A stretch of 64,000 bases of DNA. Origin: Blastocladiella emersonii ATCC 22665 (taxonomy: Eukaryota > Fungi > Blastocladiomycota). Positions within the stretch are counted from its first letter, which is position 1, and each line of letters begins with the position of its first letter. The notes beneath the pieces were generated by a model that was not told where the DNA came from, did not search any database, and was given only the letters and a program-made list of their open reading frames with translations. Positions 1-64,000 of this stretch are shown in pieces. The translations under genes and the position numbers were made by a program. The DNA is taken from NCBI GenBank assembly GCA_025594325.1, contig JANHCV010000002.1, positions 2,418,001 through 2,482,000 of the forward strand, read 5' to 3'.

Positions 1-2148
1 ATCGAGACCATCTACAAGTTCTCAGACACGACAAACTCGGGCCGACTTACTACCACGCCTACTACTCCTGGGCTACAAAAGATTTGCGGCGAAACGCGTG
101 CGTTCCTGTTCGAGGGCGTGCTCCAAGATATCGACATGCACAACTGTGCGCCAACCATCATCTACCAACTGGCTCGTCACTACGGCCTTGAGCACCCGCT
201 CTTGACAGAGTACATTCAGAATCGAAGCCTGGTACTGGATCGACTTGGGATGAGTAAGACTGATTTCTTCACTGGCGCATTCCACAAAAAGTGCCCGTCG
301 GAACTCCCTGCGGACTACAAGATGTTCCATGCGTTCCTGTACAACGTGGTGGTGCCCAAGTTCCAAGAGATGCATCCAGACGTGTGGGCCATGTCGTCGC
401 CAAAGCATCCCAATCGCCAGGGCTCGTTCCTGTCGTTCATCTACCAGTGCGTCGAGTGCAAGGTTCTGCTCCACGCCAAAGACTTTTGCGCCTCGCGTGA
501 TATCAAGGTCGCGGTTCTCATGTACGACGGCATGATGGTCCGTGCCTCGGATCAGATCAACGAGCAGTTTATGGCCGACCTCGGTGCGTACACGCTCGAA
601 AAGACGGGTTTTGATATCAAGTGGGCCGAGAAACCCATTGTCGCGCCCTGTGCCATTCCAGAGCCCGAGGAAGAGGAGGATGAGAAGACGCCCGAGGAGG
701 AAATCTCCGAGTTCATCATCAACGAGTTCGAAACCAAGGGCTACGCCAAAGACGGCGACACGATCTACGCTGCATCCGAGGCCAATCCATTCTACTACGA
801 ACCGCTGATGACGGTGGCAGAGTACACGTCATACCTGCTCGACGAAGTCTTTATTCGGTACTTCAACAAGAATGCGCACAAGTACGCTCGCCATGTTGCT
901 GCTCGTCTCGGCCACGGCTCAAAGCACATCCGCCAGTACAAGCCGAATCGCAGCCTGATCGCATTCAAGAACGGAGTTCTGTTCACAGGCACGAAGCGCA
1001 ATCGCCAGTGGGGGCTTTACAGTTTCGAAGATATTGAGAACGACCGCGAGCGATTCGAACGCGAAGTTTGCGGCGGATGCCCTGTGGCATGGTCGTACAT
1101 TGACAACGAATTCGACTTTAGCATTCCGCGCTCGGAATACGACAACCTCGACCTCGGCCCGTACCGCGACGTTCTCGATCTACAGATGGGCGAGGACCCC
1201 GAGGCAATCAAACAGTACATCATGCTTGCGTTCGGCCGTTCATGCTTCCCTGTAGGCGAGCTCGACAACTGGCGTCTTTGCCTCATTACGTGGGGCGAGT
1301 CGGGTACAGGCAAGACTCTGACAATGGATCTGCTCAAGGAAATCCACGGAATCCAGCGCATGAGTATCATGGAAAGCGGGGCGAAGATGACGCCGTACAC
1401 AATCGGTTACGTGCGCGAAAAGCCATTCTGGATTCTCCAGGATGTGGACAAGGACGTGATTGCCAAACTTGGTCAGTCGCTGTTCAAGAACGCATCTGAG
1501 GGCGGCGGTCTCATGGGCGGCATGAAGCATCGCGACGAAGACACCAAGCAGTTTACCACCCATATCATGATGACGCTCAACTACCTCGTACAGTTCCAGG
1601 AAGAAAGTGGCGAAATCTCTACTCGAATGGTCATTGCCCATTTCAAGAACAAGCCGGCTCGCAAGGACGACAAGATTTTCAAGCGAATCGTGGACAAGTA
1701 CCTGATCAACATTATCGTCACGGGTCTTTCGGCGTATCATTCGACTCTGGATCACCTTGACGCGAACCCAGAGCAGACCTTCCGCGATGATGTGCTGAGT
1801 CCATTCTTCAAGCAATCCAACGAACAGGCGCGTGTGCTTAATGACGTTTATGGCAAGGCGATCCTGGCACAGGACTCGGGGTTCGTGGTCACTCAAGACC
1901 CGGCCGACTACGTGGGACTGGACGAGATTCAGAACGCGGGCAATGTCTCGATTTCCGCCAAGTGGAACGACGAGCTCATGGCAGCGATTGGACTGAAGGC
2001 CGATCGCATCAAGGTGTGTCGGAACTGTGGAAAGAAACACGTCAAGGGGTGCTGTGCAGACTACAGTCGTACGGCCCGCTCTTCAAAGCGAGTGGTGACT
2101 GGAATCCGCCGCGCCCGTTTCTCAGATGGCATGGACGACGACGACTGA
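1..2148 (+). CDS. TVpol (family A polymerase-like/primase) fused to D5/SF3 helicase; viral or Polinton-like replication protein, 5'-truncated by the window edge
   Basis: Frame 1 is open from base 1 (IETIYKFS...SGRL...GLQKICGETRAFLFEGVLQDIDMHNCAP), upstream of the called GTG at 118. Motifs: PolA-like motif A DIDMHNC (127-147), motif C LMYDGMMV (~517-540), D5-N-like IAFKNGVL, Walker A GESGTGKT (1294-1317), Walker B-like ILQDVD, motif C MTLN, C-terminal CxxC...CC. Intronless for over 2.1 kb, with less GC3 bias than the host genes. Confidence 0.85.
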   Translation: METIYKFSDTTNSGRLTTTPTTPGLQKICGETRAFLFEGVLQDIDMHNCAPTIIYQLARHYGLEHPLLTEYIQNRSLVLDRLGMSKTDFFTGAFHKKCPSELPADYKMFHAFLYNVVVPKFQEMHPDVWAMSSPKHPNRQGSFLSFIYQCVECKVLLHAKDFCASRDIKVAVLMYDGMMVRASDQINEQFMADLGAYTLEKTGFDIKWAEKPIVAPCAIPEPEEEEDEKTPEEEISEFIINEFETKGYAKDGDTIYAASEANPFYYEPLMTVAEYTSYLLDEVFIRYFNKNAHKYARHVAARLGHGSKHIRQYKPNRSLIAFKNGVLFTGTKRNRQWGLYSFEDIENDRERFEREVCGGCPVAWSYIDNEFDFSIPRSEYDNLDLGPYRDVLDLQMGEDPEAIKQYIMLAFGRSCFPVGELDNWRLCLITWGESGTGKTLTMDLLKEIHGIQRMSIMESGAKMTPYTIGYVREKPFWILQDVDKDVIAKLGQSLFKNASEGGGLMGGMKHRDEDTKQFTTHIMMTLNYLVQFQEESGEISTRMVIAHFKNKPARKDDKIFKRIVDKYLINIIVTGLSAYHSTLDHLDANPEQTFRDDVLSPFFKQSNEQARVLNDVYGKAILAQDSGFVVTQDPADYVGLDEIQNAGNVSISAKWNDELMAAIGLKADRIKVCRNCGKKHVKGCCADYSRTARSSKRVVTGIRRARFSDGMDDDD

Positions 2149-2582
2149 ACCCACTACCAAATGGCCGCCTACTCTATCAACCTATTTTGTGTCTCTGTGT
2201 CTCTGTGTCTCAGCTATAATATTCTTTTCTATAAATTGAAGAAAAAAATAGTAACATACTAAGTATGTATGTTGTTTTCAGTTCAAAATACGAGTTACAA
2301 GTGAAATCGCAGGGACACTGGGTCACTGGGACAAGACTCACCAACCCTCATCGATACTCTCACTGACTGACTCACCATTTCCTCACCGCGCCGACGGATT
2401 CATAGACCGTTTGCCAATATCGCCCATGCCCGTCGTGGATTTCAATTCATCGAATAATCGCAAAGTCATTTCGAGACGCGTCGTGGATCAGATGACCGTC
2501 ACGTGGGCCGCGAGACACTTGGAGACGCGTCGACTTATCACGTGAGGACCCTCCGCCACTTCGTGGCTGCGGGCGCGCGCGC

Positions 2583-2619
2583 ATCCCTGGGGATGTTTCT
2601 GACGGACGTCCCCAGGGAT
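2583..2619. repeat. 11-bp inverted repeat ATCCCTGGGGA ... TCCCCAGGGAT with a 15-nt spacer
   Basis: Read directly at 2583-2593 and 2609-2619. Confidence 0.9.
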
Positions 2620-2661
2620 AGACCTAACCACATCTACCTCTATAGCCATTTAATCCTATTC

Positions 2662-2687
2662 TGAAGTATCCTTATAAGGATACTTCA
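2662..2687. repeat. Perfect 26-bp palindrome TGAAGTATCCTTATAAGGATACTTCA
   Basis: The first 13 nt (tgaagtatcctta) are the exact reverse complement of the next 13 (taaggatacttca). Confidence 0.95.
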
Positions 2688-2695
2688 CTCATGTA

Positions 2696-3819
2696 GTGCA
2701 TGGGCGAGCCGCCGAGAACAAACATGTGCGAGTCGTGGATCACGAGCGAGTTTGTGGCCATTTGGTCGAGTCCCGCGGCCAGCGACTTGTCAATGGTCGC
2801 AGTCACGGGCGGCGTCCCCTTGTCGATGGCCACGTGCTTGAGCAGCGGCTGCGCGTAGCCAAACACGATCAGGTACCGCACGCTGCCGGGCGCCGAGTAA
2901 ACGGCCGACTGGAAGTCATCCCGCTTGAACGACAAGGTGTGCAGGTACCGTGCCCACGTGCGGGGCAGAAAGCTGAACACCCAAATGTCCGCGAGACGGT
3001 TGTTGGTGCCGTTGTTGCCGCCGACCAGTACCAGCCGGTTTGCGTCGAACCGGGTCAGACTCGCCCACGCGCGCGGCGGCGGGCGATCGCCTGACGACGG
3101 CTCGATCTCAGTGAGGCCCGACTAGGGACGTCGCGTGTGGGTCAGCTACTGAACGGATGCGGACGACGGCAGAGAGCGCGGGTATACCTTGTCAAACCGC
3201 CACAAGGTTGACGTGACGCTCGTCCAATTGCCAAAGACGTAGACCGCCGGGTCCGAGGAAAGCGAAGAGGTCGGGTCAAGCGGCACAAATGTCGCGGCCC
3301 ACCCCGGGTTCAGAATCCGAAGCGAGGCATTGGACGTGATGGGCTGCGAGACCGTCTCGACCGCCTCGACCGAAGTCGCGCGCAGGAAGTTGGGCACGCG
3401 GTAGTGCTGAACGGAACCGTCTCGGGATTGAGTCCCGTGAAAAGGTGCACCTCGTAACCGCCCGAGGCACTCGGAAGCGCATAAGCGGGCATGAAGCTGT
3501 CGGTGGACGGCAGCCTGAAAGGAGCCGGTGCAACGGCGTGCGATAAGGGATCAGAGAGGTTAGCGATCGGCGAAGCCAGGTCGACGATGGCCACGTCGTT
3601 GAGGTCAATGGGCTTCCCCGTCGTGAGCTGGCGCCCGCCAAACACGTAAATCTTGCGCTCGCGCGGAAGGCACAGCGTCGTCGGGTGGATGAAGGCGGTA
3701 GTGCGCTCGGCAGTGATGCGCACGTTCTCCGGCCACGCACCGCGCACGGCGGGCGCGGGGACGACCGCTACGAGCGCGAGAAGGGCGACCAGGGCAGGGA
3801 CGAGTCGGACGTGCTTCAT
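2696..3819 (-). pseudogene. Signal-peptide Kelch-repeat protein, frameshifted and 3'-truncated at the element junction
   Basis: Signal peptide MKHVRLVPALVALLALVAVV. Kelch motifs IYVFGG, VYVFGN, LVLVGG...DIWVF...W and MFVLGG. Intron ~3188-3122 (GTATAC...GCTGAC...CTAG). Apparent 1-nt frameshift near 3410. The reading frame runs into the palindrome and stops in mid-repeat. Confidence 0.7.
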
Positions 3820-3843
3820 AGCAACAAGAGCAGTGTGACAATT

Positions 3844-5430
3844 CTAGTGTCCCAAGGATCCGAGGGAGGGAGAGAGCGCGCGAGCGAGCTTTACGGTCAA
3901 GTACGAAGGCTCGCCTTGCCGTTTCGACGCTGAGGTCGGCAATCTCTCATGCGCCGCCGGAATTGCGCCCATGAGCTCCAGCGCGCCCGCGTCAGACATG
4001 TCGTTGTTGGCGAGGTGGAGCTTGACAAGCGCGGGCGGAAGATGCGCTGCGATCGCCCGCGCGCCAGTGTCGCCAATGTTGTTGATGAAAAGACTAAGCG
4101 AGGCGAGACTGCGCGGGAGCACATTCGCTAGTGCGTCCAGCCTCGGTGACGGCAGGTTGGAGAGGTCGAGGGACTGCATTGATCCGTTGGCAAGCAAGTG
4201 GCGGGATTCCCATACGCGGCGATCGCCATCGACTAGGGATGGAACCGCAAGGCCCTACATACGCGCGAGATGTAAGGCGATGGTCGTGATCGGTGATGGA
4301 TGGGGTTTGAAAAAGCACCGCGAACAGGCTCTCGTTGACGGAGGTCGGGGCGGGACCAGCGGGTACAGGACGTGGATTCGATTGAGGAAAGGGCATGATC
4401 GGCGGCTTCGGGAGCATCAAGGCCGCGTCGACGGGGAAAACCGGCCCGAATGCTGGACCAGCACTGGGCATCGGCATGGGCATCGGCATGGATATCGGCG
4501 CGGTCATTGCCCTGGCCATCGGCATCCGATCGACAGCTGGATACGGGGCGTCGGGCTGCATTGAATAGCGTTAGTTTGAGGCGCTTCAGTCCAGGCGATA
4601 TCAAACAACGTACGGCGATGGTCATCGAACGGAAGCGGTGGCCAAGGACGTTGTCCACGCGGTCCAGCGAGACAGGAAAGCTTGGTCGCGAGGGCACGGT
4701 ATTCGAGGACTTGGTTTCAATGAGCGTAGAAAGGCTGCCAACAATTCCGGCGAAGCTGGGCCGCGCCAAAGGATCACGAGCCCAGCACGTTTCCACAAGC
4801 GACCAAAGCTCACGCGAGTAGCTGCGCGCGCCAACTGGTGCCGCCGGCCGCATGCCCTTGCAGATCCAGCACATGATGACGTCCGCGCCAACATTATTGT
4901 TTGCAAATGGAATCATGCCGGCGACCACCTCGTAGCAGACCATGGCGAAAGCGAAAACGTCCGGCGCAAAGTGCCACTTGGAATCGTGAACCGTCCGCTC
5001 AGGCGCGAACCAGCGCGTGTTCCCAACTTCGCCTGGCTGAAAAATCCCCAAGTGACCAGTTCCGTTGTTTCCAATCATGCGCGCAAGGCCAAAGTCGGCC
5101 ACGACTCGCAGAGCAAAGGTGCCGACCGCGCCGTCGCCAAGGCGCTTCACGTAAGGGTTATTTGTGCGTTCCCGATGCATGATGCTTTGGCGACACGCTT
5201 AAGCGGAGAGCACTCTGATTGAGAGGCTCGCCGCAGGGCAGGGTGAGCAGGAGGGACGCGCCGCGCCACGCGGGTGCTCCCCATGTGACGGTTCCCCACT
5301 TGAGCCAGCCAACGCCTTGCGCACGGAAGCCGGCTCGTCCCTCTCCCTCTCTCGTAACGATCGGCTTCCATGTATCTGCACCGCTCCACTCGCTGCAATG
5401 AATGCTTCATCATGAGAACCTTCCATCGCC
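3844..5430 (-). pseudogene. Decayed TKL-type protein kinase with C-terminal RNI-like leucine-rich repeats
   Basis: ADFGLAR, GNTRWFAPE, DVFAFAMVCYE and CWARDPLARPSF motifs (4233-5180). The catalytic loop is degenerate (MHRERTNN) and there is no intact N-lobe. A Pro/Met-rich linker precedes the LRRs LSLFINNIGDTGARAIA and LHLANNDMSDAGA (3844-4197). Confidence 0.6.
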
Positions 5431-6054
5431 ATATTCTTCCTCGGACACGGCGTGCCGACCCGGCGCCTACCCGCCTAGCGAAGCGGCCGCGGTGCCGCAC
5501 TCGCTGCACCGAGTGTGTTGATTCGCACGTTCTCGTTCAACGCTGAGCGCTCAACCTTGAGCACCGTGCATCCGAGGCGCTCGCGCGTCACCGCATCCAT
5601 TCGGCTAGTCGTGATGCTCCGGCCGTTGTCCGCGCGTGCGAGAACTTGAGGACCCTACTTTCGCGCAGAACAGCGCTCGGTCCGACGCATCCTCCTCGGT
5701 CATTTCACTCGCTCCTACCCGTGTGCATCGAACCGCTGTCGCGTGCCTCATCTCGGGCCTGCACTGAGCACGGCAGCGGTCGTCGTGACAGCACGGTCAG
5801 CAGCCAGTTGGACACATGGCAAGACTCGTTACTTGGTAACGCACACGCCCTCGCGCAGTCGCTCGATGAGGAGAGCGAGCGGCGAGCGAACGCGCGGGGT
5901 CAGGAGCAGTAGCCGCCGCCGCTGCCGACCGCGGGGTCACGAACGACGGCGGCGGCCTCGCTTGCCGATGATGTTCACGCTGGAGTCCCGGCTGGACCCA
6001 GCACCACTCCCTCACGAATCGTCCGACACACAAGCTGAACTGCTCTATTCGTTG

Positions 6055-8550
6055 TCACGATGCCCTCGCCTTGCGCGGCCCGGCGCCCGATCCCGCCGCC
6101 CGGCCGCCCGGATCCTCGAACCACTCGACGCCGCCGTCCGCGTTCGGCCCGCGACTGCCGCCCGTCGCACCACCGCGTGAACCAGCGCGGCTCGCGGGCC
6201 GCAGTGGCCGCGATGACGCATATGGGTGAACCCGCGCGGCAGGCGCAGCCGGCCCGCGGTCACGCCGGCTTGTTGATGTCGTGAAGCCGGGCGATGACAT
6301 GGACGATGCAGGCGAAACAGCCGCCGGCAGGAACGGAACAAACGATGCGGCGGCGAATGGCAGGTGCGGCGGCGGCGGTGATGGCGGTAGCGGGTCAAGC
6401 GTCGGCGCCGACTCGCTGAGCGGGGACGTCAGCGGCAGCCACGAGTGGAACCCGTACTCGTCGGCGGGTGCTGCTGCTGCTGCTGCGGCCGCAGCTGATG
6501 CAATGGAGGATGCATGCGCGTCGCGCTGGGCGGCGGACTCTGAGCCCTCGCCAAAATCGCACGACCACGGTCGCACGGCGGCTGAAGCGGCGTCGTGATG
6601 CGGCGAGACGGGCGTGGTTGGCGACTGGAACGGCAGCGAGCGGCCGTGCCCATGCGCGTGTGCGTGCGCGGCGCGGGTCGGCCACGCGGCAGACACGAGC
6701 GCGTCGTGCGGCTGCGCTGCGAGGTAGAACGAGTCGGGCCTGCAAGCGGGTCCCGCTCTGCTCACGGCGGGGTACAGAGACGACGCGAGCGCGAGCCCGA
6801 TGGGCAGCGGCGCAGCAGCGGCGAAGCTTGTGTCGATCGAATCGGACTGCGTGCTACGTAATGCATGCGAGTGAGCACACGTCCAGCGAGGAAGGTCCAG
6901 GAGCGGCCCCCGATCCTGGCGCGGCTTGCAACGCCGGCACGCGAAAAGCGGAGCCAGGGGAGCGTCAGCCCCAGAATGGATCCAGGCGGGGCAGACGGCC
7001 GTGCGCACGCGCACGCGTTCAGCCCGCTCTGCGCCGTGGCTGGCGCGTCCGCGAACGCCACGCTGCGATCGAGGTAGTACGCACAGGGACGCGTTCAACC
7101 GAGGCCCGCCCCGCGGGAGCACACATCAAGGAAAACGTACCTCGCATGCGAACTAGGTCCGCTTGCAGTCGCCGCCGCCGTGTGCGGTAAATGTGGCCCG
7201 CCGATCCCGTTGACGGCGCGCGCGCGCGACTCGGCGCGTTGCGGCTGCTGCAGCTCCGTGAACCGCGCCAGGGTCGCGAGAAACCCGATGCCGCCGTTGT
7301 CGCTGCGCTCGCCGTCGTTCCAGGCGCTCGAGTCGCCGGCAGCCGCGGAGCTGGTCGCCGGCGGCGCATCAAAGGCAGGATGTACGGCTGGATTGAGCGA
7401 GTACAGCGGAGCGGGGTTCATGGTCGCACGCGGCGCGACCGCGGTGGAGGCACCGGCGATCGCTGGGTCCCACGACGGCGCCATTGCAGCGGGTGCCGTG
7501 GTCGCCGTGGATACGAGCGGCTGCTGGCGGTGCACGGCCACCGAGACGCCGCCCGGGTAGCGTGATGGAACGTGAGCCGGGTGGCCCGCCACCGTGGTCG
7601 CGTCGGAGGCCGAAGGATGATGGTGATGATGATGGTAGTGGTAATACACCGCCGGCGGCGCTGCGGTTTCCGCTTCAGCCGGATACACGGGACCCGCGTC
7701 GCGCAAGATCGGAGCGTACCGATGGCCGTGGCCATGGCCGTCCTGCGACGGCACGTTGCTGAGCTCGGGTGGCGGGGGCGACAGCGGCAGGGGCGGGGTC
7801 GGTGGCGCCCACTCGAGCGCGGGAGTGTTCGCCGCGCCCAAGATCTGGAGCACGCTGTTCGGCGCGGCCGCGTACCCGTGCGCCGGAGGCTGGGGCACGG
7901 GCGGCGGCGGTGGCGCGAAGGTGGGGATGTCGGCCAGGTCAAACTCGTACTCGGCCGCGAGCACCTCGGTCCAGTGGCCGGCGCCGAAGGCGCCCGACTG
8001 CGCGGCCAGGGCCATCATGATGTCGACGTCGGGGTCGCCGCGCTGCGAGAGCAGCCGCCACACGCACGACTCGCTGTGCTTGAGGTGCTTGACGAAATGG
8101 TCGCTGGACGGTGAACAGCGTGAGTCTTTGTCAGATCAGAAACGTGGAGCCGCGAGGAGCCCGCGTCACAATCGTGCGAACGCAACCCGAAGGCCAATCG
8201 CAACACAAGGAGCAAGGAAACAACAAGTACTACACACCGGCGGTTGGTGCGCGACCCGCACGGCACGGGACACACGAAGGGCAGCGCGTCGGGCGCGTGC
8301 TTCGTCTGGAAGTGGCGGGCGACGTCGTTGGCCCGCTTGCGCTTGCTACACTCATACGCGCGGAGAACGCCGTGAGTGATGGCCACGGAACGCGCTGACC
8401 ACGTACAAGCGCTGCGGGCATCCCGGGAACGGGCACGCCATGGGCCGCTGGCCGTCGGCACGGGACTCGAGCAGCAGGCACCCGTCGGACGTGACGTCAA
8501 AAGCGAGGTCCGGGTGCGACTCGTGCAGCGCGAGGAGGGCGGAACGGACT
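6055..8550 (-). CDS. C2H2 zinc-finger transcription factor (two fingers), paralog A; start not resolved
   Basis: Splicing introns 8406-8346 and 8237-8104 gives CPFPGCPQRFKRKRANDVARHFQTKH and CPVPCGSRTNRRDHFVKHLKH. A long Pro/Ala/His low-complexity tail follows; a further intron near 7140 is probable, with the stop at 6055. Confidence 0.7.
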
Positions 8551-9235
8551 GGGGATCACCGCACGAAGCGTCGCCAGAGGGCCGTGGTTGGTAGCCGTGC
8601 GGTGCAACGCGGCGTGGCACGACACGGCGCAAACAGATTGGACGAGAAGAAACGTAGAGCAAGCGGGTGGGCCGTCAGTGCACGTCGCCACACGAGTGAG
8701 AAGTGCTAGAGAACGAGAGAGACACACCGCGGCTGAGGCGCTGGGCGCCCTGGAGCGGGAGCTCCGCGCCGTTCGGGGAGCTGCGCGGCATCGCGATGGG
8801 ACAGCGGCTGGGTGGACGGTGGTCGTGGTGATGTGTGCGACCGCGACGTGGCGGACAGATGGAGAGTGCGATTGAGGCGCGGAGAAGCCCAGCGTGATGG
8901 ACAACCAGTCGAGCAGCGAGAGATCAACGGTTGCGCGCGGCGGCTCGGGGCAACGGAAGGCCCAGTCGCTTCAGTGCACTTCTGGACTTGGAGCTAAGTA
9001 AGAGTAGGGGAATCAAGAGGCAAGTGAGCGAGCGCGAGAGCGAGGAGCGCCGAGGCCCGTGGCGGTCGGCAGGGGTTGCCCCGAGTGCGTGGCGCAAGGG
9101 CAGGGCGAGGGCTCACCCCCGATCACGCTCCCCCGCAGTCTGAAACGACTCGTGTCTCGGCAACGGGCAGGGGCGGCATGCGCTGCGACTGTGTGGATGG
9201 TACATACTGCCATTTATTTACGCCGGGTAGAACGA

Positions 9236-10800
9236 TTAGTAGGGTGTCCAGCGTACAGCACGGTCGGTCGAAGGGGTTCGAGGGGATACAGCGGGGGAAG
9301 GGAAGAGCGACGTGCAGAGCGTAGGGCCCAGGGTGACGGCGATGCCGGCGTCGGCCGCACACTCGAGCAGCTTGCTGAGGCTGGTCTCCTCGATGTACAG
9401 CGTCTGGAGCATGGGCGACTGGGCGAGCGGCGACGCGGCCAGCGGCGGCGACGGACGCGTGACCAGGTCGAGCACAGTGAGCGGGACGCCGCTGGTCTCG
9501 GAGGAGTCAGCGGCACGGCTCCAGTTGATCACGTCGGCCACGATCCCGGCGCTGTCGGGCAACATAGCGGGCGCCGAGTCCGGGTCCGAGGCAGCAGGGC
9601 TCGCCAGAATGTCGGCCGGCGAAGCAACCATGGGCGGCGGCGGAGGAGGCGCCGAGCCGAACGGATCGGGCAGCCACGGATCCGCAGACTCGTCGCCGCA
9701 CCAAGGGGAGAGCAACCACGAGTCCCACACGGGCTCCTGCTGCTGCTGCGGGCCGTCGGCCACGAGTTCAGAGGCGAGCGCGGGCGACGGCGAGGGCGGC
9801 GATAGCGGTGCAGGAGACGTCGACAGGACACGAGCCGCCTCCGACCGCCGTCGCGTGCGCGGCCGAGATGACGGGGCAGGTTGCGGTTTCTGCTGCTGCT
9901 GCTTGCCGCGGCGGCGACGGGTGGACGCCTGGCGCGGCGGGACGGACGGCGTGTCGAGCGGGTCTACGGCGTCGTCCGCGGCCTCGACCATGTCAGGCGC
10001 GACGCCGAACGCGTCGAGCGAGAGCGGGTACGGGAGGCCGGCAGGCACGGCATCGGGCGCGAGCCGTTCGAATGCCGAGTTGATGGTGTTGAACCCGATC
10101 TCACGGACGAGCACCAGGATGAGCGCCGCGCCGGGAGCAACAGGCGCGGTCGGCGCAACCGCCGGGAGCAGGGCGGCGACGGTGACCATGAGGTTGGGGT
10201 CGCGCGCGGGCGGGTCCTTGGCCAGCTCGCACAGGAACGCGAGCGCGCACGAGCCCGCGTTGCGGCGCAGGTGGTCGATGAAGTGGTCGCTAGTTACATG
10301 GGATACATTGCATGGAGTTGCATCAAGTGAGTGCCACGGTGCATGGAGCGCGGCGTGGGATTGGGGAGCGAGAGTGGACGAGGCGTCGGCGCAAAGCATG
10401 GCGCGAAGCATGGCGCGAAGCCGCGAGACCGCGAAGCAGGGCGCGACGGCGAGCGATCGGGGTTGCAGAGGACCGTACCGGCGGTTCGTCCGCGACAAGC
10501 ACGACGAAACGCACACGTACGGCAGCGTGTCGCTCGCGTGCGCCGTCTGGAAGTGGCGCGCCGCGTCGTTGGTCCGGTTGCTGCATCGCAAGGGAGAGTC
10601 GGGTCAGCCCAAGCCGCATCGCGTCGCGGCACGACAGTGAGCAACGTACAACGACAGCGCGCACGACGGGCAGGTGGTCGGGCGCGAGTTGTCGGCCACG
10701 CACTTGATGGCCATGCTGCCGCTGGCCGTGAGCGTGAAGTGCAGGTCCGGGTAGGTTGCGCGTAGGCGGTCGAACGACGCGCGGACTAGAGGGCAAGCGA
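9236..10800 (-). CDS. C2H2 zinc-finger transcription factor (two fingers), paralog B; start not resolved
   Basis: Splicing introns 10649-10581 and 10478-10290 gives CPSCALSFNRTNDAARHFQTAH and CVSSCLSRTNRRDHFIDHLRRN. Intron positions and phases match paralog A. Confidence 0.75.
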
Positions 10801-12384
10801 TGGGGACGAGGGAGTTGTGAGTATGGTGAATCGGCCGTCGTCGGGCTGCAGGCGCCGACAGCGAGAGTCGGACGGTGATGGCCGAGGGTCGAGCGGCCAC
10901 CATTCGCTGCACTCTCGCCCGGCGGTGTGGCGGACAGCGCCGAGCGACGGCGATCAACGCGCAACGCAGTGGCGGCGGGCCCGGCACGAGATGGGTGGCG
11001 AGGGTCAGAGGGAGAAGGGCGCACCACGCGGAATGGCCATGAAGGCGGCGAGCTGGTCGGGCTGCAGATGCATACTCGCGATCGGTGGACAGCAAGTCAA
11101 GGACGCGATGCGATGCGAGCAAGGTGCAAGGAGAGAGAGTGTGAGATGACGAGCGGGATGCCGCTGTTGAGAGGCGCTCGGTTGCGTGCTGGCTGGGGAG
11201 AACAGACTGGCCGCGATGGCCAAGGCGACAACGACCTCGTCCACGCCGCAGCCCACGCGCGCTTGACCATGGCCCGCTCGCCTTGACCTCCGTCGATGCG
11301 AGCCCCCAATCCCTCCGCGATTGCATCTCCCGTGCATTCTCATCGAACACTGCCGTTCGAAGCGAGCAGCGGCCAACCGACCCGCTCGTGCCCCACGCCG
11401 GCCAGCTGCCTGCGCGCGGTCCCGGGCGGCGCTCTTTCGCCGTGGAATTCCACGCGTGCGGGCGGCTGCGGTGGATCATGAAACTGCACCTGCCGAACCT
11501 GGACGTGCCGCTCCACCGCGGCCGTCACCGTCTACGTTGTCTCGGACACGAACGTGTGAGCGCAGGCGCACGCGGAGGACAACGGCAGGCCGAGGTCGCG
11601 TGGGTCCGCATTCGACGCGACCCGGTGAAGTGGACATGGACCAGCAACTGGGCTCGCGTGCGTGTCGCGAGACTCGCGGACAACGGTGCGTGGAACAGTA
11701 AAGCTGGATCGAGCAACGTGGATGCGAACAGTGAAACGAGGCGCGTCGAGGACGGTGACACGGAAGCGGGTGTGATTTTCCATCGAAGTGAGCGCCCAGA
11801 CTGCACCGCATCGCCAGATGAGTGGAAGCGGCGCTAGGTCAGCGTGAGGTGCATGCGCGCCGGCCGCCGTGAGAAGCAACATCCAAGCTATGATATGAGA
11901 AATTCAGCGAGCGGCCGAGACGGGTCCCACGTCGCTTTTGATTGTTGAGCTCGTCGCGCGTTGACCTGCAGAGCGGTCGTCCGCGCCGGTCGCGTGGCGA
12001 AACGCGTCTCGCACGCGCCACGTGACTGTCTCACAGCTCCCACCCGGCGCACGCGGTGCGCTCCGGACGCGCAACGTGGTCCTTCCATCCGGGCGCAGCG
12101 GCGAGTCCACGAACGGGGGTTCCGCCACTTCGACGGCGGCGGCCAGAAACGTTGGCTGATGTTCGCATGATCAGTATCGTGATTCCGGCGGGATCCGACA
12201 GCAACGCGTGGGCACGCTGCCAATTCGTGCGCGTTGGGGGCCTCGCGCTCGCGTTCTTCCGTACTCTTTCCTGTTTCACGACTGTACTGCACCGCATCAT
12301 TGCCGTCCACCGCAGCATCGAGCGTGTGATGGGCCTCCGCCGCAGATGCAGCGCGCCCGGGAGAACAGTACCCGCTGCCCGCTC

Positions 12385-12391
12385 TATATAA
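12385..12391 (+). promoter_or_regulatory. TATA box of the metacaspase-like gene
   Basis: TATATAA about 85 nt upstream of the ATG at 12471, in a GC-rich background. Confidence 0.5.
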
Positions 12392-12470
12392 CCCGGACGC
12401 TCTCCTGCTACTGCTTCAGTCACTCGCCAACCTAGCAACCTTGCTCCCTCGCATCAAATCAAACATCACC

Positions 12471-13768
12471 ATGCCCAACTCGGTCGCCATCTGCATCGGC
12501 CTCAACTACCCCGGCACCGAGTCCGCGCTCGTCGGCTGCGACATTGACGCCAACACAATGTCGGGCGTCGCCGCCTCCATGGGCATCGACAACGTGCACA
12601 CGGTCACCGACGACGCCGCGCCCGTGACGCGCGAGCAGGTGCTCGAGGGGCTCCGCGAGATGGTCGCTCAGGTACGGTGTGCGGCAGCGATGACACGGTC
12701 AGTTGTTCGCGTCCGCGTCAGAGACTAACTCGTCATCGCGCGCCACGCGTCTAGGCCCAGCCCGGCGACTCGCTCCTGTTCTCCTTCTCGGGCCACGGCG
12801 GCCAGGCGACCGACCTGAACGGCGACGAGGGCACCGACGAGTTCATCCAGTGCTCGGACGGGCCCATCACCGACGACGAGATCCGCGCGATCCTCGCCGG
12901 CGTGCCCGAGGGCGCCACCATGACCATGGTCTGCGACTCGTCGGCCTCGGGCACGATCGCCGACATCGACGTCAGCGACATTGACATTGCCGGCAACGTC
13001 GTGGTGCTGTCGGCGTGCACGTCGACCGAGACGGCGGCGACGGGCATCCACGGCTCGCCCTTCACCAACGCCGTGGCCGAGGTCATGGCCAACCACCCGG
13101 GCGTCACCTGGGCCGAGGCCGCCGAGCTCATTGACGCGGCTGACGGCACCAACTTGCAGCTCGCCAACGTGGCCGCCAACCGCGCCGAGCTGCTGTACGA
13201 GCCCGCCTTCGCCCCCGCCACGGACGCGGCGCACGACCACCACGACCACGAGCACCACGCCGAGGACCGCGACGGCGACGGGTACCAGGAGCGCGTCGTC
13301 GAGACGTACGCGGACGGCACCGTGGTCGAGCGCGTCGATATTGATGGCGACGGCGTGGTCGACGTGACGGCGACGCACTACACGGACGGCACCACGATGC
13401 TCGAGCACGACACGAACGGCGACGGGTACGCCGAAACGGTCGCCACGTTCGCCGCCGACGGCTCGGTCACCTACGTGGGAGCCGACGCGCCCGCGTACTC
13501 GGGCGGTGCTGTGGGTGGCGACGGGTACCACGAGACGCAGCTTGACACCAACTTTGACGGCACGCACTCGATTGGCGTCGATTACGACGGCGACGGCGTG
13601 CCCGAGACGAACGCGGACACCAACCACGACGGCCTAATCGATGGCGCCATGGACGTGAACGTGAACGGCACCTCGGACCTCACGCTCAACATGGACCTCG
13701 CGGGCGAGGTGACTGCGCTCGCCGCGGTTGCTGATATCGACATTGGTGCCGACGGCATGTGCTGCTGA
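12471..13768 (+). CDS. Metacaspase-like (peptidase C14) protein with catalytic Cys replaced by Ser and a C-terminal DxDGDG repeat region; join(12471..12671,12755..13768)
   Basis: AICIGLNYPG...LVGCDIDA, LLFSFSGHGGQ (His at 12794-12796) and VCDSSASG where DSCHSG is expected. Intron GTACGG...ACTAAC...CTAG. The tail contains DRDGDG, DIDGDG, DTNGDG, DYDGDG and ends GMCC. Confidence 0.85.
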
Positions 13769-14552
13769 GCCAGATTCTCTGTTCTGAGGCGCCGTCCTAC
13801 CTTTTTGTTCCCAGTTTTGCTCGCTCGTATTCATGGATGATGTTTGTCGTGTCGGTTTAATCACTTTTCATACACGACGCCTCTTTTTGTGACATTCCTC
13901 TCGCGCCGGACCCCTTTCAAACTTCGAGAGCAATTTATTCAGGGTCGTTTCGCGCCGGACGGTGAAGGTTCAGGGATCGTTTGCGATAGTCGAGACAGCA
14001 TGCGAGGCAGGTTTCTTGGGTGTTCTCGCTGAGCGAAGGTGACCGAGAACCACCGCCATCAATCGACGAGATCATGGAAGCTTCTAACCTGTCCTTATGT
14101 TCATTGTAAGCGCCGCACATGAAGGACCTATTTTCGAATCTGTCAAGAGCTGAGCAGCGAGTGGACTGACAAAGCAACCGCCGGCTGGGAGACCATTTTC
14201 AGGCCGTGTGTGGCGCAACGCGTGCTGACAGGAGCGTTCGTGTGGCTGAGGCGCGTCCGCAGACAGGCTGAGCCACAGCTGCTGAGAGCCGTCGGATCAG
14301 GTCAGCATCCACTCACGCCTTTTTGCTGCGCTGGACACTGGATGGCGCGTTTTGTTTACACATCCGCACGCTCGACTTGGAGACACGTCGGTCCGTGGAT
14401 CCGGGTGAAGGCGGCGCGACCATAGCCCGTGTCTCCAGTGCTGCAGTGCGTGCTGTGCTCACTCATCCAGTCGCGCGTCGCTCGCTCGGATTGGAAACGT
14501 TCGCCTCCTGGTTCAGAACCGTCGACAAGCGGTCTGCGTGATCTGTCGCGCG

Positions 14553-14560
14553 TATATAAA
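14553..14560 (+). promoter_or_regulatory. TATA box of the NmrA-like gene
   Basis: TATATAAA about 100 nt upstream of the ATG at 14656. Confidence 0.55.
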
Positions 14561-14655
14561 GCCCGCGTACCCGCCGACCCATCTCTGACCATCACCACTC
14601 GAGCACTTGCATCCCCCCTCACTAACCACCACCCAACCCCTCACACACACACAAA

Positions 14656-15516
14656 ATGAATGCCAACACCATTGCCCTCATTGGTCACCGCGGCCTCGCG
14701 GGCAAGCCCATCGTCGAGGCCCTCGCCAAGTCGGCCGCCAAGAAGGTCAAGGTCCTGCACCGTCCCGGCTCGGACGCCGCGGGCCTGCCCGCCAACGTCG
14801 AGGCCATCGAGGTCGATTTCGCCGACACGGCCGCTCTCGCCAAGGCGCTCGTGGGCGTCGATATCTTCATCTCGGCCGTCGGCGCGCCGGGCATCGCGGC
14901 GCAGCTCGACCTGATCCCCGCCATCAAGGCGGCCGGCGTCAAGCTGTTCGTGACGTCGGACCTGTCGGTCATGTACACGCCGCAGGAGCGCCGCGTGTTC
15001 CCGCTGCTCGAGACCAAGGTGCAGGTCGAGGAGGCGCTCGCGGCCGCGGGCGTTCCGTTCACCGTCGTCCTGTCGGGCGGGTTCACCGAGTACTGCCTCG
15101 CGACGCCGTTCATCGGCATCGACGTCAAGGGCAACGCGCTGCGCCTGGTCGGCGACGACGCGCGCACGCACTCGATCGCGCTCAGCTCGACGGCGTACAT
15201 TGGCGCCGCGTACGCGTCGCTGTTCGCAACGACGCCTGCGGCCGAGCTGGCGGGCCGCACCATTGGGTTCAGCGAGCTCGTGGCCAACGGCGACCAGATC
15301 GCGGCGGCGCTCGCCAAGAAGCACGGCGGCGTCGCGCCCGCCGTCACGGTGCAGTCGCTGGCCGAGGTCGACGCCGAGATCAAGACGAGCGACTTTGCGC
15401 TGGCACCGCTGCTCCGCAAGAAGTGGGGGACCGGATTCTTCACGGTCGGGTCCGACGTGCACGTCGTGCCCGGGTACCAGCGCCGCACCCTCGACGACTT
15501 CGTTGCGAGCATTTGA
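14656..15516 (+). CDS. NmrA-like / isoflavone-reductase-like NAD(P)-binding oxidoreductase (atypical SDR)
   Basis: IALIGHRGLAGKPIVEAL Rossmann motif, GVDIFISAVG, IKAAGVKLFVTSD, K...VEEALAAAGVPFTVVLSGGFTEY. Intronless, 286 aa, host-like codon usage. Confidence 0.85.
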   Translation: MNANTIALIGHRGLAGKPIVEALAKSAAKKVKVLHRPGSDAAGLPANVEAIEVDFADTAALAKALVGVDIFISAVGAPGIAAQLDLIPAIKAAGVKLFVTSDLSVMYTPQERRVFPLLETKVQVEEALAAAGVPFTVVLSGGFTEYCLATPFIGIDVKGNALRLVGDDARTHSIALSSTAYIGAAYASLFATTPAAELAGRTIGFSELVANGDQIAAALAKKHGGVAPAVTVQSLAEVDAEIKTSDFALAPLLRKKWGTGFFTVGSDVHVVPGYQRRTLDDFVASI

Positions 15517-16019
15517 TTGTTGCGAGTGGACCAACGCGAATTCATTTGATACTCGGTTTTCCACTCACTCATTGATGGAAAGAATCATCGCTCGCTGGAA
15601 AGGACACGCGAGGTGACCAACGCAAACAAGTGCCATATGAAAGCGCTCGTGTTGGCGGAGCAATCTCGTCCTCGGGCCAGACATCAATCATTGAGATTGG
15701 TATGAGGAGCAGGGCAGCAAAGTAGGAGGCCAGCAAGCGGTAAACGGGCGCGATCCAACTCTTGCGAAGCGACGACAGCCTTGTATTGCAGCTCTGCTAC
15801 CTGAGAAAAGCTTGTTTGGCGCGTGCCTCTTCGCTCGAACCGCTTGATGGGCCCGGACAGCTGTGTCTCCAGCTCGCTCGCTTTAGTGCACGCGCATACG
15901 GAGCGACGAGGCCCGCGTGCGAGTAGTTCCAGTGGTGTTCCAAAGAACGAGGTCCAAGGGCTCCATGAAGTCTCCGGAAGACAGTCTAGCGCTCTACGTA
16001 TGTGGATGGGGGCCGTCGT

Positions 16020-16260
16020 TCGGACAGGCGAGCGCGGTCTCCGAGCCGAATGGCGCGCCACAGCTCGGCAACGTGTTGGTGGCCACCGGCAACGCATAGA
16101 GCAGCAAGTCAAGTTGATGATTCATGAGCTCACGTTGCATCTGCTGGGAACTGCAGGAGCGTTGACGAGGACGAAAGCGAGACGGAACAGCAGCAGGGAC
16201 AGGCGCACGTGGCGCCAGGCCAGCGCCTCGCCGCGCGCCGCCACGTCGCCGCCGTCTCCT
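16020..16260. repeat. Diverged duplicated segment, copy 1 (copy 2 at ~19420-19660)
   Basis: gcatagagcagcaagtcaagttgatgattcatgagctcacgttgcatct (~16095-16142) matches gcatagagcagcaagtccagttgacgattcatgagcttacgttgcatct (~19496-19544). Similarity extends through gaaagcgagacggaa and gcgcacgtggcg. Confidence 0.8.
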
Positions 16261-16844
16261 TGCGCAAAGTCCCGCGGCAAGTAACCAGGACGCGACGCGA
16301 CGCGACGCGACGCTAGGCCTGGCGGGCACAACGGCAGTGTAGTAATAGCGGCGGCGGCGGCGCAGGAAGAGCGAGTCCATCAACAGCAGGGGAAGGATAA
16401 GGACACAATGAGCAAGAATTTCGAGCTCGGGTCACCTCAGGAGACAAGGCACTGCAAGCCCAGGCAACGTGAAAGCATCCCGCGGCATGCTTCTCCGCTC
16501 ACGAGCTCGCTTAAGCAGCGCTCGTGCAGTCGCAAGAACAGATCGCAAGACCGATGTCAACGGAGCACTCAACCCAACTAACGGTCGAGTCGAGCAGAGC
16601 ACGTGGCCGTGCAAGCGCCACCCAAAAGCGCCGAGGTGGGACAGGACCGGCGTATCGTCGATTTCATGATTTATGGAATCCATTGCATAGAGTAAATGAG
16701 CTTCATTGAATAAGGAGAGCATACGGGAGGGGAGCGGGGCGGAAGCGAGAGCCGAAGCGAAGTGGCGCAACGCGACACGGGGAGTGATGTCATTGAGAAA
16801 GGTGTGACTGTAACGTGACGAGCGTTGCCACGAAATCGCAGCGC

Positions 16845-16892
16845 CTATAGCTTGGGCAAAGCCCCGCACTATAGCTTGGGCAAAGCCCCGCA
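16845..16892. repeat. Perfect 24-bp tandem duplication CTATAGCTTGGGCAAAGCCCCGCA x2
   Basis: Read directly at 16845-16868 and 16869-16892. Confidence 0.9.
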
Positions 16893-17291
16893 AAGAGGGC
16901 TTTAGCCTTCGACTTGTGGCGTGCCTTGACTTATGATCGTGTTCCAATGGTTTAACAACTGGTTGCATCTACGAACAGTCATCGAGTTGGGGTCATACTT
17001 CGGGACGCAAGCTCGCGCGAAGCCCAAGATGCACCACACCCACCCGCCACTGAAGTATTCGCACAGAACTGATCAACGCTCGCCGGCAGGACCTACGAGG
17101 TCGGGCCCCAGCAAAATTTGGACGCTTGCGCACAAGCTTGGAGGCGCGCGCGCTGCCTTCGCTGCGCCGTCTCCCACGAGCTCTTGGCCCGTTGTCTTGC
17201 TTGTTTCGCGCGACAGCTTAGTTTGGCGGGCGGACACGAAGCTTGGGTCCCCTTCCTCCACGCTCTTGAGATCTAACACACTTTCGCAGTA

Positions 17292-19099
17292 ATGAAACTT
17301 GGAATCATGAAGCGGCGCTCGAAAGTCACGTACTCTGCCGCTGTCGCGCTGGCGGCGGTGACGGTTGGCTTTCTCTTCGTCGGGACAAATGTGGTCGCGG
17401 ACACCGCTAGCCCGAATGGTCTCTTCCCCGACTCGGGCGGGATCCTGCACAAGACGTCTTCGGCGTCGTCCATGTTGCCCGACCTCTCGGGCCTCGCCAA
17501 CCTGGTCGGCAGCGGCGAGCAGTACATCGTTCAGCTGCGCGAGGACATTGACACGGACATTGGTGCATTGTCGGCATTTTCGGCGTCAAGTCACGGGCAA
17601 CGCTGAAATCCCGCATCGTGTAGTCGATCAGCACCTCGAGTGGCTCAAAGCCCAGCTCGGGTCGACGCTGCCCGTGGGCGACGTGATCCAGCGCTACCAT
17701 TTCGGGCCTGGCCACTTCCACGGGTACCTCGGCAAGTTCCACCCGTTTGTGGTCGAGCTGCTGCGCGGCCTGCCCATCATCAAGTCGATTGAAAAGGACC
17801 AGACTGTCTCGCTGAGCCAGGTCGTCATCGACAAGCCGGCCGTGTCGCAGTCGCGCGCGCCGTAGAACCTCGCCCGCATCTGGCAGCGCAAAGTGACCCA
17901 GCCCGACGTGTACAGCTTCAACCCGCGGTCCGGGCGCGACGTCGACGTGTACCTGCTCGATACGGGTGTGACGCCACGTACGTCCTCTAACTCTGGTGAT
18001 GGTCGGGTTGTACTGACCTGGGCGAACGCTTTCAGATCACGTCCAGCTCGAGGGACGCGTCAAGGCCGGGCCCAACTTCTCTTCAGACAACACGAGCGAC
18101 GGTACGTGCTTCCGTTCCTGATACGCCTCGTGCACCTACGGCTCACTACCCCCATTCCAGATCTCAATGGCCACGGAAGCCACGTCGCCGGCATCACAGG
18201 CGGCACGATCAGTGGGATCGCCAAGAATGTGACGATCCTCAATATGAAGGTGCTCAACGCAGCGGGGTCGGGGACCTGGAGCGGCATGATTTCGGCGCTC
18301 AACTGGTACGAGCTGTTCCTTGACGGATGCTGGTCCAAGGCGCGCTGACCTCCGATACCTCGTATCCAGGGTCGTGATGCGCAAGAACTCGACTGGACGC
18401 GCCTCGGTCGTCAAGTACGTGCGCATGATTATCGAAACTCGCGGCGTAGCTAACACCGAGAGCCGCAACTAGCATGTCGATCTCTGGCGCGAAAAGCGAC
18501 GCGCTCAACGCGGCGGTCAAGAGCGCCGTCGACAACGGCGTGCACGTGGTCGTGGCTGCGGGCAACTCGGGCGCCGACGCGTGTCTCGCGTCGCCAGCGT
18601 CCGCGTCGCTGATCTCGCCGGGGGTCTTTGTCGTCGGCGCAATCAACGCGCAGGACGGGTTGACGTCGTGGAGCAACTGGGGAAGCTGGTCCGGTTGTTT
18701 GGCCTGAGCGGGCGGGAACCATCTCACACTCCTGCACGTGTAGCGTGAACGTGATCGCTCCAGGCGACGCGATCACGTCCGTGGACCGCACTTCGACGAC
18801 CGGCACCATCATGATGAGCGGGACGTCGATGGCGTCGCCCCATGTCACGGTACGACGGTTTGCCACCTGGTTCCGAGACGGCGGCTAACCTTTTGGCACA
18901 ACAGGGCGCGATCGCGGGCATCCTGGCGCAGGTCGTTATGCCGCCGGCGCTCATGGTGCGGTACATGCGCAACGCGGCGACCAAGAACGCGGTCAGCCTC
19001 ATGGGCCGCGCCAACACGGGTAACAACCTGCTGTTCCTGAACGCGAGCCGCGTGACGGCGGAAGTGGTCAAGACTTACTTGCGCATGTCGGCGAGCTAG
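17292..19099 (+). CDS. Subtilisin-like S8 serine protease (proteinase K/PRB1 type) with I9 propeptide, multi-intron; in-frame TAG at 17863-17865 (possible pseudogene)
   Basis: N-terminal hydrophobic segment and propeptide YIVQL. The triad motifs VYLLDTG, DLNGHGSHVAG and MSGTSMASPHV are present, as is the oxyanion motif VVAAGNSG. Several GT-AG introns. AP*NLARI occupies the conserved APWxLxRI motif. Confidence 0.85.
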
Positions 19100-19419
19100 C
19101 TCACCTGCCGCAGATGCGGGCCAAAGTCTGATTGACTTGATTATTCGACTCCTTCAAATTCCATCGTTATCTGCAGTGACCCCGCTTTGGCGAAGCAGCG
19201 CGGCTAGGCTGCACAGCCACTGAAGCTCCAAAAACGCGGTTTTGTGGAAATCACCGTCAGCGAGTGATCAAGCAAGGGCGGGAGCCCCCGAGTAGTCGGG
19301 CTGCTTGGCCAGCTCAGCGAGTGGAGAGCCTCGAGAGCGAGCGGCCGGTGCGACGTGTGGTTCCAACGCCAAGCATCGTGGTCGACGACACAACTGCTCG
19401 ACCGCGCTGCGTGTTGACG

Positions 19420-19660
19420 AGTTCGCGAGAGCAGCGTGGTCCCCGAGCTGGCTCGCACGCTGCACCTCGCCAGCTCACTTGCGGCCACCCGAAATGCATA
19501 GAGCAGCAAGTCCAGTTGACGATTCATGAGCTTACGTTGCATCTACGGGAACTGCAGAGGAGAGAGGAAGCTGGCGAAAGCGAGACGGAAAAGTACCAAG
19601 GACTTGCGCACGTGGCGTCATTCGTGCGCCTCGCCCGCGCGCCGCCACGTCGCCGCCGTC
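19420..19660. repeat. Diverged duplicated segment, copy 2
   Basis: Same orientation as the 16020-16260 copy; the two copies flank the subtilase gene. Confidence 0.8.
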
Positions 19661-19833
19661 TCCTTCGCGCCGCCCGCCGCTCTCCCCAAACCGCACTCCT
19701 GCCCGACGCTCCTCCGCGGATCACAACGAAGCTACACGGACGCGAGTACCCGCAACCCACGCAGCGAGCCATCTCACGCGCGCTGCCACCAACCCCGGCT
19801 CGCCGATCGACCTCTACCCTCAGCAACACAACC

Positions 19834-20997
19834 ATGGTTCGATCGGCTTTCGCGACGTTCATGTTCTCTCGACTGTGATGGAGACTGACAGCGCTCTCGA
19901 CGTGTAGGTCAACGCACCAACTTCGTTCGACTCGCAGCACGAGGATATCATCGTACGGCTTCTCGCCGTGCTCCACCACTCGCCCTCGAGCGCTTACACT
20001 CTGGACTGTAGCACGACGCGCAGTTCGACCACTACGGCAAGCGCCTCGCGACGTGCTCGTCGGACCGCTCCATCAAGGTGTTTGACGTGGACGGCGATGC
20101 GCAGACGCTCGTCGACACGCTCAAGGGGTACGCGCGCGTTCTTCGGTCGTCCAGACCGATCAAACCACTCACACCCGACTCCAACCGTGTAGCCACGAGG
20201 GCCCCGTCTGGTCCGTGGCGTGGGCACACCCGAAGTGGGGCTCGCTCCTCGCGTCGGCCTCGTACGACGGCCGCGTCTTCATCTGGCGCGACTCGGGCAA
20301 CGGCTCCTTCGCCAAGGTGCACGAGCACCTCAACCACTCGGCGTCCGTCAACTCGATCGCCTGGGCCCCGCACGAGTACGGCCTGATCCTCGCCGCGGGC
20401 TCGTCGGACGGCTACGTGTCCCTCGTCGCGTACGACGAGCTCAGCCAGACGTGGGACGGCAAGGCCAAGTTCATGGCCCACACCATCGGCGTCAACGCCG
20501 TCGCCTGGGCCCCCGCGACCCACGCCGCCGCGCTTTTCGGGTCCGCCACCGCCTCTGCTGCTGACTCGCCGACTGGCGCGACGGCGACCGCGCTCCCCGC
20601 GCGCCAGCTCGCGACCGCCGGGTGCGACAACCTCGTCAAGGTGTGGTCGTTTGACGCGTCGGCGGCCGCCAACGAGGCGCCCTCGTCCGCTCCCCTCTCG
20701 CTGGCCGCGCACGAGGACTGGGTGCGCGACGTGGCGTGGGCGCCCAACGTCGGAATCCCGGCCACGTACCTGGCGTCGTGCTCGCAGGACAAGACCGTGT
20801 ACGTGTGGACCAAGGGGTCGCCGCTCGACGCCGAGTTCGTCCCGCACAAGGTGCACACGTTCGCCGACGTGGTGTGGCGCGTGTCGTGGTCGCTCGCCGG
20901 CGACGTGCTCGCCGTCGCCTCGGGCGATAACAAGGTCACGCTGTGGCGGGAAAACGCCCAGGGCGGCTGGGAGAAGGTGTCGACGCTCGAGGAGTAA
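19834..20997 (+). CDS. SEC13: COPII coat/nuclear pore WD40 protein Sec13
   Basis: After three short introns: [96 protein letters not shown]. Confidence 0.95.
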
Positions 20998-21121
20998 CGG
21001 ACGCGTCGTCTCGCTAGTGGTTTGTTGTTGAATGTTCGGTTGATATACTCTGATGATCATCAAACACATTCCGATTACGAAGGACGCAGAGAGACACGAA
21101 CACCACCGACCCGGACGCGGA

Positions 21122-22962
21122 CTACTGCATTTTGAACGCGAGCGGAAACGAGACGTAGGCGTTGAACTCCTTCTCGACGCCCGCAATGAGGCTCATCTCC
21201 TCAAACTCCTGGTCGAGCTCCTTGCTGTCCTTGCCCACTACGCCGCCGAGCCCGCCCGCGTTGAAGTAGCCGTTGAGGACGGTGCGGATCTTCTTCTCGT
21301 GCTTGGGCGCGGTCGGCTCGATGGCGGCCACGACAAAGTCTGGTGGCAGGCCGTACCGCAGCACGCTCTCGACGAAGATGCGGACCGCCTTGATGTGGAC
21401 CCAGCACGCGAACAGCTCGCTGAAGTTGGTCTTGGTCAGCCGCAGCAGCTGGCCCCAGTGCTCCTTCTCGAGCGTCTGCAGCTCCTGCCGCTGCCGCTTG
21501 GTCTGCTCCAGGTCCTTTTCGTCGAACTTGTACTCGCGCGGCGTGAACCTAGCGTGTGTACGGCGTCAGTTGAGCGGTGTGCGGGGGAGGGGGAGAGGGA
21601 GAACCGTACTTGAGCTCGCGGCACTTGTTGGTGAACTCGTCGGCGACGCGCTGGAACAGGGTCACGGTGAAGAGCCCGTACTCTTCGTCCTCGGCAATCT
21701 TCCTGTGGTATGAGGGAACGCGTCAGCGAGGCGTCTCACGTACAGCGCGCAGGAGGGGAGAAAGCGTACTGGGTCGAGCGCGGCACGACCATCTGCGTGA
21801 GCGTCTCGTACGACGACTCCCACAGCTGGTACGACTGGCTAGACGCGTCGAAGGCGAGGCGGTCGGGTCAGCGCGGAGTAGACGACGGTGCGGATCGAGC
21901 ACGCGTACCGCGGCACGGCGACCAGCAGCGTCGTGAGGTACTCGGAGTCGAGGACAAAGTGCTCCTTGCGCACGATTTCGACGAGTGAGCGCACCGAGAG
22001 GTTACCACTACACAAGCACGACCGTCAGCTCAAGTCAAGCACCTCCGAGCCAGCAGCAACGCACGTCATCTTGCGCTCCATGGCCTGCAGGTTGCCCTTG
22101 ATTTGGTTGTAGGCGTTGGCGCGGGCCTTCATGGTGGAGTCGATCTGGGCCACCTCCTGCTGGATCGCGTCGACGATCTCGCGCAGCGGCTTGTCGATGC
22201 GGTACTTCATGGCGTTCCACGAAAAGGACCGCACAAAGTCGTCCGTGGAGCCTAGACGCGAGAGAGCGAGCGGCGCGAGATGGGGGCGAGCACAGTGTGA
22301 GCGACGCGAAGTCGGGGAAGGAGGGCTGCGGGTGCTGGGAGGGCAAAGGAGCGGGAAGGCGGAGGAGGAGGGAGGATGGAGAGGTGGTGGTCCTGGCGAG
22401 CGGGTAAGAAACACGCAGCGGACCGATCACAGTGGCGAGGGCGATGAGGGGAGGGACAGAGGTGAGAGCGTTGAGCGATGCAGAAGGCGTCGGCGTGGGC
22501 GTGGGCACAGTCAGGCGCGAGACAGACTCTGGGAGGGATGCGAAAACGACAGGCCACGAGGCGGGCAGGATGGCGAGGGTAAGGGTCGGTGAGCGAGAGC
22601 GAGACCGCAGCAGCTCACTCCCACCCGGGCAGCGAGGGATCGAGAAAGCGAGAGGAGCGAGGTCGATGCATACGGTTCCCGACAACGAGCGTGGCCTCGA
22701 CCTGCTTCACGTCGCCGTTGAGCAGCGTCTTCATGAGGTCGACGAGCTTGTTGCTCGACACCTCGGCGGCGGCGTCGATCTTGGCCAGGTCGTCGGACAG
22801 CTTGACGAGCGAGTCGAGCGTGCCAACCTTGAGGTCCGGGATGATGAAGTTGGACACGTCGGCGAGCGGCGACGACGAGGCCGCCAGCGCCCCCTTGACG
22901 TGGTTCAGCCGGTCCTGCTTGTTGCCGGCCGCGGGCAGCGACACGAGCCAGAACTTGCCCAT
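21122..22962 (-). CDS. VMA5: V-type ATPase V1 subunit C, multi-intron
   Basis: [56 protein letters not shown]. Convergent with SEC13. Confidence 0.95.
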
Positions 22963-23311
22963 GGCGATCGATAAGGTAGCGCGCGCGCGCGAGGGCGGGG
23001 TGGGTGTCGATGCGTAGCGTTCGGGTGGTGTGGCGCGAAGGGCCGGGCGATCGGGGCTCCGGGCGCAGGTCGCAGCGGCAGTCGCGGGGACGAGAGTGCG
23101 AGAAGACGCGTCGTCGCCGTGTCCGTGGTTGCTGCAGCAACGGAGGGGGGCGATGGGCGGGCGCGAAACGAGGCGCGTGCTCGCTCGCCTCTCGCCTCTC
23201 GCAAGAGCGACGCGACTTGGGTTGCGCGTCACCCGACCCCACCTGACCTCACCGCCTCAGAAGCAGTTCCCCATCACGATCTATATCACCCACCACCATC
23301 TTCCGACTCAT

Positions 23312-25266
23312 TCACATGCGTCGCCGGATCGTCGCGTTCGGATCCCCACTAATCCGGCGGCTGTTGGACCGCGTGCGCGCGACGCTGGGCCCGCCGTACG
23401 CGTCGTCCTTGACGAGCCCGAGTATCTCGCGCATCGACCGCAGCCAGCGCGTGTCGAGGACCAGGCACAGCAGCGGGTCGGTTGCCGAGTTGATGTAGAT
23501 CCCCAGCGCTGACGTGACGTGGAACCACGCGGGCAGCTCCCGGTCCGAGATGAACTGGTACGCCACGCTGACCATGTACGGCAGCCAGTTGATGCAGAAG
23601 GTGCCCGTGATGATGATCGCCTTGCGGAACAGCACCGTCTCGAGCTTCTTCTCCTCCATGGCGCGCCGGCGACGGAACTGCGGGAGCGAGCGCAGGAACG
23701 AGCTCGCCTTCTTGCGCATCGTGTCCTGCCCCGGCGGCACGCCCGCGCTCGGCAGCTGCCCGAGTCCCGACGTCACCGAGTCGTTGGGCGAGATGCTCGC
23801 GCGTCGTCCCGTCCCTACCGTGAGGGTGCGCGCGTGGTCAATCGGTGAACTCGGATCGTGTGTCGGAACACACGTACCCGACTTGGAGTGGTACTCGGGG
23901 CTCCCGCCGTCCGGCAACGCGCCAGACCCGCGCGGCGTCGTGGCCGCCGTCCGCGCGATCGTGCCCGCCGCCGCCGTACCACCGCCGACCGACGTGTCCT
24001 CCTGCCCGGTCCCGGACCCGTTGCCGACAACACTCGTCGACGCGTCCATGGACAGCGAGTGCGGCATCGTGAACGAGCTCGACGTCGGCAGCTCGTTGGC
24101 CGGCCCGAACACGGCGTTCCACCACGCCGGCCGCGTCAGCATCGGCGGCGTCGCCAGCGTCACGCTGAGCCGTTTCGCCGGCTGGCTCGGGTCCGCCAGG
24201 ATGCTCCCGCGCCGCCGCGGCGGGATCGGCGTCGTCGGCATGCTCGCTGGCGCGGGGAGGCCCGGCGACTCGGGTCCCTCGGCCATGCTCGACAGTGGCG
24301 GCCCGCCCGTGGCGCCCAGGCTCGCGCTCTTGGCCACGGCCATCCCGCCCGCGCCGCCGCCGTTCACGCTGCTATTGACGACGGTGCGGCCCGACTCGCC
24401 CAGCAGCGGCGAGTTGACGGACGACGACAGTGTGTTCATGGTGCTCGCCGCGGGCATGCTCATGCCCGGCGAGGTCGGCAGGCCGGGCGGCGGCATCACG
24501 CTCGACGGCGGCGCGTACGAGAACGACTCGGTGTTGTGCTGGCGCACGCTCTTGAGCAGCTTCTTGATCTCGACCACCTTGTGGTAGATGGCGTAGTAGC
24601 TGGTCGAGATGGTCACGGCTACGCTTGCGATCTGGAGAATCACAATGGCCGCGAACGTCGCCCACGCGGGGACCCGCGTCGTCCACTGCGACATGCAGTA
24701 CACGCGCGAGGGTTCCGGCCGGTACTCTTGCTGCAGCGCCCACGGGATCGCCGCGAGCCACCCGTTCCACAGCCACACGCCGGCGACCATGAACGCGACC
24801 TGCCGCGGGCGCAGCGGGGACTCCTTGACTGTCGCTGCGAAACGCTCGAACGCCATGACGCCCAGAGAGCTGAGCGAGACGCCGCCCTACACCTCGTTCA
24901 AGGTTAGCCTTGCGATCAACGACCGCGCCGCGTCGGGCAACGTACGAAGAACGTCGCCGACCAGCCCGAGTACTGGCACAGTCCGTACGACCACGCGCCG
25001 GTCGCGAGCAGCGTCGCGTTGACGCTGAGGTGCGTGACGGAAAGCGCGAGGTCGGCCACGGCCAGGTTCAGCACCAGGTAGTTGGGCACGTTGCGCAGGC
25101 CGCGGTCGTAGAAGAAGAGCACGATCAGGAACGTCGACCCAAGCACCGCCAGCGCGTTGATGACCACGACGATGGCGCTCCGCTCTACGAGCACCGGCTC
25201 TGTCCAGTCCACGGCGCTCGCCGGGATCATCCATGATGGCGTGGCTTCACTGTAGGGCCCGTTCAT
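23312..25266 (-). CDS. Class A (rhodopsin-like) 7TM GPCR with a very long third intracellular loop; join(25266..24946,24886..23312), about 631 aa
   Basis: TM2 YLVLNLAVADL, TM3 start GLCQ (disulfide Cys), AFERF (DRY-equivalent), ECL2 VYCM, TM6 FCINWLPY, TM7 INSATDPLL. 59-nt intron with GTACGT donor and CTAAC branch point. Confidence 0.85.
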
Positions 25267-26037
25267 CTTGTGGTAGGTCAAGAATGCATTGATGCGTTGT
25301 GCTAGTAGCGGGTGTACTCTCCCGGCATGAATCTCGCTCGCTCGCATCGCCGCTGCGTCACATGTGGACCGCGGCCTCCGTGGGGACGTGTAATTTGTGT
25401 CCGGATCCGCCGCCTGCGCCACACGCCGCGACGGCGAGATGAACAACGCGTCGACCGACTCCTGGCCGGACCCCAGCGTCGCGACCCGGAGGTGACGCGG
25501 GGCGCTGCCGAATCGAGCAGCGTGGATTCGGCTTCGGCTTCGGCTTCTGCTTCGTCGGCCATGGTCAGTCGTCTACTTGAGCAACACGAACACCGCTTCG
25601 CCGACCATGGTCAACAGCTCCGTCCTCGCTTCATGCCTGAGTCGACGGCCACGACCATCGACTTTCGAGGACGTGGAAAACAGGTGTTGCGCGCCAGCCG
25701 TCGAGATGTGGTCGAAGAAAGCGCCGCCCGCGCGAGCACGCCGCGACGACCTTCATTCATCATTCTTGAACATGGACACGACCATGGCCATCGACCAGAA
25801 CTGAGCGAACCACTCGCGACGAGACCAAGAGAGAGATAAGTGTGGCACTTAACCATGTTGAAAATATGACAGGTAGGGAAGAACAACAAACAGAGGAGGG
25901 GGAGGGGGAGAGGAGAGGGAGGAAAATGGGAACAGCGGGGACAAAAATCAAACCAGTGCAATTGATCGACCGCCGCCTTGATGAGGGTCAGCTGCGGCCG
26001 TGAGTGAAGGTGAGGGAGGGGAGGGAGGGGAGGGGGA

Positions 26038-29000
26038 TCATGCCATGCGGCGGCGGTAGTACATGACACCACCACCGATCGCGCCGACACCGGCGAGACC
26101 GCCAATGACACCGCCGACGATGGCGCCCGTGTTGGAGCCCGCGTCCGTGGTCGGCGTCGCCGTCGGCGTAGCCGTGCGCGTCGCGGTCGCGGTCGACGTG
26201 GCCGACGACGTGGTCGACGACGACGAGGACGGCGTGTCCTGGACGGCAAAGTCCGAGTACATGGGGCACGAGCACGTCACCGTGGTACCCGAGGCCGTGG
26301 TCGTGCAGCCCGAGTTGGACCACGCGGTACCCGACCAGTACACGCACTGCTGCGTGTTACCGGTGCTGGCCGGCGACACGTTGTCGACCTGGAACGTGAG
26401 CGACATGGACCGCCCGTCGAGCGCCGCCGTGGTGGACCCGCTCGTGTACACGTTCACGTTGAGCACCTGCGACAGGAGCTTCTTGCCGCCCGTCGACTGC
26501 GTCGCCCGCTGCTGGCGCCACTGGACCACGTGCGCGTCGTAGCACCCGGCCGTCACCGTGTTGGGCAGCGTCACCGTGTAGTTGCCGACGACACGCGGGT
26601 CGTCGCCCGACGACGAGCCCGTCGCGACGATGCGGCGCACCGAGCCCGTGAACGTGCCGAGGTCCGACGTCAGCGACTGCGTGGCGCCCGAGGCCGCGCA
26701 CGTGTCGCCAGCGACCGTACCGGCGAGGAGCGACGAGATCATGGACCGGACCGTGTTCTCGTCGGCCGTGGCGCGGCGGAACACGGGCGAGAAGCGGTTG
26801 ACGCTGAGGCTGCGGCGCTTGAGCGAGACCGTCGACGCGTCGAGCGCCAACTTGAGCAGCTGGTCCACGACGCCGAGCGCCTTCTTGGTCACCACGGGGT
26901 CGGCCGAGATGATGTTGCCGGCCGCGTCGCGCGAGCAGCCCGCCACGAGCGAGTTGACGAGGTTGAGCGTCGACGCCATCGTCGTAGCGTCAAACGACGA
27001 GAAGTCGACCGTCGCGAGCGCCGAGGCCGCGCGGACCACGAAGCCCGAGTCGACGACCGAGTTGGCCGCGCGGTCGAGCATGATCTGGTTGACCCAGCCC
27101 TGCGCCTGCGCCTGGTACGCCTTGAGCTGCGTGAGCTGCGCCGCCGTGAGCTGCGACGCCCACGCGCTGATCTGGATCGTGTCGAGGAAGCCCGTGATCT
27201 CGCGCAGCGCGGCATCAGCCGAGCTGACGAGCAGGGCCTGGATGCGGTTGACAAAGTTGCCGGCCTCGGCGATGAGCTGGTCACCGTTGAGCGACGGCTT
27301 GACCACCGTCACCGTGGCGTTGGCGCGGGCCGACGACCCGAGCGCGTCCGTGAGGATCACAAACGCCTTGGTCGCCGTGGCGGGGAACCGGACGCCGTCA
27401 ATGGTCGCGGGCGACTGCTGGAACGCGAAGATCGAGTCCTGCTCGCGCTTGGTCGCCGTATCGTTGGCCGAGTACCCGAACGTGTACGCGTACGGCGGGA
27501 CACCGCCCGACCAGCCCGTCGACGCCAGCGAGAACGAGTCGAGGTTGGCGCGGCCCGAGGCCGTGTCGGTCACCGTGAGCTGGTTGGCCGCGATGGCGTT
27601 GGCCACCGAGAGGACACCGCCCGTGGGGAGCGAGGCCGTCTGCAGCTGCACGTCCGAAATGTACGTCTGGCCGTTGACCGTCACCGTGCAGCGGAGCTTG
27701 TAGTTCTTGCCGGGGAGCAGGTCGCCGGGGCCGAACGAGTACGTCGAGCCCTTGGTCGAGCGCTTGAGGACGAGGTCCGTGTCGACCGAGTCGGGCGACA
27801 GCGACCACGCGTACGCCGAGGGCGACAGCGTTTTGTTGGTGGCCACGTCGACGACCGTGATCCAGAGCGTCGGGGCGCGGCCCGCCGAGACCTGCGCGTC
27901 AGCGGGGAAGCGCTGGCCGCGGACGCGGGGGACCGTGCCGGCGAGGGCGTTGAGCACCGTGAAGTCGGACGCGTAGCGGTCGCCGTTGGCGTTGTCGATC
28001 ACGTAGACACCGTAGTAGTACTTGGTGCCGGCCGCGAGCGTGCCCGAGGGGATCGTGTACGAGGCGCCGATGTTGGACACGACGATGCAGTTGGTGTAGC
28101 CCGCCGCGCACTTGAGCCAGCTGTACGTGTACGACTTGGTCGCGAAGGCCGCGTCGGGGTCGTTGATCGTCGCCGTCAGCGTGTTGGCCGCCGACGCGCC
28201 GCAGTCCTGCCAGTTGCCGCCGTCCACGTTGACGTTGAGCGGGGCCGCCGTGACCGAGAGCACCGACTCGGTGCGCACCTCGATGCTGTTGTACGTGACG
28301 ACGCAGTCGAGGTAGAAGGTGCCGTAGCCGAGGTTCTTGGGCTTGAACGAGATGCTCGACCGGTTGGCGCCCTTGGCCTCGAGGTTGGTGAAGCTGACCA
28401 GGTTGGCCGACGAGTCGTACAGCTCCCAGCGGTACGACAGCGTCACCTTGGTTATGTCGATGTTGGCGCACAACGGGAACTGCACCACGGCCTGCGCGTT
28501 GACCTGCCCGCCGAGCCGCACCGACTGCTTGGACGCCGTCTGGTACACGTTGGGGAACACCGTCGACACGCGCTGCACCGTGAACGCAGCGCTCGCGCCG
28601 TACGTGGTGCCGAACTTGGCGTAGCCCTCGTAGCCCGTGACGCGGATCTTGAAGTCCGTGCCCGTCACGACCCAGCTCGCGGGCACCTTGAAGTCGAGCT
28701 TCTTGCTGCCCGAGGGACCGAAGATACCGGCCACCTGCGCCGCCAGCGACGTGTCCGTGCCCTCGTACGTGACAAAGTAGGTCACGTCGTTGCCGCGCGA
28801 GCCCGAGAGGTCGAACCGGATGTCCGACGTGTCACACCCAATGACGCGCTTGGGCGCGTTGATGGCGATGACGGGGGCCGTCGGCGTGTACGTCGGCTGG
28901 CTCGTGGGCACCAAGATCGACTGGCCGGTTGTGAACGTCGGGATCGACGTCTTGGTGGACGAGCCGCCGCCCGAGCCGCCCGTCGTCGTCGTGGCGTGGT

Positions 29001-32000
29001 CCGTGGTCTTGGTCGTGCCGCTGGACGACGACGACGAGGAGGAGGAGGACGAGGATGAAGACGACGATGAGGAGCTCGAGGACGACGAGGACGAAGAGGA
29101 GGAGGAGCTCGACGACGACGACGAGCTCGAGGCGTGCGACGACGTAGACGAGGTCTGCGGAGCCGACGACGAGGTAGTCGCGGCGCGAGTCGTGGTAGTG
29201 GTCGTGGTGGTGGTCGAGGTCCCGGCCGAGGGCTGGGCCTGGACAGCAAAGTCGGCCGCGGACATGGGGCAGTTGCAGCTGATGTTGGAGCCCGACACCG
29301 TCTGGGTGCAGCCCTGGCTGGTCCACGCGTTGCCGTTGAAGTAGGCACACTTGTTGGTGAAGCCAGCGGGGGCGGCCGTGACGCCCGTCGCTGTGTACTT
29401 GACGCGGCGCGCCGACGACGCGGCAATGGGCGTGGACTGGCCCGACGGGAACACCTCGACGCCGAGCACGCTCTTGGACGTGATGCGGTTGGCCGCCACC
29501 GTGTTGCCCGACTTGGACTTCCACGACACGAGCTGCGTGTCGTAGCAGCCCTGCGGGATCGAGTCGGGGAGGACCACGTTCGAGAAGTCGCCGACGGTGC
29601 GCGCCGAGTCGCCCGACTTGGCGCCCGTCGCCACGATGCGGCGCGCGTTGCCCGTGAAGGCGCCGCCCGTCTTGGGCGCCACCGTCTGCGCCGAGCCCGT
29701 CGCCTTGCACGAGTCGGCCTTGACCGACGCCGCCATGAGCGAGCGCACCTGGGTCGTCAGCGTGTCCTTGTTGGCGGCCGCGCGCTTCTCGAGGTGCAGC
29801 ACCAGGTCCGACGTCTCGTCCGAGGGCGCGCGGCGGAGGAGCATCGCCGACTGGTCCGCCTGGTTGAGCAGCTGGCCAATCACCTCGGCCACCTTGTCGG
29901 CGACCGTGGGGTCCGCCGACACGTCCTTGCCGTCGCGCGACTTGGCGGCGCCCGTGATGGCCGAGTTCACGATCGCCAGGGCGCCGTCAATGGTCGCCTG
30001 GGACGCCGACGAGAAGTCGGCGTTGGCGAGCGCCGAGGCCGACTTGGCCGCGAACCCGGCGTCGACGCGCTTCGGGTTGGTGGCGAGCGTCGTGAGGAAG
30101 CCCTGGGCCTGGGCCTGGAGGGCGAGGAGCTGCGTCTTCTGGGCGTCGGTCGGGTTGGCCGACGACAGCACGTTGAGGTCAATGAGCGACGTGAGCGTCG
30201 AGAGCTGGATCATGGCCGTGTCGGGGCTCGACAGCAGCGACTGGATCTTGGTCGCGAGCGCCTGCGCCTGCGTGATGATGTTGGCCACGTTGATCGTGGG
30301 CGCCGTGATCGCCAGGTCCACCTCGGTGCGCTTCTCCGACCCGAGCGAGTCCGTGACAATGACAAACGCCTTCTTGGCCGTGGGCGGGAACAGGATGCCC
30401 GTGAGCGTCTGCGCCGACGACTGGTACGTGATGAAGTTGTCCTCGGACACGGCGGGCGTGACCGTGGGGTCGACCGACGTGTACCCGAACGTGTACACGT
30501 ACGGCTTCTTGCCGCCCGACCAGTCGGCCGCCGTCAGCTTGAACTTGTCCGTGTTGGCGAGGCCGCGCGCCGTGTTGGCGTTGGCGCCCGTCTCCTGGTT
30601 CTCGACCTTGAAGGTACCGCCCGACGGGATGCCGGCCACCTTGAACTGCACGTCGCCGAACGCCGTGAGGCCGGCGCTGGTCGTGATCGTGCACCGGAGC
30701 GTGTAGTCCTTGCCGGCCGTCAGCGAGTCGGGCGAGAACTCGTAGAAGTAGTCGCCGTCCTTGTCCGTGTCGATGGTGAGCGTGTCCTTGGACTTGGGCG
30801 ACACGGTCCACGCGATCTCGACGTCGTCCACGTCAATCTCCGTCGACGGGCTCGTCGAGTCGTCGAACACCTGCGCGAACAGCGTCACGCCGTCCTTGAC
30901 CGTGACCGAGTCCGTCGACGGGAACCGGCTCACGACGACGCGGGGCACCACGACGCTCGAGCCCTCGAGGAACACGTAGTCGGTCGAGTACCGCAGCGGG
31001 TTGGCCTTGTCCTGGACGAGGATCGCGCCGTACTTGGTGGTCCCGGCGGGGATCGAGCCGGCCGTGATCGTGTCCGAGTCGGTGCCGACTGCCTTGACCG
31101 TGCACACGTTGAAGTTGTAGTCATCGCATTCGAACCACGTCAGCTGGTAGTCGGACAGCGCCGGGTTGGCCGCGCGGTCGTCGTCGATGATCGTCACCGT
31201 CAAGGTGCGCGCAATCGACGTCGGGATCACCTGGTAGTTGCCGCCGTCAATGAACGCCGAAAGGAGCGAGCCCGAGACGCCGACGGGCAGGCTGGCCGTG
31301 ACCGTCTGGCCGTTGTACGTCGCCGACGCCGTGAGCGTAGTCACGCCGTAGCCAAACTGCTCGGCAGTCAGGAAGATGGACGCGGCCGTGTTCGAGTCGG
31401 CGCCGATGGTCGTCAGGTCGTTGACGACCTGGCCCGACGGCAGCGTGGCGCTCCACGCGATGGTCGTGGTGGCCGTGGTCGGGTCGACGCCCGTGCACGC
31501 GGCGAACGACAGGGCAAACGACGGGTTAAACTGGTCGCGCGGCGACACCTCGAACCCGGGCGTGTCAAAGTCAATGAAGGGCACGATCTGGCTCGACGAC
31601 TTGCGCGTGATGGTGATGGTCTTGGACGCAGAGTACTGGTTGGCGTACTCGTCGTACATGTCGGCGGCCGTGATGCGCAGCTGCAGCGGCGTGCCGAGGG
31701 GCACCCACGACTGCGGCACAATGAACTCAAAGTCCTTGAAGCCCGACGACGGGTACTGCGACGCAATGTTGCTGGCAATCGAGCCGTCCGACCCGAGGTA
31801 CTCGACGAAGAACGTCGGGTCGTTGGCCAGCGTGCCCGACAGGTCGTACTCGATGTCGTCCGTCTCGCAGTCGTTGATGAACATGGGCCCCGTCAGCACC
31901 ACGTACGGCGCCGAGTTGGTCTCCTGCGGCACCTCGTTGGCGACCGTCACCGTGGCCCCGACCGCGTACGACCGCGCCGTCAGCTGGGTCGTCGTAGCCG

Positions 32001-34989
32001 ACGCCGTGGTGGTAGTGGTGGTGGTCGTCGACGTGGCATCATCGGTAGACGTCGTCGACGTGGCCGCATCCGTGGTAGTGGTCGACGTGGCCGCATCGGT
32101 CGTCGTGGTCGACGTCGCCGCGTCCGTAGTCGTGGTCGTCGAGTCGGTTGTGGTCGTCGTGTCCGTAGTCGTCGCAGTATCGGTCGTCGTCGTGGTCGTG
32201 TCCGTGGTCGTGGTCGTGTCCGTGGTCGTGTCCGTCGTCGTGGTCGTGTCCGTGGTCGTGGACGTGTCCGTGGTCGTGTCCGTGGTCGTGTCCGTGGTCG
32301 TGGCCACCGACACCTCGTCGACGGCGCGGCGGTACACGAGGTGGAGGACCGTGGCCTGCTCGTGGGTGCGGAGGCCCTCGAAGTTGGACGACAGGTCAGC
32401 GAGGGCCGCGTCGCGGCGCGCCTCGACGCGCACCTTGGCGTCGCGCGACGAGGGCGTGCCGACCTGGGCGCCGTACGCCCACGCCATGGCCTCGGGGAGC
32501 ACCTGGACGCGGACGCCCGCCATGCGCGCGGCGCGGATCACGTCGTACGCGTCGAGCGCGGGCTTGGCGGCCGACTGGGCGCGGACCGCGGCAATGCCGT
32601 TGAGCTTGGCCATGGCCTCGTTCGAGACGAGGGGCAGGACGGCCGAGTCGACGGGCGAGGTGCGCTGGCGGAGCTTGAGCGCGTCGGTCGACGTCAGGTC
32701 TGTGTCAAAGTTGGGCAGGGCGTCGACGCCGAGGGCGAACGCGCCGGCCTCGGGGGCCGTGGCCGCGGCGCGCGCCAGGATCTTGGCGAGGTGAGCCTTG
32801 GGGACGACCGAAGACGGGATTGCGAGCACGAGCGAGCCCGTGGTGAGGCGGGACCCGGCCTCGAGCGCCTCCTCGACCGACGCGTCGGGGCGGTCGAGGA
32901 CCACAATCTGCCACGCGCGCGGGGTCCACTTGGCGTCGAGCCCGACGAGCTCGTCGTTGAGCTTCTCGGCCTCGACCGTGTTGGACGACGGCTTGACGGC
33001 GAGCACCACCTCGAGCCGGTGGTACTCGTTGAACTCGGCCTCGACCGCGTCGAGCGCCTTGGCGAGCACCGACCGCGGCACCTTGTCGGCGTCGTGCACG
33101 ATCACGAGCGAGATCATCTCAGCCGCCTGGCCGGCCTTGGCGGCGGCGCACGCGGGGGCCGCGCGCACCAGGTCGCCGAACACCTGCAGGTCCTGGACGC
33201 TGCGCTTCTTGATGGACGCCGAGGTCGCCGAGGGCGTGGTCACGCCCGTGCGGATCGTGCGGATCAGGGCAAACGAGAGCTCGTACGGGTCCTCGGTGTG
33301 GAACGTGGCGACGTCGGGCTTGAGCTGCTTGTCCTCGGTGAAGAGCGTCGCGGCCGCGTGCAGGATGACGGGCGTCTCCGACAGGACAATCTCGTGGAGC
33401 AGCGTCGAGTCGAACTCGGGCGACCCGATCACGGCGACGCGCGCCGCGGCCGGGTCCGTCAGGTACCCGACGACCTGCTTGGCGGCCAGCGCGGAACCGC
33501 GCACCTCGATGGCGAACTTGGTCCACGCCGACGCGCGCTGCTCAATGTACTTGATGGCGGGCACGCCGTTGACCTTGGTCTTGCCGTGGATCGGGCCCAT
33601 GAACGTGACGCGGAGCGTGGGCTCCTTGGTCGACCGGACAAAGTGCACGTTGTCGAGCGCGTCGCAGAACCCGATGAGCCCGCCGGCCGCCGACAGCTCG
33701 CCGAGGAACACGAGCTCGCGGACCGCGTGGCGCTTATCGGCAGCGCCGGCACCGGCGAACGGGTGGCGGAAGGTGCGGTAGAGGCCCGACGAGACCACGG
33801 GCAGGACGCGGACGGCGGCCGAGGGCTTGACGAGGTCGCGGTCCATGGTGGCGAGCTCCTCGGACGCGAACAGGAGCTCCTCGGCGAGCGCGATCGTCTT
33901 CTCGCGGAGGTGGTCCTCGGCGAGCGCCACGTCGTCCGTGAGCGGGGCCGACGTCTGCTCGGCGCTCTTGACGTCCTTGCCGAGCTTGGCGAGCGTGCCG
34001 CGGAGCGCCGCGTCGAGGCTCGGGCGCGAGACACCGACGACAATGTGCGAGGCCGAGCAGCGCGACCCGAGCGACTTGGCGGCCAGGTAGTCGTAGCCGG
34101 CGCCCGAGTTGGCGTCAAAGTAGACCAGGTCAAAGTCGGCGCGCGACAGGGCCTCGGCCACGGCCTTGGACCGGTCGAGCACCTCGGCGGCCGACGTCGG
34201 GCGGGCCGACGGCACCTTGCTGACCGTCACCGAGGCGCCGTGCAGGCGGTCGGCCGTGATGTCCTCGGAGGTGAACACGGTCACGTCGTGGCCCTGCTGC
34301 GCCACCTCGATGGCGGCCGCGAGACCAAAGTCGGTGGCCGAGGTCTGGAGCGAGTGCGCGTCGATGAACATGGCGACCTTGCCGGCGCGCTTGTCTGTGG
34401 GTCGTGGAAAGGTAGCTCGGGTGAGTGGATCTGCTCGGTGATCGAAGACCGAGGAGGAGAAGAGAGCGTACCAGTCGAGGAGGACGAAGCCGCGGCAACG
34501 ATATCCGCGTCGAGGTCGACGGCGAGCGAGCACGAGGGACCGGAGAAGCCAATGTCGCAGAAGCAGTGGCGGTTGATCATGATGCCGTTGCCGGAGCACT
34601 CACTGGCGGCGACGGGGACGGGGGCAGCGGGCCGTGGGGACGAGACGTCGACCTGCGGGGGTGGAGTGGCGAGGGCGGGGTGTCAGACGCAGAGTGGCGA
34701 GGGCGGGGTGTCAGACGCAGAGTGGCGAGGGCGGGGTGTCAGACGCAATGTCCTCGAGCGTGGGAAGCCGGGTAGTCCGTACCTTGGGCTGAGAAGAGGG
34801 AGAGTAGGACGAGAAGCCGGCGAAGATGAAGGCACCGGCGAGCAGCGGCAGGGCGAACCACGCGAGCATCTTGAGGCGCGAGGCCATGGCGTCGCGGCGG
34901 ACGACGTCGTTGTGGTTGTTGTTGACGCGGCTGTCGGGCAGCAGGGGCGCCTTGGCCGCGTCGGCACCGGCGGCACGAGCGGGGGCCAT
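26038..34989 (-). CDS. Giant (~2900 aa) membrane protein: signal anchor, EGF, GT-B-like, GT-A-like, Thr-rich stalk, REJ-GAIN/GPS, Ser-run, second REJ-GAIN/GPS, TM; join(34989..34783,34652..34472,34394..26038)
   Basis: Exon 1 has a hydrophobic segment LAWFALPLLAGAFIFAGF. Exon 2 has EGF-like CSGNGIMINRHCFCDIGFSGPSC. GT4-like QGHDVTVF, ELVFLGEL...FCDALD and E-x7-E; GT2-like ISLVIVH...LEVVLAV. Two GPS motifs: CAYFNGNAWTSQGC...CNCPMSAADFAV and CVYWSGTAWSNSGC...CSCPMYSDFAV. C-terminal TM GAIVGGVIGGLAGVGAIGGGVMYYRRR. Confidence 0.85.
31985..32305 (-). repeat. Coding Thr/Asp-rich (TTTD)n mucin-like repeat
   Basis: Repeated accacggacacg units encoding TTTDTTTDTTTDTSTTTD... between the GT-like and REJ regions. 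Confidence 0.85.
34664..34747. repeat. Three perfect 28-bp tandem copies (GAGTGGCGAGGGCGGGGTGTCAGACGCA) inside intron 1 of the giant gene
   Basis: Units at 34664-34691, 34692-34719 and 34720-34747; each contains a CTGAC branch-point-like motif on the minus strand. Confidence 0.95.
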
Positions 34990-36256
34990 GGTGGCGGCGG
35001 GTGATGCTCAGGCGAGCAGCAGCAGCGGCGGCAGCACTTGGCGACGAGCGGGTGACGCGGTCGTGGAGGCGGTCTAATCGGTCGTGAGAGCAGGCAATCA
35101 GATGAGTGATCCGATCGAGCGTGTAGACGGCGGCGCGGTGGCGGGAGAGGGTCGACGGCCGTGTGCACGGGCCGATCACGGCGTGGGTGGGAGGTCGGAG
35201 GCGAGCGTCACGTACAGAGAGCGGTGAGAGCGAGCACAGCAGCGTCCGCGGCGAGCGCACACGAGAGAGGGACGAGGGAGTCGCTCGACCGGCGAGGAGC
35301 GTCGCGCGGGAGCGGGTCGGTCTGTCGGTCGTGCGTGCGAGCGAGCGAGCGGGCGGGCGTGTGCGAGCGGGATCGAGAGGAGCGCGAGGCGGGCGGGTGT
35401 GCGGGCGCGCGTCCGGAGCAGGCAGGCGGGCGAGGCGAGCGTTCTCGGAGGAGCAGAGGGGAGAGAGGGGATGCGGGACGCGCGGGCGGCTTTTAGCGGC
35501 GGCGGGGACGCGTCTCTCTCCCCCTCGCAGCGTGCCGAGCCGAGCCGAGCACGGCCGAGGCGCGCCGTGATGTGGGAACGCGCGCGGGTGCGAGAAGGGT
35601 GGCGAAGGGTGTGAGAACGGGCCTCTCCGCGCCGCGATCGCCGCGGCCGCGCACCGCGCGAAAAAGCGCGTCTCCCGCCGTGGCGCCGACGCGCGACGCG
35701 TGGGACCCGCCGTCACCTGACGCGCACGCGACCGCCTCCGCGGCCGTCTCGCACCGTCTCGCACCGCCCCGCCCCCCTCTGCCGCCATTTCCGCCCCCCT
35801 TCTGCCGCCTCGCCCGCGTCGCCCGAGACTGGCGTCCCACGCATCGCATCGTGCCTGTTCTGCTCCGCGCCGCGTGTGCGCGGACGCGGCCGGAAACTGC
35901 GCGCCGCCCGGCGGGTTCCCACGATCGCGCCCGGCGGTCAGCATGCATACGCGCCGACTCGCATCCCGATCACCATCTGTGCGCTTCTCGCTGCCTTCTC
36001 GTGGCCTTTGCTGCCGACCCGGCCGCGCCCGAACTGTCTCCCCTGCCGAGGCGTGTCGCCCACCTCCACGTGGATTCGACTCGTTGCTTGATTTTCATCT
36101 GCCGTGGCGGTGGCGCCGCACTCTGCTCCGCTGCCCTGTCCGCTGCCTCGGCTGCCGTCCCTCGCCAGAGCTGTTTGCCTCCCCTCTCTCCCCCGCTCTG
36201 CACTGCTCGAACCACGGGCCACACCCACCACATGCAGCAGTAACCGCAGCGCAACC

Positions 36257-37183
36257 ATGTCATCCGGCCCCTCGTCCGTCTCGTTCGCCTCGGCGCTAAG
36301 CACGCTGTTCCGCGCCGTCCCGCGCGACCTGGCCGACCTGTCGCGCGCCCAGTCGCTCGCCCTCGCCGCCTTTGCCGCCGTGTCCGTGTGCTTCTCGATC
36401 ATCGACATCAACGCGCTGCTGTTCCCGTCGCGCGAGCTCGCCCTGCTCAAGTGGACCAACGACGCCGCCGCCGGCCGCGAGGTGTGGCAGCGCGCCCTCA
36501 TGACGCTGTCGGGCGTGGCCAGCGTCACGGGGTGCCTGTCCGTCGTCCTGGCCGCGCTGGGCCGCTACTCGACCTACTTCTGGGGCACCATCAATGCCGT
36601 GTGCTACGGGCTCGCCGCCTTTGCCTACGGCTACGTCGGCGACGGCCAGCTCAACGCCTACTTTGTCGTGATGCAGGTCGTCGGCATGCTGGCCTGGGCC
36701 CGCAACATCGACAACGCCGACACGGCCACCGCCCGGTCGCTGTCGTGGCTCGCGCGCGGCGCCGTGGTCGCGGCGTGCACCGCCTTTGGCTGCGTCATGT
36801 ACTTTGAGATCCCGTGGGTCGCCACCGCCCTGACGGGCGCCTACGCGTACGACGGCGTCCTGGCCCCGCACGTCCTCGACAGCGCCGCCGTGGCGACCCA
36901 GGTCCTCGCCCAGGTCCTCATGACGGGGCGGTTCTGGGAGCAGTGGATCCTGTGGATCGCCGCCGACGTGATCCAGATCGTCATGTTCTCGGGCCTCGTC
37001 AGCGTCAACGCCTTCGACTTCAACATCCTCATCATGTGGTCCCTGTTCCTCATCAACGCACTCTACGGCGCCACCACCTGGTACCGCCGCGCCCAGGTGC
37101 CGGATGCCGAGCGACCCGAGTCGAGCGCCGCGACGCTCGTGCCGTCGGCCGACGCCGCTGATGCCGCCGCGGCCAAGGTCTAG
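36257..37183 (+). CDS. pnuC: PnuC-family nicotinamide riboside (vitamin) transporter
   Basis: SGVASVTGCLSVVLAALGRYSTYFWGTINAVCY, GQLNAYFVVMQVVGMLAW, LDSAAV...AQVLMTGRFWEQWILWIAADVIQI, FLINALYG..W. About 8 TM segments, intronless. Confidence 0.85.
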   Translation: MSSGPSSVSFASALSTLFRAVPRDLADLSRAQSLALAAFAAVSVCFSIIDINALLFPSRELALLKWTNDAAAGREVWQRALMTLSGVASVTGCLSVVLAALGRYSTYFWGTINAVCYGLAAFAYGYVGDGQLNAYFVVMQVVGMLAWARNIDNADTATARSLSWLARGAVVAACTAFGCVMYFEIPWVATALTGAYAYDGVLAPHVLDSAAVATQVLAQVLMTGRFWEQWILWIAADVIQIVMFSGLVSVNAFDFNILIMWSLFLINALYGATTWYRRAQVPDAERPESSAATLVPSADAADAAAAKV

Positions 37184-38191
37184 CCTGTCGCTCCAGTCAA
37201 CCCGTGTGTGTGTTCTCCGTTCTATCGCCGTATACATAGATGCAAAGCGTTTTGTGTGACCATGTTTGAATCCGCGAGAATGCCCACCCGCGCGCGCCAC
37301 GACCGCCGTCGGCGCGGCCCCCGGACGCGAGCGCGGGTGACGTCGCGGCCATCGGCCAGGCACCCATTTTCACCACACACTCTTGGACGCGCGCAGCCAC
37401 TGGTCGTGCCGTGTGCAGCGGGGCAAGTGGACGAAGCGCGCGAGCGGACGCCCGATCCGCAGGGACCAAGCGCTCGTCGGCCCGCGGCCGTGCACGAGTT
37501 GAAATCAACGCGGTCTGCGGTTCGTGAGCAGCTCGCGGCCGAGTTCAGGCCAAGCTAGAGTTGGAGAGAGAGCCATGTCGCAGCCCTTCGCGACCTGCGG
37601 GTACTGCTCCTGGTCAACACCGCCGTCCTGACGGCCATCGAGTGTGGTGGGCATGGCCGAGCTGCGCGGCCGCGCCCCTGCCCCCGCGCCCCATCCTCAA
37701 CATCCAGAGCAGCATCTGGGCCGCCGGCTCTGCTTCCAACAACACCGAGCTCTGGGCTGCCTCAGAGCGCGATACTCTGCAACGGTGCCTGTAAGGGGCC
37801 GCAACCTCGCGCGCGAGTGCCGCGGCACGCGACGCGCCGCTCGGGGCCGCGCCCTCCAAGGTCAAGCGCGCGGCTCCAAGCGACGATAGTTGCGCAATGT
37901 GGCAGGCAACCCATGACAAGCGATGGTTGACGTGAAAATGGTCGGGAAGCTACCCCGGCTTCCTGCCCGGGAAGCGCACCCGGTGGCCAAGGAGCCACGT
38001 GCTGTAACCACCGCGTCCGTGCGCGCCACGGCCGCCGCCGTGCCTGGGCCAGTTCATCACCACGAGGGCATGCAAAAGAGACATCAAGGAGAGTATAGTA
38101 TGCGATTGGAGCAGACATGACGACAGCGTAGAACACGACTCCCCTCGGCCATGGCGAAGCGAGCAGCGAGCAGCGAGCGGCGACCGGCCGT

Positions 38192-39301
38192 TTACTTGCA
38201 GACCGAGAGCCCCGCGACCGCCTTCTTGTCGCACTGGCTCTGGCACCCGGTCCCGCAGTACGCGCCCGACGTGCCGCACCACCCGTACTGCGAGCAGCAC
38301 GCGCCCGCGGGGCACAGGCGCGTCGCCGAGCACTGCGAGCCGCCCGAGGGCAGGATGCAGCGGGTCTCGGTACTGCCACCGCCGGTGCTGCACGAGGTGA
38401 GGTTCGGGGTCGCGATCTTGTTGCACTGGCTCTGGCAGCCTAGACGGGGTCGAGGAAGGGTCGGTCAGCGGTCGCGACTGGGTGATGGCGAGATAACACA
38501 CGACGTACCTGTGCCGCAGTGCGCCTTGGTCGTGCCACACCAGCCGTACTGCGAGCAGCACAGCCCGCCGGGGCACACCTGCAGCGCCGAGCACTGCTGC
38601 GCCGTCGACTGAATCACGCAGCGGGTGGGCGTCGGCGCGGGCGGCGTCGTTGTGGTGGTCGTAGTACTGGACGTAGTCGTAGAAGTCGTAGTCGTCGTCG
38701 TAGCCGTGGTCGCGGGCGGCTTCGGCGGCAGGTCCGCGATCATGCGGATGTTGCTGATCTTGATCCCGGGCGAGCCCGACCACGTGAAGGCGTAACTGCG
38801 CGACGCGTCGGCGCGCTGGCGGTCGGCCTTGAGGAAGACGTAGGTCGAGAAGCCCATCTCGCCCTTGAGCGCCGTGGCCGTCGTGGACGACGTGAAGGCC
38901 GACGGCGCGTCGCCCGTGCACGACGCATCGTGCAGCTTGAGCTCGAGCTTGATCTCGGACGTCAGGCTCGGCGCCTCGTAGTCGAACTTAATCAGGTTGA
39001 CGGTCGTGCACATGTTGTCGGGCGAGATGACCTCGGTCCAAAAGCTGCCCTCCTACATACACGCAAATTTGGGGCTCGGGGTCAGCAACGCAGGCACGGG
39101 CATGGCGTCCGCACGCATAGCACGTACGGGGATCGTGACGCCGCCAAGGGCACCGAGGATGCGGGGGCCGTAGCACGGGTAGCCGAGGTTGTTGGTCAGG
39201 GGGATCACCTTGTTGAAGCTGTTGACGACCACCTCGACGGTCGCGCCGTGCGCCGCGACGACAAGCAGGGCGACGAGCAAGCTGGAGAGCACTGTGCGCA
39301 T
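38192..39301 (-). CDS. Secreted protein with an unknown N-terminal domain, Thr-rich linker and two hevein/CBM18 chitin-binding domains; join(39301..39128,39052..38509,38439..38192)
   Basis: Signal peptide [47 protein letters not shown] and [28 protein letters not shown]. Two canonical introns restore the frame. Confidence 0.85.
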
Positions 39302-40149
39302 TGTCTAGAGGGAATACATGGGAAAGGCCGGGGAGCGGGGAGAGGAGCGGCTCGGCCTGGCCGAATTTGAGGGGCGGCGGTGATCCGAAACCTTGCGGGG
39401 GAAGTCGGAACAAGCGCCGTTCCGCGGGGAAGCTGGGACCAGGGGCAAGCCGATGGCCGACTGACCGACACGCAAGCAAGCCCCGCTCTCCGCAGCGGTT
39501 CCGCGACCGACTGATGGGAGACACTCGGGACGAGCGCGTTGGAGCGCTCTTTGGGTCGAGGCGACCCAAGTGGAGCACGCGTGGCGCGGTCCGGGTTCGT
39601 TCCAGGACGACCCGGGAACGTGGCTTGGATCGCGCTGCTCGAACCCGGACTCGCCTTGGCGCCTTCTCTCGTCGCCTAAGGACTCATAATGCAACTCATC
39701 TCGAATGCAACTCACCTCGAACACACGCTGCGGGCAACCCACTCACCTCAAATCTGTCTCGCCGACGAGTCACGGCTTCTTCCCGCTGCAAAGTCGCCAC
39801 AGCGCTACGTTGATGGTGATCGCGCGGGTCGCGCAGCATCAACCCCACCCAAGCTTCGGAATTTCTGAGCGATGGGTGTGCAGAACAATGCACCACACGG
39901 CTGGCAAACAGCAGGCGGTGGCGTGCACGAGCGAGCAGCGGGCTTGGTGGCGCAGCCGCTCACGTGGTCTGACCACCGCGTCTCGCGGGCCAGAGCCGCG
40001 CTGGCGAAGCTACGGGGTTCTAGTCAAGGCAAGGGAGACATTGAGAGCGCGAGGAACTGAGCGACGAGCAAGTAAATCTTGGGGGAGTGTGGGTGAAGGG
40101 GACGCGGATGAGTGATGGGTTTGAGCGAAGCGAACGGGTACAGGCGGCG

Positions 40150-40285
40150 GGACGCCCGGCGATGGCCTTCTTGTCGCCCTGGCCCTGACACCCGGCGCCG
40201 CAGAGGTCGACGGTGGTCCCGCACCATTTGTGTTGCGAGTAGCACTGACCGTCGGAGGACAGCCGCGTCGCTAAGCACTCGTCCA
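40150..40285 (-). pseudogene. Degenerate hevein/CBM18 domain relic
   Basis: CLATRLSSDGQCYSQHKWCGTTVDLCGAGCQGQGDKKAIAG aligns with [41 protein letters not shown] of the adjacent gene; 3 of 8 Cys are lost. Confidence 0.75.
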
Positions 40286-41106
40286 CGCTGGCAACCGCAC
40301 GCGTTGCGATATCACGCCAGCCTCACCTGATCGACGGGGTGTGGCGCGGCGCGTCCGCTCGAGGCGTTCGTGGCCCTGCTCAACGAAGAAAACCGGAGGG
40401 TGTGAACTGGGAGCTACGAGCAGCGATTGAAGCCGCGCACGCAAGTGGAAGCAACGGCCGCGAATGGGAGTGACAGCCAAAACGGGAAGCTATCAAAGCA
40501 CTGGAGCGTGCTGGGTCTAGGATGCACTGGCTCCGCTGGCCCGCAAATTAAACAGGCAAGTGGATCCGCGAACAGCACGCGCAAACGGGCGACGCGGCGG
40601 CCACATCTGGGAACGAATGTGTAGCTGGGAGCCATCGCACTGCTTGCGAGCTTGGCTGATTGGGAGGCAGCTGCTAGTTCATGATTCAAGCAGGTGGCAC
40701 TCCTCGCTCCGTTGCGTGACCCGTTGCGCTTCCCGAATGAGGAGCAGGGAGCGCCGCGATTGCACGGCCCTTGCCTCCCGATCGCGTTCCCAGGCTGGTG
40801 GCTCACTCAACGAGCGCAAGCAGGCAAATGAGAGCCAGCTCGATCCAGAGCCAGGTCATGGATCCGAGCTCCCGTAACGCTGGTCGGCCGAGCACGCTCC
40901 TACCGCGCCGGTTCCCGTGTTGCGAGCAACGGTCCTTGGTTCCGGTGGCAGCTCGCGCCGCGCCGGCTCGTCAGCGGCGGCGGTGTCCGCTGATAAATAG
41001 TCGCCGCCGCCCCGCTCCCTCTCCACGATTCGACAGCGAGCAGCAACGCCTTCTCCCTCTCTTCCCCCGGCTCTTCCCCAAGAACTCCCCCACCTCTTCC
41101 ACCACC

Positions 41107-41976
41107 ATGACCGGCTACGCCTACGGCAACGACTCGTATAACTCGGGCTACGGCGGCGACTCGTACAACTCGGGCTATGGCGGCGACTCGTACAACTCGG
41201 GCTATGGCGGCGACTCGTACAACTCGGGCTACGGCGGCGACAGCTACGGCTCGGGCTACGGCGGCGATTCCTACGGCTCGGGCTACTACGGCGGCGACTC
41301 GTACAACTCGGGCTATGGCGGCGACTCGTACAACTCGGGCTATGGCGGCGACTCGTACAACTCGGGCTATGGCGGCGACTCGTATAACTCGGGCTACGGC
41401 GGCGACAGCTACGGCTCGGGCTACGGCGGCGATTCCTACGGCTCGGGCTACTACGGCGACGACTCGTACGGTGGCTACGATTCCGGGTACTACGGCGGCG
41501 ATGGCAGCTACAACTCGGGCTGCGGCGGCGATTCGTACGATTCTGGCTACGGCGGCGACTCGTATGGATCGGGCTCGTATGGCTCGGGCTCGTATGGCTA
41601 CGGCGGTGACTCGTACGGCTCGGGTTACGGCGGTGACTCGGGCTACGGCGGCGATTCCTACGGCTCGGGCTACGGCGGCGACTCGTACTCAGGCTACGGC
41701 GGCGACTCGTACGGCTCGGGCTACGGCGGCGACTCGTACGGCTCGGGATACGGCGGCGATGGCAGCTACGACTCGGGCTACTACGGCGGTGACTCGGGTT
41801 ACGCCTACGACTCGAGCTACTACAGCAGCGGCGACGGCTACGGCTACGACTCGAGCTACTACAGCAGCGGCGACGGCTACGGCTACGACTCGAGCTACTA
41901 CGGCAGCGGCGACGGGTACAGCTACGATTCGGGTTACTACGGCGGTGACTCGTACGGCGACGGCTGCTGCAACTAG
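41107..41976 (+). CDS. Gly/Tyr/Ser/Asp low-complexity tandem-repeat protein (SGYGGDSYN)n, about 289 aa, ending GCCN
   Basis: ACCATG start context, a 27-nt coding repeat with synonymous third-position variation, no signal peptide, and a TATA-like gataaata about 110 nt upstream. Confidence 0.8.
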
Positions 41977-42915
41977 CCGCCTACTGGTCAAGGCGGCCGG
42001 CCCCGCGTGCTTCTCGATCGTGCCTCGCCCTCTGTTCTTGCTCACCCGCCCTCCCTTTCTACCTTGTCCTTCATTCCTCGATCGAGATAAATCGCACCCG
42101 TTTTGCTCATATACAACTCTCTCGCTGTTGCGCGCGACAATCCGATCAGGCTGTGAGGAAGTGAGCTGGCCAGGAAGCTAAACGCGGCTCCGCTCGCCCT
42201 TGAATTGATTGGTGAACGAGGTCCGCAATCAGCCGCGGGCAAGGCGATAGGCTGCGAGGCTATCCATTCGTGGGCTACGTCGAAAAGGCATGAAGGGTTT
42301 CGATGAAATGGGGTGGCGTAAGGGAAGGGAAGGTAAGGGCCGCTTCCCCAACCTTGATCGCATCGGACGTCGTTGACGGGTTCAATCATGCGTCGCTCAG
42401 GCAGTCAATTTCCCACCCGTGTGACAAGTTGAAGTGGGCGGCGACCCGCACCAGCCGGCCGGACGCGTTCGAAAGCGGCGACGCGTCGCGAGGACTGTGG
42501 CGCATCGCGATCATGCGAGTGGCGCAGCACTCCATGTTCGCCATGGGTCAGGGAGCCTGCTTTTGCTCGGGACCAGTTTGACGCTGGTGCATGCGGCGGC
42601 ATGCGAGACCGCTCAATCAAGAGCCTTACTCCAACCGGAGACTGGAAACCTGAGTGGGACTAGGTTCGCGTTCGTCCTCACAGCACACTGCTCTCGAGAA
42701 CTCAAGCGATCCTCCGGGGTACGGCGCGGTCGAAACGCGATGAACTCAGTGTGCTGTGATTGGTGCTTACGATGACGAGGAGGGCACGCCACGATCGTGT
42801 CGAGATATATCATGAGGAGCGAGAGGGTACGCGCGCGGAGCAGGTGGAGGAAATCACGACAACGTCAGGGTCAAAGCACACAGCCGACACACTGCCCGAC
42901 ACGCGCGCGCGTCGG

Positions 42916-43900
42916 TTACGCGGGAGCGGCAGCCGCGGGCTCGGGGCAGCGGCGCCAGGCGAGCTGGAACGTCTCGGACGAGGTGCCCGAGTCGGGCGAG
43001 CGGCCGAGCGACGTCGGGCGGCCGGGCCCGCCGTTGACCTCGGACAGCGACGAGATGGCGAACCGGATGGGCCCGCCGCCGCTGCTGCAGGGCGACCAGG
43101 AGAGCGTTGGCAGCTCCTCGCGCACCGAGAAGGGCACGACAGCCGACGGCGACCCGACCGGGCGGAACGTGAAGGCGGCGCTGGGCCCGGCGCCGCCCGT
43201 CGAGACGAGTGCGCGGTGCACGGCCTCGGTGCCCGGCAGGACCTGCGCGCCGCCCGCGAACGTGGCGGCCTGCACGGCGACCTGGTACCCGCGCGGCACG
43301 TCGAGGTCGAAGCCGTAGTCGCACTGCGCGCGCGACATGGCGCCCGGGATGCCCGGCCCGCCGCCCCCACCGCCGCCGCCGAGCACCGTCTGGAAGTTGG
43401 TGAAGACGACCTCGATTAACGACCCGTCGCCCGACGCGATGGCGGCGACCGGGTCGAACACGTTGCTGCCGCCGGTGGGCGGGCCACCGGGGCCACCCGC
43501 ACCGCCGGGACCCCCGGGCGCACCGGGTCCGCCCGGCCCACCTGGACCGCCAGCACCACCGGGACCGCCCGGACCGCCACCGTCACCTAGCGGAGCAAAG
43601 GAGGAGCGAGGGGTGTGAGACACCGTGCCGAAAACGCGCGAGTCGCTGAAACGTACGGGAACATCCCGATCCGGCAAAAGTCAGGCCCGAGAGGCGGATC
43701 GGGCCCGGCGGCGCCGTGATGCCCGCGCGGTTGCCGGCACCCGGGTTCTGGCGCTTGGTGAGCGACGCGTGGCCTTTCGAGGGACGGGCCGCGACCGCCG
43801 ACGCGTGGCCGATGGCGGCGAGGAGCACGAGGGCGAGCGCGGCGAGGACGGGCAGCGCGCCGCGGCGGGGCTTGGTCGTGGTGTCGTTTGAAGAATACAT
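42916..43900 (-). CDS. Secreted DUF4360-like protein with an internal (GPG/GAG)n insertion; join(43900..43657,43586..42916)
   Basis: Signal-like LPVLAALALVLLAAIGHASA, KR processing site, LTFAGSGC, FTNFQ...SRAQCDYGFDLDVPRGYQVAV...GGAQV, C-terminal FQLAWRRC. 70-nt intron. Confidence 0.7.
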
Positions 43901-44543
43901 GGTGTGTGGAGCAGTGTCTCGGTCGCAGGTGGGTGCGAGTGAGGCGCGGTAGCTGGCCAAGCGGAGGGCCGGCGGGCGCGGCCGCTACTTGAGGCGCAAA
44001 GGCCGCCGAAACCTCGCCGCGGGCCTCGGATGCGGCCGGCGGGCGCTGGATTGCTTCGGCACCGGCGAGGGCGGCGTGTCAGACTGCGGTGCCGTCGCGG
44101 TGTCATCGGGGTGACCGCCGAGACGCGTGAGCGCAAACGGGAGCCCCCGCCGGCTGCCGCGTCGGTCTCACGCCGGCGCGGTCTGAGCGTTCATGGCAGG
44201 TGGCGATGCATCAGTCAGTTGCATGGAGTGTCTCGGGAGTGTCCGCCCGCGTGAAAGCGTGAGGAGCAAGCGAGAGAGCGGACGACGCGGAAGCTGAAAC
44301 CGTCTCAGCGCTCGTCACATGATATCGCGACGCGTCTCTCACCCCGCAAAGCTCGAGCGGCCGTGCCGCTGGCTTTGGGGTTGCGGACGCTGGTGATGAC
44401 AAGGAAAACGGCTCTGCTTTACGCTCGGGGCGGGCGGGCCGGCACGAGTATAAAAGCCGGCGCGTTCCCCCTCCTCGCTTGCTCCCACCACCGTCTGCCC
44501 CAAGAACTACGCATCAACCCTCTATCAACGCCACACCATCACC

Positions 44544-45047
44544 ATGTCTGCCGCGTCGGTGGAGAACCAGGCCAAAGCCGACCGCACCGGCCCCGACGCC
44601 AACACCACCAAGCCCAAGGCCGCCGCGGCCGTCCCGCCCGGCGCGCGCGCCGTCTACTACGGCGGCTTCCCGTACCCGATCCCTTTTGGCCGCGCACCTG
44701 CCCGCGGCGGTTCGCGTGGCGGCGTGTACTTTTGGCCGCAGTCCGTCTGGGACATGATGCCGCGCGGTGCGCCGCCCGTCTGGCTCGCCGGCGGTCCCGA
44801 GTTTAACGGCGCCGAGCCGGGCTCGTACGTGGGCGCCGAGTCGGGCGCAAGCGGACCGGAGCACCGCGGCAGCAACGGCACCGAGCCCGCCGCCGCCCAT
44901 GGTCGCGTACGACCGCCCGCCGTGCTGGAACTGCAGCGCGCCCGCCGGCCTCGTCTTCGCTGGCCGCCGCCGCCCATGTACAACTACGGTCCGTGCGGCC
45001 CCGGCGGCTCGTGCGGCCAGGGCGGCTTCTTCCCCACTTGGTGCTGA
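44544..45047 (+). CDS. Small Pro/Gly/aromatic-rich hypothetical protein ending in Cys
   Basis: ACCATG start, TATAAAA at 44449-44455, host-like codon usage; no recognisable family. Confidence 0.5.
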   Translation: MSAASVENQAKADRTGPDANTTKPKAAAAVPPGARAVYYGGFPYPIPFGRAPARGGSRGGVYFWPQSVWDMMPRGAPPVWLAGGPEFNGAEPGSYVGAESGASGPEHRGSNGTEPAAAHGRVRPPAVLELQRARRPRLRWPPPPMYNYGPCGPGGSCGQGGFFPTWC

Positions 45048-45501
45048 GGGCGGCAGCGATGGTGCCGCCCTGGCGCCAGCAGAGCAGATCTGAGCATGTT
45101 GTTGTTGATGTCAAACCTGATCATTCCTTCCCGTATCCCTCACGTCATTGGTCTCCTCGTTTTGATGCACGACCTGTATTTTCTCTGTGTGTTTCCGTGT
45201 CTGAGCAACAGTTCGTCAGCAGCGACTTGGCCCTGATCCTCACCGCCGCCATTGCCATCACGCGTTTGGCGGTCTGGCGGCGTGCGCACGGCAGGGCATC
45301 GAGGAGGTCGCCACGTCGTTCAACGTGGCCTCGCTCATCGCACACGCCGCCGTCCTGGGCGCGCTCTGCGACATGATCCCCAACGCGCAGTCGGGCAACG
45401 ATCATGGCTCACCTGGCGTCGGCGGACCCGAACAACGACAAACCCCACTCTACATTTCCTCAAACTCTAGCGAATCCCACAGGGATCGCGCTTCCGCGCT
45501 C

Positions 45502-48500
45502 CTACTCGACTCGGGGCCCGCTTTTGAGGATCCCGTCCACGGCGCGCTCCCATCCCATGGTCGCCTGCGACATGTCCACGGCGGGGTCGAGCGTGACGGA
45601 CACGAGGAGCTCGGACGGGTACGCGCTAATGCGCGCCGCGTCCACTACTCCCGCGGCTGAGGCTGACGCGGCGTGGCCGCTCGCGGCGTATGGCGCCGAC
45701 TCGTGGCGGGACTCGCCGCCGCCGCCGTGGCTGAGATGGTGGTGGTAGACCGGCGGCCGGCGCGGCTGCTCGATGAGCGAGGAGGGTACCGGCTGCTTCT
45801 GCTGCTGCGACCGCGACAACGACGTCGGGAGCTCGAACCGGATCAGCGCCTGGATGCTGCCCCACTCGATGATCTTGGACTCGAGCCACCGCAGGTTGAC
45901 GGGCTTGGACACGAAATCGTTGCACCCGGCGTTGATGGCGTTCCTGCGGTCCTCGGTGCTGCTCGAGGCCGTGAGCGCGACCACGATGCACCGGAACAGC
46001 GCCGACGACGACGATCCGCTCGCCGTGGGCTGCTGCTGCACCGACGCGCCGGGCGTGGCGAGCGCGAGGGCCGAAGATGACGCGGCCGCCGGCGTGGAGG
46101 GTACCCGCGGCGACACGGCGGGCGAGGCGGGCTGGGACGCGGCGAGCGCCGTGGACGAGCTGCGGCCGAGGAGCAGGTCGCCCGGCCCGCTCCAGCGGCT
46201 CTGGCGGAGCTGGCTGTCGGTGAAGTTGGCGGGCCCGCTCGACGTGCGCGCGCGCGTGCGCTCCTTGGGGACGACGTCAGCGTGCGCGAGCAGGGCGTCG
46301 ACGCCGCGCGCGAACATGGGTTTCTTCGAGTCCTCGTTGATCCTGGCGCTTGGGGCGGGCAGCGGACCGTTGGTCGCGCTCTGGTTCCACTCACCGAGGA
46401 CGCGTGGCGTGGGATCGGGATCGGCAGCGACCGCAACCGCGCCGAGCGACCCCGCAAACACGGCCGACGGCGAGGGCACGGCCGGCGATGAGGGCACGGC
46501 CGACGGCGAGGGCGGGTCGACCGTGATCAGCTGTTGGTGGACAGTCGGCCCGCGTGCGTGTACGGCAGGCCAGCAATCCTCAATAGCGCGCATCCGCCGC
46601 GTGGCCTCGAGCCCGTCGAGGACGGGCAGCTGCAGGTCCATGAGGACGAGGTGGAACTCGGTGCCGGACCCAGGCGGCGCGGCCGCGAACTTGCGCACGG
46701 CCTCGGCGCCGTCGCGCGCGCACGCGTACGTGATGCCGCGGCTGCTGAGGAACGAAGTCAGGATCCGCAGGTTGATCGGGTTGTCCTCGACCAGCAGCAC
46801 GCGGATCTTGGGGATCACGCGCTGCTGCGAGCGGAGCGGCGGGAAGTGGCTCGCCGGCGGCGGGTGCGGGCGGGGGACCGACGTGAGCTCCGACGCCGCC
46901 GCGCGCGACGCGTCGTTGGTGAGCGGGAACTGGTCGGCGGCAGGCCCGCTGCGCACCGTCGACGGCGGCGTGCCCGTCGTCATGGCGCAGTCCGAGTCGC
47001 TGGTGGCCGTGGCCGCGTCGGGGTCCGACGGCGGCCGCTCGTACGGGCGGCGGCTCGGCGTCGGCAGGTCGACGTCGCGCACGGGTGGTGCAGCGCAGAG
47101 CTCCGACGCGAGGGGACCGCGCGGCGGAGCGGCCGCGGAGACGAGCGCGAGTCCCGGCGGCATGATCGGCGCCGGCGAGTGCCGTGGCTCCTGGATAGGC
47201 TCGGCGACGACGATGGACGGGAGCGGCGTGTCTACCGCTGCCGGCGCCGCCGCCATCTTGGGCGCGGGAGCAGCGACGCCCGCCCGCTCGACCACGGGCG
47301 GCGGGCCGAACGGCGATCCGCTGGGCGCAATCTCGAGCGTAGGCGTGGGCGGGACGCTCATCCAGCTAGCGAGCGCGGCGGCCGAGAGCTCGAGGTCGGA
47401 CCCGGTGCGGTCGCTGCCGGCGTCGCCTTCGTCCTCGTCGTCCTCGTCCATGGCGTCCAGCACCTGCTCGCGCAGGTCCGACAAGTACGCGAGGGCCTTG
47501 GGCACGGGCGACTGGCGGCGGCCGACCATGACGGTGAGCACGAACCCGGCCGCGTGCAGCGCCGCGAGGGTGACGGGCGACGGCGCGGGGGGTGCTGGAG
47601 CGGATCCGCGGACGGCGGGCGAGGCCGGAGCCGCAGCGGTGTATGGCGACGGCTGGCCGGCGAGCGCGGCGAGGAAGTCGACGGCGTCGTCGGGTGTCTC
47701 GAGGACGGCGAGGACGCCGACGGTCGTGCTGGTAGCCTGGCCCGCGGTCGGGGTCAGGGGGACCGGCGCCGCCGCCGTGAGCCGGTCGCCGTGGACGGCC
47801 ACGAGCTCGGCGAGCGCGGCGAGCCCCGCCTCGGGCCGCGGCACGTCGAGTATGAGCAGGTTCGGGAGCACCTCGACGCGCAGCGAGCGTAAATGGCAGA
47901 ACGGGATCGCACCCCACGGCGTGTTCCACTCCATGAGCTCGCTCGGCGCGGTGCTCGCGTGGGTGCCCGTCCCGCGCGCGGCCGCGGGGACGCTGGTTGT
48001 CGTTGAGGCCGGCACGGCGCGCCGCGTCACGGTGCGCAGGCACCCGCGTGCGTTCTTGGACTCGGACGGCGTCGTGGACCTGGCGGGATCCGGGATGGCG
48101 GCAGTCGTCGCGGCCGCCCTGTTGTCGCCGTCGCGGTCCCCACGCACCTCGGTGGCGAAGTACCCGAGCAGCTCGCAGTTGCCCGCGCCGCCGTGCATGA
48201 GCCAGAAGCACAGCCGCACGAGCGACTCGCGCTCGTCGTCGTCGGACGTGGATGCCGCGTCGGGGTCCATGCCGCTGCCGGTACCTGCGCCGGGGATCGA
48301 CAGGTGGTCAGAGGCTGGACCAGATGTCTCGGGCGCGGCAGCCGGGACGCGGTACGGCGACAGGTGAAGAGGCACGCCAGTGAGGCTGGGCGGCGGGCGG
48401 ACGGTGGTGACGGGGAGACGAATATCGGCGACGAGTCCCGCGGCGTGGTCGAGGTGCACGACCTCGAGCTCGCACCCGAGGTGGCGGAGGCGCTGCTCGA

Positions 48501-49695
48501 AGCGGGTCCACTGGGCGGCGGCCGCCGCGATGTTCGCGGCTTCCGTGGCCGTCAACAGGTCGCCGTCACGCTGGCCGGGGTGCATGAGCTGCAGCGACAG
48601 GGACGCGTGCGGCTCGTTGCCGTTGCCGTGCATGACGTGCAGCACGGCGGACATGGAGGTGCCGCCGCCGCTGGGCCGACCGCACACGAGCGCGTCGACG
48701 GCGCACCTGAACACGGCCATGAGCAGCTGGCTCAGGAACACCTGGTCGGCGACGACCCACGCCGCCGGGTCGGCGCACACGACGCGGAACGAGATGTGGT
48801 TGCGGAACGCGAGCAGGTGAACCTGAGACGGGTGTTAGCAGAGCGCATGTGAGCCGATTGAGAGCGAGAGGCAGCGTACCATGTCAGTCACGGCCCAGAA
48901 GAGGTTGCACATGTCAAACTCGATGTCGCGGTCAGACCCGCGCGTCGACGAGCGGCGGATCGCGGGCGGTGGCAGGCCCGAGTTGCCCGCGGACGCGGAC
49001 GCGGGCTGGCGGCGGCTCTCGTGGAGGAGGCGCGACGCGTCGGTGGCGGCGGACGCGGTGCGGATGACCATGGAGCACAGGTGGATGCCGAGCAGGACGG
49101 ACCCGCGCAGGAGCTCGGACGCAGCCTCGACGGCCGGGTGGCCGACGCTGGCGCGGTCGAGCTGCGCGAGGAACTTGCTGGCGTGCATCATGAACACGGT
49201 GGCGGCCGACGCGGCGAGCGGGCCGAGGCGCGGCTCGGCCAGGATCACGGCGCCATCACGCGCTGACCGCGCTGCCGCCGGTGTGGCGAAAGCGCCGCGG
49301 CGCGACAGCGGCGAGGTGCGGCGCAGCCAGGTGGCCGCATCCGACGACTTGGAGCGCATCGACTCGAGCCCGCCGCCGACGACGGGCGCGAACGATGCCG
49401 CGGCGGGTGGAGGAGAGACAATGGCAGCGCCGACCGCGTTGGTGTGTGACGGCGGCGTGGGGCTCGGCGACGCGTCGAGCAGGACGCGGGACGGCGCCAT
49501 GGCCCGCGCCGAGGGCGGGTGAGGCGCGGCAGCGGAAGGCGCATCGGCGGCAGCGATGCCCGACGACGAAGGCGTGGGAGCAGCGGCCCACGGGTGGATG
49601 CCGGCGGCCGACGCGCGCGTGGCGAGTGCGGGCGGGCGGCGGCGGTGGTCCGTGGACGGGCGCGGCGCGTTGCGGAGTTCGCCCGGGAGCGACAT
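45502..49695 (-). CDS. SSK1: Ssk1/Mcs4-type response regulator, about 1378 aa; join(49695..48880,48822..45502)
   Basis: Receiver motifs IRVLLVEDNPIN, LVLMDLQLPVLDGLEATRRMR, IVVALTASS...AGCNDFVSKPV, followed by the Ssk1-typical LRWLESKIIEWGSIQALI. 57-nt intron with GCTAAC branch point. Confidence 0.85.
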
Positions 49696-50943
49696 GGTGG
49701 ACGGTGGGAGATGGCAGGAGGGTGGGTGACGCGCGCAATGGATCAAGATGGAGCAAGGAGGGCGGGCTGAGCGACGTGGGCAATCGGATGCGGGATCGCG
49801 TTCACGGCGTGACGCTGTGAGGTTGGTGCGCGGGTGTGATGGCGATTGTGATGACGGCGGGTGGGGCGGGGATCGAGCAAGATACCGGCGGCGACGGGAG
49901 GGAGAAAGCGTGGTCGAGAGCGCACGGCCGCGCGAGTGGGCGGGGCCGGGCCACAATCGGCGGCGACAAGCTGGTCCATGGTGCGCGGTCCGCTGCCTCC
50001 CGTTTTGGTGCACTGCGGAAGGGGGGGGGGGGTGGGAACGGTGGTGGGAGGCGGCACGCGCGCGCTGCGTGTCGCGCGGAGCAACAGCACCGGATTGCGA
50101 CGAGTTGATCCGTTCTGCCCTTCCGCTGTGGGCAGCGTCAGAAAACGGGCCTCGACGCGCTGTGGAGGCGGGAGACGGACCGCGACCATTGGCGGCGGGC
50201 GAGCGTGATCCAGGGCGGATGTTCGTGGCACGGTGGCGCAGCGCGTCCCGACGAGTCAGTTTCGCCAAGGGAACTTGGTTCCGCGGCGTCCGAGTCGTCC
50301 CCCGCTCGCTCCTTGTCGCTTCCACTGCAACGTCGCTTCACATAGAGCGCACCGGTACCCCGCTCGCTTGTTGCTGGGTAAACGTTGTAGTTCCCGCCCA
50401 GACGGCGAGCGGCCTCGGCCGACAGTCGGAGTGCACTCGGTCGCCGCGAGCCTCGAGCCACTCAACGTCGGCCGTCACTGTTCGAAAGGTTCACATCTTC
50501 CAGGTGCGGGTCAATTAATTAACTGGGCGGGATCTCCTGCTGGCCGGCCGCAGCTGAGAACCCGACTTTGAGCGCGGGCGATTCACCTGCAAGTTCGCCG
50601 AGTCCGCTCGCCTCACACAAATGGCCGTCAAGTACCTTTGCAGCACAGCTGTGAACCGGGTCCAACACACAGCGTGCGAGCAATGGTCCAGGTTGGGCAG
50701 ACAAGGGCCGGCCCGAGGGACTCTGACGTGAGCAGCGTGGTGTCTGCCCTTGCTCGCGACGGACCGACCGACCAGCCGCGAGGGGAGAACAATGCGATGC
50801 GCTAAGTCGATTGAGCTCCACGACACTCTCGCCAAACGTGCGTGGGACACGAGAGCACCGTGTACGAGCGACAGCAGGTTTCAAAACGCAGATCAAGTGT
50901 ATCACAAAACTTCAGCGAACCACCACGCCGCCTTCTCTCTCTA

Positions 50944-51576
50944 CTACTGCACCTTCTTGGCCGTACCGTTCGGCACCGCGGGCGCACCACGCTTGCTCGC
51001 CGCGATCGGCACCTTCTGGCGGCCATCCCGGCCAATCCCCGACGCGAACCGCGCGGCGGCGCCGAGGAACACGACGACGCCGAGCGCGGTGGCCGCCCAC
51101 GTGGCGAGGTGGACGTAGGCGAGGGCGTCGGGGACGTCGACCTTGGCGGGGACGGCCCCGACGCCGAACGCGGACGCGATGAGGGCGACCCACGCGTTCT
51201 GGACCATGTCGAGGACGCCCGCGACGAGCGGGACGAGCGGCGCCCAGTCGGCGATCCCCTGCTTGGCGGTACCGAAGGGGTCGAGGGTCCCCGAGATCGC
51301 GAGGGCCGCGATCCCGGCCATGACGGGCGACTGGAGCACCGCGAGCAGGGCGGCGTGCCGTGCGAGCGCCGCGGCGTCGGGCGCGTCGGCGATGAGCGCG
51401 GCGAACTCGTCGGGGGTGCTGGCGAAGGTGCGGGTCGGGAAGTCGAACGTGGACCCGAGCGTCACGGTCTGGTGGTACCGCAGGACCGGCGACGACGCCA
51501 GGTACACGGTCGTGAGCACCAGGAACGCGGTCCACGAGCGGTGGCGCGCGATCGACCGGGCGAGCGAGGACGTCAT
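50944..51576 (-). CDS. Uncharacterised membrane protein (~4 TM) with a C-terminal KKxx motif
   Basis: 210 aa intronless ORF with host codon bias, hydrophobic segments and PLVAGVLDMVQN; ends AKKVQ. Confidence 0.7.
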   Translation of the reverse strand: MTSSLARSIARHRSWTAFLVLTTVYLASSPVLRYHQTVTLGSTFDFPTRTFASTPDEFAALIADAPDAAALARHAALLAVLQSPVMAGIAALAISGTLDPFGTAKQGIADWAPLVPLVAGVLDMVQNAWVALIASAFGVGAVPAKVDVPDALAYVHLATWAATALGVVVFLGAAARFASGIGRDGRQKVPIAASKRGAPAVPNGTAKKVQ

Positions 51577-51885
51577 GCTACAGTTGGCGGGGCGGCGTCA
51601 GGGTCGGGGTCGGGCGGCTCCTCGGGTTGCTGGGGTGCAGGTGCGAGCAGTACATGGCAGCTACGTGTATCTTCTTCTTCTCTTCTGTTCAGTGAGGGGA
51701 GCGGCGGCCTTCCTGCGCGGTCGGTCGCCGCTTTTGTTCGCGGCCGCTCTCTCGGCGTGGACGCCACGGCACGCGCCGCTCTCCGACGCGTGGGAAACGC
51801 GGCCCACGCGGCCAATCCGAATACTCCCGCCACTATTCCGATACCCTTCCACGTTGCACGAATCACGGCATACATCACAATATTA

Positions 51886-54800
51886 TCACTCGCACCACAC
51901 CGGCTTCACCAGCTCACTCACCACGCCCGCCTCAACTGTTCCCGCAGCCACGAACCGAACAAGCCGGACCGCTCCCTCGCGCCCGGGCCGCGCGACTCGC
52001 GCCACGGCGTACATTTCGGCCTCGCGCGCGGCGTGCGGCGACTCGCCGTTGAGCGGGTGGACGAACACGGCGTGCGTCGCCTCGCTGACCTCGGGCGCAT
52101 CGCGGCCGCCGCGGTGGATCAGGACCCGCGCGTCGCCGCGGCGGAACGCGTCGACGGCCGCCGTGCGCCCCTCGCGGGTCGTCGCGTCCGCGGCCGTGAC
52201 GCCGGCGCGCGCGAGCGCCGCGGCGAGGAATTGCGCGAGGACCGGGGACTCGCACCACGCGACGGCGCGCGCGGCGGGCTGGTCGCGTGCGAGGTACCGG
52301 ACGACGGCGGCGAGCTTGGACCCGTCTACGCCGGCGTCGCCGCCAAAGTACGGCGCGACGCGCGTGCCCTTGTCCCCCATACACTCGATACACTTGACCT
52401 GCCCGTTGGGCGTGACGCCGAACCCGCCCTCGTGCACCTGGACGGGCTCGGCGCACTGCGCGCACGCGAGCGAGGTCGCGCCGACGGCCGCGTCGGCGAG
52501 TGCGCACGTCGTGAGGAGCGTGGCGCGGTCGCGCGTGTGCTGAATCACGGCCGAGCGGGCGGCGGAGACGGCGGCGAACTGGTCGCGCAGCGTGAGGCGC
52601 GTTTTGACGGGGACCGCGCCGCCCTCGTTCATGTCAGCGTCGGCGGGCGCAGGGAGGTCCGCGGCGTCGATGCCCGACTGCACCGCCCACTGGCGCGCCA
52701 CGGGCCAGACCCGAACGCTCGCCGCGAGCTGGTCGCGCGCGCGGTGGAGCTTCGTCTCGGCGTCGGCGACCGCGGCGTCGAGCTGCGCAAGCGCCAGCTG
52801 GCGGTGCGCCTGCAGCGCGCGGGCGACGTCGACGGGCGCCACGGGTGCCGCGGCGGCAGGGACAAGCGGCGCAAGGGCCGCCGCGAGCTGCGGGTGCTGG
52901 AGCGCCTTGATGAACTCGGCCTGCGCGCCATGCCCCACCGCCGCCGCGGCCGCTGCGGCGTGCGCGAGGGCGATCTCGACGGGCGTCGGGTGCACGGCGA
53001 CCGTCTCGAACTCGATCTCGGGCGCTGGCACGCGAGTGACGGTGCGTGCAAACTGCGCCGCGTACGCGAGGACGCTCTCGGGGCCGGGCGGGATCGTGTC
53101 GCCGCCGACAAGGGCAAAGACACGCCGCGCGGCTTCCTCGTCGCCCAAAACCGCGGGATCCGCAGCGAGCCCGACGTACGCGTGCGCGCGCAATCCCAGC
53201 AAACACTCGCGCTCGGCGCCGCGCGCCGCCTCCTCGGCCGTCATGGCCCACCGCGTCGACTTGTTGGTAGCGCCGAACCGGTCGACGGGCACCTTGGCGC
53301 CGGCCGCCGAGTACGTCTCGGGGAGGTCGACGACGAGCCGGGCGAACCACACGCGCTCGAGGACCGCGTTGCCCTTGGGCCCGTCGCGCACCGCGTCGGC
53401 GAGCAGGCGGACGAACGCGAGCTGGTCGCGCGGGTACTTGCGCGCGTCCTCTCCCTCCGAAAACGTGCACGGGAGGGGCGCGCCGTACTTGGGCGTGCCC
53501 AAGACGTGCGCCGCGACGCCCGCGCGGTACTTTTTGTTCACGAGGAGGTCGACCGAGGCGAGGACGACGTCGGCGGTCGCGAGCTCGCGCCACGGCACCA
53601 CGTCGCCCGCGGTCTGCATGACGAGCACGCGGGACGACGGGTGGAGGCTCGCGCGCAGCGTGTCGGCCCACGCCGTGACGTGCTGCCCGGCGCACACGAC
53701 CAGCGTCGCGCGCGACGCCGCGTACTCGCTCGGCACCTCGGGCGTGTCGGCCGCGGGGTACGGCCGCGCGGCGACGAGGGCGGCGGCCAGGCGCGCGCGG
53801 GACGCGACGTCGGACTCGCCCTCGCCGCGCGGGACCACGACCAGCGCGCCGCGCGCGTCCACCGCCTCGGGCGCCACCGCCGCGTGCCGCACCCACGGCT
53901 CCCCGGAGACCGCAAACGCGCCGCCGCCGTGCGCGTGCACGTACACAGCGCCTTGGTGGCCTAGGCGGAAGTACGGCTCGCGCGCCGCCGCGTCGCGAGG
54001 GGCAAAGGCGCGTGCGGCCGCGCTCGACTCGAGGCCGGCGAGCCACGCGACGGTGCGCTTCTCGAACTCGGTGAGCTCGTCGCCCACAAACCCGGACGGC
54101 GTGCGCGGGACCATCTCGGCGCTGGTCGGCGCCCACTCGTGGGTCCCCGGGACCGGCACGCCCGTACTCGGCACGGCGACGGGCGTCGCGATCGCCGGGT
54201 GGTAGTGCTCGAACAGCAACCGCAGGGCGCGGCGGGCGCCGGGCACGTTATCGCGCAGGTCGGCGTTGGCCTTGGCGGTGCGCAGGTACGCGGTCCACCG
54301 GTACGCGAACCGGGTCCCGTCGCGCGGGTAGGCGGCGCCGGCGACGGGGCGCACGGCCATGCGGAGGTACGGCAGGACGGCCGGGTCGAGCGCCGCGGTC
54401 AGGCGCGCGGGCGGGTCGGCCGAGACGGGGAGCAGGACGTCACCCGGCCGGGTCGCCCAGGGCGCGCGCCACTCCTTGCTCGCAATGGGCGCGTGCGGCG
54501 GGCACGAAGGGAGGTCGGCGGCGGGCGCCGGGTCGTCGTCGGCGAGGAACGCGGGCGCGGCGGCGAGCGACCACACGCGCATGGCGAGGATCGACGGCTG
54601 GATGGGCGTCCAGTCGTAGTTGGTCATGGTGCGCCACGACGCGTAGAAGGGGTCGTCGTAGTAGGCCGGGCGGAACGCGAACGCGTCGAGCTTGGCGCCA
54701 CGCTCGGGCGTCCAGCCCATGAGCTCCCCGCAACCGTCCGGGTGCCGGTAGTAGACGGTCTCGGTCTCGGTCTCGTGGAACGGCTGCGGCGTGTGTGCGC

Positions 54801-55541
54801 GGCCGTCGGCGAGCCGGACGCTGCGCAGCACGGGCTCCGTGTGCATGGTGCACTCGGCGAGGACGGGGAGGTCGGGCGAGGTCCACTTGCCTGTGGCCGC
54901 GTCGAGCGAGCCGCGCGGCATGGGCAGCCGCGACGCCGTCTCGCACACGTCGGAGCCGAGGTACAGGTCTAGTTGCGAGGACGGGTGAGGTTAGCGACGC
55001 ATCCCGTCGCGTTCGAGAGACAGCACGCACCAGGCTGATCGGCGGCCAACTCGCTCGTCCCGTCGAGATACTCGGCAACCGCCGCCTCGTCGGCCATCCC
55101 ACACGGCGCGTCGTCGCTCGCAGCGGGGTCGGCGTAGTCGGGGACGCCGGGGAACGGAATCCACCACCCGCACGCGGCGCGCTCGGCGTGGAGGTGCGCC
55201 TGGGCGACGACGGCCGGGTCGCGCAGCGCCCACGCGTTCGGGTCGGCGTCGACGGGCAGTGGAACGAACGAGGCAGCAGCGGCAGCGGCGGCGGCGGCGG
55301 CCTTGGCCGACTTGGCCTTGGGCCTCGCCTTGCCCTTGCTGGGGGCAGCGGGTTTCGCGGCGCCGGCGGCGAACTTGCGCGCGCGCTTCTTCGGCGACGC
55401 GACGTCCTCATCCTCGTCGGCACCACACTCGTCGCTCTCGGGCGCGTAGTCGGCGGTAGCAACAGCGGCCTTCTTGGCCGAGGCGCGGAGCGGGCGCTTG
55501 CGCGCTGTCGCGGTAGGCTCGGAGGTCGACGCGCTGGTCAT
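51886..55541 (-). CDS. Degenerate SNF2/Rad5-like helicase with RING remnant, about 1197 aa; join(55541..55031,54968..51886)
   Basis: TLVVCAGQHVTAW (motif Ia TLVV.P...QW), WFARLVVDLPE (motif II WxRxxxDEAH), RWAMTA (motif III), CAQC...TPNGQVKCIEC RING remnant, GSKLAAVVRYL, RARAVAWCE, ATHAVFVHP...QA-like...RVARPGREGAVRLVRFVAAGTVE. TATAAA on the minus strand at ~55597-55602. Confidence 0.8.
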
Positions 55542-55779
55542 GGTTCAGATTGCATGGGGTTCTGGCGTTCATGTAGTCGTCGAGGGGCCGTGGGGGTTTA
55601 TAAGAGAAGGCGCGAGTGAGCCACCGGACGCGACGAGGGACTCATGGCACGTGGTGCAGCGCGAGCGCGTGCACCGGTTCTGCGCTCACTCGTCGAGTCG
55701 ATGGGCGCCTCATCTGGACCGCATTGCGTGTGAGCAATACATGTAATATGATGAGTGACTCGCTCGTCGACAACACCGC

Positions 55780-57312
55780 CTACTGCTTGGCCTCGGTCGC
55801 GGTCGCGGGAGCCGCGGCCTTGTCCTTCTTGCCGCCGTCGCCGCCCTTCTTCTTGCCGCCCTTGCCGCCCTTGGCCGCCTGGGCCTCGGCGCCGAGGTCG
55901 AGCAGCTCGAACGCGGACTGGAGGGTGTCGCCGACGAGCCCGTGGTCGCGGGCCCACGGCATGGGCCGGGACGCGTCCATGTACTGGAGCACCGTGGCGT
56001 CGGTGACGGCGGCCTTGCGGGCCTGGAAGTCGGCGCACAGCGCCTGGAGGACGTCGATGCACGCCTTCTTGAGCTCGCCCGTGAGCATCTCGCCCGAGCG
56101 GTACGCCGCCTGGATGCGGGCGAGCTCGGCGTCGTCCTCGAGGAAGAAGCTGAGGTACTGGAAGCTCACGTCCACGTCCGGGTCGCCGCCGAGCTCGCGG
56201 TGCAGCTCGACCGTGTCGCGGCCGCCCGAGAAGGCGTACTTGTTGATCTTGTCCTTGATCTTCTTGGCCGTGTCCGACATGAAGATGGCCGACGTGTCGA
56301 CCGACGCCGACATCTTGGACTGCGACCCCTGCAGCGCCGGGAAGAACTTGGCGTGCACCAGCGCCGGCTTCGGGTACCCGAGCTTGTGCGCGACGTCGCG
56401 CGTCAGGCGGAAGTACGGGTCCTGGTCGATCGCGCACGGGATCAGGCACGGGATGTCGCTGCGCGCGCCGAAAATGTGCGGGAACGAGTTGGAAAAGGAC
56501 GGCGCCGCCTGCACCGCCACGAAGTGCGACTTGCCAATGTTGTCCGACTCGACGAACCCGAACGCGGCCTTCGACGTCGAGTACGTGATGCACTTGGCGA
56601 TCCGCACCATGTTGTGGTAGAAGGTGCCGCCGACGTAGTTGAGGTTCGAGAAGATGAACGTCTTGTTGAGGTCGAACCCGCACGCGATAATGTCCTTGGC
56701 GTTCTCCTGCGCAAACTTGAAGCACTGCTCGACCGTCAGGTCCTGCTTGAACAGGAACTTTTCGTCGTCCGTCAGCTGGATCACGATCGGCACGTCGAAC
56801 ACGTCCTGCAGCCACTTGCAGAACAGGAACGGGATGAAGTGGCCCAGGTGCATCGAGTCCGACGACGGCCCGCGGCCCGTGTACAGGTAGAAGGGCTGCT
56901 TCTTCTCGAACCGCGTCAGGATCTGGTCGAGCTCGCTACACAGGAGGTCAGGCCCAGGTACAGTTGAGCTCGTAAGCGCAGAATCGTTCGTACCGGTGCG
57001 AGAAAAAGATGCCGCGGCGCAGGAACCGGTGCGGCTTGTGGCCCGTGACGCGCTCGAACCGCTCGAGCAGCGCCGCGTCAATGGCCTTGGTGCCAAACTG
57101 CTCAATCAACTTGTTGTAGTTGATGGGCTGCGGCTTGCCGTCGACCACGGCGCCCTGCACGTTCCACGGGTCGACTTGCTGCTCGGCAGTGCTACAGCGC
57201 AGCGGAGGGGTGTCAGGTCGCACGGACGCAACAGCCAGTCGTCCGTGAGGGCGTACTCGACAACGGGCGCAGCGGCCGCAACCTCGATTCCGACTCCGGC
57301 GGGGGCAGACAT
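55780..57312 (-). CDS. WRS1: Cytoplasmic tryptophanyl-tRNA synthetase; join(57312..57257,57191..56994,56935..55780)
   Basis: [41 protein letters not shown] (HIGH), [21 protein letters not shown] (KMSKS). Confidence 0.95.
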
Positions 57313-58009
57313 GTTATACACTGCGGGTGGCGTGGCGTGGCGCGGCGTGAGCGGTCGTCGGTCCCGCGTCCTGGACATGGTTCCATCAGCATACATGGGC
57401 GTGCTAGTGTGGGCCAGCAAGTCTATTGCTACAGAGGGAAGAGCGCGAGTTGCGCCGCACTTTTGAACAGCGTTGGCGACAAGTGGGCGTTCTGGGCGCC
57501 GAGTAACCGCGTCATGTGCCCTCACCCGACGCAAGACGCACTCGCTCGCCGAGACTCACCGCGTCGACTCCGCCACCCCGCTGCACTGCTCGCGGTGTGC
57601 TACATCGCGACGGCGTGATTCATGGCAGCACAATGAACACGTTGAAGAATCGGGCTAGGTCCTTGCTCGTGACGCGGTCTACCACGGTGAGTTGGGCAAA
57701 GACTCATTGCTACTGACGCGCAAGCGTGGCCATGACTGGGTCAGCACTACTATACGTGAGCGCGTCGACACAACTCACACCGCCAACAGCACGACGGACC
57801 GTGGCTTCGACGTTGATCTTGGCCGCCGTCGTAGTAGCCGTAGCGGTTCCTGGCAGCAACGTCGTCCGGTGGCCGTCGGAAGAGTGGTCGGCAGTGCTTC
57901 ACTGGTTCCCCGACAGGGCTACTCGGGAGCGCCGTCGCCCGAGCACATCCCAACTACTCGCGGCACTCAGCACGAGAAGCTCAAGGAGCTTCGCAGAGGG
58001 GAGACATCG

Positions 58010-58680
58010 TACTTGGCCGGAACCTCCGCCTGTCCTCGCGCGAACAGCTTCATGACCTGGTTCACGTCCTTATCGCCGCAGCCCGAGACGCAGACAACGA
58101 GAGGCACACTCGAGCGCGAAGGCGATGCTTTCGAGCTTGGACATGCTGTTGACCTCCTCGAGGCACTGCTTGTCGTCGACCGCGACGTAGAGGCGCGACC
58201 CAAGTGTTCTTGAGGTGCGCTTACTCGCACCCGACGCACGGGTCGGCGAGCCCCGCCGACATGCTGTGGGTCTCGATGACCTGACCCTTGGCGCCCTGCT
58301 TCGTGCAGGTGCCGCGCAGCATGTTGGGCATGCCGCACGAGAGCGTGGCCGAGTGGCGGCCTGTCCCGACGCCGTCGCCGTCGCCGCCCGCCTCGAGGAC
58401 TATGAGCAGCACGTACGCGGCGGCGTTGGGTTCGTCGGCGACGAGGCCGAACAGGCCGATCGATCGAGTTGGACTCGCCGCCGGCGCTCGTCATGACCGC
58501 GTCCGGGTCCGCCTTGCCGCTGGTCGCGGCGCGGACCGCGTCGTCAAAACGGGCGAGCGCCGCGCGACCGATCATCAATTGGAACTCGCGGACCAGCGTT
58601 AGGACCAAGTCGCGCATGTCCTAGCTTACGGCGCTTTCGTTGATGGCGTTGAGCGTGTCGCGCAATTTTAGGAGGGCGCT
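58010..58680 (-). pseudogene. TRP5: Decayed fragment of the tryptophan synthase beta-domain C-terminal half
   Basis: Across shifting frames: LVREFQLMIG, DPDAVMTSAGGESNSIGLF, LEAGGDG..GTGRHSATL, GQVIETHSMSAGLADPCVGCE*AHLKNT, YVAVDDKQCLEE...SKLESIAFALE, VVCVSGCGDKDV. These match the TrpB motifs PDAVVACVGGGSNAIG, THSISAGLDYPGVGPE and SGRGDKD. Contains stops and frameshifts. Confidence 0.85.
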
Positions 58681-58869
58681 GCGATGGTCAGTAGCGACCC
58701 GCTCGTTTCGGTCGCCTCGAACCGCTCAAGCTTCGCGCGCGACAACGAGTGCAAAGTGATTCAACTCGACATGTATGACCGAGCCAGAGAACAACAGGTA
58801 GGAGGAACAACTGCAAATGTGGGGAGGGAAACATCAAAGAGTGTGAGGTGGTGTGGGGTATTCTTCTCC

Positions 58870-61800
58870 TTAGGCTGCCATGCGGCGGCGACGCCAGTAG
58901 AGGGCGCCGCCCGCGAGCGCGCCGACGCCGGCCACACCGCCAATGACGCCACCGGCGATCGCGCCCGTGCTGTCGGCCTTGGCGGCGGTGCCCGTCGCCG
59001 TCGGGGACGCGGTCGCGGTATCCGTGGCGGTACTGGACCGCGACGACGTGGACGACGAGGAGGTCGCCGTGGCCGTGGACCGGACCGCGAAGGTGCCGAA
59101 CGGCGGGCACGAGCACGTCACGCCCGTCGAGGTGACCGTGGTCGAGCACGAGTCGGCGACCCACGCGGACCCGTTGTACTCGACGCACTGGAGCCCGGTA
59201 CCCGTGAGCGGCTTGGTGTACGCGTACGGGACGCGGGCCGAGGCGCCGGCGCTGGTGCGGAGCGAGCCCGAGACGGACGCGCCGCGCTGGTCGTACGCGT
59301 CGACGGCGAGGACCGGCGACACGATCTTGTTGCTGGCGACGTTGGACCCGTACGCCTGCTTCCACTGCACCGCCACCGTGTCGTAGCACCCGGCGCGGAG
59401 GTTCTGCGGCAGCGTGAACGAGAAGTCGCCCGCGGTGCGCGCGCTGTCGCCCGACTTGGTGCCCGTGGTCGCGATCCGGCGCGCCGACGCCTTGAAGTTG
59501 CCCGTCTTGGAGTTGATCGTCTGCGCGGCGCCCGACGCCTTGCAGTTGTCGCCGGCAATCGTCGACTGCATGAGCTTGGTCACCGACGACCGCACCGACG
59601 CCTCGGTCACCACGGCGCGGCGGACGAGCGGCGACAGGGACACGTCACGGCGCGCGAGCAGCGACGTGGCCCCCGCGTTGGCCGACTTGACGAGCGCATC
59701 GAGCACGTCGCCCGTGCGGTCCGCAATCTTGCGGTCCGCTGACACGACCGCGTTGCCGCGGCCGACGTTGGCCGCCGAGATGATCGAGTCGACGAGCGAC
59801 GCCGCCTGCGACAGCATGTCGGGCGACGCCACGCCGTAGTCGACGCCCGAGAGCATCGACGACGACCGCGCCGCGAACCCGGCGTCGAGCCCGCGCCCGC
59901 TCGTGGCGATCTGGTTGAGCCAGTTCTGCGCCGCCGTCTGGTACGCGAGGATCTGGTTGCGCTGCGCGTCCGTGGCCGAGGCGGGGATCTGGTCGAGGTC
60001 GACCTGGTCGAGGAGCGACGAGATGAGCTGCATGGCCGTGTTGGGGCTGGACGCGATGATGGGCACAATCTTGTTCTTGAGCGCCTCGGCCTGCGCGAGA
60101 ATGTCCGAGGCCGACAGCGTGGGCACCGTGAGCGTGACCGTCTTCTTGATCGTGACCTCCGAGCCCGCCGCGTCCGTGAGGATCACGAACACGGACGTGG
60201 TGCCCGCGGGGAGCAGGACACCGTCCATGGACGTGGCCGTGTCGAGGTACGACAGGTACGTGTCGTCGTCGGTGCCGTCCGCGCTGCGCTGCGTGAACCC
60301 GAACGCGTACTGGTACGGCGTCTTGCCGCCCGTCCACCCGGTCGTTGCGAACCGGAACGGGTGGATGAACGCCTGGCCCGTGCCGTCGACCGCGTTGGTC
60401 TTCTGGTTCACCACCTTGAGGGCGCCGCCCGTGGGCGGCGTCGTGGTCTTGAACTGCACGTCCGAGAAGGTGGTGGCGGCGCCGAGCGTGATCGTGCACC
60501 GGAGCGTGATGTCGGCGCCGGCGGGGAGCACGTTCGAGTCGAAGAAGATGCCGTTATAGTCGGGGTCGTCGATCTTGATCTTGTCGGCCGTGGTCGCCGA
60601 GCGCGGCGACACGGACCACAGGTACGTGTCGGCGTACGTCTCCTCGCCCGTGGTGCCGTCGTACACCGTGGCCCACAGCTGCAGCGACTGCGCCGCCGAG
60701 AAGGCCGAGTCCGAGGGGTCGCGCTCGAGCTTGAGCTTGGGGATCACCGCGTTGACCGAGTCGACAAACACGTAGTCGCCCGTGATGCGCGACGGCGTGG
60801 CAATGTCCTGGATGAGCACGCCGAACATGCCCTGGGTGCCGCCGGGGAACAGCGCCGCGATGTTGAACGACTTGGTCAGCGTCGACTCGTCCGAGGTCCC
60901 GACGACGACACACCCAGTCAGGTCGGCGGCGCACTTGGCGAACGTGAACCGGTAGTTCTGCGCAATCTTGGTCGGCTCGTACACGTTGACCGTCATGGCG
61001 AGGTTCGGGCCGGCCGACACCTGCTGGTAGTTGCCGCCGTCGAACCCGGCCGAGAGCTCGGGCGGGTACACGTCGATCACGGCCGTGCCGACGCCCGTGG
61101 CGCCGTCGTACGTGACCTCGGTGCGCAGGTAGTAGCGGCCGTAGGGGAGGTATGTGGTCGGGAACGAGAGCAGCGGGTCCGTCGTCGAGCCCGTGTACTT
61201 GACCTTGTTGTCGGTCCACGCGATCTGCTGGCGGTTCGCGTCGAGCAGCTTCCACGCGTACGTGAGCGTGGCCTTGGTCAGGTCGACCGCCGCGCACTCG
61301 GGGAACTGCACGTCGACCTGCGCGTCGATGCCGTCCACGGGGAAAATGTCGTTGCGCGGGTTGGCCGGCGACACGATGGGCACGACGCCCGCGGCGCGCG
61401 ACGTGGTCCACGTCATGGACGCCGCGTACTGGCGCTGGTACGTCTCGACGCCCTCGACCGCCGTGATGCGCACCACGAACGGCGCCTCCGTCTTGATCCA
61501 CGTCCCGGGCACCGTGAACACCGTGTCGAACAGCGGGTCCGCGGGCACGCCGGCCGCAAACTGGGCCGCGACCTCCGAGTCGGTGCCGAGGTACTCGAAG
61601 AAGAACGACACGTTGTCGCCCGTCGTCGCCGACAGGTCGAACGTCACGTCGTTGGTGTCGCAGTTGGAGATGGACTCGGGGCCCGACACGGCAATGCCGG
61701 GCGCCGTGGGCGTGGGCACGGCCTCGGGGTCGGGCGTCGGGATCACAAAGGGCTGGCCGCTCGTGAACGACATGACCGTCGACGTGGACGTGGTGGCCGT

Positions 61801-64000
61801 GGTGGTCGTGGCCGGGGCCACGGTGGTGGTGGTGGTGGTGGCCGTCGAGGCCGACGACGACGACGACGACGAGGAGGAGGAGGAGGAGGAGCTGCTGCTA
61901 CTCTGCGTCGTGGTATCCGCCTGCTGCGTCGTGGTCGTGGTGGCCGTCTGGGCGGTGGCAATCACGGCCTCGTCGTTGGCGTCAGCGACGGCGGGCTCGG
62001 GCGCGGCAAAGTCGACAGCCCCAACACCCGCCTCGTCGACGGCGCGGCGGTAGAGGACCTGCATGACGGCCGACTGCTCGGCGCGCGGGAGCGCGTCCCA
62101 GCGGTTCGCGACCTGGTCGAGGGCGAGGTTGCGGACGGCCTCGTCGACGTCGGCAATCGAGCCAGCGACGGGCGCCGCGATCATGGCGAGGGGCTCGGGG
62201 ATCGTGGTGATGCGGAGGCCGGCGAGCTTGGCGGCAACGAGCGCGGCGAACGCGTCGTCCGTGTTGTGGATCTTCTTGAGCGCCGACTTGCGGATCGCCA
62301 CCACACCGCCAAACTGCGACGCGCCGTCGGCCGCCATGAGCGGGAGCGCGACCGAGTCGACGGGCTGGAGCTTGCGGCGGTGGGCGCCGTCAGCGACCTC
62401 GACGGCGGCAGCGGCGATCACCTCGGCGTCGGGGTTGATGGCGGCCGCGCGGGCGAGGAGCTTGGGCATGAACTTCTTGGGGCGGGTCGTCGACGGGATC
62501 GTCATGACAAAGTCACCCGTGACGAGCTCCGCCGCCTCGCGCGCGAGCTTGCCGCGGACGGCCTTGGCGTCGGCGCCCTTGGTGAACGGCACCGTGACGA
62601 CGCCCCAGCCGCGGTTGGCCCAGCGCGCGTCGATGGCGCGGAGCGTCTCGGTGGCGACATCGTTGATGGCCTTGTTCTCGGCGAGCGCCGCGACAATGAG
62701 CACCTCGAGCTCGCGGCCCGTGGCGGGCTCGGCCTCGACGGCCTCGACGAGGGGCATGAGGTCCTCGACCGAGTGGCGGGCGAGGTCGTGCACGATGACG
62801 AGCGAGAGCTTGGCGTCGTGCACGGCGCGGCCGCACGTGGGCTGGAACTTGTCAATGTCGGCGACGAACCCAGCGTTGTCGGCGTGGCGCTTGGCGAGGG
62901 CCGAGGCGAGGCGGACGGGCGCGCGGGCGCCCTGGCGGGTGGCCGCCATGAGGGCGAACGAGAGCTCGTACTGGTCCTTGGCGTCGAACGTCACGAGGTC
63001 GTCGTCGTGCGCGTCCTCGATGTTGAGGTGCGCCGCGGCCGCCGACTCGGACGACATAATGAGCGGGGTGCCGGACATGGCGATCTCGTTGACGAGCGCC
63101 GCCGACGTGTCGGGGGACGCGACCACGGCAACACGACCAGTGTCGGGCATGGTGAGGTAGCTGACGACCTGCTTGGCGTTGAGGGGCGATGCGCGCACGT
63201 CGAGGGCAAAGTGGGTCCACTTGGCGCCGCGCTGGGCGAGGTAGTCCATGGTCGACGACGCGGCCTCGTCGCCGTCCTTGGCCGACGCGACGGGGCCCAT
63301 GAACGTGATGCGGAGCTTCTCGGAGACGGGCTTCTTGTTGAGCACGTCCTCGACCGTCATCTGGTGCAGGTTGTCGAGCGCGTCGCAGAAGGCGGCGAGG
63401 CGGTTCCCGGCGGCGAGGTCGCCGACGTACACGAGCTCCTGGGGCAGGCGCGCGATACGCTCGCCGTCCTCGGACGCGCGCGAGAACGGGTGGCGCAGGG
63501 TGCGGTGGATGCCGGACACGACCACGGGGATGGTGCGAGCCTTGGCCGAGGGCTTGATGCGCTTGGCCTCGGCGCGGCGCAGGTGGTCGGCCGAGAAGAC
63601 GAGCTCGTCGGCGAGCCCGAGCGTGGCGCGGCGGAGGTAGTCCTGGGCGAGCGCCGTGTCGGGCTTGACGTTGGCGGCCGCCTTCTTGTTGGGGGTGTCG
63701 AGGGGCGACGCCGACGAGACGCCGACCACGACGCGCGCCTTGTCGCAGCGCGTGCCGAGGTGCTTGTTGGCTAGGTAGTTGTACCCGGCGTTCGAGTTGG
63801 CGTCAAAGTAGACCACGTCAAAGTCGGCGTCGGCGAGGTGCTCGGCGGTCGCGCGGCTCGCGTCGAGGAGCGCGCCGGCGGCCGTGGCCGAGTGCCGCGC
63901 GGGCGGCGCCGAGACGCGCACGTTGGGCGCGCCCTTGAGCAGGTCCGCGGCGCGCGCCGACGACGAGTACACGGTCACGTCGGCGCCCTGGTACGCCACC
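58870..64000 (-). CDS. Paralog of the giant GT-like/REJ-GAIN membrane protein with a single REJ-GAIN module; 5'-truncated by the window edge
   Basis: Open frame of over 1700 aa, collinear with 26038-34394: YQGADVTVY, DFDVVYFDANSNAGYNYLA, FCDALD, T/S stalk, REJ-like region, GPS CVEYNGSAWVADSC...CSCPPFGTFAV and TM GAIAGGVIGGVAGVGALAGGALYWRRRR. Confidence 0.85.
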   Translation of the reverse strand, partial: VAYQGADVTVYSSSARAADLLKGAPNVRVSAPPARHSATAAGALLDASRATAEHLADADFDVVYFDANSNAGYNYLANKHLGTRCDKARVVVGVSSASPLDTPNKKAAANVKPDTALAQDYLRRATLGLADELVFSADHLRRAEAKRIKPSAKARTIPVVVSGIHRTLRHPFSRASEDGERIARLPQELVYVGDLAAGNRLAAFCDALDNLHQMTVEDVLNKKPVSEKLRITFMGPVASAKDGDEAASSTMDYLAQRGAKWTHFALDVRASPLNAKQVVSYLTMPDTGRVAVVASPDTSAALVNEIAMSGTPLIMSSESAAAAHLNIEDAHDDDLVTFDAKDQYELSFALMAATRQGARAPVRLASALAKRHADNAGFVADIDKFQPTCGRAVHDAKLSLVIVHDLARHSVEDLMPLVEAVEAEPATGRELEVLIVAALAENKAINDVATETLRAIDARWANRGWGVVTVPFTKGADAKAVRGKLAREAAELVTGDFVMTIPSTTRPKKFMPKLLARAAAINPDAEVIAAAAVEVADGAHRRKLQPVDSVALPLMAADGASQFGGVVAIRKSALKKIHNTDDAFAALVAAKLAGLRITTIPEPLAMIAAPVAGSIADVDEAVRNLALDQVANRWDALPRAEQSAVMQVLYRRAVDEAGVGAVDFAAPEPAVADANDEAVIATAQTATTTTTQQADTTTQSSSSSSSSSSSSSSSSSASTATTTTTTVAPATTTTATTSTSTVMSFTSGQPFVIPTPDPEAVPTPTAPGIAVSGPESISNCDTNDVTFDLSATTGDNVSFFFEYLGTDSEVAAQFAAGVPADPLFDTVFTVPGTWIKTEAPFVVRITAVEGVETYQRQYAASMTWTTSRAAGVVPIVSPANPRNDIFPVDGIDAQVDVQFPECAAVDLTKATLTYAWKLLDANRQQIAWTDNKVKYTGSTTDPLLSFPTTYLPYGRYYLRTEVTYDGATGVGTAVIDVYPPELSAGFDGGNYQQVSAGPNLAMTVNVYEPTKIAQNYRFTFAKCAADLTGCVVVGTSDESTLTKSFNIAALFPGGTQGMFGVLIQDIATPSRITGDYVFVDSVNAVIPKLKLERDPSDSAFSAAQSLQLWATVYDGTTGEETYADTYLWSVSPRSATTADKIKIDDPDYNGIFFDSNVLPAGADITLRCTITLGAATTFSDVQFKTTTPPTGGALKVVNQKTNAVDGTGQAFIHPFRFATTGWTGGKTPYQYAFGFTQRSADGTDDDTYLSYLDTATSMDGVLLPAGTTSVFVILTDAAGSEVTIKKTVTLTVPTLSASDILAQAEALKNKIVPIIASSPNTAMQLISSLLDQVDLDQIPASATDAQRNQILAYQTAAQNWLNQIATSGRGLDAGFAARSSSMLSGVDYGVASPDMLSQAASLVDSIISAANVGRGNAVVSADRKIADRTGDVLDALVKSANAGATSLLARRDVSLSPLVRRAVVTEASVRSSVTKLMQSTIAGDNCKASGAAQTINSKTGNFKASARRIATTGTKSGDSARTAGDFSFTLPQNLRAGCYDTVAVQWKQAYGSNVASNKIVSPVLAVDAYDQRGASVSGSLRTSAGASARVPYAYTKPLTGTGLQCVEYNGSAWVADSCSTTVTSTGVTCSCPPFGTFAVRSTATATSSSSTSSRSSTATDTATASPTATGTAAKADSTGAIAGGVIGGVAGVGALAGGALYWRRRRMAA

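What the first reader, a model, noticed from the sequence alone, without database searches (positions are those of the whole stretch)
1..2148. TVpol-SF3 helicase fusion gene: endogenous Polinton-like or large DNA virus replication module in a fungal genome
Seen: an intronless ORF open from base 1, with GRL...LQ...R.FLF...DIDMHNCAP and LMYDGMMV upstream of a D5-type helicase (IAFKNGVL, ELDNW...GESGTGKT). Its codon usage is unlike the intron-bearing host genes. Established: PolA-related TVpol fused to an SF3 helicase is typical of Sputnik-type virophages, many Polinton-like viruses and Tlr1-type elements, and is not a cellular fungal gene. Inference: this is one end of an integrated virus-like element with an intact, possibly active replication gene, a group little described in early-diverging fungi.
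Basis: partly seen in the sequence, partly recalled or inferred. Interest (0 to 1): 0.85.

Follow-up and report, generated by a model that had tools for sequence, protein, structure and literature searches.

The report
Integrated virus-like element's replication gene
The first 2.7 kb of the window is the right end of an apparently intact 16.7-kb Polinton-like (virophage-like) DNA element inserted into a gene of the water mould-like fungus Blastocladiella emersonii. Its replication gene fuses a small PolA-like polymerase (TVpol) to a D5-type helicase, which makes it a new member of a known kind of element.

Summary
Window 1-2148 (+) is one stop-free frame holding every quoted motif. The gene starts 219 nt upstream of the window and encodes 788 aa.

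A confident model of the N-terminal 230 aa (pLDDT 94.7) matches family A DNA polymerases in the PDB. Its best matches are virophage replication proteins (Zamilon, TM 0.85). A profile of the protein family matches D5/NrS-1-type SF3 helicases (E 1e-40 to 5e-23). The TVpol-SF3 reading therefore holds.

The window comes from Blastocladiella emersonii ATCC 22665. The gene sits at the right end of a 16,716-bp element with:
- perfect 524-bp terminal inverted repeats (right one at window 2164-2687), TG...CA ends and a 5-bp target-site duplication;
- an insertion point that splits a host Kelch-repeat ORF in frame;
- 12 open ORFs, including an rve integrase, an A32-type packaging ATPase, a fibre-like protein and an HNH endonuclease, but no protein-primed PolB.

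The two capsid candidates could not be verified.

At least five replication genes of two types exist in the genome. Related, syntenic elements occur in Allomyces, where integrated Polinton-like viruses were already reported in 2021.

Verdict: real, apparently intact and recently integrated, and a new member of a known kind.

The parts
1..2148 (+). Replication gene, 3' 2148 nt of a 2367-nt intronless ORF (788 aa; the first 73 codons lie upstream of the window). It encodes a TVpol - D5_N-like - SF3 helicase - Cys-rich tail fusion.
   Evidence: Open frame. Start at L001 9461. Homologues only in Blastocladiella and Allomyces at high identity. 1269 representatives of the N-domain family in metagenomes and genomes.
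1..645 (+). TVpol (minimal family A-like polymerase) domain, excluding its N-terminal thumb part, which lies outside the window. It has a beta-hairpin with R15, first palm strand LQDIDMHNCAP (D43, D45), helical fingers insert (R75, K86), second palm hairpin LMYDG (D176) and K211.
   Evidence: AF2 model pLDDT 94.7. Foldseek PDB best hits are Klenow, Bst, T7 and apicoplast PolA, E 2e-5 to 1e-3, TMq up to 0.60. BFVD best hits are Zamilon virophage replication protein (E 3e-16, TMq 0.85) and Qinghai Lake virophage helicase/primase/polymerase. Invariant residues come from alignments of 21, 56 and 122 sequences.
658..702 (+). Acidic linker (PEPEEEEDEKTPEEE) between the polymerase and helicase modules.
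   Evidence: Translation. pLDDT drops here.
703..1257 (+). Region upstream of the helicase core, containing IAFKNGVL. It occupies the position of the D5_N domain.
   Evidence: PF08706 D5_N is found in 13 of 56 family members. The family profile aligns from about position 300 to vaccinia D5, ASFV C962R and 7ola primase chains. There is no direct Pfam hit for this protein.
1258..1800 (+). SF3 (D5/NrS-1-type) helicase core: Walker A GESGTGKT (1294-1317), Walker B WILQDVD (1429-1449), motif C Asn in TLNY (1573-1584).
   Evidence: PHROG 'DNA primase' helicase parts, E 6e-6 to 1e-5. DUF5906 E 0.018 for this protein and 41 of 56 relatives up to 1.8e-20. Family profile against PDB: 6k9c 1e-40, 7ola 7e-33, C962R 3e-27, D5 5e-23. 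G437, K438 and N527 are invariant or nearly so.
2017..2055 (+). Cys-rich C-terminal motif (CxxC...H...CC), a probable zinc knuckle conserved in the Blastocladiomycota homologues.
   Evidence: Seen directly in P0004, P0005, P0006 and P0007 and in the window protein. The function is inferred.
2164..2687 (.). Right terminal inverted repeat, 524 bp, 100% complementary to the left TIR (L003 17101-17624).
   Evidence: the repeat finder I1. Homology with two other genomic copies stops exactly at 2687.
2583..2619 (.). Pair of 12-nt palindromic motifs ATCCC(Y)(R)GGGAT forming a hairpin-capable unit inside the TIR.
   Evidence: 8 hits with at most 1 mismatch in L003, all inside the element, against 0.07 expected. 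Only these two occur in the 64-kb window.
2662..2687 (.). 26-nt perfect palindrome forming the extreme terminus (TG...CA).
   Evidence: Sequence. Copy 2 carries matching substitutions on both arms, which keep the palindrome.
2688..2692 (.). Right copy of the 5-bp target-site duplication (CTCAT on the + strand, ATGAG in L003 orientation).
   Evidence: The same 5 bp abut both TIR ends.
2688..4471 (-). Host Kelch-repeat gene (annotated to 2672, i.e. reading into the TIR), interrupted by the insertion. It is the neighbour, not part of the element.
   Evidence: Called gene with Kelch Pfam hits. The ORF phase across the TSD is the same as that of a 163-codon ORF on the far side of the element, L003 17625-18116. 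That far-side ORF has a TM-like segment.

Best explanation
Window 1-2687 is the right end of a 16,716-bp integrated Polinton-like virus (PLV)-type element in the nuclear genome of Blastocladiella emersonii ATCC 22665.

The ORF at 1-2148 is the element's only recognisable DNA replication gene. It is a single polypeptide made of three parts:
- a minimal family A-like polymerase (TVpol), predicted to act as a primase-polymerase;
- a D5_N-like region and an SF3 hexameric helicase of the D5/NrS-1 type;
- a small Cys-rich tail.

The inferred mechanism is that the helicase unwinds the element's DNA while the fused TVpol primes, and perhaps extends, DNA synthesis, as proposed for Sputnik V13-type proteins.

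The element's rve integrase inserts the linear genome through its TG...CA termini and makes a 5-bp target duplication. The A32-type ATPase, a fibre-like protein and two capsid-candidate proteins would package the genome.

Shown here: the folds and families of the replication protein, integrase and ATPase; the TIRs and TSD; the in-frame host-gene split; multiple copies; and purifying selection between copies. Inferred: the enzymatic activities, particle formation and present-day activity.
For: Identity of the locus:
- Window base 1 equals L001 9680 on contig JANHCV010000002.1.

TVpol domain:
- AF2 model pLDDT 94.7.
- PDB Foldseek hits are almost exclusively family A polymerases; three chains of human Pol alpha, a family B enzyme, are the exception.
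- The best BFVD hits are roughly 700-1275-aa virophage and giant-virus replication proteins, TMq 0.77-0.85.
- R15, D45, D176 and K211 are invariant across 56 sequences.

Helicase:
-.

Element:
- 524-bp perfect TIRs and a 5-bp TSD with TG...CA ends.
- rve integrase (Pfam E 3.7e-9, above cut-off) and Pox_A32 ATPase (E 3.7e-9, above cut-off).
- HNH endonuclease.
- GC about 53% against a host at 65-72%.
- All 12 ORFs are open.

Copies and relatives:
- A second copy is 98% identical up to the same terminus.
- A third copy has the same backbone but a different helicase half.
- pN/pS between copies is 0.16 for rep and 0.09 for the fibre gene.
- The Allomyces macrogynus element is syntenic at 27-71% aa identity over 9 genes.
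- Integrated PLVs with MCP, ATPase and helicase were reported for A. macrogynus (PMC7805220).
Against: - The capsid genes are not demonstrated. orf404 and orf397 have no Pfam, NCBIfam or PDB hit. The AF2 model of the Allomyces homologue failed (pLDDT 32.5), so its Foldseek hits mean nothing.
- No maturation protease was found.
- The window protein itself reaches Pfam DUF5906 only at E 0.018, so the helicase assignment rests on the family profile and the motifs.
- The RxxxK fingers motif given for TVpol is not literally present. The conserved pair here is R75...K86.
- No close relative was found in IMG/VR or JGI metagenomes. Only 21-25% identical ones appeared, so there is no evidence for a free viral form.
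- No expression data were available.
Confidence: 0.88

Rival explanations
1. A capsid-less self-synthesising DNA transposon. The element moves with its rve integrase and replicates with TVpol-helicase, but it makes no particles, and orf397/orf404 are not capsid proteins.
For: No capsid family hit in any library and no usable model. TIRs, a TSD and multiple genomic copies are also what a transposon shows.
Against: An intact A32-type genome-packaging ATPase, 99-100% conserved between copies, has no role in a transposon. It sits directly upstream of two roughly 400-aa ORFs. The same order, ATPase followed by two such ORFs, recurs in the Allomyces element, and an IMG/VR viral contig likewise has two ORFs (348 and 487 aa) next to its ATPase. 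Pfam also fails to recognise the ORFs in the capsid position on that viral contig, so the lack of hits is uninformative. PMC7805220 reports MCP genes in A. macrogynus elements.
Confidence: 0.08
2. A fragment of an integrated giant virus (Nucleocytoviricota, e.g. Mycodnaviridae-like) rather than a small autonomous element.
For: Giant viruses of zoosporic fungi exist, and some of their contigs carry PLV-like integrases (PMC13533422). Some BFVD structural matches are giant-virus proteins from Pyramimonas orientalis virus and Catovirus.
Against: The unit is bounded by perfect TIRs 16.7 kb apart, with a TSD and host coding sequence in phase on both sides. GC returns to host level immediately outside. 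No giant-virus hallmark gene is present.
Confidence: 0.02
3. A domesticated or cellular fungal primase-helicase gene, or an assembly chimera or contaminant.
For: The gene is annotated as an ordinary hypothetical protein with introns. Homologues at high identity are restricted to Blastocladiomycota.
Against: Copies lie at non-orthologous loci on at least five contigs. GC3 is far from the host's. The gene lies inside TIRs next to integrase and packaging ATPase genes. The exact junctions with a TSD, and the same terminus at three loci with different flanks, argue against chimerism.
Confidence: 0.02

Closest known systems
Sputnik/Zamilon-type virophage replication protein (V13-like; TV-Pol fused to a D5-like helicase; Iyer, Abhiman & Aravind 2008, PMC2579912)
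   Same: Same two-module architecture and similar length (788 aa against 778 aa for Zamilon V6BPG7). The N-domain models superpose at TMq 0.85, E 3e-16. The fold is PolA-like with a conserved Arg hairpin and two palm Asp. The helicase is D5-like.
   Different: Sequence identity is only about 20% in the structural alignment. There is no tblastn or phmmer-level link to any named virophage. The fingers motif is R-x10-K rather than RxxxK. An extra Cys-rich tail is present. The host element has an rve integrase; by my own recollection, untested here, Sputnik has a tyrosine integrase. No virophage-type MCP was detected.
Integrated Polinton-like viruses of Allomyces macrogynus and Spizellomyces punctatus (Bellas & Sommaruga 2021, PMC7805220)
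   Same: The same fungal phylum in the case of Allomyces. Nine genes are syntenic and homologous with the A. macrogynus element around AMAG_06705-06710 (27-71% aa). The S. punctatus element shares the replication protein and integrase at 32-34%.
   Different: This is a different genus, not reported in any paper I could search. Here the complete bounds, TIRs, TSD and open ORFs are defined. No MCP-level similarity to the S. punctatus locus was found.
Mavirus-type endogenous virophages and Polintons/Mavericks
   Same: An rve-family integrase, long TIRs, short TSDs (5-7 bp were reported for PLV-type insertions in PMC7805220), an A32-like ATPase, and size within the 15-40 kb quoted for Polintons.
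   Different: There is no protein-primed family B polymerase, which is the defining replication gene of Polintons and mavirus. No adenain-like protease was found.
NrS-1 phage primase-polymerase helicase domain and poxvirus D5 / ASFV C962R helicases
   Same: The helicase half of the family profile aligns over about 290-390 residues (E 1e-40 to 5e-23).
   Different: By my own recollection, untested here, those proteins carry an archaeo-eukaryotic primase (AEP) N-domain. Here the N-domain is PolA-like, and no AEP match appeared in any search.

Membership tests
TV-Pol (Iyer et al. 2008, PMC2579912) | [quoted passage not shown] | tested here: met
   R15 (SGRLTT) is invariant in the 56- and 12-sequence alignments and nearly invariant in the 122-sequence one. 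It lies between strands E5-6 and E17-18 of the model.
TV-Pol (Iyer et al. 2008, PMC2579912) | RRM-like palm with two highly conserved metal-binding aspartates | tested here: met
   D45 (strand 41-46) and D176 (hairpin 170-181) are invariant in all alignments.
TV-Pol (Iyer et al. 2008, PMC2579912) | Helical fingers (HTH) inserted after the first palm strand, with a conserved Asp and an RxxxK motif | tested here: inconclusive
   A helical insert spans residues 49-165 and carries near-invariant R75 and invariant K86. Their spacing is 10 residues, not 3. Foldseek gives no residue mapping onto the PolA O-helix.
TV-Pol (Iyer et al. 2008, PMC2579912) | N-terminal thumb of two antiparallel helices | not tested
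   This part (73 aa plus) lies upstream of the window and could not be submitted for modelling.
TV-Pol (Iyer et al. 2008, PMC2579912) | Structural relationship to family A polymerases and to the Sputnik-type protein | tested here: met
   The top 50 PDB hits are family A polymerases, apart from three chains of human Pol alpha (family B), E down to 1.9e-5. The Zamilon replication protein matches at E 3e-16, TMq 0.85. Sequence profiles alone found nothing significant.
SF3 helicase, D5/NrS-1 (DUF5906) clade | Walker A, Walker B and motif C (Asn), plus profile similarity to D5-like helicases | tested here: met
   GESGTGKT, WILQDVD and N527. Family profile against 6k9c 1e-40 and 8apl 5e-23. DUF5906 is found in 41 of 56 relatives, but only at E 0.018 for this protein alone.
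Polinton-like virus (PLV) | A32/FtsK-HerA-type packaging ATPase | tested here: met
   Pox_A32 E 3.7e-9, 36.9 bits against a cut-off of 22.8.
Polinton-like virus (PLV) | Double jelly-roll major capsid protein and a penton protein | tested here: inconclusive
   The candidates are orf404 and orf397, directly downstream of the ATPase and conserved in Allomyces. There are no family or PDB hits. AF2 gave pLDDT 32.5, and hhalign was negative.
Polinton-like virus (PLV) | Terminal inverted repeats, integration with a TSD, and a primase/helicase-type rather than pPolB replication gene | tested here: met
   524-bp TIRs, 5-bp TSD, and a TVpol-SF3 helicase.
Polinton/Maverick sensu stricto | Protein-primed family B DNA polymerase together with an rve integrase | tested here: not met
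   The rve integrase is present. No PolB appears among the 12 ORFs.
Virophage (Lavidaviridae-type) | Virophage-type MCP and dependence on a co-infecting giant virus | not testable with these tools
   No virophage MCP similarity was detected. Dependence is a biological property.

The most novel reading that the evidence does not exclude
The element could be a provirophage-like partner of the recently described giant viruses of zoosporic fungi (Mycodnaviridae). On this reading it is an intact, recently integrated PLV whose morphogenetic genes are driven by their own short conserved upstream motif: a T-run, about 6-16 nt, then (G/T)GTAA next to the ATG, shared with the Allomyces element. The replication gene and its divergent neighbour instead carry a TATA-like motif. 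This would be a host - giant virus - small virus triangle in fungi, analogous to Cafeteria-CroV-mavirus.
Probability: 0.2. Interest if true: 0.85.

Novelty: new member of a known kind. Interest (0 to 1): 0.52.

Why it matters
Integrated Polinton-like viruses have been surveyed at scale in protists, but Fungi were explicitly excluded from that survey (PMC10120064). For fungi, only brief mentions exist, for Allomyces and Spizellomyces (PMC7805220).

This locus gives a complete, apparently undecayed example in a laboratory model fungus:
- exact ends and target duplication;
- a disrupted host gene that marks the insertion as recent and probably polymorphic;
- several copies under purifying selection;
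- a natural swap of the helicase half of the replication gene between otherwise 97-99% identical backbones.

Giant viruses that persistently infect zoosporic fungi have now been described (PMC13533422). Such elements are therefore obvious candidates for the small-virus partner in that system. The locus also shows that the public annotation of this genome mis-models viral genes, with spurious introns and unannotated ORFs.

Tried and rejected
- Sequence-only identification of the N-domain failed. Pfam, PHROGs and PDB phmmer/hmmsearch gave nothing significant. Only one of 21 members touched DNA_pol_A, at E 0.046. The fold comparison was needed.
- An AEP-primase reading of the N-domain was considered and dropped, because no AEP hit appeared anywhere.
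- Capsid identification failed by every route tried: Pfam, NCBIfam and PDB; tblastn against the phage collection; IMG/VR pattern scan; an HMM against the S. punctatus locus; hhalign against ORFs of IMG/VR contig L011; and AF2 of the Allomyces homologue with a 3-row alignment (pLDDT 32.5). The Foldseek result from that model is discarded as meaningless. The B. emersonii capsid candidate itself could not be modelled, because it lies outside the window and is not in the protein collection.
- orf453 looked by eye like it might end in tyrosine-recombinase-type motifs. Pfam, NCBIfam and PDB searches gave no support, so it stays unassigned.
A single-protein metagenome scan found nothing.
- Tblastn of the replication protein against 50,697 phage records found no match.
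- Supplement files of PMC7805220 do not list the Allomyces accessions. I could therefore not confirm that AMAG_06710 is the MCP those authors meant.
- The review PMC11426020 is not held.
I have not reused or repeated those positions and give counts only.
Full report
**1. Observation**

Frame 1 of window 1-2148 is stop-free for 715 codons and ends at a TGA. All motifs still quoted in the finding are present at the stated order. These are LMYDGMMV (nt 517-540), IAFKNGVL (958-981), ELDNW (1258-1272) and GESGTGKT (1294-1317).

The region has 51-56% GC, whereas the rest of the window has 60-76%. GC3 of the ORF is 0.71, against 0.91-0.96 for long host ORFs.

**2. Source and full gene**

The closest proteins are annotated hypothetical proteins of Blastocladiella emersonii ATCC 22665 and of three Allomyces species.

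The annotated product H9P43_002717 maps the window to contig JANHCV010000002.1 (2.84 Mb) of GCA_025594325.1. Window base 1 is base 9680 of locus L001. Upstream, the ORF continues for 219 nt to its first ATG, giving a 788-aa protein.

The public gene models (485 and 580 aa) cut spurious introns into a continuous ORF.

**3. The N-terminal domain is a TVpol**

Sequence libraries do not recognise it.

An exhaustive HMMER search with window residues 1-230 found 1269 cluster representatives at E below 1e-3. Most are 680-800 aa long, with the match near their N-terminus, so they share the same architecture.

With 122 of these as the alignment, AlphaFold2 gave a model with mean pLDDT 94.7 and pTM 0.89.
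- Against the PDB, the 50 best hits are family A DNA polymerases (Klenow, Bst, Taq, T7, the apicoplast polymerase, DpoZ), apart from three chains of human Pol alpha, a family B enzyme. E-values go down to 1.9e-5 and TM reaches 0.60 on the query.
- Against BFVD, the best hits are full-length replication proteins of small viruses and giant viruses. They include the Zamilon virophage DNA replication protein (778 aa, E 3e-16, TM 0.85), the Qinghai Lake virophage 'helicase/primase/polymerase', and proteins of Pyramimonas orientalis virus and Catovirus.

The features that Iyer et al. (PMC2579912) use to define TV-Pol can be read off the alignments and the model:
- two invariant palm aspartates (D45 on the first strand, D176 in the LMYDG hairpin);
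- a helical fingers insertion between them, carrying R75 and K86.

The literal RxxxK spacing is not present. The thumb lies outside the window and was not modelled.

**4. The C-terminal half is a D5/NrS-1-type SF3 helicase**

On its own, the protein gives PHROG 'DNA primase' helicase-part hits at about 1e-5 and DUF5906 at E 0.018.

Of 56 full-length family members, 41 hit DUF5906 (best E 1.8e-20), 15 hit the VapE-like domain and 13 hit D5_N.

The family profile matches several solved helicases over about 290-390 residues:

| Target | E-value |
|---|---|
| NrS-1 primase helicase domain (6k9c) | 1e-40 |
| 7ola | 7e-33 |
| ASFV C962R | 3e-27 |
| Vaccinia D5 / mpox E5 | about 5e-23 |

These names are as returned by the tool.

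The Walker A Gly-Lys and the motif C Asn are invariant or nearly so. A Cys-rich tail (nt 2017-2055) is conserved among the fungal homologues.

**5. The element**

L001 and a locus obtained by walking upstream (L003, the reverse complement of record 2401074-2421595) show a low-GC block. It is bounded by a 524-nt, 100% complementary inverted repeat at L003 909-1432 and 17101-17624.

The element is therefore 16,716 bp, and the right TIR is window 2164-2687. Its ends read TG...CA, and the last 26 nt form a perfect palindrome. The same 5 bp (ATGAG in L003 orientation) flank both ends.

The insertion interrupts a host ORF. The Kelch-repeat gene on the window's minus strand reads into the TIR and stops there. 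A 163-codon ORF with a TM-like segment begins exactly at the other TSD copy, in the same codon phase. I compared the two pieces apart and did not join them.

All twelve ORFs of at least 117 aa are open:

| ORF | Assignment | Evidence |
|---|---|---|
| rep | Replication gene (TVpol-SF3 helicase) | see sections 3-4 |
| orf453 | Unassigned | none |
| rve | rve integrase | Pfam E 3.7e-9; IS481-like at 1e-21 in NCBIfam |
| fibre881 | 881-aa fibre-like protein with 3.1 copies of a 168-nt repeat | |
| orf259 | Unassigned | none |
| orf172 | Unassigned | none |
| A32 | A32-type packaging ATPase | Pfam E 3.7e-9, above cut-off |
| orf397 | Capsid candidate | none (see below) |
| orf404 | Capsid candidate | none (see below) |
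| orf120 | Unassigned | none |
| HNH | HNH-AP2 endonuclease | E 2e-10 |
| orf117 | Unassigned | none |

There is no PolB, no recognisable protease and no tRNA.

**6. Capsid candidates**

orf397 and orf404 follow the ATPase directly. The same order and both proteins are conserved in an A. macrogynus element, at 49% and 54% identity (AMAG_06710). An IMG/VR viral contig (L011) that encodes a distant relative of the replication protein has the arrangement ATPase, 348-aa ORF, 487-aa ORF, Ulp1-like protease. Pfam does not recognise its middle ORFs either.

I could not demonstrate a jelly-roll fold. The capsid assignment therefore rests on position, size, conservation and the statement in PMC7805220 that A. 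macrogynus elements carry MCP, ATPase and helicase genes.

**7. Copies and their state**

- A second copy (L002, contig 8) is about 98% identical over the shared 12.4 kb and ends at the same terminal base, with a different flank.
  - Its replication, fibre, orf259, orf172 and ATPase genes are open. orf453 is open but only 77% identical.
  - Its integrase is broken by three frame-shifting indels and one stop (counts only).
- A third copy (L006, contig 9) has the same backbone at 97-99%, with an open integrase.
  - The helicase half of its replication gene is replaced by a divergent version (64% aa overall). This matches the second replication-protein type found on three contigs (P0006, P0166, P0167).
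  - orf259 shows one frame change near its end.
- The genome thus holds at least five replication genes of two types.

Between copies 1 and 2, pN/pS is 0.16 for rep and 0.09 for the fibre gene. Synonymous divergence is uneven between genes (0.006 to 0.06). This fits independent integrations from a population evolving under selection and recombination, rather than decay of one insertion.

**8. Distribution**

High-identity homologues are confined to Blastocladiella and Allomyces. Spizellomyces punctatus has a 32-34% identical replication protein and integrase.

Environmental relatives found in JGI metagenomes and IMG/VR are only 21-25% identical and come from AT-rich contigs. Close relatives were not found there.

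**9. Literature**

- TV-Pol and its fusion to D5-like helicase in Sputnik V13: PMC2579912.
- Integrated PLVs in A. macrogynus and S. punctatus, with TSDs of 5-7 bp for elements carrying rve or tyrosine recombinases: PMC7805220.
- The large survey of endogenous PLVs and virophages excluded Fungi (PMC10120064).
- Giant viruses of zoosporic fungi, some with PLV-like integrases on their contigs: PMC13533422. It mentions neither Blastocladiella nor virophages.
- No paper in the library combines Blastocladiella with virophage. In a broader search combining Blastocladiella emersonii with polinton, maverick, virus-like or endogenous-viral terms, none of the 15 best-ranked of 906 papers mentions B. emersonii.

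**10. Mechanism (inferred)**

The SF3 helicase would unwind the linear genome while the fused TVpol primes, and possibly extends, synthesis, as proposed for the family in PMC2579912.

The repeated 12-nt palindrome ATCCC(Y)(R)GGGAT is a candidate protein-binding site for replication or regulation. It occurs twice in each TIR and once in each of the two divergent intergenic regions.

The rve integrase explains the TG...CA ends and the 5-bp duplication. The ATPase, fibre and capsid candidates would form and fill particles.

**11. Verdict**

The element is a Polinton-like virus-type insertion rather than a Polinton proper or a large DNA virus. It is a new member of a known kind, and is notable for its intactness, its recent insertion into a host gene and the modular exchange within its replication gene.

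Noticed in passing
window 2583-2594 and 2608-2619; L003 977, 1002, 4268, 6564, 9680, 12739, 17520, 17545: A 12-nt palindrome ATCCC(Y)(R)GGGAT occurs 8 times (at most 1 mismatch), only inside the element, against 0.07 expected. There are two per TIR and one in each divergent intergenic region (rep/orf453 and fibre/orf259). It may be a binding site for a replication or regulatory protein.
   Followed up: partly
L003 upstream of ORF starts (e.g. 9628-9649, 10806-10825); L004 945, 1813, 5952, 7046, 7595, 9973, 11254: Morphogenetic-module genes share a T-run, about 6-16 nt, then (G/T)GTAA just before the ATG. There are 7 distinct sites in the A. macrogynus element against 0.5 expected, and 3 strict sites in B. 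emersonii. The replication gene and orf453 instead share a CGATAA...ATAAAA (TATA-like) motif 45-60 nt upstream. This suggests two promoter classes.
   Followed up: partly
window 2662-2687 and L002 12414-12439: The terminal 26-nt palindrome differs between two copies by matching substitutions on both arms, so the palindrome is kept.
   Followed up: partly
L006 9533-11890 compared with L003 1448-3814: A third genomic copy has a 97-99% identical backbone, but the helicase half of its replication gene is replaced by a divergent version (64% aa overall). This is a natural module swap between the TVpol and SF3 helicase halves.
   Followed up: partly
L003 4485-5846 (orf453): This is the most variable gene of the element (77-87% aa between copies whose neighbours are 97-100% identical) and is absent from the Allomyces element. 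Its C-terminus looks by eye like tyrosine-recombinase boxes, but no profile or PDB search supports this.
   Followed up: partly
window 2688-4471 (-) and L003 17625-18116: A host Kelch-repeat gene is split in frame by the insertion. The public annotation calls the two halves as separate genes, and the first runs into the TIR.
   Followed up: partly
L001 711-1472, 3648-6293; L003 12583-15022: The public annotation of GCA_025594325.1 calls no gene for the A32 ATPase, the 881-aa fibre-like ORF or the two capsid candidates. It also inserts introns into the replication gene and orf259.
   Followed up: yes
P0004 (Allomyces arbusculus KAJ3360474.1, 1206 aa): This gene model appears to carry a partial duplicate of the N-domain ahead of the full replication protein, plus a roughly 330-aa C-terminal extension. 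It is probably a fused mis-annotation or a rearranged element.
   Followed up: no
window 26041-34599 (-) and 58873-63999 (-): These are very long host ORFs (2853 and 1709 codons, GC3 0.95-0.96) with long antisense shadow ORFs. They appear to be ordinary high-GC host genes and were not examined.
   Followed up: no

What the first reader, a model, noticed from the sequence alone, without database searches (positions are those of the whole stretch)
26038..34989. Candidate new receptor family: pseudo-glycosyltransferase domains fused to polycystin-like REJ-GAIN modules, anchored at both ends
Seen: a ~2900-aa protein ordered as N-terminal signal anchor, EGF, GT-B-like, GT-A-like, mucin stalk, REJ-like, helical region plus GPS, poly-Ser, a second REJ-GAIN, then TM with a 5-residue tail. 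Established: GAIN/GPS defines adhesion GPCRs and PKD1-family proteins, and REJ-GAIN is the polycystin-1 ectodomain arrangement; tandem GT4+GT2 proteins are typical of bacteria. Inference: I know of no description of this fusion. It could be a surface glycan or cell-wall sensor, or a mechanosensitive adhesin, that uses dead GT folds as lectins. With no 7TM or channel region, it would need a partner to signal.
Basis: partly seen in the sequence, partly recalled or inferred. Interest (0 to 1): 0.9.

Follow-up and report, generated by a model that had tools for sequence, protein, structure and literature searches.

The report
Fungal surface protein: sugar-enzyme head on polycystin stalk
A water mould-like fungus (Blastocladiomycota) encodes a real 2,914-residue membrane protein that joins a probably inactive bacterial-type double glycosyltransferase "head" to two copies of the REJ-GAIN stalk known from polycystin-1 and the sea-urchin sperm receptor for egg jelly; this domain combination has not been described, occurs only in this fungal group, and most likely acts as a sugar-recognising surface receptor or adhesin.

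Summary
One three-exon gene on the minus strand (34989-26038) encodes 2,914 aa, the same length as the public annotation. Its order is: hydrophobic N-terminal segment, 4-Cys EGF-like motif, GT-B (GT4-like), GT-A (GT2-like), Thr/Asp stalk, REJ-GAIN, a 37-Ser run, a second REJ-GAIN, a Gly-zipper TM and the tail RRRMA. REJ-GAIN is firmly established: Pfam GPS passes its cut-off, the AlphaFold model has pLDDT 90, the best structural matches are PKD1L1, sea-urchin REJ1 and PKDREJ, and solved GAIN domains match at Z 13-15. The GT head has weaker but consistent support. The canonical catalytic motifs are missing (no DXD family-wide, the Arg/Lys phosphate motif replaced, the first Glu of EX7E not conserved), and so is the GPS cleavage triad HL|T. 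Full-length relatives with the same architecture exist only in Blastocladiomycota (Allomyces, Sorochytrium, and fragments in Catenaria and Blastocladiella). UniProt names them only "GAIN-B domain-containing protein", and I found no paper on them. The closest known design is sea-urchin SpREJ1 (EGF, lectin domains, REJ, GPS, one TM). I read it as a glycan-recognising surface receptor or adhesin that needs a membrane partner. That function is inferred, not shown. It is a new variant of a known kind. The scan had already noted two paralogs of this family in the same genome.

The parts
34783..34989 (-). Exon 1 (69 aa): 38-residue N-terminal stretch, then a hydrophobic segment (aa 39-61, window 34807-34875) that is either a signal anchor or a signal peptide
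   Evidence: ATG in a good context and GT donor; hydrophobicity peak; segment conserved in Allomyces and Sorochytrium orthologs
34653..34782 (-). Intron 1 (130 nt, GT..AG); contains a perfect 28-bp x 3 tandem repeat at 34664-34747
34472..34652 (-). Exon 2 (181 nt); carries the 4-Cys EGF-like motif CSGNGIMINRHCFCDIGFSGPSC at 34530-34598
   Evidence: Frame and splice sites; four Cys and three Gly invariant in orthologs; Pfam EGF_Teneurin/EGF_2 below threshold in P0004 and P0008
34395..34471 (-). Intron 2 (77 nt, phase 1)
33190..34392 (-). GT-B (GT4-like) part of the head, about aa 131-530; the Gly loop and the Arg/Lys phosphate motif are replaced, and E-x7-E is kept here but not across the family
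   Evidence: Pfam Glyco_transf_4 / Glyco_trans_4_2, E 2.4e-5 and 8e-5, just under cut-off; Foldseek and VIA-align matches to SenB, PimA, BshA and MshA at Z 10-12 on a low-confidence model; profile match to the SenB C-terminal domain across EX7E
32479..33114 (-). GT-A (GT2-like) part of the head, about aa 557-768; DXD is replaced by P-S-S and the 'DD' by V-K
   Evidence: Pfam GT2 at E 0.012 in one of the three A2 members, unnamed in the output; above cut-off in paralog P0005 and in 3 of 7 members; profile matches to solved GT2 enzymes 5hea and 3bcv at E 1e-3, with the DXD column aligned to 'kss'
31984..32304 (-). Thr/Asp-rich mucin-like stalk
   Evidence: Translation; DNA tandem repeats
30298..31911 (-). 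REJ-like region of module 1 (all-beta)
   Evidence: 36% identity to module 2; orthologous regions hit Pfam REJ at 53-77 bits
29233..30297 (-). GAIN domain of module 1 (helical subdomain plus beta subdomain with the GPS CAYFNGNAW...CNCPMSAADFAV); internal and far from the membrane
   Evidence: Pfam GPS matches this module at E up to 10; aligned with the modelled module 2; motif scan
28879..29232 (-). Ser/Thr linker, including 37 consecutive Ser (29020-29130)
27295..28878 (-). REJ-like region of module 2
   Evidence: AlphaFold model at pLDDT ~90; Foldseek matches to PKD1L1 (E 1e-31), sea-urchin REJ1 (E 2e-29, TM 0.61) and PKDREJ; 62 of 81 remote hits of the module profile are Pfam REJ
26233..27294 (-). 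GAIN domain of module 2; GPS CVYWSGTAW...CSCPMYSDFAV at 26233-26346, without the HL|T triad
   Evidence: Pfam GPS 28.8 bits against a 22.5 cut-off; VIA-align Z 13-15 to the solved GAIN domains of CD97, GPR56, BAI3, GPR110 and latrophilin-3
26056..26127 (-). C-terminal transmembrane helix with the Gly-zipper GAIVGGVIGGLAGVGAIGGGV
   Evidence: Hydrophobicity; 'GAIxGGxxGG' shared by family members
26038..26055 (-). Five-residue cytoplasmic tail RRRMA plus the stop codon
58873..63999 (-). Paralog 2 of the same family: GT head, stalk, one REJ-GAIN module, TM. Its N-terminus is cut off by the window end
   Evidence: BLASTP against the main protein, E 9e-155; alignments A2-A4

Best explanation
Shown. 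This is one real gene. It encodes a very large, mostly extracytoplasmic membrane glycoprotein of a family found only in Blastocladiomycota. A globular head (EGF-like motif, then a GT-B/GT4-like and a GT-A/GT2-like domain) sits on a low-complexity, probably O-glycosylated stalk. Below it are one or, as here, two REJ-GAIN modules homologous to the ectodomain of polycystin-1 / REJ proteins. The protein ends in a Gly-zipper TM helix and a tail too short and too variable to signal.

Inferred. The GT domains have lost the residues that bind the metal and the diphosphate of a nucleotide-sugar donor, yet they are conserved as well as the rest of the protein (40% vs 35-37% identity between paralogs). 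They therefore most likely act as a non-catalytic binding module for a glycan or sugar nucleotide. That is the same role as the C-type lectin domains at the equivalent position in sea-urchin SpREJ1, which binds a sulfated fucan. The GAIN domains lack the HL|T triad, so they probably stay uncleaved and serve as rigid or force-bearing stalk elements rather than tethered-agonist switches. Any signal would have to pass through a partner met in the membrane via the conserved Gly-zipper TM.

The likely setting is the wall-less zoospore or gamete surface, or the cell-wall interface: adhesion or recognition of a polysaccharide.
For: Single gene: a 3-exon model gives 2,914 aa, equal to the annotation length. 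The same head-stalk-REJ-GAIN-TM order occurs in single gene models of Allomyces macrogynus, A. javanicus and Sorochytrium.

REJ-GAIN.

GT head.

Motif loss: DXD is absent in all 7 aligned members, GRxxxKG is replaced by G[ED]L, and the first Glu of EX7E varies.

No HL[TS] in any Blastocladiomycota member, whereas 21 remote hits keep it.

Extracytoplasmic location: an N-terminal hydrophobic segment plus a C-terminal TM only, and two Cys invariant in the GT head.

Conserved TM with non-conserved tails of 5-30 aa.

Precedent: SpREJ1 has EGF, carbohydrate-recognition domains, REJ, GPS and 1 TM, and binds the egg-jelly fucose sulfate polymer (PMC1934368).
Against: - No expression, localisation, binding or activity data exist; no RNA run was listed.
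- The GT head model is poor (pLDDT 44), and the motif calls rest on weak profile alignments (E about 1e-3 to 1e-2) plus alignment by eye.
- The window protein itself keeps an E-x7-E pair, and most relatives keep one Asp of the GT2 'DD' motif, so residual or unusual catalysis is not excluded.
- Some uncleaved GAIN domains still signal in animals, and some non-canonical sites still cleave.
- No partner has been identified. The adjacent rhodopsin-type GPCR gene is not a conserved neighbour.
Confidence: 0.45

Rival explanations
1. Structural coat or adhesion mucin only. The protein is a passive component of the zoospore or cell-surface glycocalyx. The REJ-GAIN modules and low-complexity stalks act as spacers and the GT-like head as a bulky or adhesive cap, with no signalling and no partner.
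For: The tail has 5 residues here and is not conserved in relatives. The stalk composition varies freely between paralogs: Thr/Asp here, His/Asn/Tyr in P0001, Trp/Tyr repeats in P0011. The C-terminus looks like sialomucins (Podoplanin and MGC-24 below threshold). The GPS has no cleavage triad.
Against: The Gly-zipper TM is conserved across genera while the tails are not, which suggests a specific contact in the membrane. The head is conserved at 24-40% identity across genera, more than a mere cap would need.
Confidence: 0.25
2. Active, membrane-tethered bifunctional glycosyltransferase. The GT-B and GT-A domains work in the secretory pathway or at the surface. They would glycosylate the protein's own Ser/Thr stalks, as bacterial GT4 plus GT2 enzymes do for serine-rich repeat adhesins, or build a coat or wall polysaccharide. 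REJ-GAIN would then be a scaffold.
For: GT4/GT2 family signals. Atlas scores of 0.95-0.97 to bacterial fused GT1/GT4+GT2 enzymes. The window protein retains E-x7-E, and most relatives retain one Asp of the GT2 'DD'. The protein has extreme Ser/Thr tracts in cis. Luminal GT-B+GT-A polymerases anchored by an N-terminal segment exist in animals (EXT1/2; my own knowledge).
Against: DXD is absent in all seven members. The Arg/Lys diphosphate motif is replaced by acidic or neutral residues. The first Glu of EX7E is not conserved. The Gly loop is missing. A. javanicus P0008 appears to lack half of the GT-B domain. No detectable sequence relative exists among 5.8 billion proteins or in prokaryotic genomes, which indicates a highly diverged head.
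Confidence: 0.2
3. Annotation artefact: two or more neighbouring genes (a GT gene and a REJ-GAIN gene) are read as one because high G+C gives long open frames.
For: The genome is about 68% G+C, and even the antisense strand has a 1,956-aa ORF. No RNA evidence could be obtained. A Sorochytrium relative is annotated as two adjacent genes.
Against: Homology to relatives runs along the whole 8.4-kb exon in one frame. The same fusion is found in three genera and in at least two paralogs in this window. The GT part has the only N-terminal targeting segment and the REJ part the only C-terminal TM, so neither half would be a complete secretory protein without the other.
Confidence: 0.03

Closest known systems
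Sea-urchin sperm receptor for egg jelly 1 (SpREJ1/suREJ1, Q26627)
   Same: It has the same overall design: a single-pass surface glycoprotein with an EGF module, sugar-recognising head domains, a REJ region, a GPS and one C-terminal TM with a short tail. It is one of the two best structural matches of the module, and the one that covers most of it (E 1.8e-29, TM 0.61 over model residues 43-889). Architecture and ligand are from PMC1934368.
   Different: The SpREJ1 head consists of C-type lectin domains, not GT folds. It has one REJ-GPS module, not two, and no mucin-like spacers of this size. It is an animal protein, and sequence identity to the window module is only about 11%.
Polycystin-1 family (PKD1, PKD1L1-3, PKDREJ)
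   Same: The REJ region followed by GAIN/GPS is homologous. The module profile retrieves true PKD1-type proteins (P0077: PKD, REJ, GPS, PLAT, PKD_channel). PKD1L1, PKD1L2 and PKDREJ are top structural matches.
   Different: The window protein has no PLAT domain, no 11-TM or channel-like region, no PKD repeats recognised in its own sequence, and no HL|T cleavage triad. It carries two REJ-GAIN modules.
Adhesion GPCR GAIN domains (CD97, GPR56, BAI3, latrophilin)
   Same: The GAIN fold has helical subdomain A and beta subdomain B, and the GPS has four Cys and two Trp. Matches to solved structures reach Z 13-15, and Pfam GPS passes its cut-off.
   Different: There is no 7TM. The cleavage residues are absent (P-M-Y-S instead of N-H-L-T). 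Module 1 is about 1,000 residues from the membrane, and module 2 is separated from the TM by a ~40-residue Ser/Thr linker.
Bacterial fused GT4(GT1-Pfam)+GT2 glycosyltransferases of 600-750 aa
   Same: They have the same two-domain order and size. Language-model similarity is 0.95-0.97 with more than 209 shared features. Pfam GT4 N-terminal and GT2 signals appear in family members. GT-B structural matches reach Z 10-12.
   Different: No sequence relative is detectable. The canonical catalytic motifs are missing. The location is extracytoplasmic, and the domains are fused to an EGF motif and a REJ-GAIN stalk.
Fungal cell-wall stress sensors (Wsc1/Mid2 type)
   Same: Both are single-pass proteins with a Ser/Thr-rich extended stalk and a sugar-binding-type head at the tip. 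This comparison rests on my own knowledge.
   Different: There is no WSC domain, no Pfam Mid2/SKG6 match, and no cytoplasmic tail able to bind a GEF. The protein is ten times larger.

Membership tests
GAIN/GPS domain (adhesion-GPCR / PKD1 type) | GPS motif: four Cys and two Trp in the C-x2-W...W-x3-GC...C-x-C pattern | tested here: met
   Pfam PF01825 scores 28.8 bits against a 22.5 cut-off on module 2 and matches all modules at E up to 10. The motif is listed for every family member.
GAIN/GPS domain (adhesion-GPCR / PKD1 type) | GAIN fold: helical subdomain A plus beta-sandwich subdomain B that encloses the last strand | tested here: met
   The AlphaFold model has pLDDT 89.9, with helices at 538-727 and strands at 740-889. 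VIA-align gives Z 13.5-14.9 to solved CD97, GPR56, BAI3 and GPR110 GAIN domains.
GAIN/GPS domain (adhesion-GPCR / PKD1 type) | Autoproteolysis triad H-L-|-T/S before the last strand | tested here: not met
   The sites read CPMY-SDFAV, CPMSAADFAV and CPPFGTFAV. There is no His at -2 in any Blastocladiomycota member, whereas 21 remote hits keep HL[TS].
GAIN/GPS domain (adhesion-GPCR / PKD1 type) | Position directly before the first TM helix | tested here: not met
   Module 1 is internal. Module 2 is followed by about 40 Ser/Thr-rich residues before the TM.
Polycystin-1 (PKD1) family | REJ domain (PF02010) | tested here: met
   Pfam does not hit the window sequence directly. It does hit the orthologous regions of P0004, P0008 and P0002 at 77, 57 and 53 bits against a cut-off of 25. 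62 of 81 remote profile hits are REJ. The best structural matches are PKD1L1, suREJ1 and PKDREJ.
Polycystin-1 (PKD1) family | PLAT/LH2 domain after TM1 and an 11-TM, channel-like C-terminal part | tested here: not met
   There are only two hydrophobic segments, and five residues follow the last one. No PLAT or PKD_channel match was found.
Adhesion GPCR | Secretin-type 7TM domain after the GAIN | tested here: not met
   There is no 7tm_2 match and a single C-terminal TM. The neighbouring GPCR is a separate rhodopsin-type gene.
SpREJ1-type single-pass REJ receptor | EGF plus C-type lectin head, REJ, GPS, one TM | tested here: inconclusive
   The EGF-like motif, REJ, GPS and single TM are present. 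There is no C-type lectin domain; GT-like domains take its place. The design is the same, but orthology is not shown.
GT4 (GT-B fold, retaining glycosyltransferases) | Two Rossmann-like domains (GT-B fold) | tested here: inconclusive
   The model has only pLDDT 44. Even so, Foldseek's top hits are nearly all GT-B (probability 1.0). VIA-align gives Z 10-12 and aligns the C-terminal domain to SenB at 3.2 A over 147 residues. The Pfam GT4 N-terminal domain scores 24.9 bits against a cut-off of 28.5.
GT4 (GT-B fold, retaining glycosyltransferases) | Donor-binding residues: Gly loop, GRxxxKG, EX7E | tested here: not met
   The family has G[ED]L in place of GR. The first Glu of EX7E reads E/D/Q/A/Q/G across members. 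The window protein alone keeps E-x7-E. The alignment is partly by eye.
GT2 (GT-A fold, inverting glycosyltransferases) | Pfam PF00535 match | tested here: inconclusive
   Best GT2 E among the three A2 members is 0.012; the window's own table lists no GT2 hit. Paralog P0005 scores 30.7 bits against a cut-off of 23.3, and 3 of 7 members match. A family profile finds 5hea and 3bcv at E 1e-3.
GT2 (GT-A fold, inverting glycosyltransferases) | DXD metal-binding motif | tested here: not met
   The column aligned to D-S-D of 5hea and 3bcv reads P-S-S, P-S-T, R-V-S, P-P-R, Q-S-S, L-P-H and K-V-S in the seven members.

The most novel reading that the evidence does not exclude
A fungal lineage has built a glycan receptor by capturing a bacterial-type GT4-GT2 enzyme pair, disabling its catalysis, and mounting it as a lectin-like head on a polycystin/REJ-type REJ-GAIN stalk. 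The protein would work with a still unknown membrane partner, through its Gly-zipper TM, in zoospore or gamete recognition. This would be an independent, fungal counterpart of the sea-urchin egg-jelly receptor, and the first case of pseudo-glycosyltransferases used as the ligand-binding domain of a surface receptor.
Probability: 0.2. Interest if true: 0.8.

Novelty: new variant of a known kind. Interest (0 to 1): 0.55.

Why it matters
REJ-GAIN modules are studied almost only in animals, in polycystic kidney disease, sperm-egg recognition and adhesion GPCRs. Here they occur in a fungal lineage, without a channel or 7TM, duplicated in tandem, without the cleavage site, and joined to a head made of glycosyltransferase folds.

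If the head binds glycans, this would show a new way to build a carbohydrate receptor. It would also give a simple, non-animal system, in wall-less swimming zoospores, for asking what an uncleaved REJ-GAIN stalk does mechanically. In addition, it documents that the REJ-GAIN ectodomain is older and more modular than the PKD1/aGPCR context suggests.

Tried and rejected
- **Word-indexed protein searches.** Three were run. The whole protein found only one Sorochytrium protein, because the low-complexity tracts swamped the candidate list. The GT region found nothing, either within the long protein or as a 3-sequence alignment.
- **Prokaryotic genome scans for the GT head.** Both found no confirmed relative, so a bacterial donor cannot be named.
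- **Metagenome scan with the REJ-GAIN alignment.** It returned one short fragment of no use.
- **First structure job.** The GT head modelled with 3 sequences gave pLDDT 44 and was used only as weak support.
- **phmmer of the GT-B C-terminal half against PDB.** Nothing was found.
- **RNA evidence.** No RNA run was listed, and only DNA runs of the source sample appeared.
- **Literature searches** for the fusion, or for REJ or polycystin in Blastocladiomycota: nothing relevant.
- **Rejected ideas.**
  - The downstream rhodopsin-type GPCR is not the missing 7TM of this protein. It is a separate gene with its own N-terminus, and it is not a neighbour of paralog 2 or of the Sorochytrium ortholog.
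  - Tandem or internal GAIN is not unique: other proteins carry two GPS motifs.
  - A Mid2/SKG6-type TM domain is not present: no Pfam match.
Full report
**1. Is it there?**

Yes. On the minus strand an ATG at 34989 opens exon 1 (to 34783). A 130-nt GT..AG intron follows, then exon 2 (34652-34472), a 77-nt intron and exon 3 (34394-26038). The spliced CDS is 8,745 nt, or 2,914 aa, with no internal stop. The public record of this contig (GCA_025594325.1, JANHCV010000002.1) carries a gene with a 2,914-residue product ending at the same base, with no Pfam family on record.

A hydrophobicity scan finds only two membrane-type segments, aa 39-61 and aa 2885-2907. The region is about 68% G+C. Long ORFs alone therefore mean little here; even the antisense strand has a 1,956-aa ORF. 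What carries the argument is homology along the whole frame.

**2. The REJ-GAIN modules**

The C-terminal two thirds consist of two ~900-aa modules that are 36% identical over 907 residues (E 2e-163). Scanned alone, module 2 passes the Pfam GPS cut-off (28.8 against 22.5 bits), and every module scanned matches GPS at E up to 10.

A profile of four modules was searched against 1.84 billion representative proteins and gave 147 hits. Of 81 remote hits, 62 are Pfam REJ, 17 GPS and 34 K319L-like PKD. They include a true PKD1-type channel protein and adhesion GPCRs. Orthologous regions in Allomyces and Catenaria hit Pfam REJ at 53-77 bits against a cut-off of 25.

With a 142-row alignment, AlphaFold2 modelled module 2 at pLDDT 89.9 and pTM 0.87. 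The model has an all-beta region (1-535), a helical bundle (538-727) and a beta sandwich ending in the GPS (740-889).

- Foldseek against Swiss-Prot models ranks PKD1L1 (E 1e-31), sea-urchin sperm receptor for egg jelly (E 1.8e-29, TM 0.61 over residues 43-889), PKD1L2 and PKDREJ first, then ADGRF5.
- VIA-align against solved structures ranks the GAIN domains of CD97, GPR56, BAI3, GPR110, Gpr126, CELSR1 and latrophilin-3 first, at Z 11.8-14.9.

REJ-GAIN is therefore established.

The GPS lacks the H-L-|-T/S triad in both modules and in every Blastocladiomycota relative (CPMYSDFAV and similar). Among the remote hits, 21 keep it.

**3. The head**

Directly on the window sequence, Pfam gives only near-threshold GT4 N-terminal matches (24.9 against 28.5 bits; 23.2 against 23.4); the best GT2 E among the three A2 members is 0.012. 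Across seven family members, GT4 matches four (best E 4.9e-6). GT2 matches three, one of them above the cut-off (30.7 against 23.3 bits).

A family profile finds solved GT2 enzymes (5hea, 3bcv) at E ~1e-3. It finds the C-terminal Rossmann domain of GT-B enzymes (SenB/TIGR04348) at E 0.015.

The language-model atlas places the head next to bacterial fused GT1/GT4+GT2 enzymes of 600-750 aa, with scores of 0.95-0.97.

The only structure job I could give it used 3 sequences and was poor (pLDDT 44). Even so, Foldseek's top matches are nearly all GT-B enzymes. VIA-align gives Z 10-12 and aligns the C-terminal domain to SenB at 3.2 A over 147 residues.

I accept GT-B plus GT-A as the best reading. 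It is less certain than REJ-GAIN.

Motifs:
- The DXD column of GT2 is non-acidic in all seven members.
- The 'DD' motif is V-K in the window protein.
- The GRxxxKG of GT4 reads G[ED]L.
- The first Glu of EX7E is not conserved, although this particular protein keeps E-x7-E.
- Two Cys are invariant in the head, which fits an extracytoplasmic, disulfide-bonded domain.

The 4-Cys EGF-like motif in exon 2 is conserved in orthologs and is below threshold for Teneurin-type EGF.

**4. Distribution**

Close relatives come only from Blastocladiomycota: Allomyces macrogynus (AMAG_15133, UniProt A0A0L0T5Y1), A. javanicus, three loci in Sorochytrium milnesiophthora, Catenaria anguillulae and Blastocladiella britannica. 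Two metagenome fragments also match.

A local search with the head profile shows that the GT head is present in P0001, P0004, P0005, P0008 and P0011, and in none of the other 142 REJ/GPS hits. The window holds a second paralog with one module (58873-63999). Earlier scan notes mention a third paralog 258 kb away (not checked here).

The stalk between head and REJ is always low-complexity, but its composition differs. The TM 'GAIxGGxxGG' is conserved, while the tails (5-30 aa) are not. No large atlas cluster has the combined architecture.

UniProt's automatic name is 'GAIN-B domain-containing protein'. I found no paper on the family. A recent survey states only that GAIN predates Holozoa, and that holomycotan adhesion-type GPCRs have short N-termini (PMC12716839).

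**5. What it most likely does**

The nearest known design is SpREJ1. [quoted passage not shown]

By analogy, and from the motif losses, I read the GT pair as a non-catalytic sugar-binding head. I read the REJ-GAIN modules as uncleaved stalk elements, and the Gly-zipper TM as the contact to a partner. All of this is inference. Rivals are a purely structural coat mucin, an active tethered glycosyltransferase that might glycosylate its own Ser/Thr tracts, and (unlikely) a fused annotation.

**6. Open points**

- Whether the N-terminal segment is cleaved.
- Transcript evidence: no RNA run was listed.
- The origin of the head: no detectable bacterial or other relative by sequence.

**7. Verdict**

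This is a lineage-specific new variant of the REJ-GAIN surface-protein kind, not a categorically new system. It is moderately interesting, and more so if the pseudo-enzyme head proves to be a lectin.

Noticed in passing
window 23312-25446 (-): A rhodopsin-family 7TM receptor gene (Pfam 7tm_1 on two ORF pieces, with a long third loop) lies 0.6 kb downstream of the giant gene on the same strand. It is not a neighbour of paralog 2 or of the Sorochytrium ortholog, so it is probably unrelated.
   Followed up: partly
window 58873-63999 (-): A second family member has the GT head, a stalk, a single REJ-GAIN module, a TM and the tail RRRRMAA. Its N-terminus runs off the window end.
   Followed up: yes
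window 34664-34747: A perfect 28-bp x 3 tandem repeat lies inside intron 1 of the giant gene.
   Followed up: no
window 36257-37183 (+): An intronless PnuC/NMN-transporter-like gene (PF04973 on record). I used its exact product to identify the source assembly.
   Followed up: partly
P0011 + P0006 (Sorochytrium RI367_006413/006414): These adjacent gene models look like one split family member. It would have a GT head, a ~1,400-aa Trp/Tyr-rich 'TQWxSY' repeat stalk and the first part of REJ, then the rest of REJ plus GAIN.
   Followed up: partly
P0008 (Allomyces javanicus), alignment A4 columns ~310-420: This ortholog lacks the C-terminal Rossmann half of the GT-B domain. This is either a gene-model gap or a real deletion.
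   Followed up: no
window 26056-26127 and homologs: The Gly-zipper TM motif GAIxGGxxGG is conserved across genera and in two metagenome fragments, next to non-conserved tails.
   Followed up: partly
window 29134-35004 (+): A 1,956-aa antisense ORF opposite the gene is Arg/Gly-rich. It is a by-product of high G+C, not a gene.
   Followed up: no
ranks 6, 9, 11: Axonemal doublet-microtubule proteins from bovine sperm, Leishmania and Chlamydomonas match the GAIN part of the model at Z 12-13. What these chains are was not looked up.
   Followed up: no
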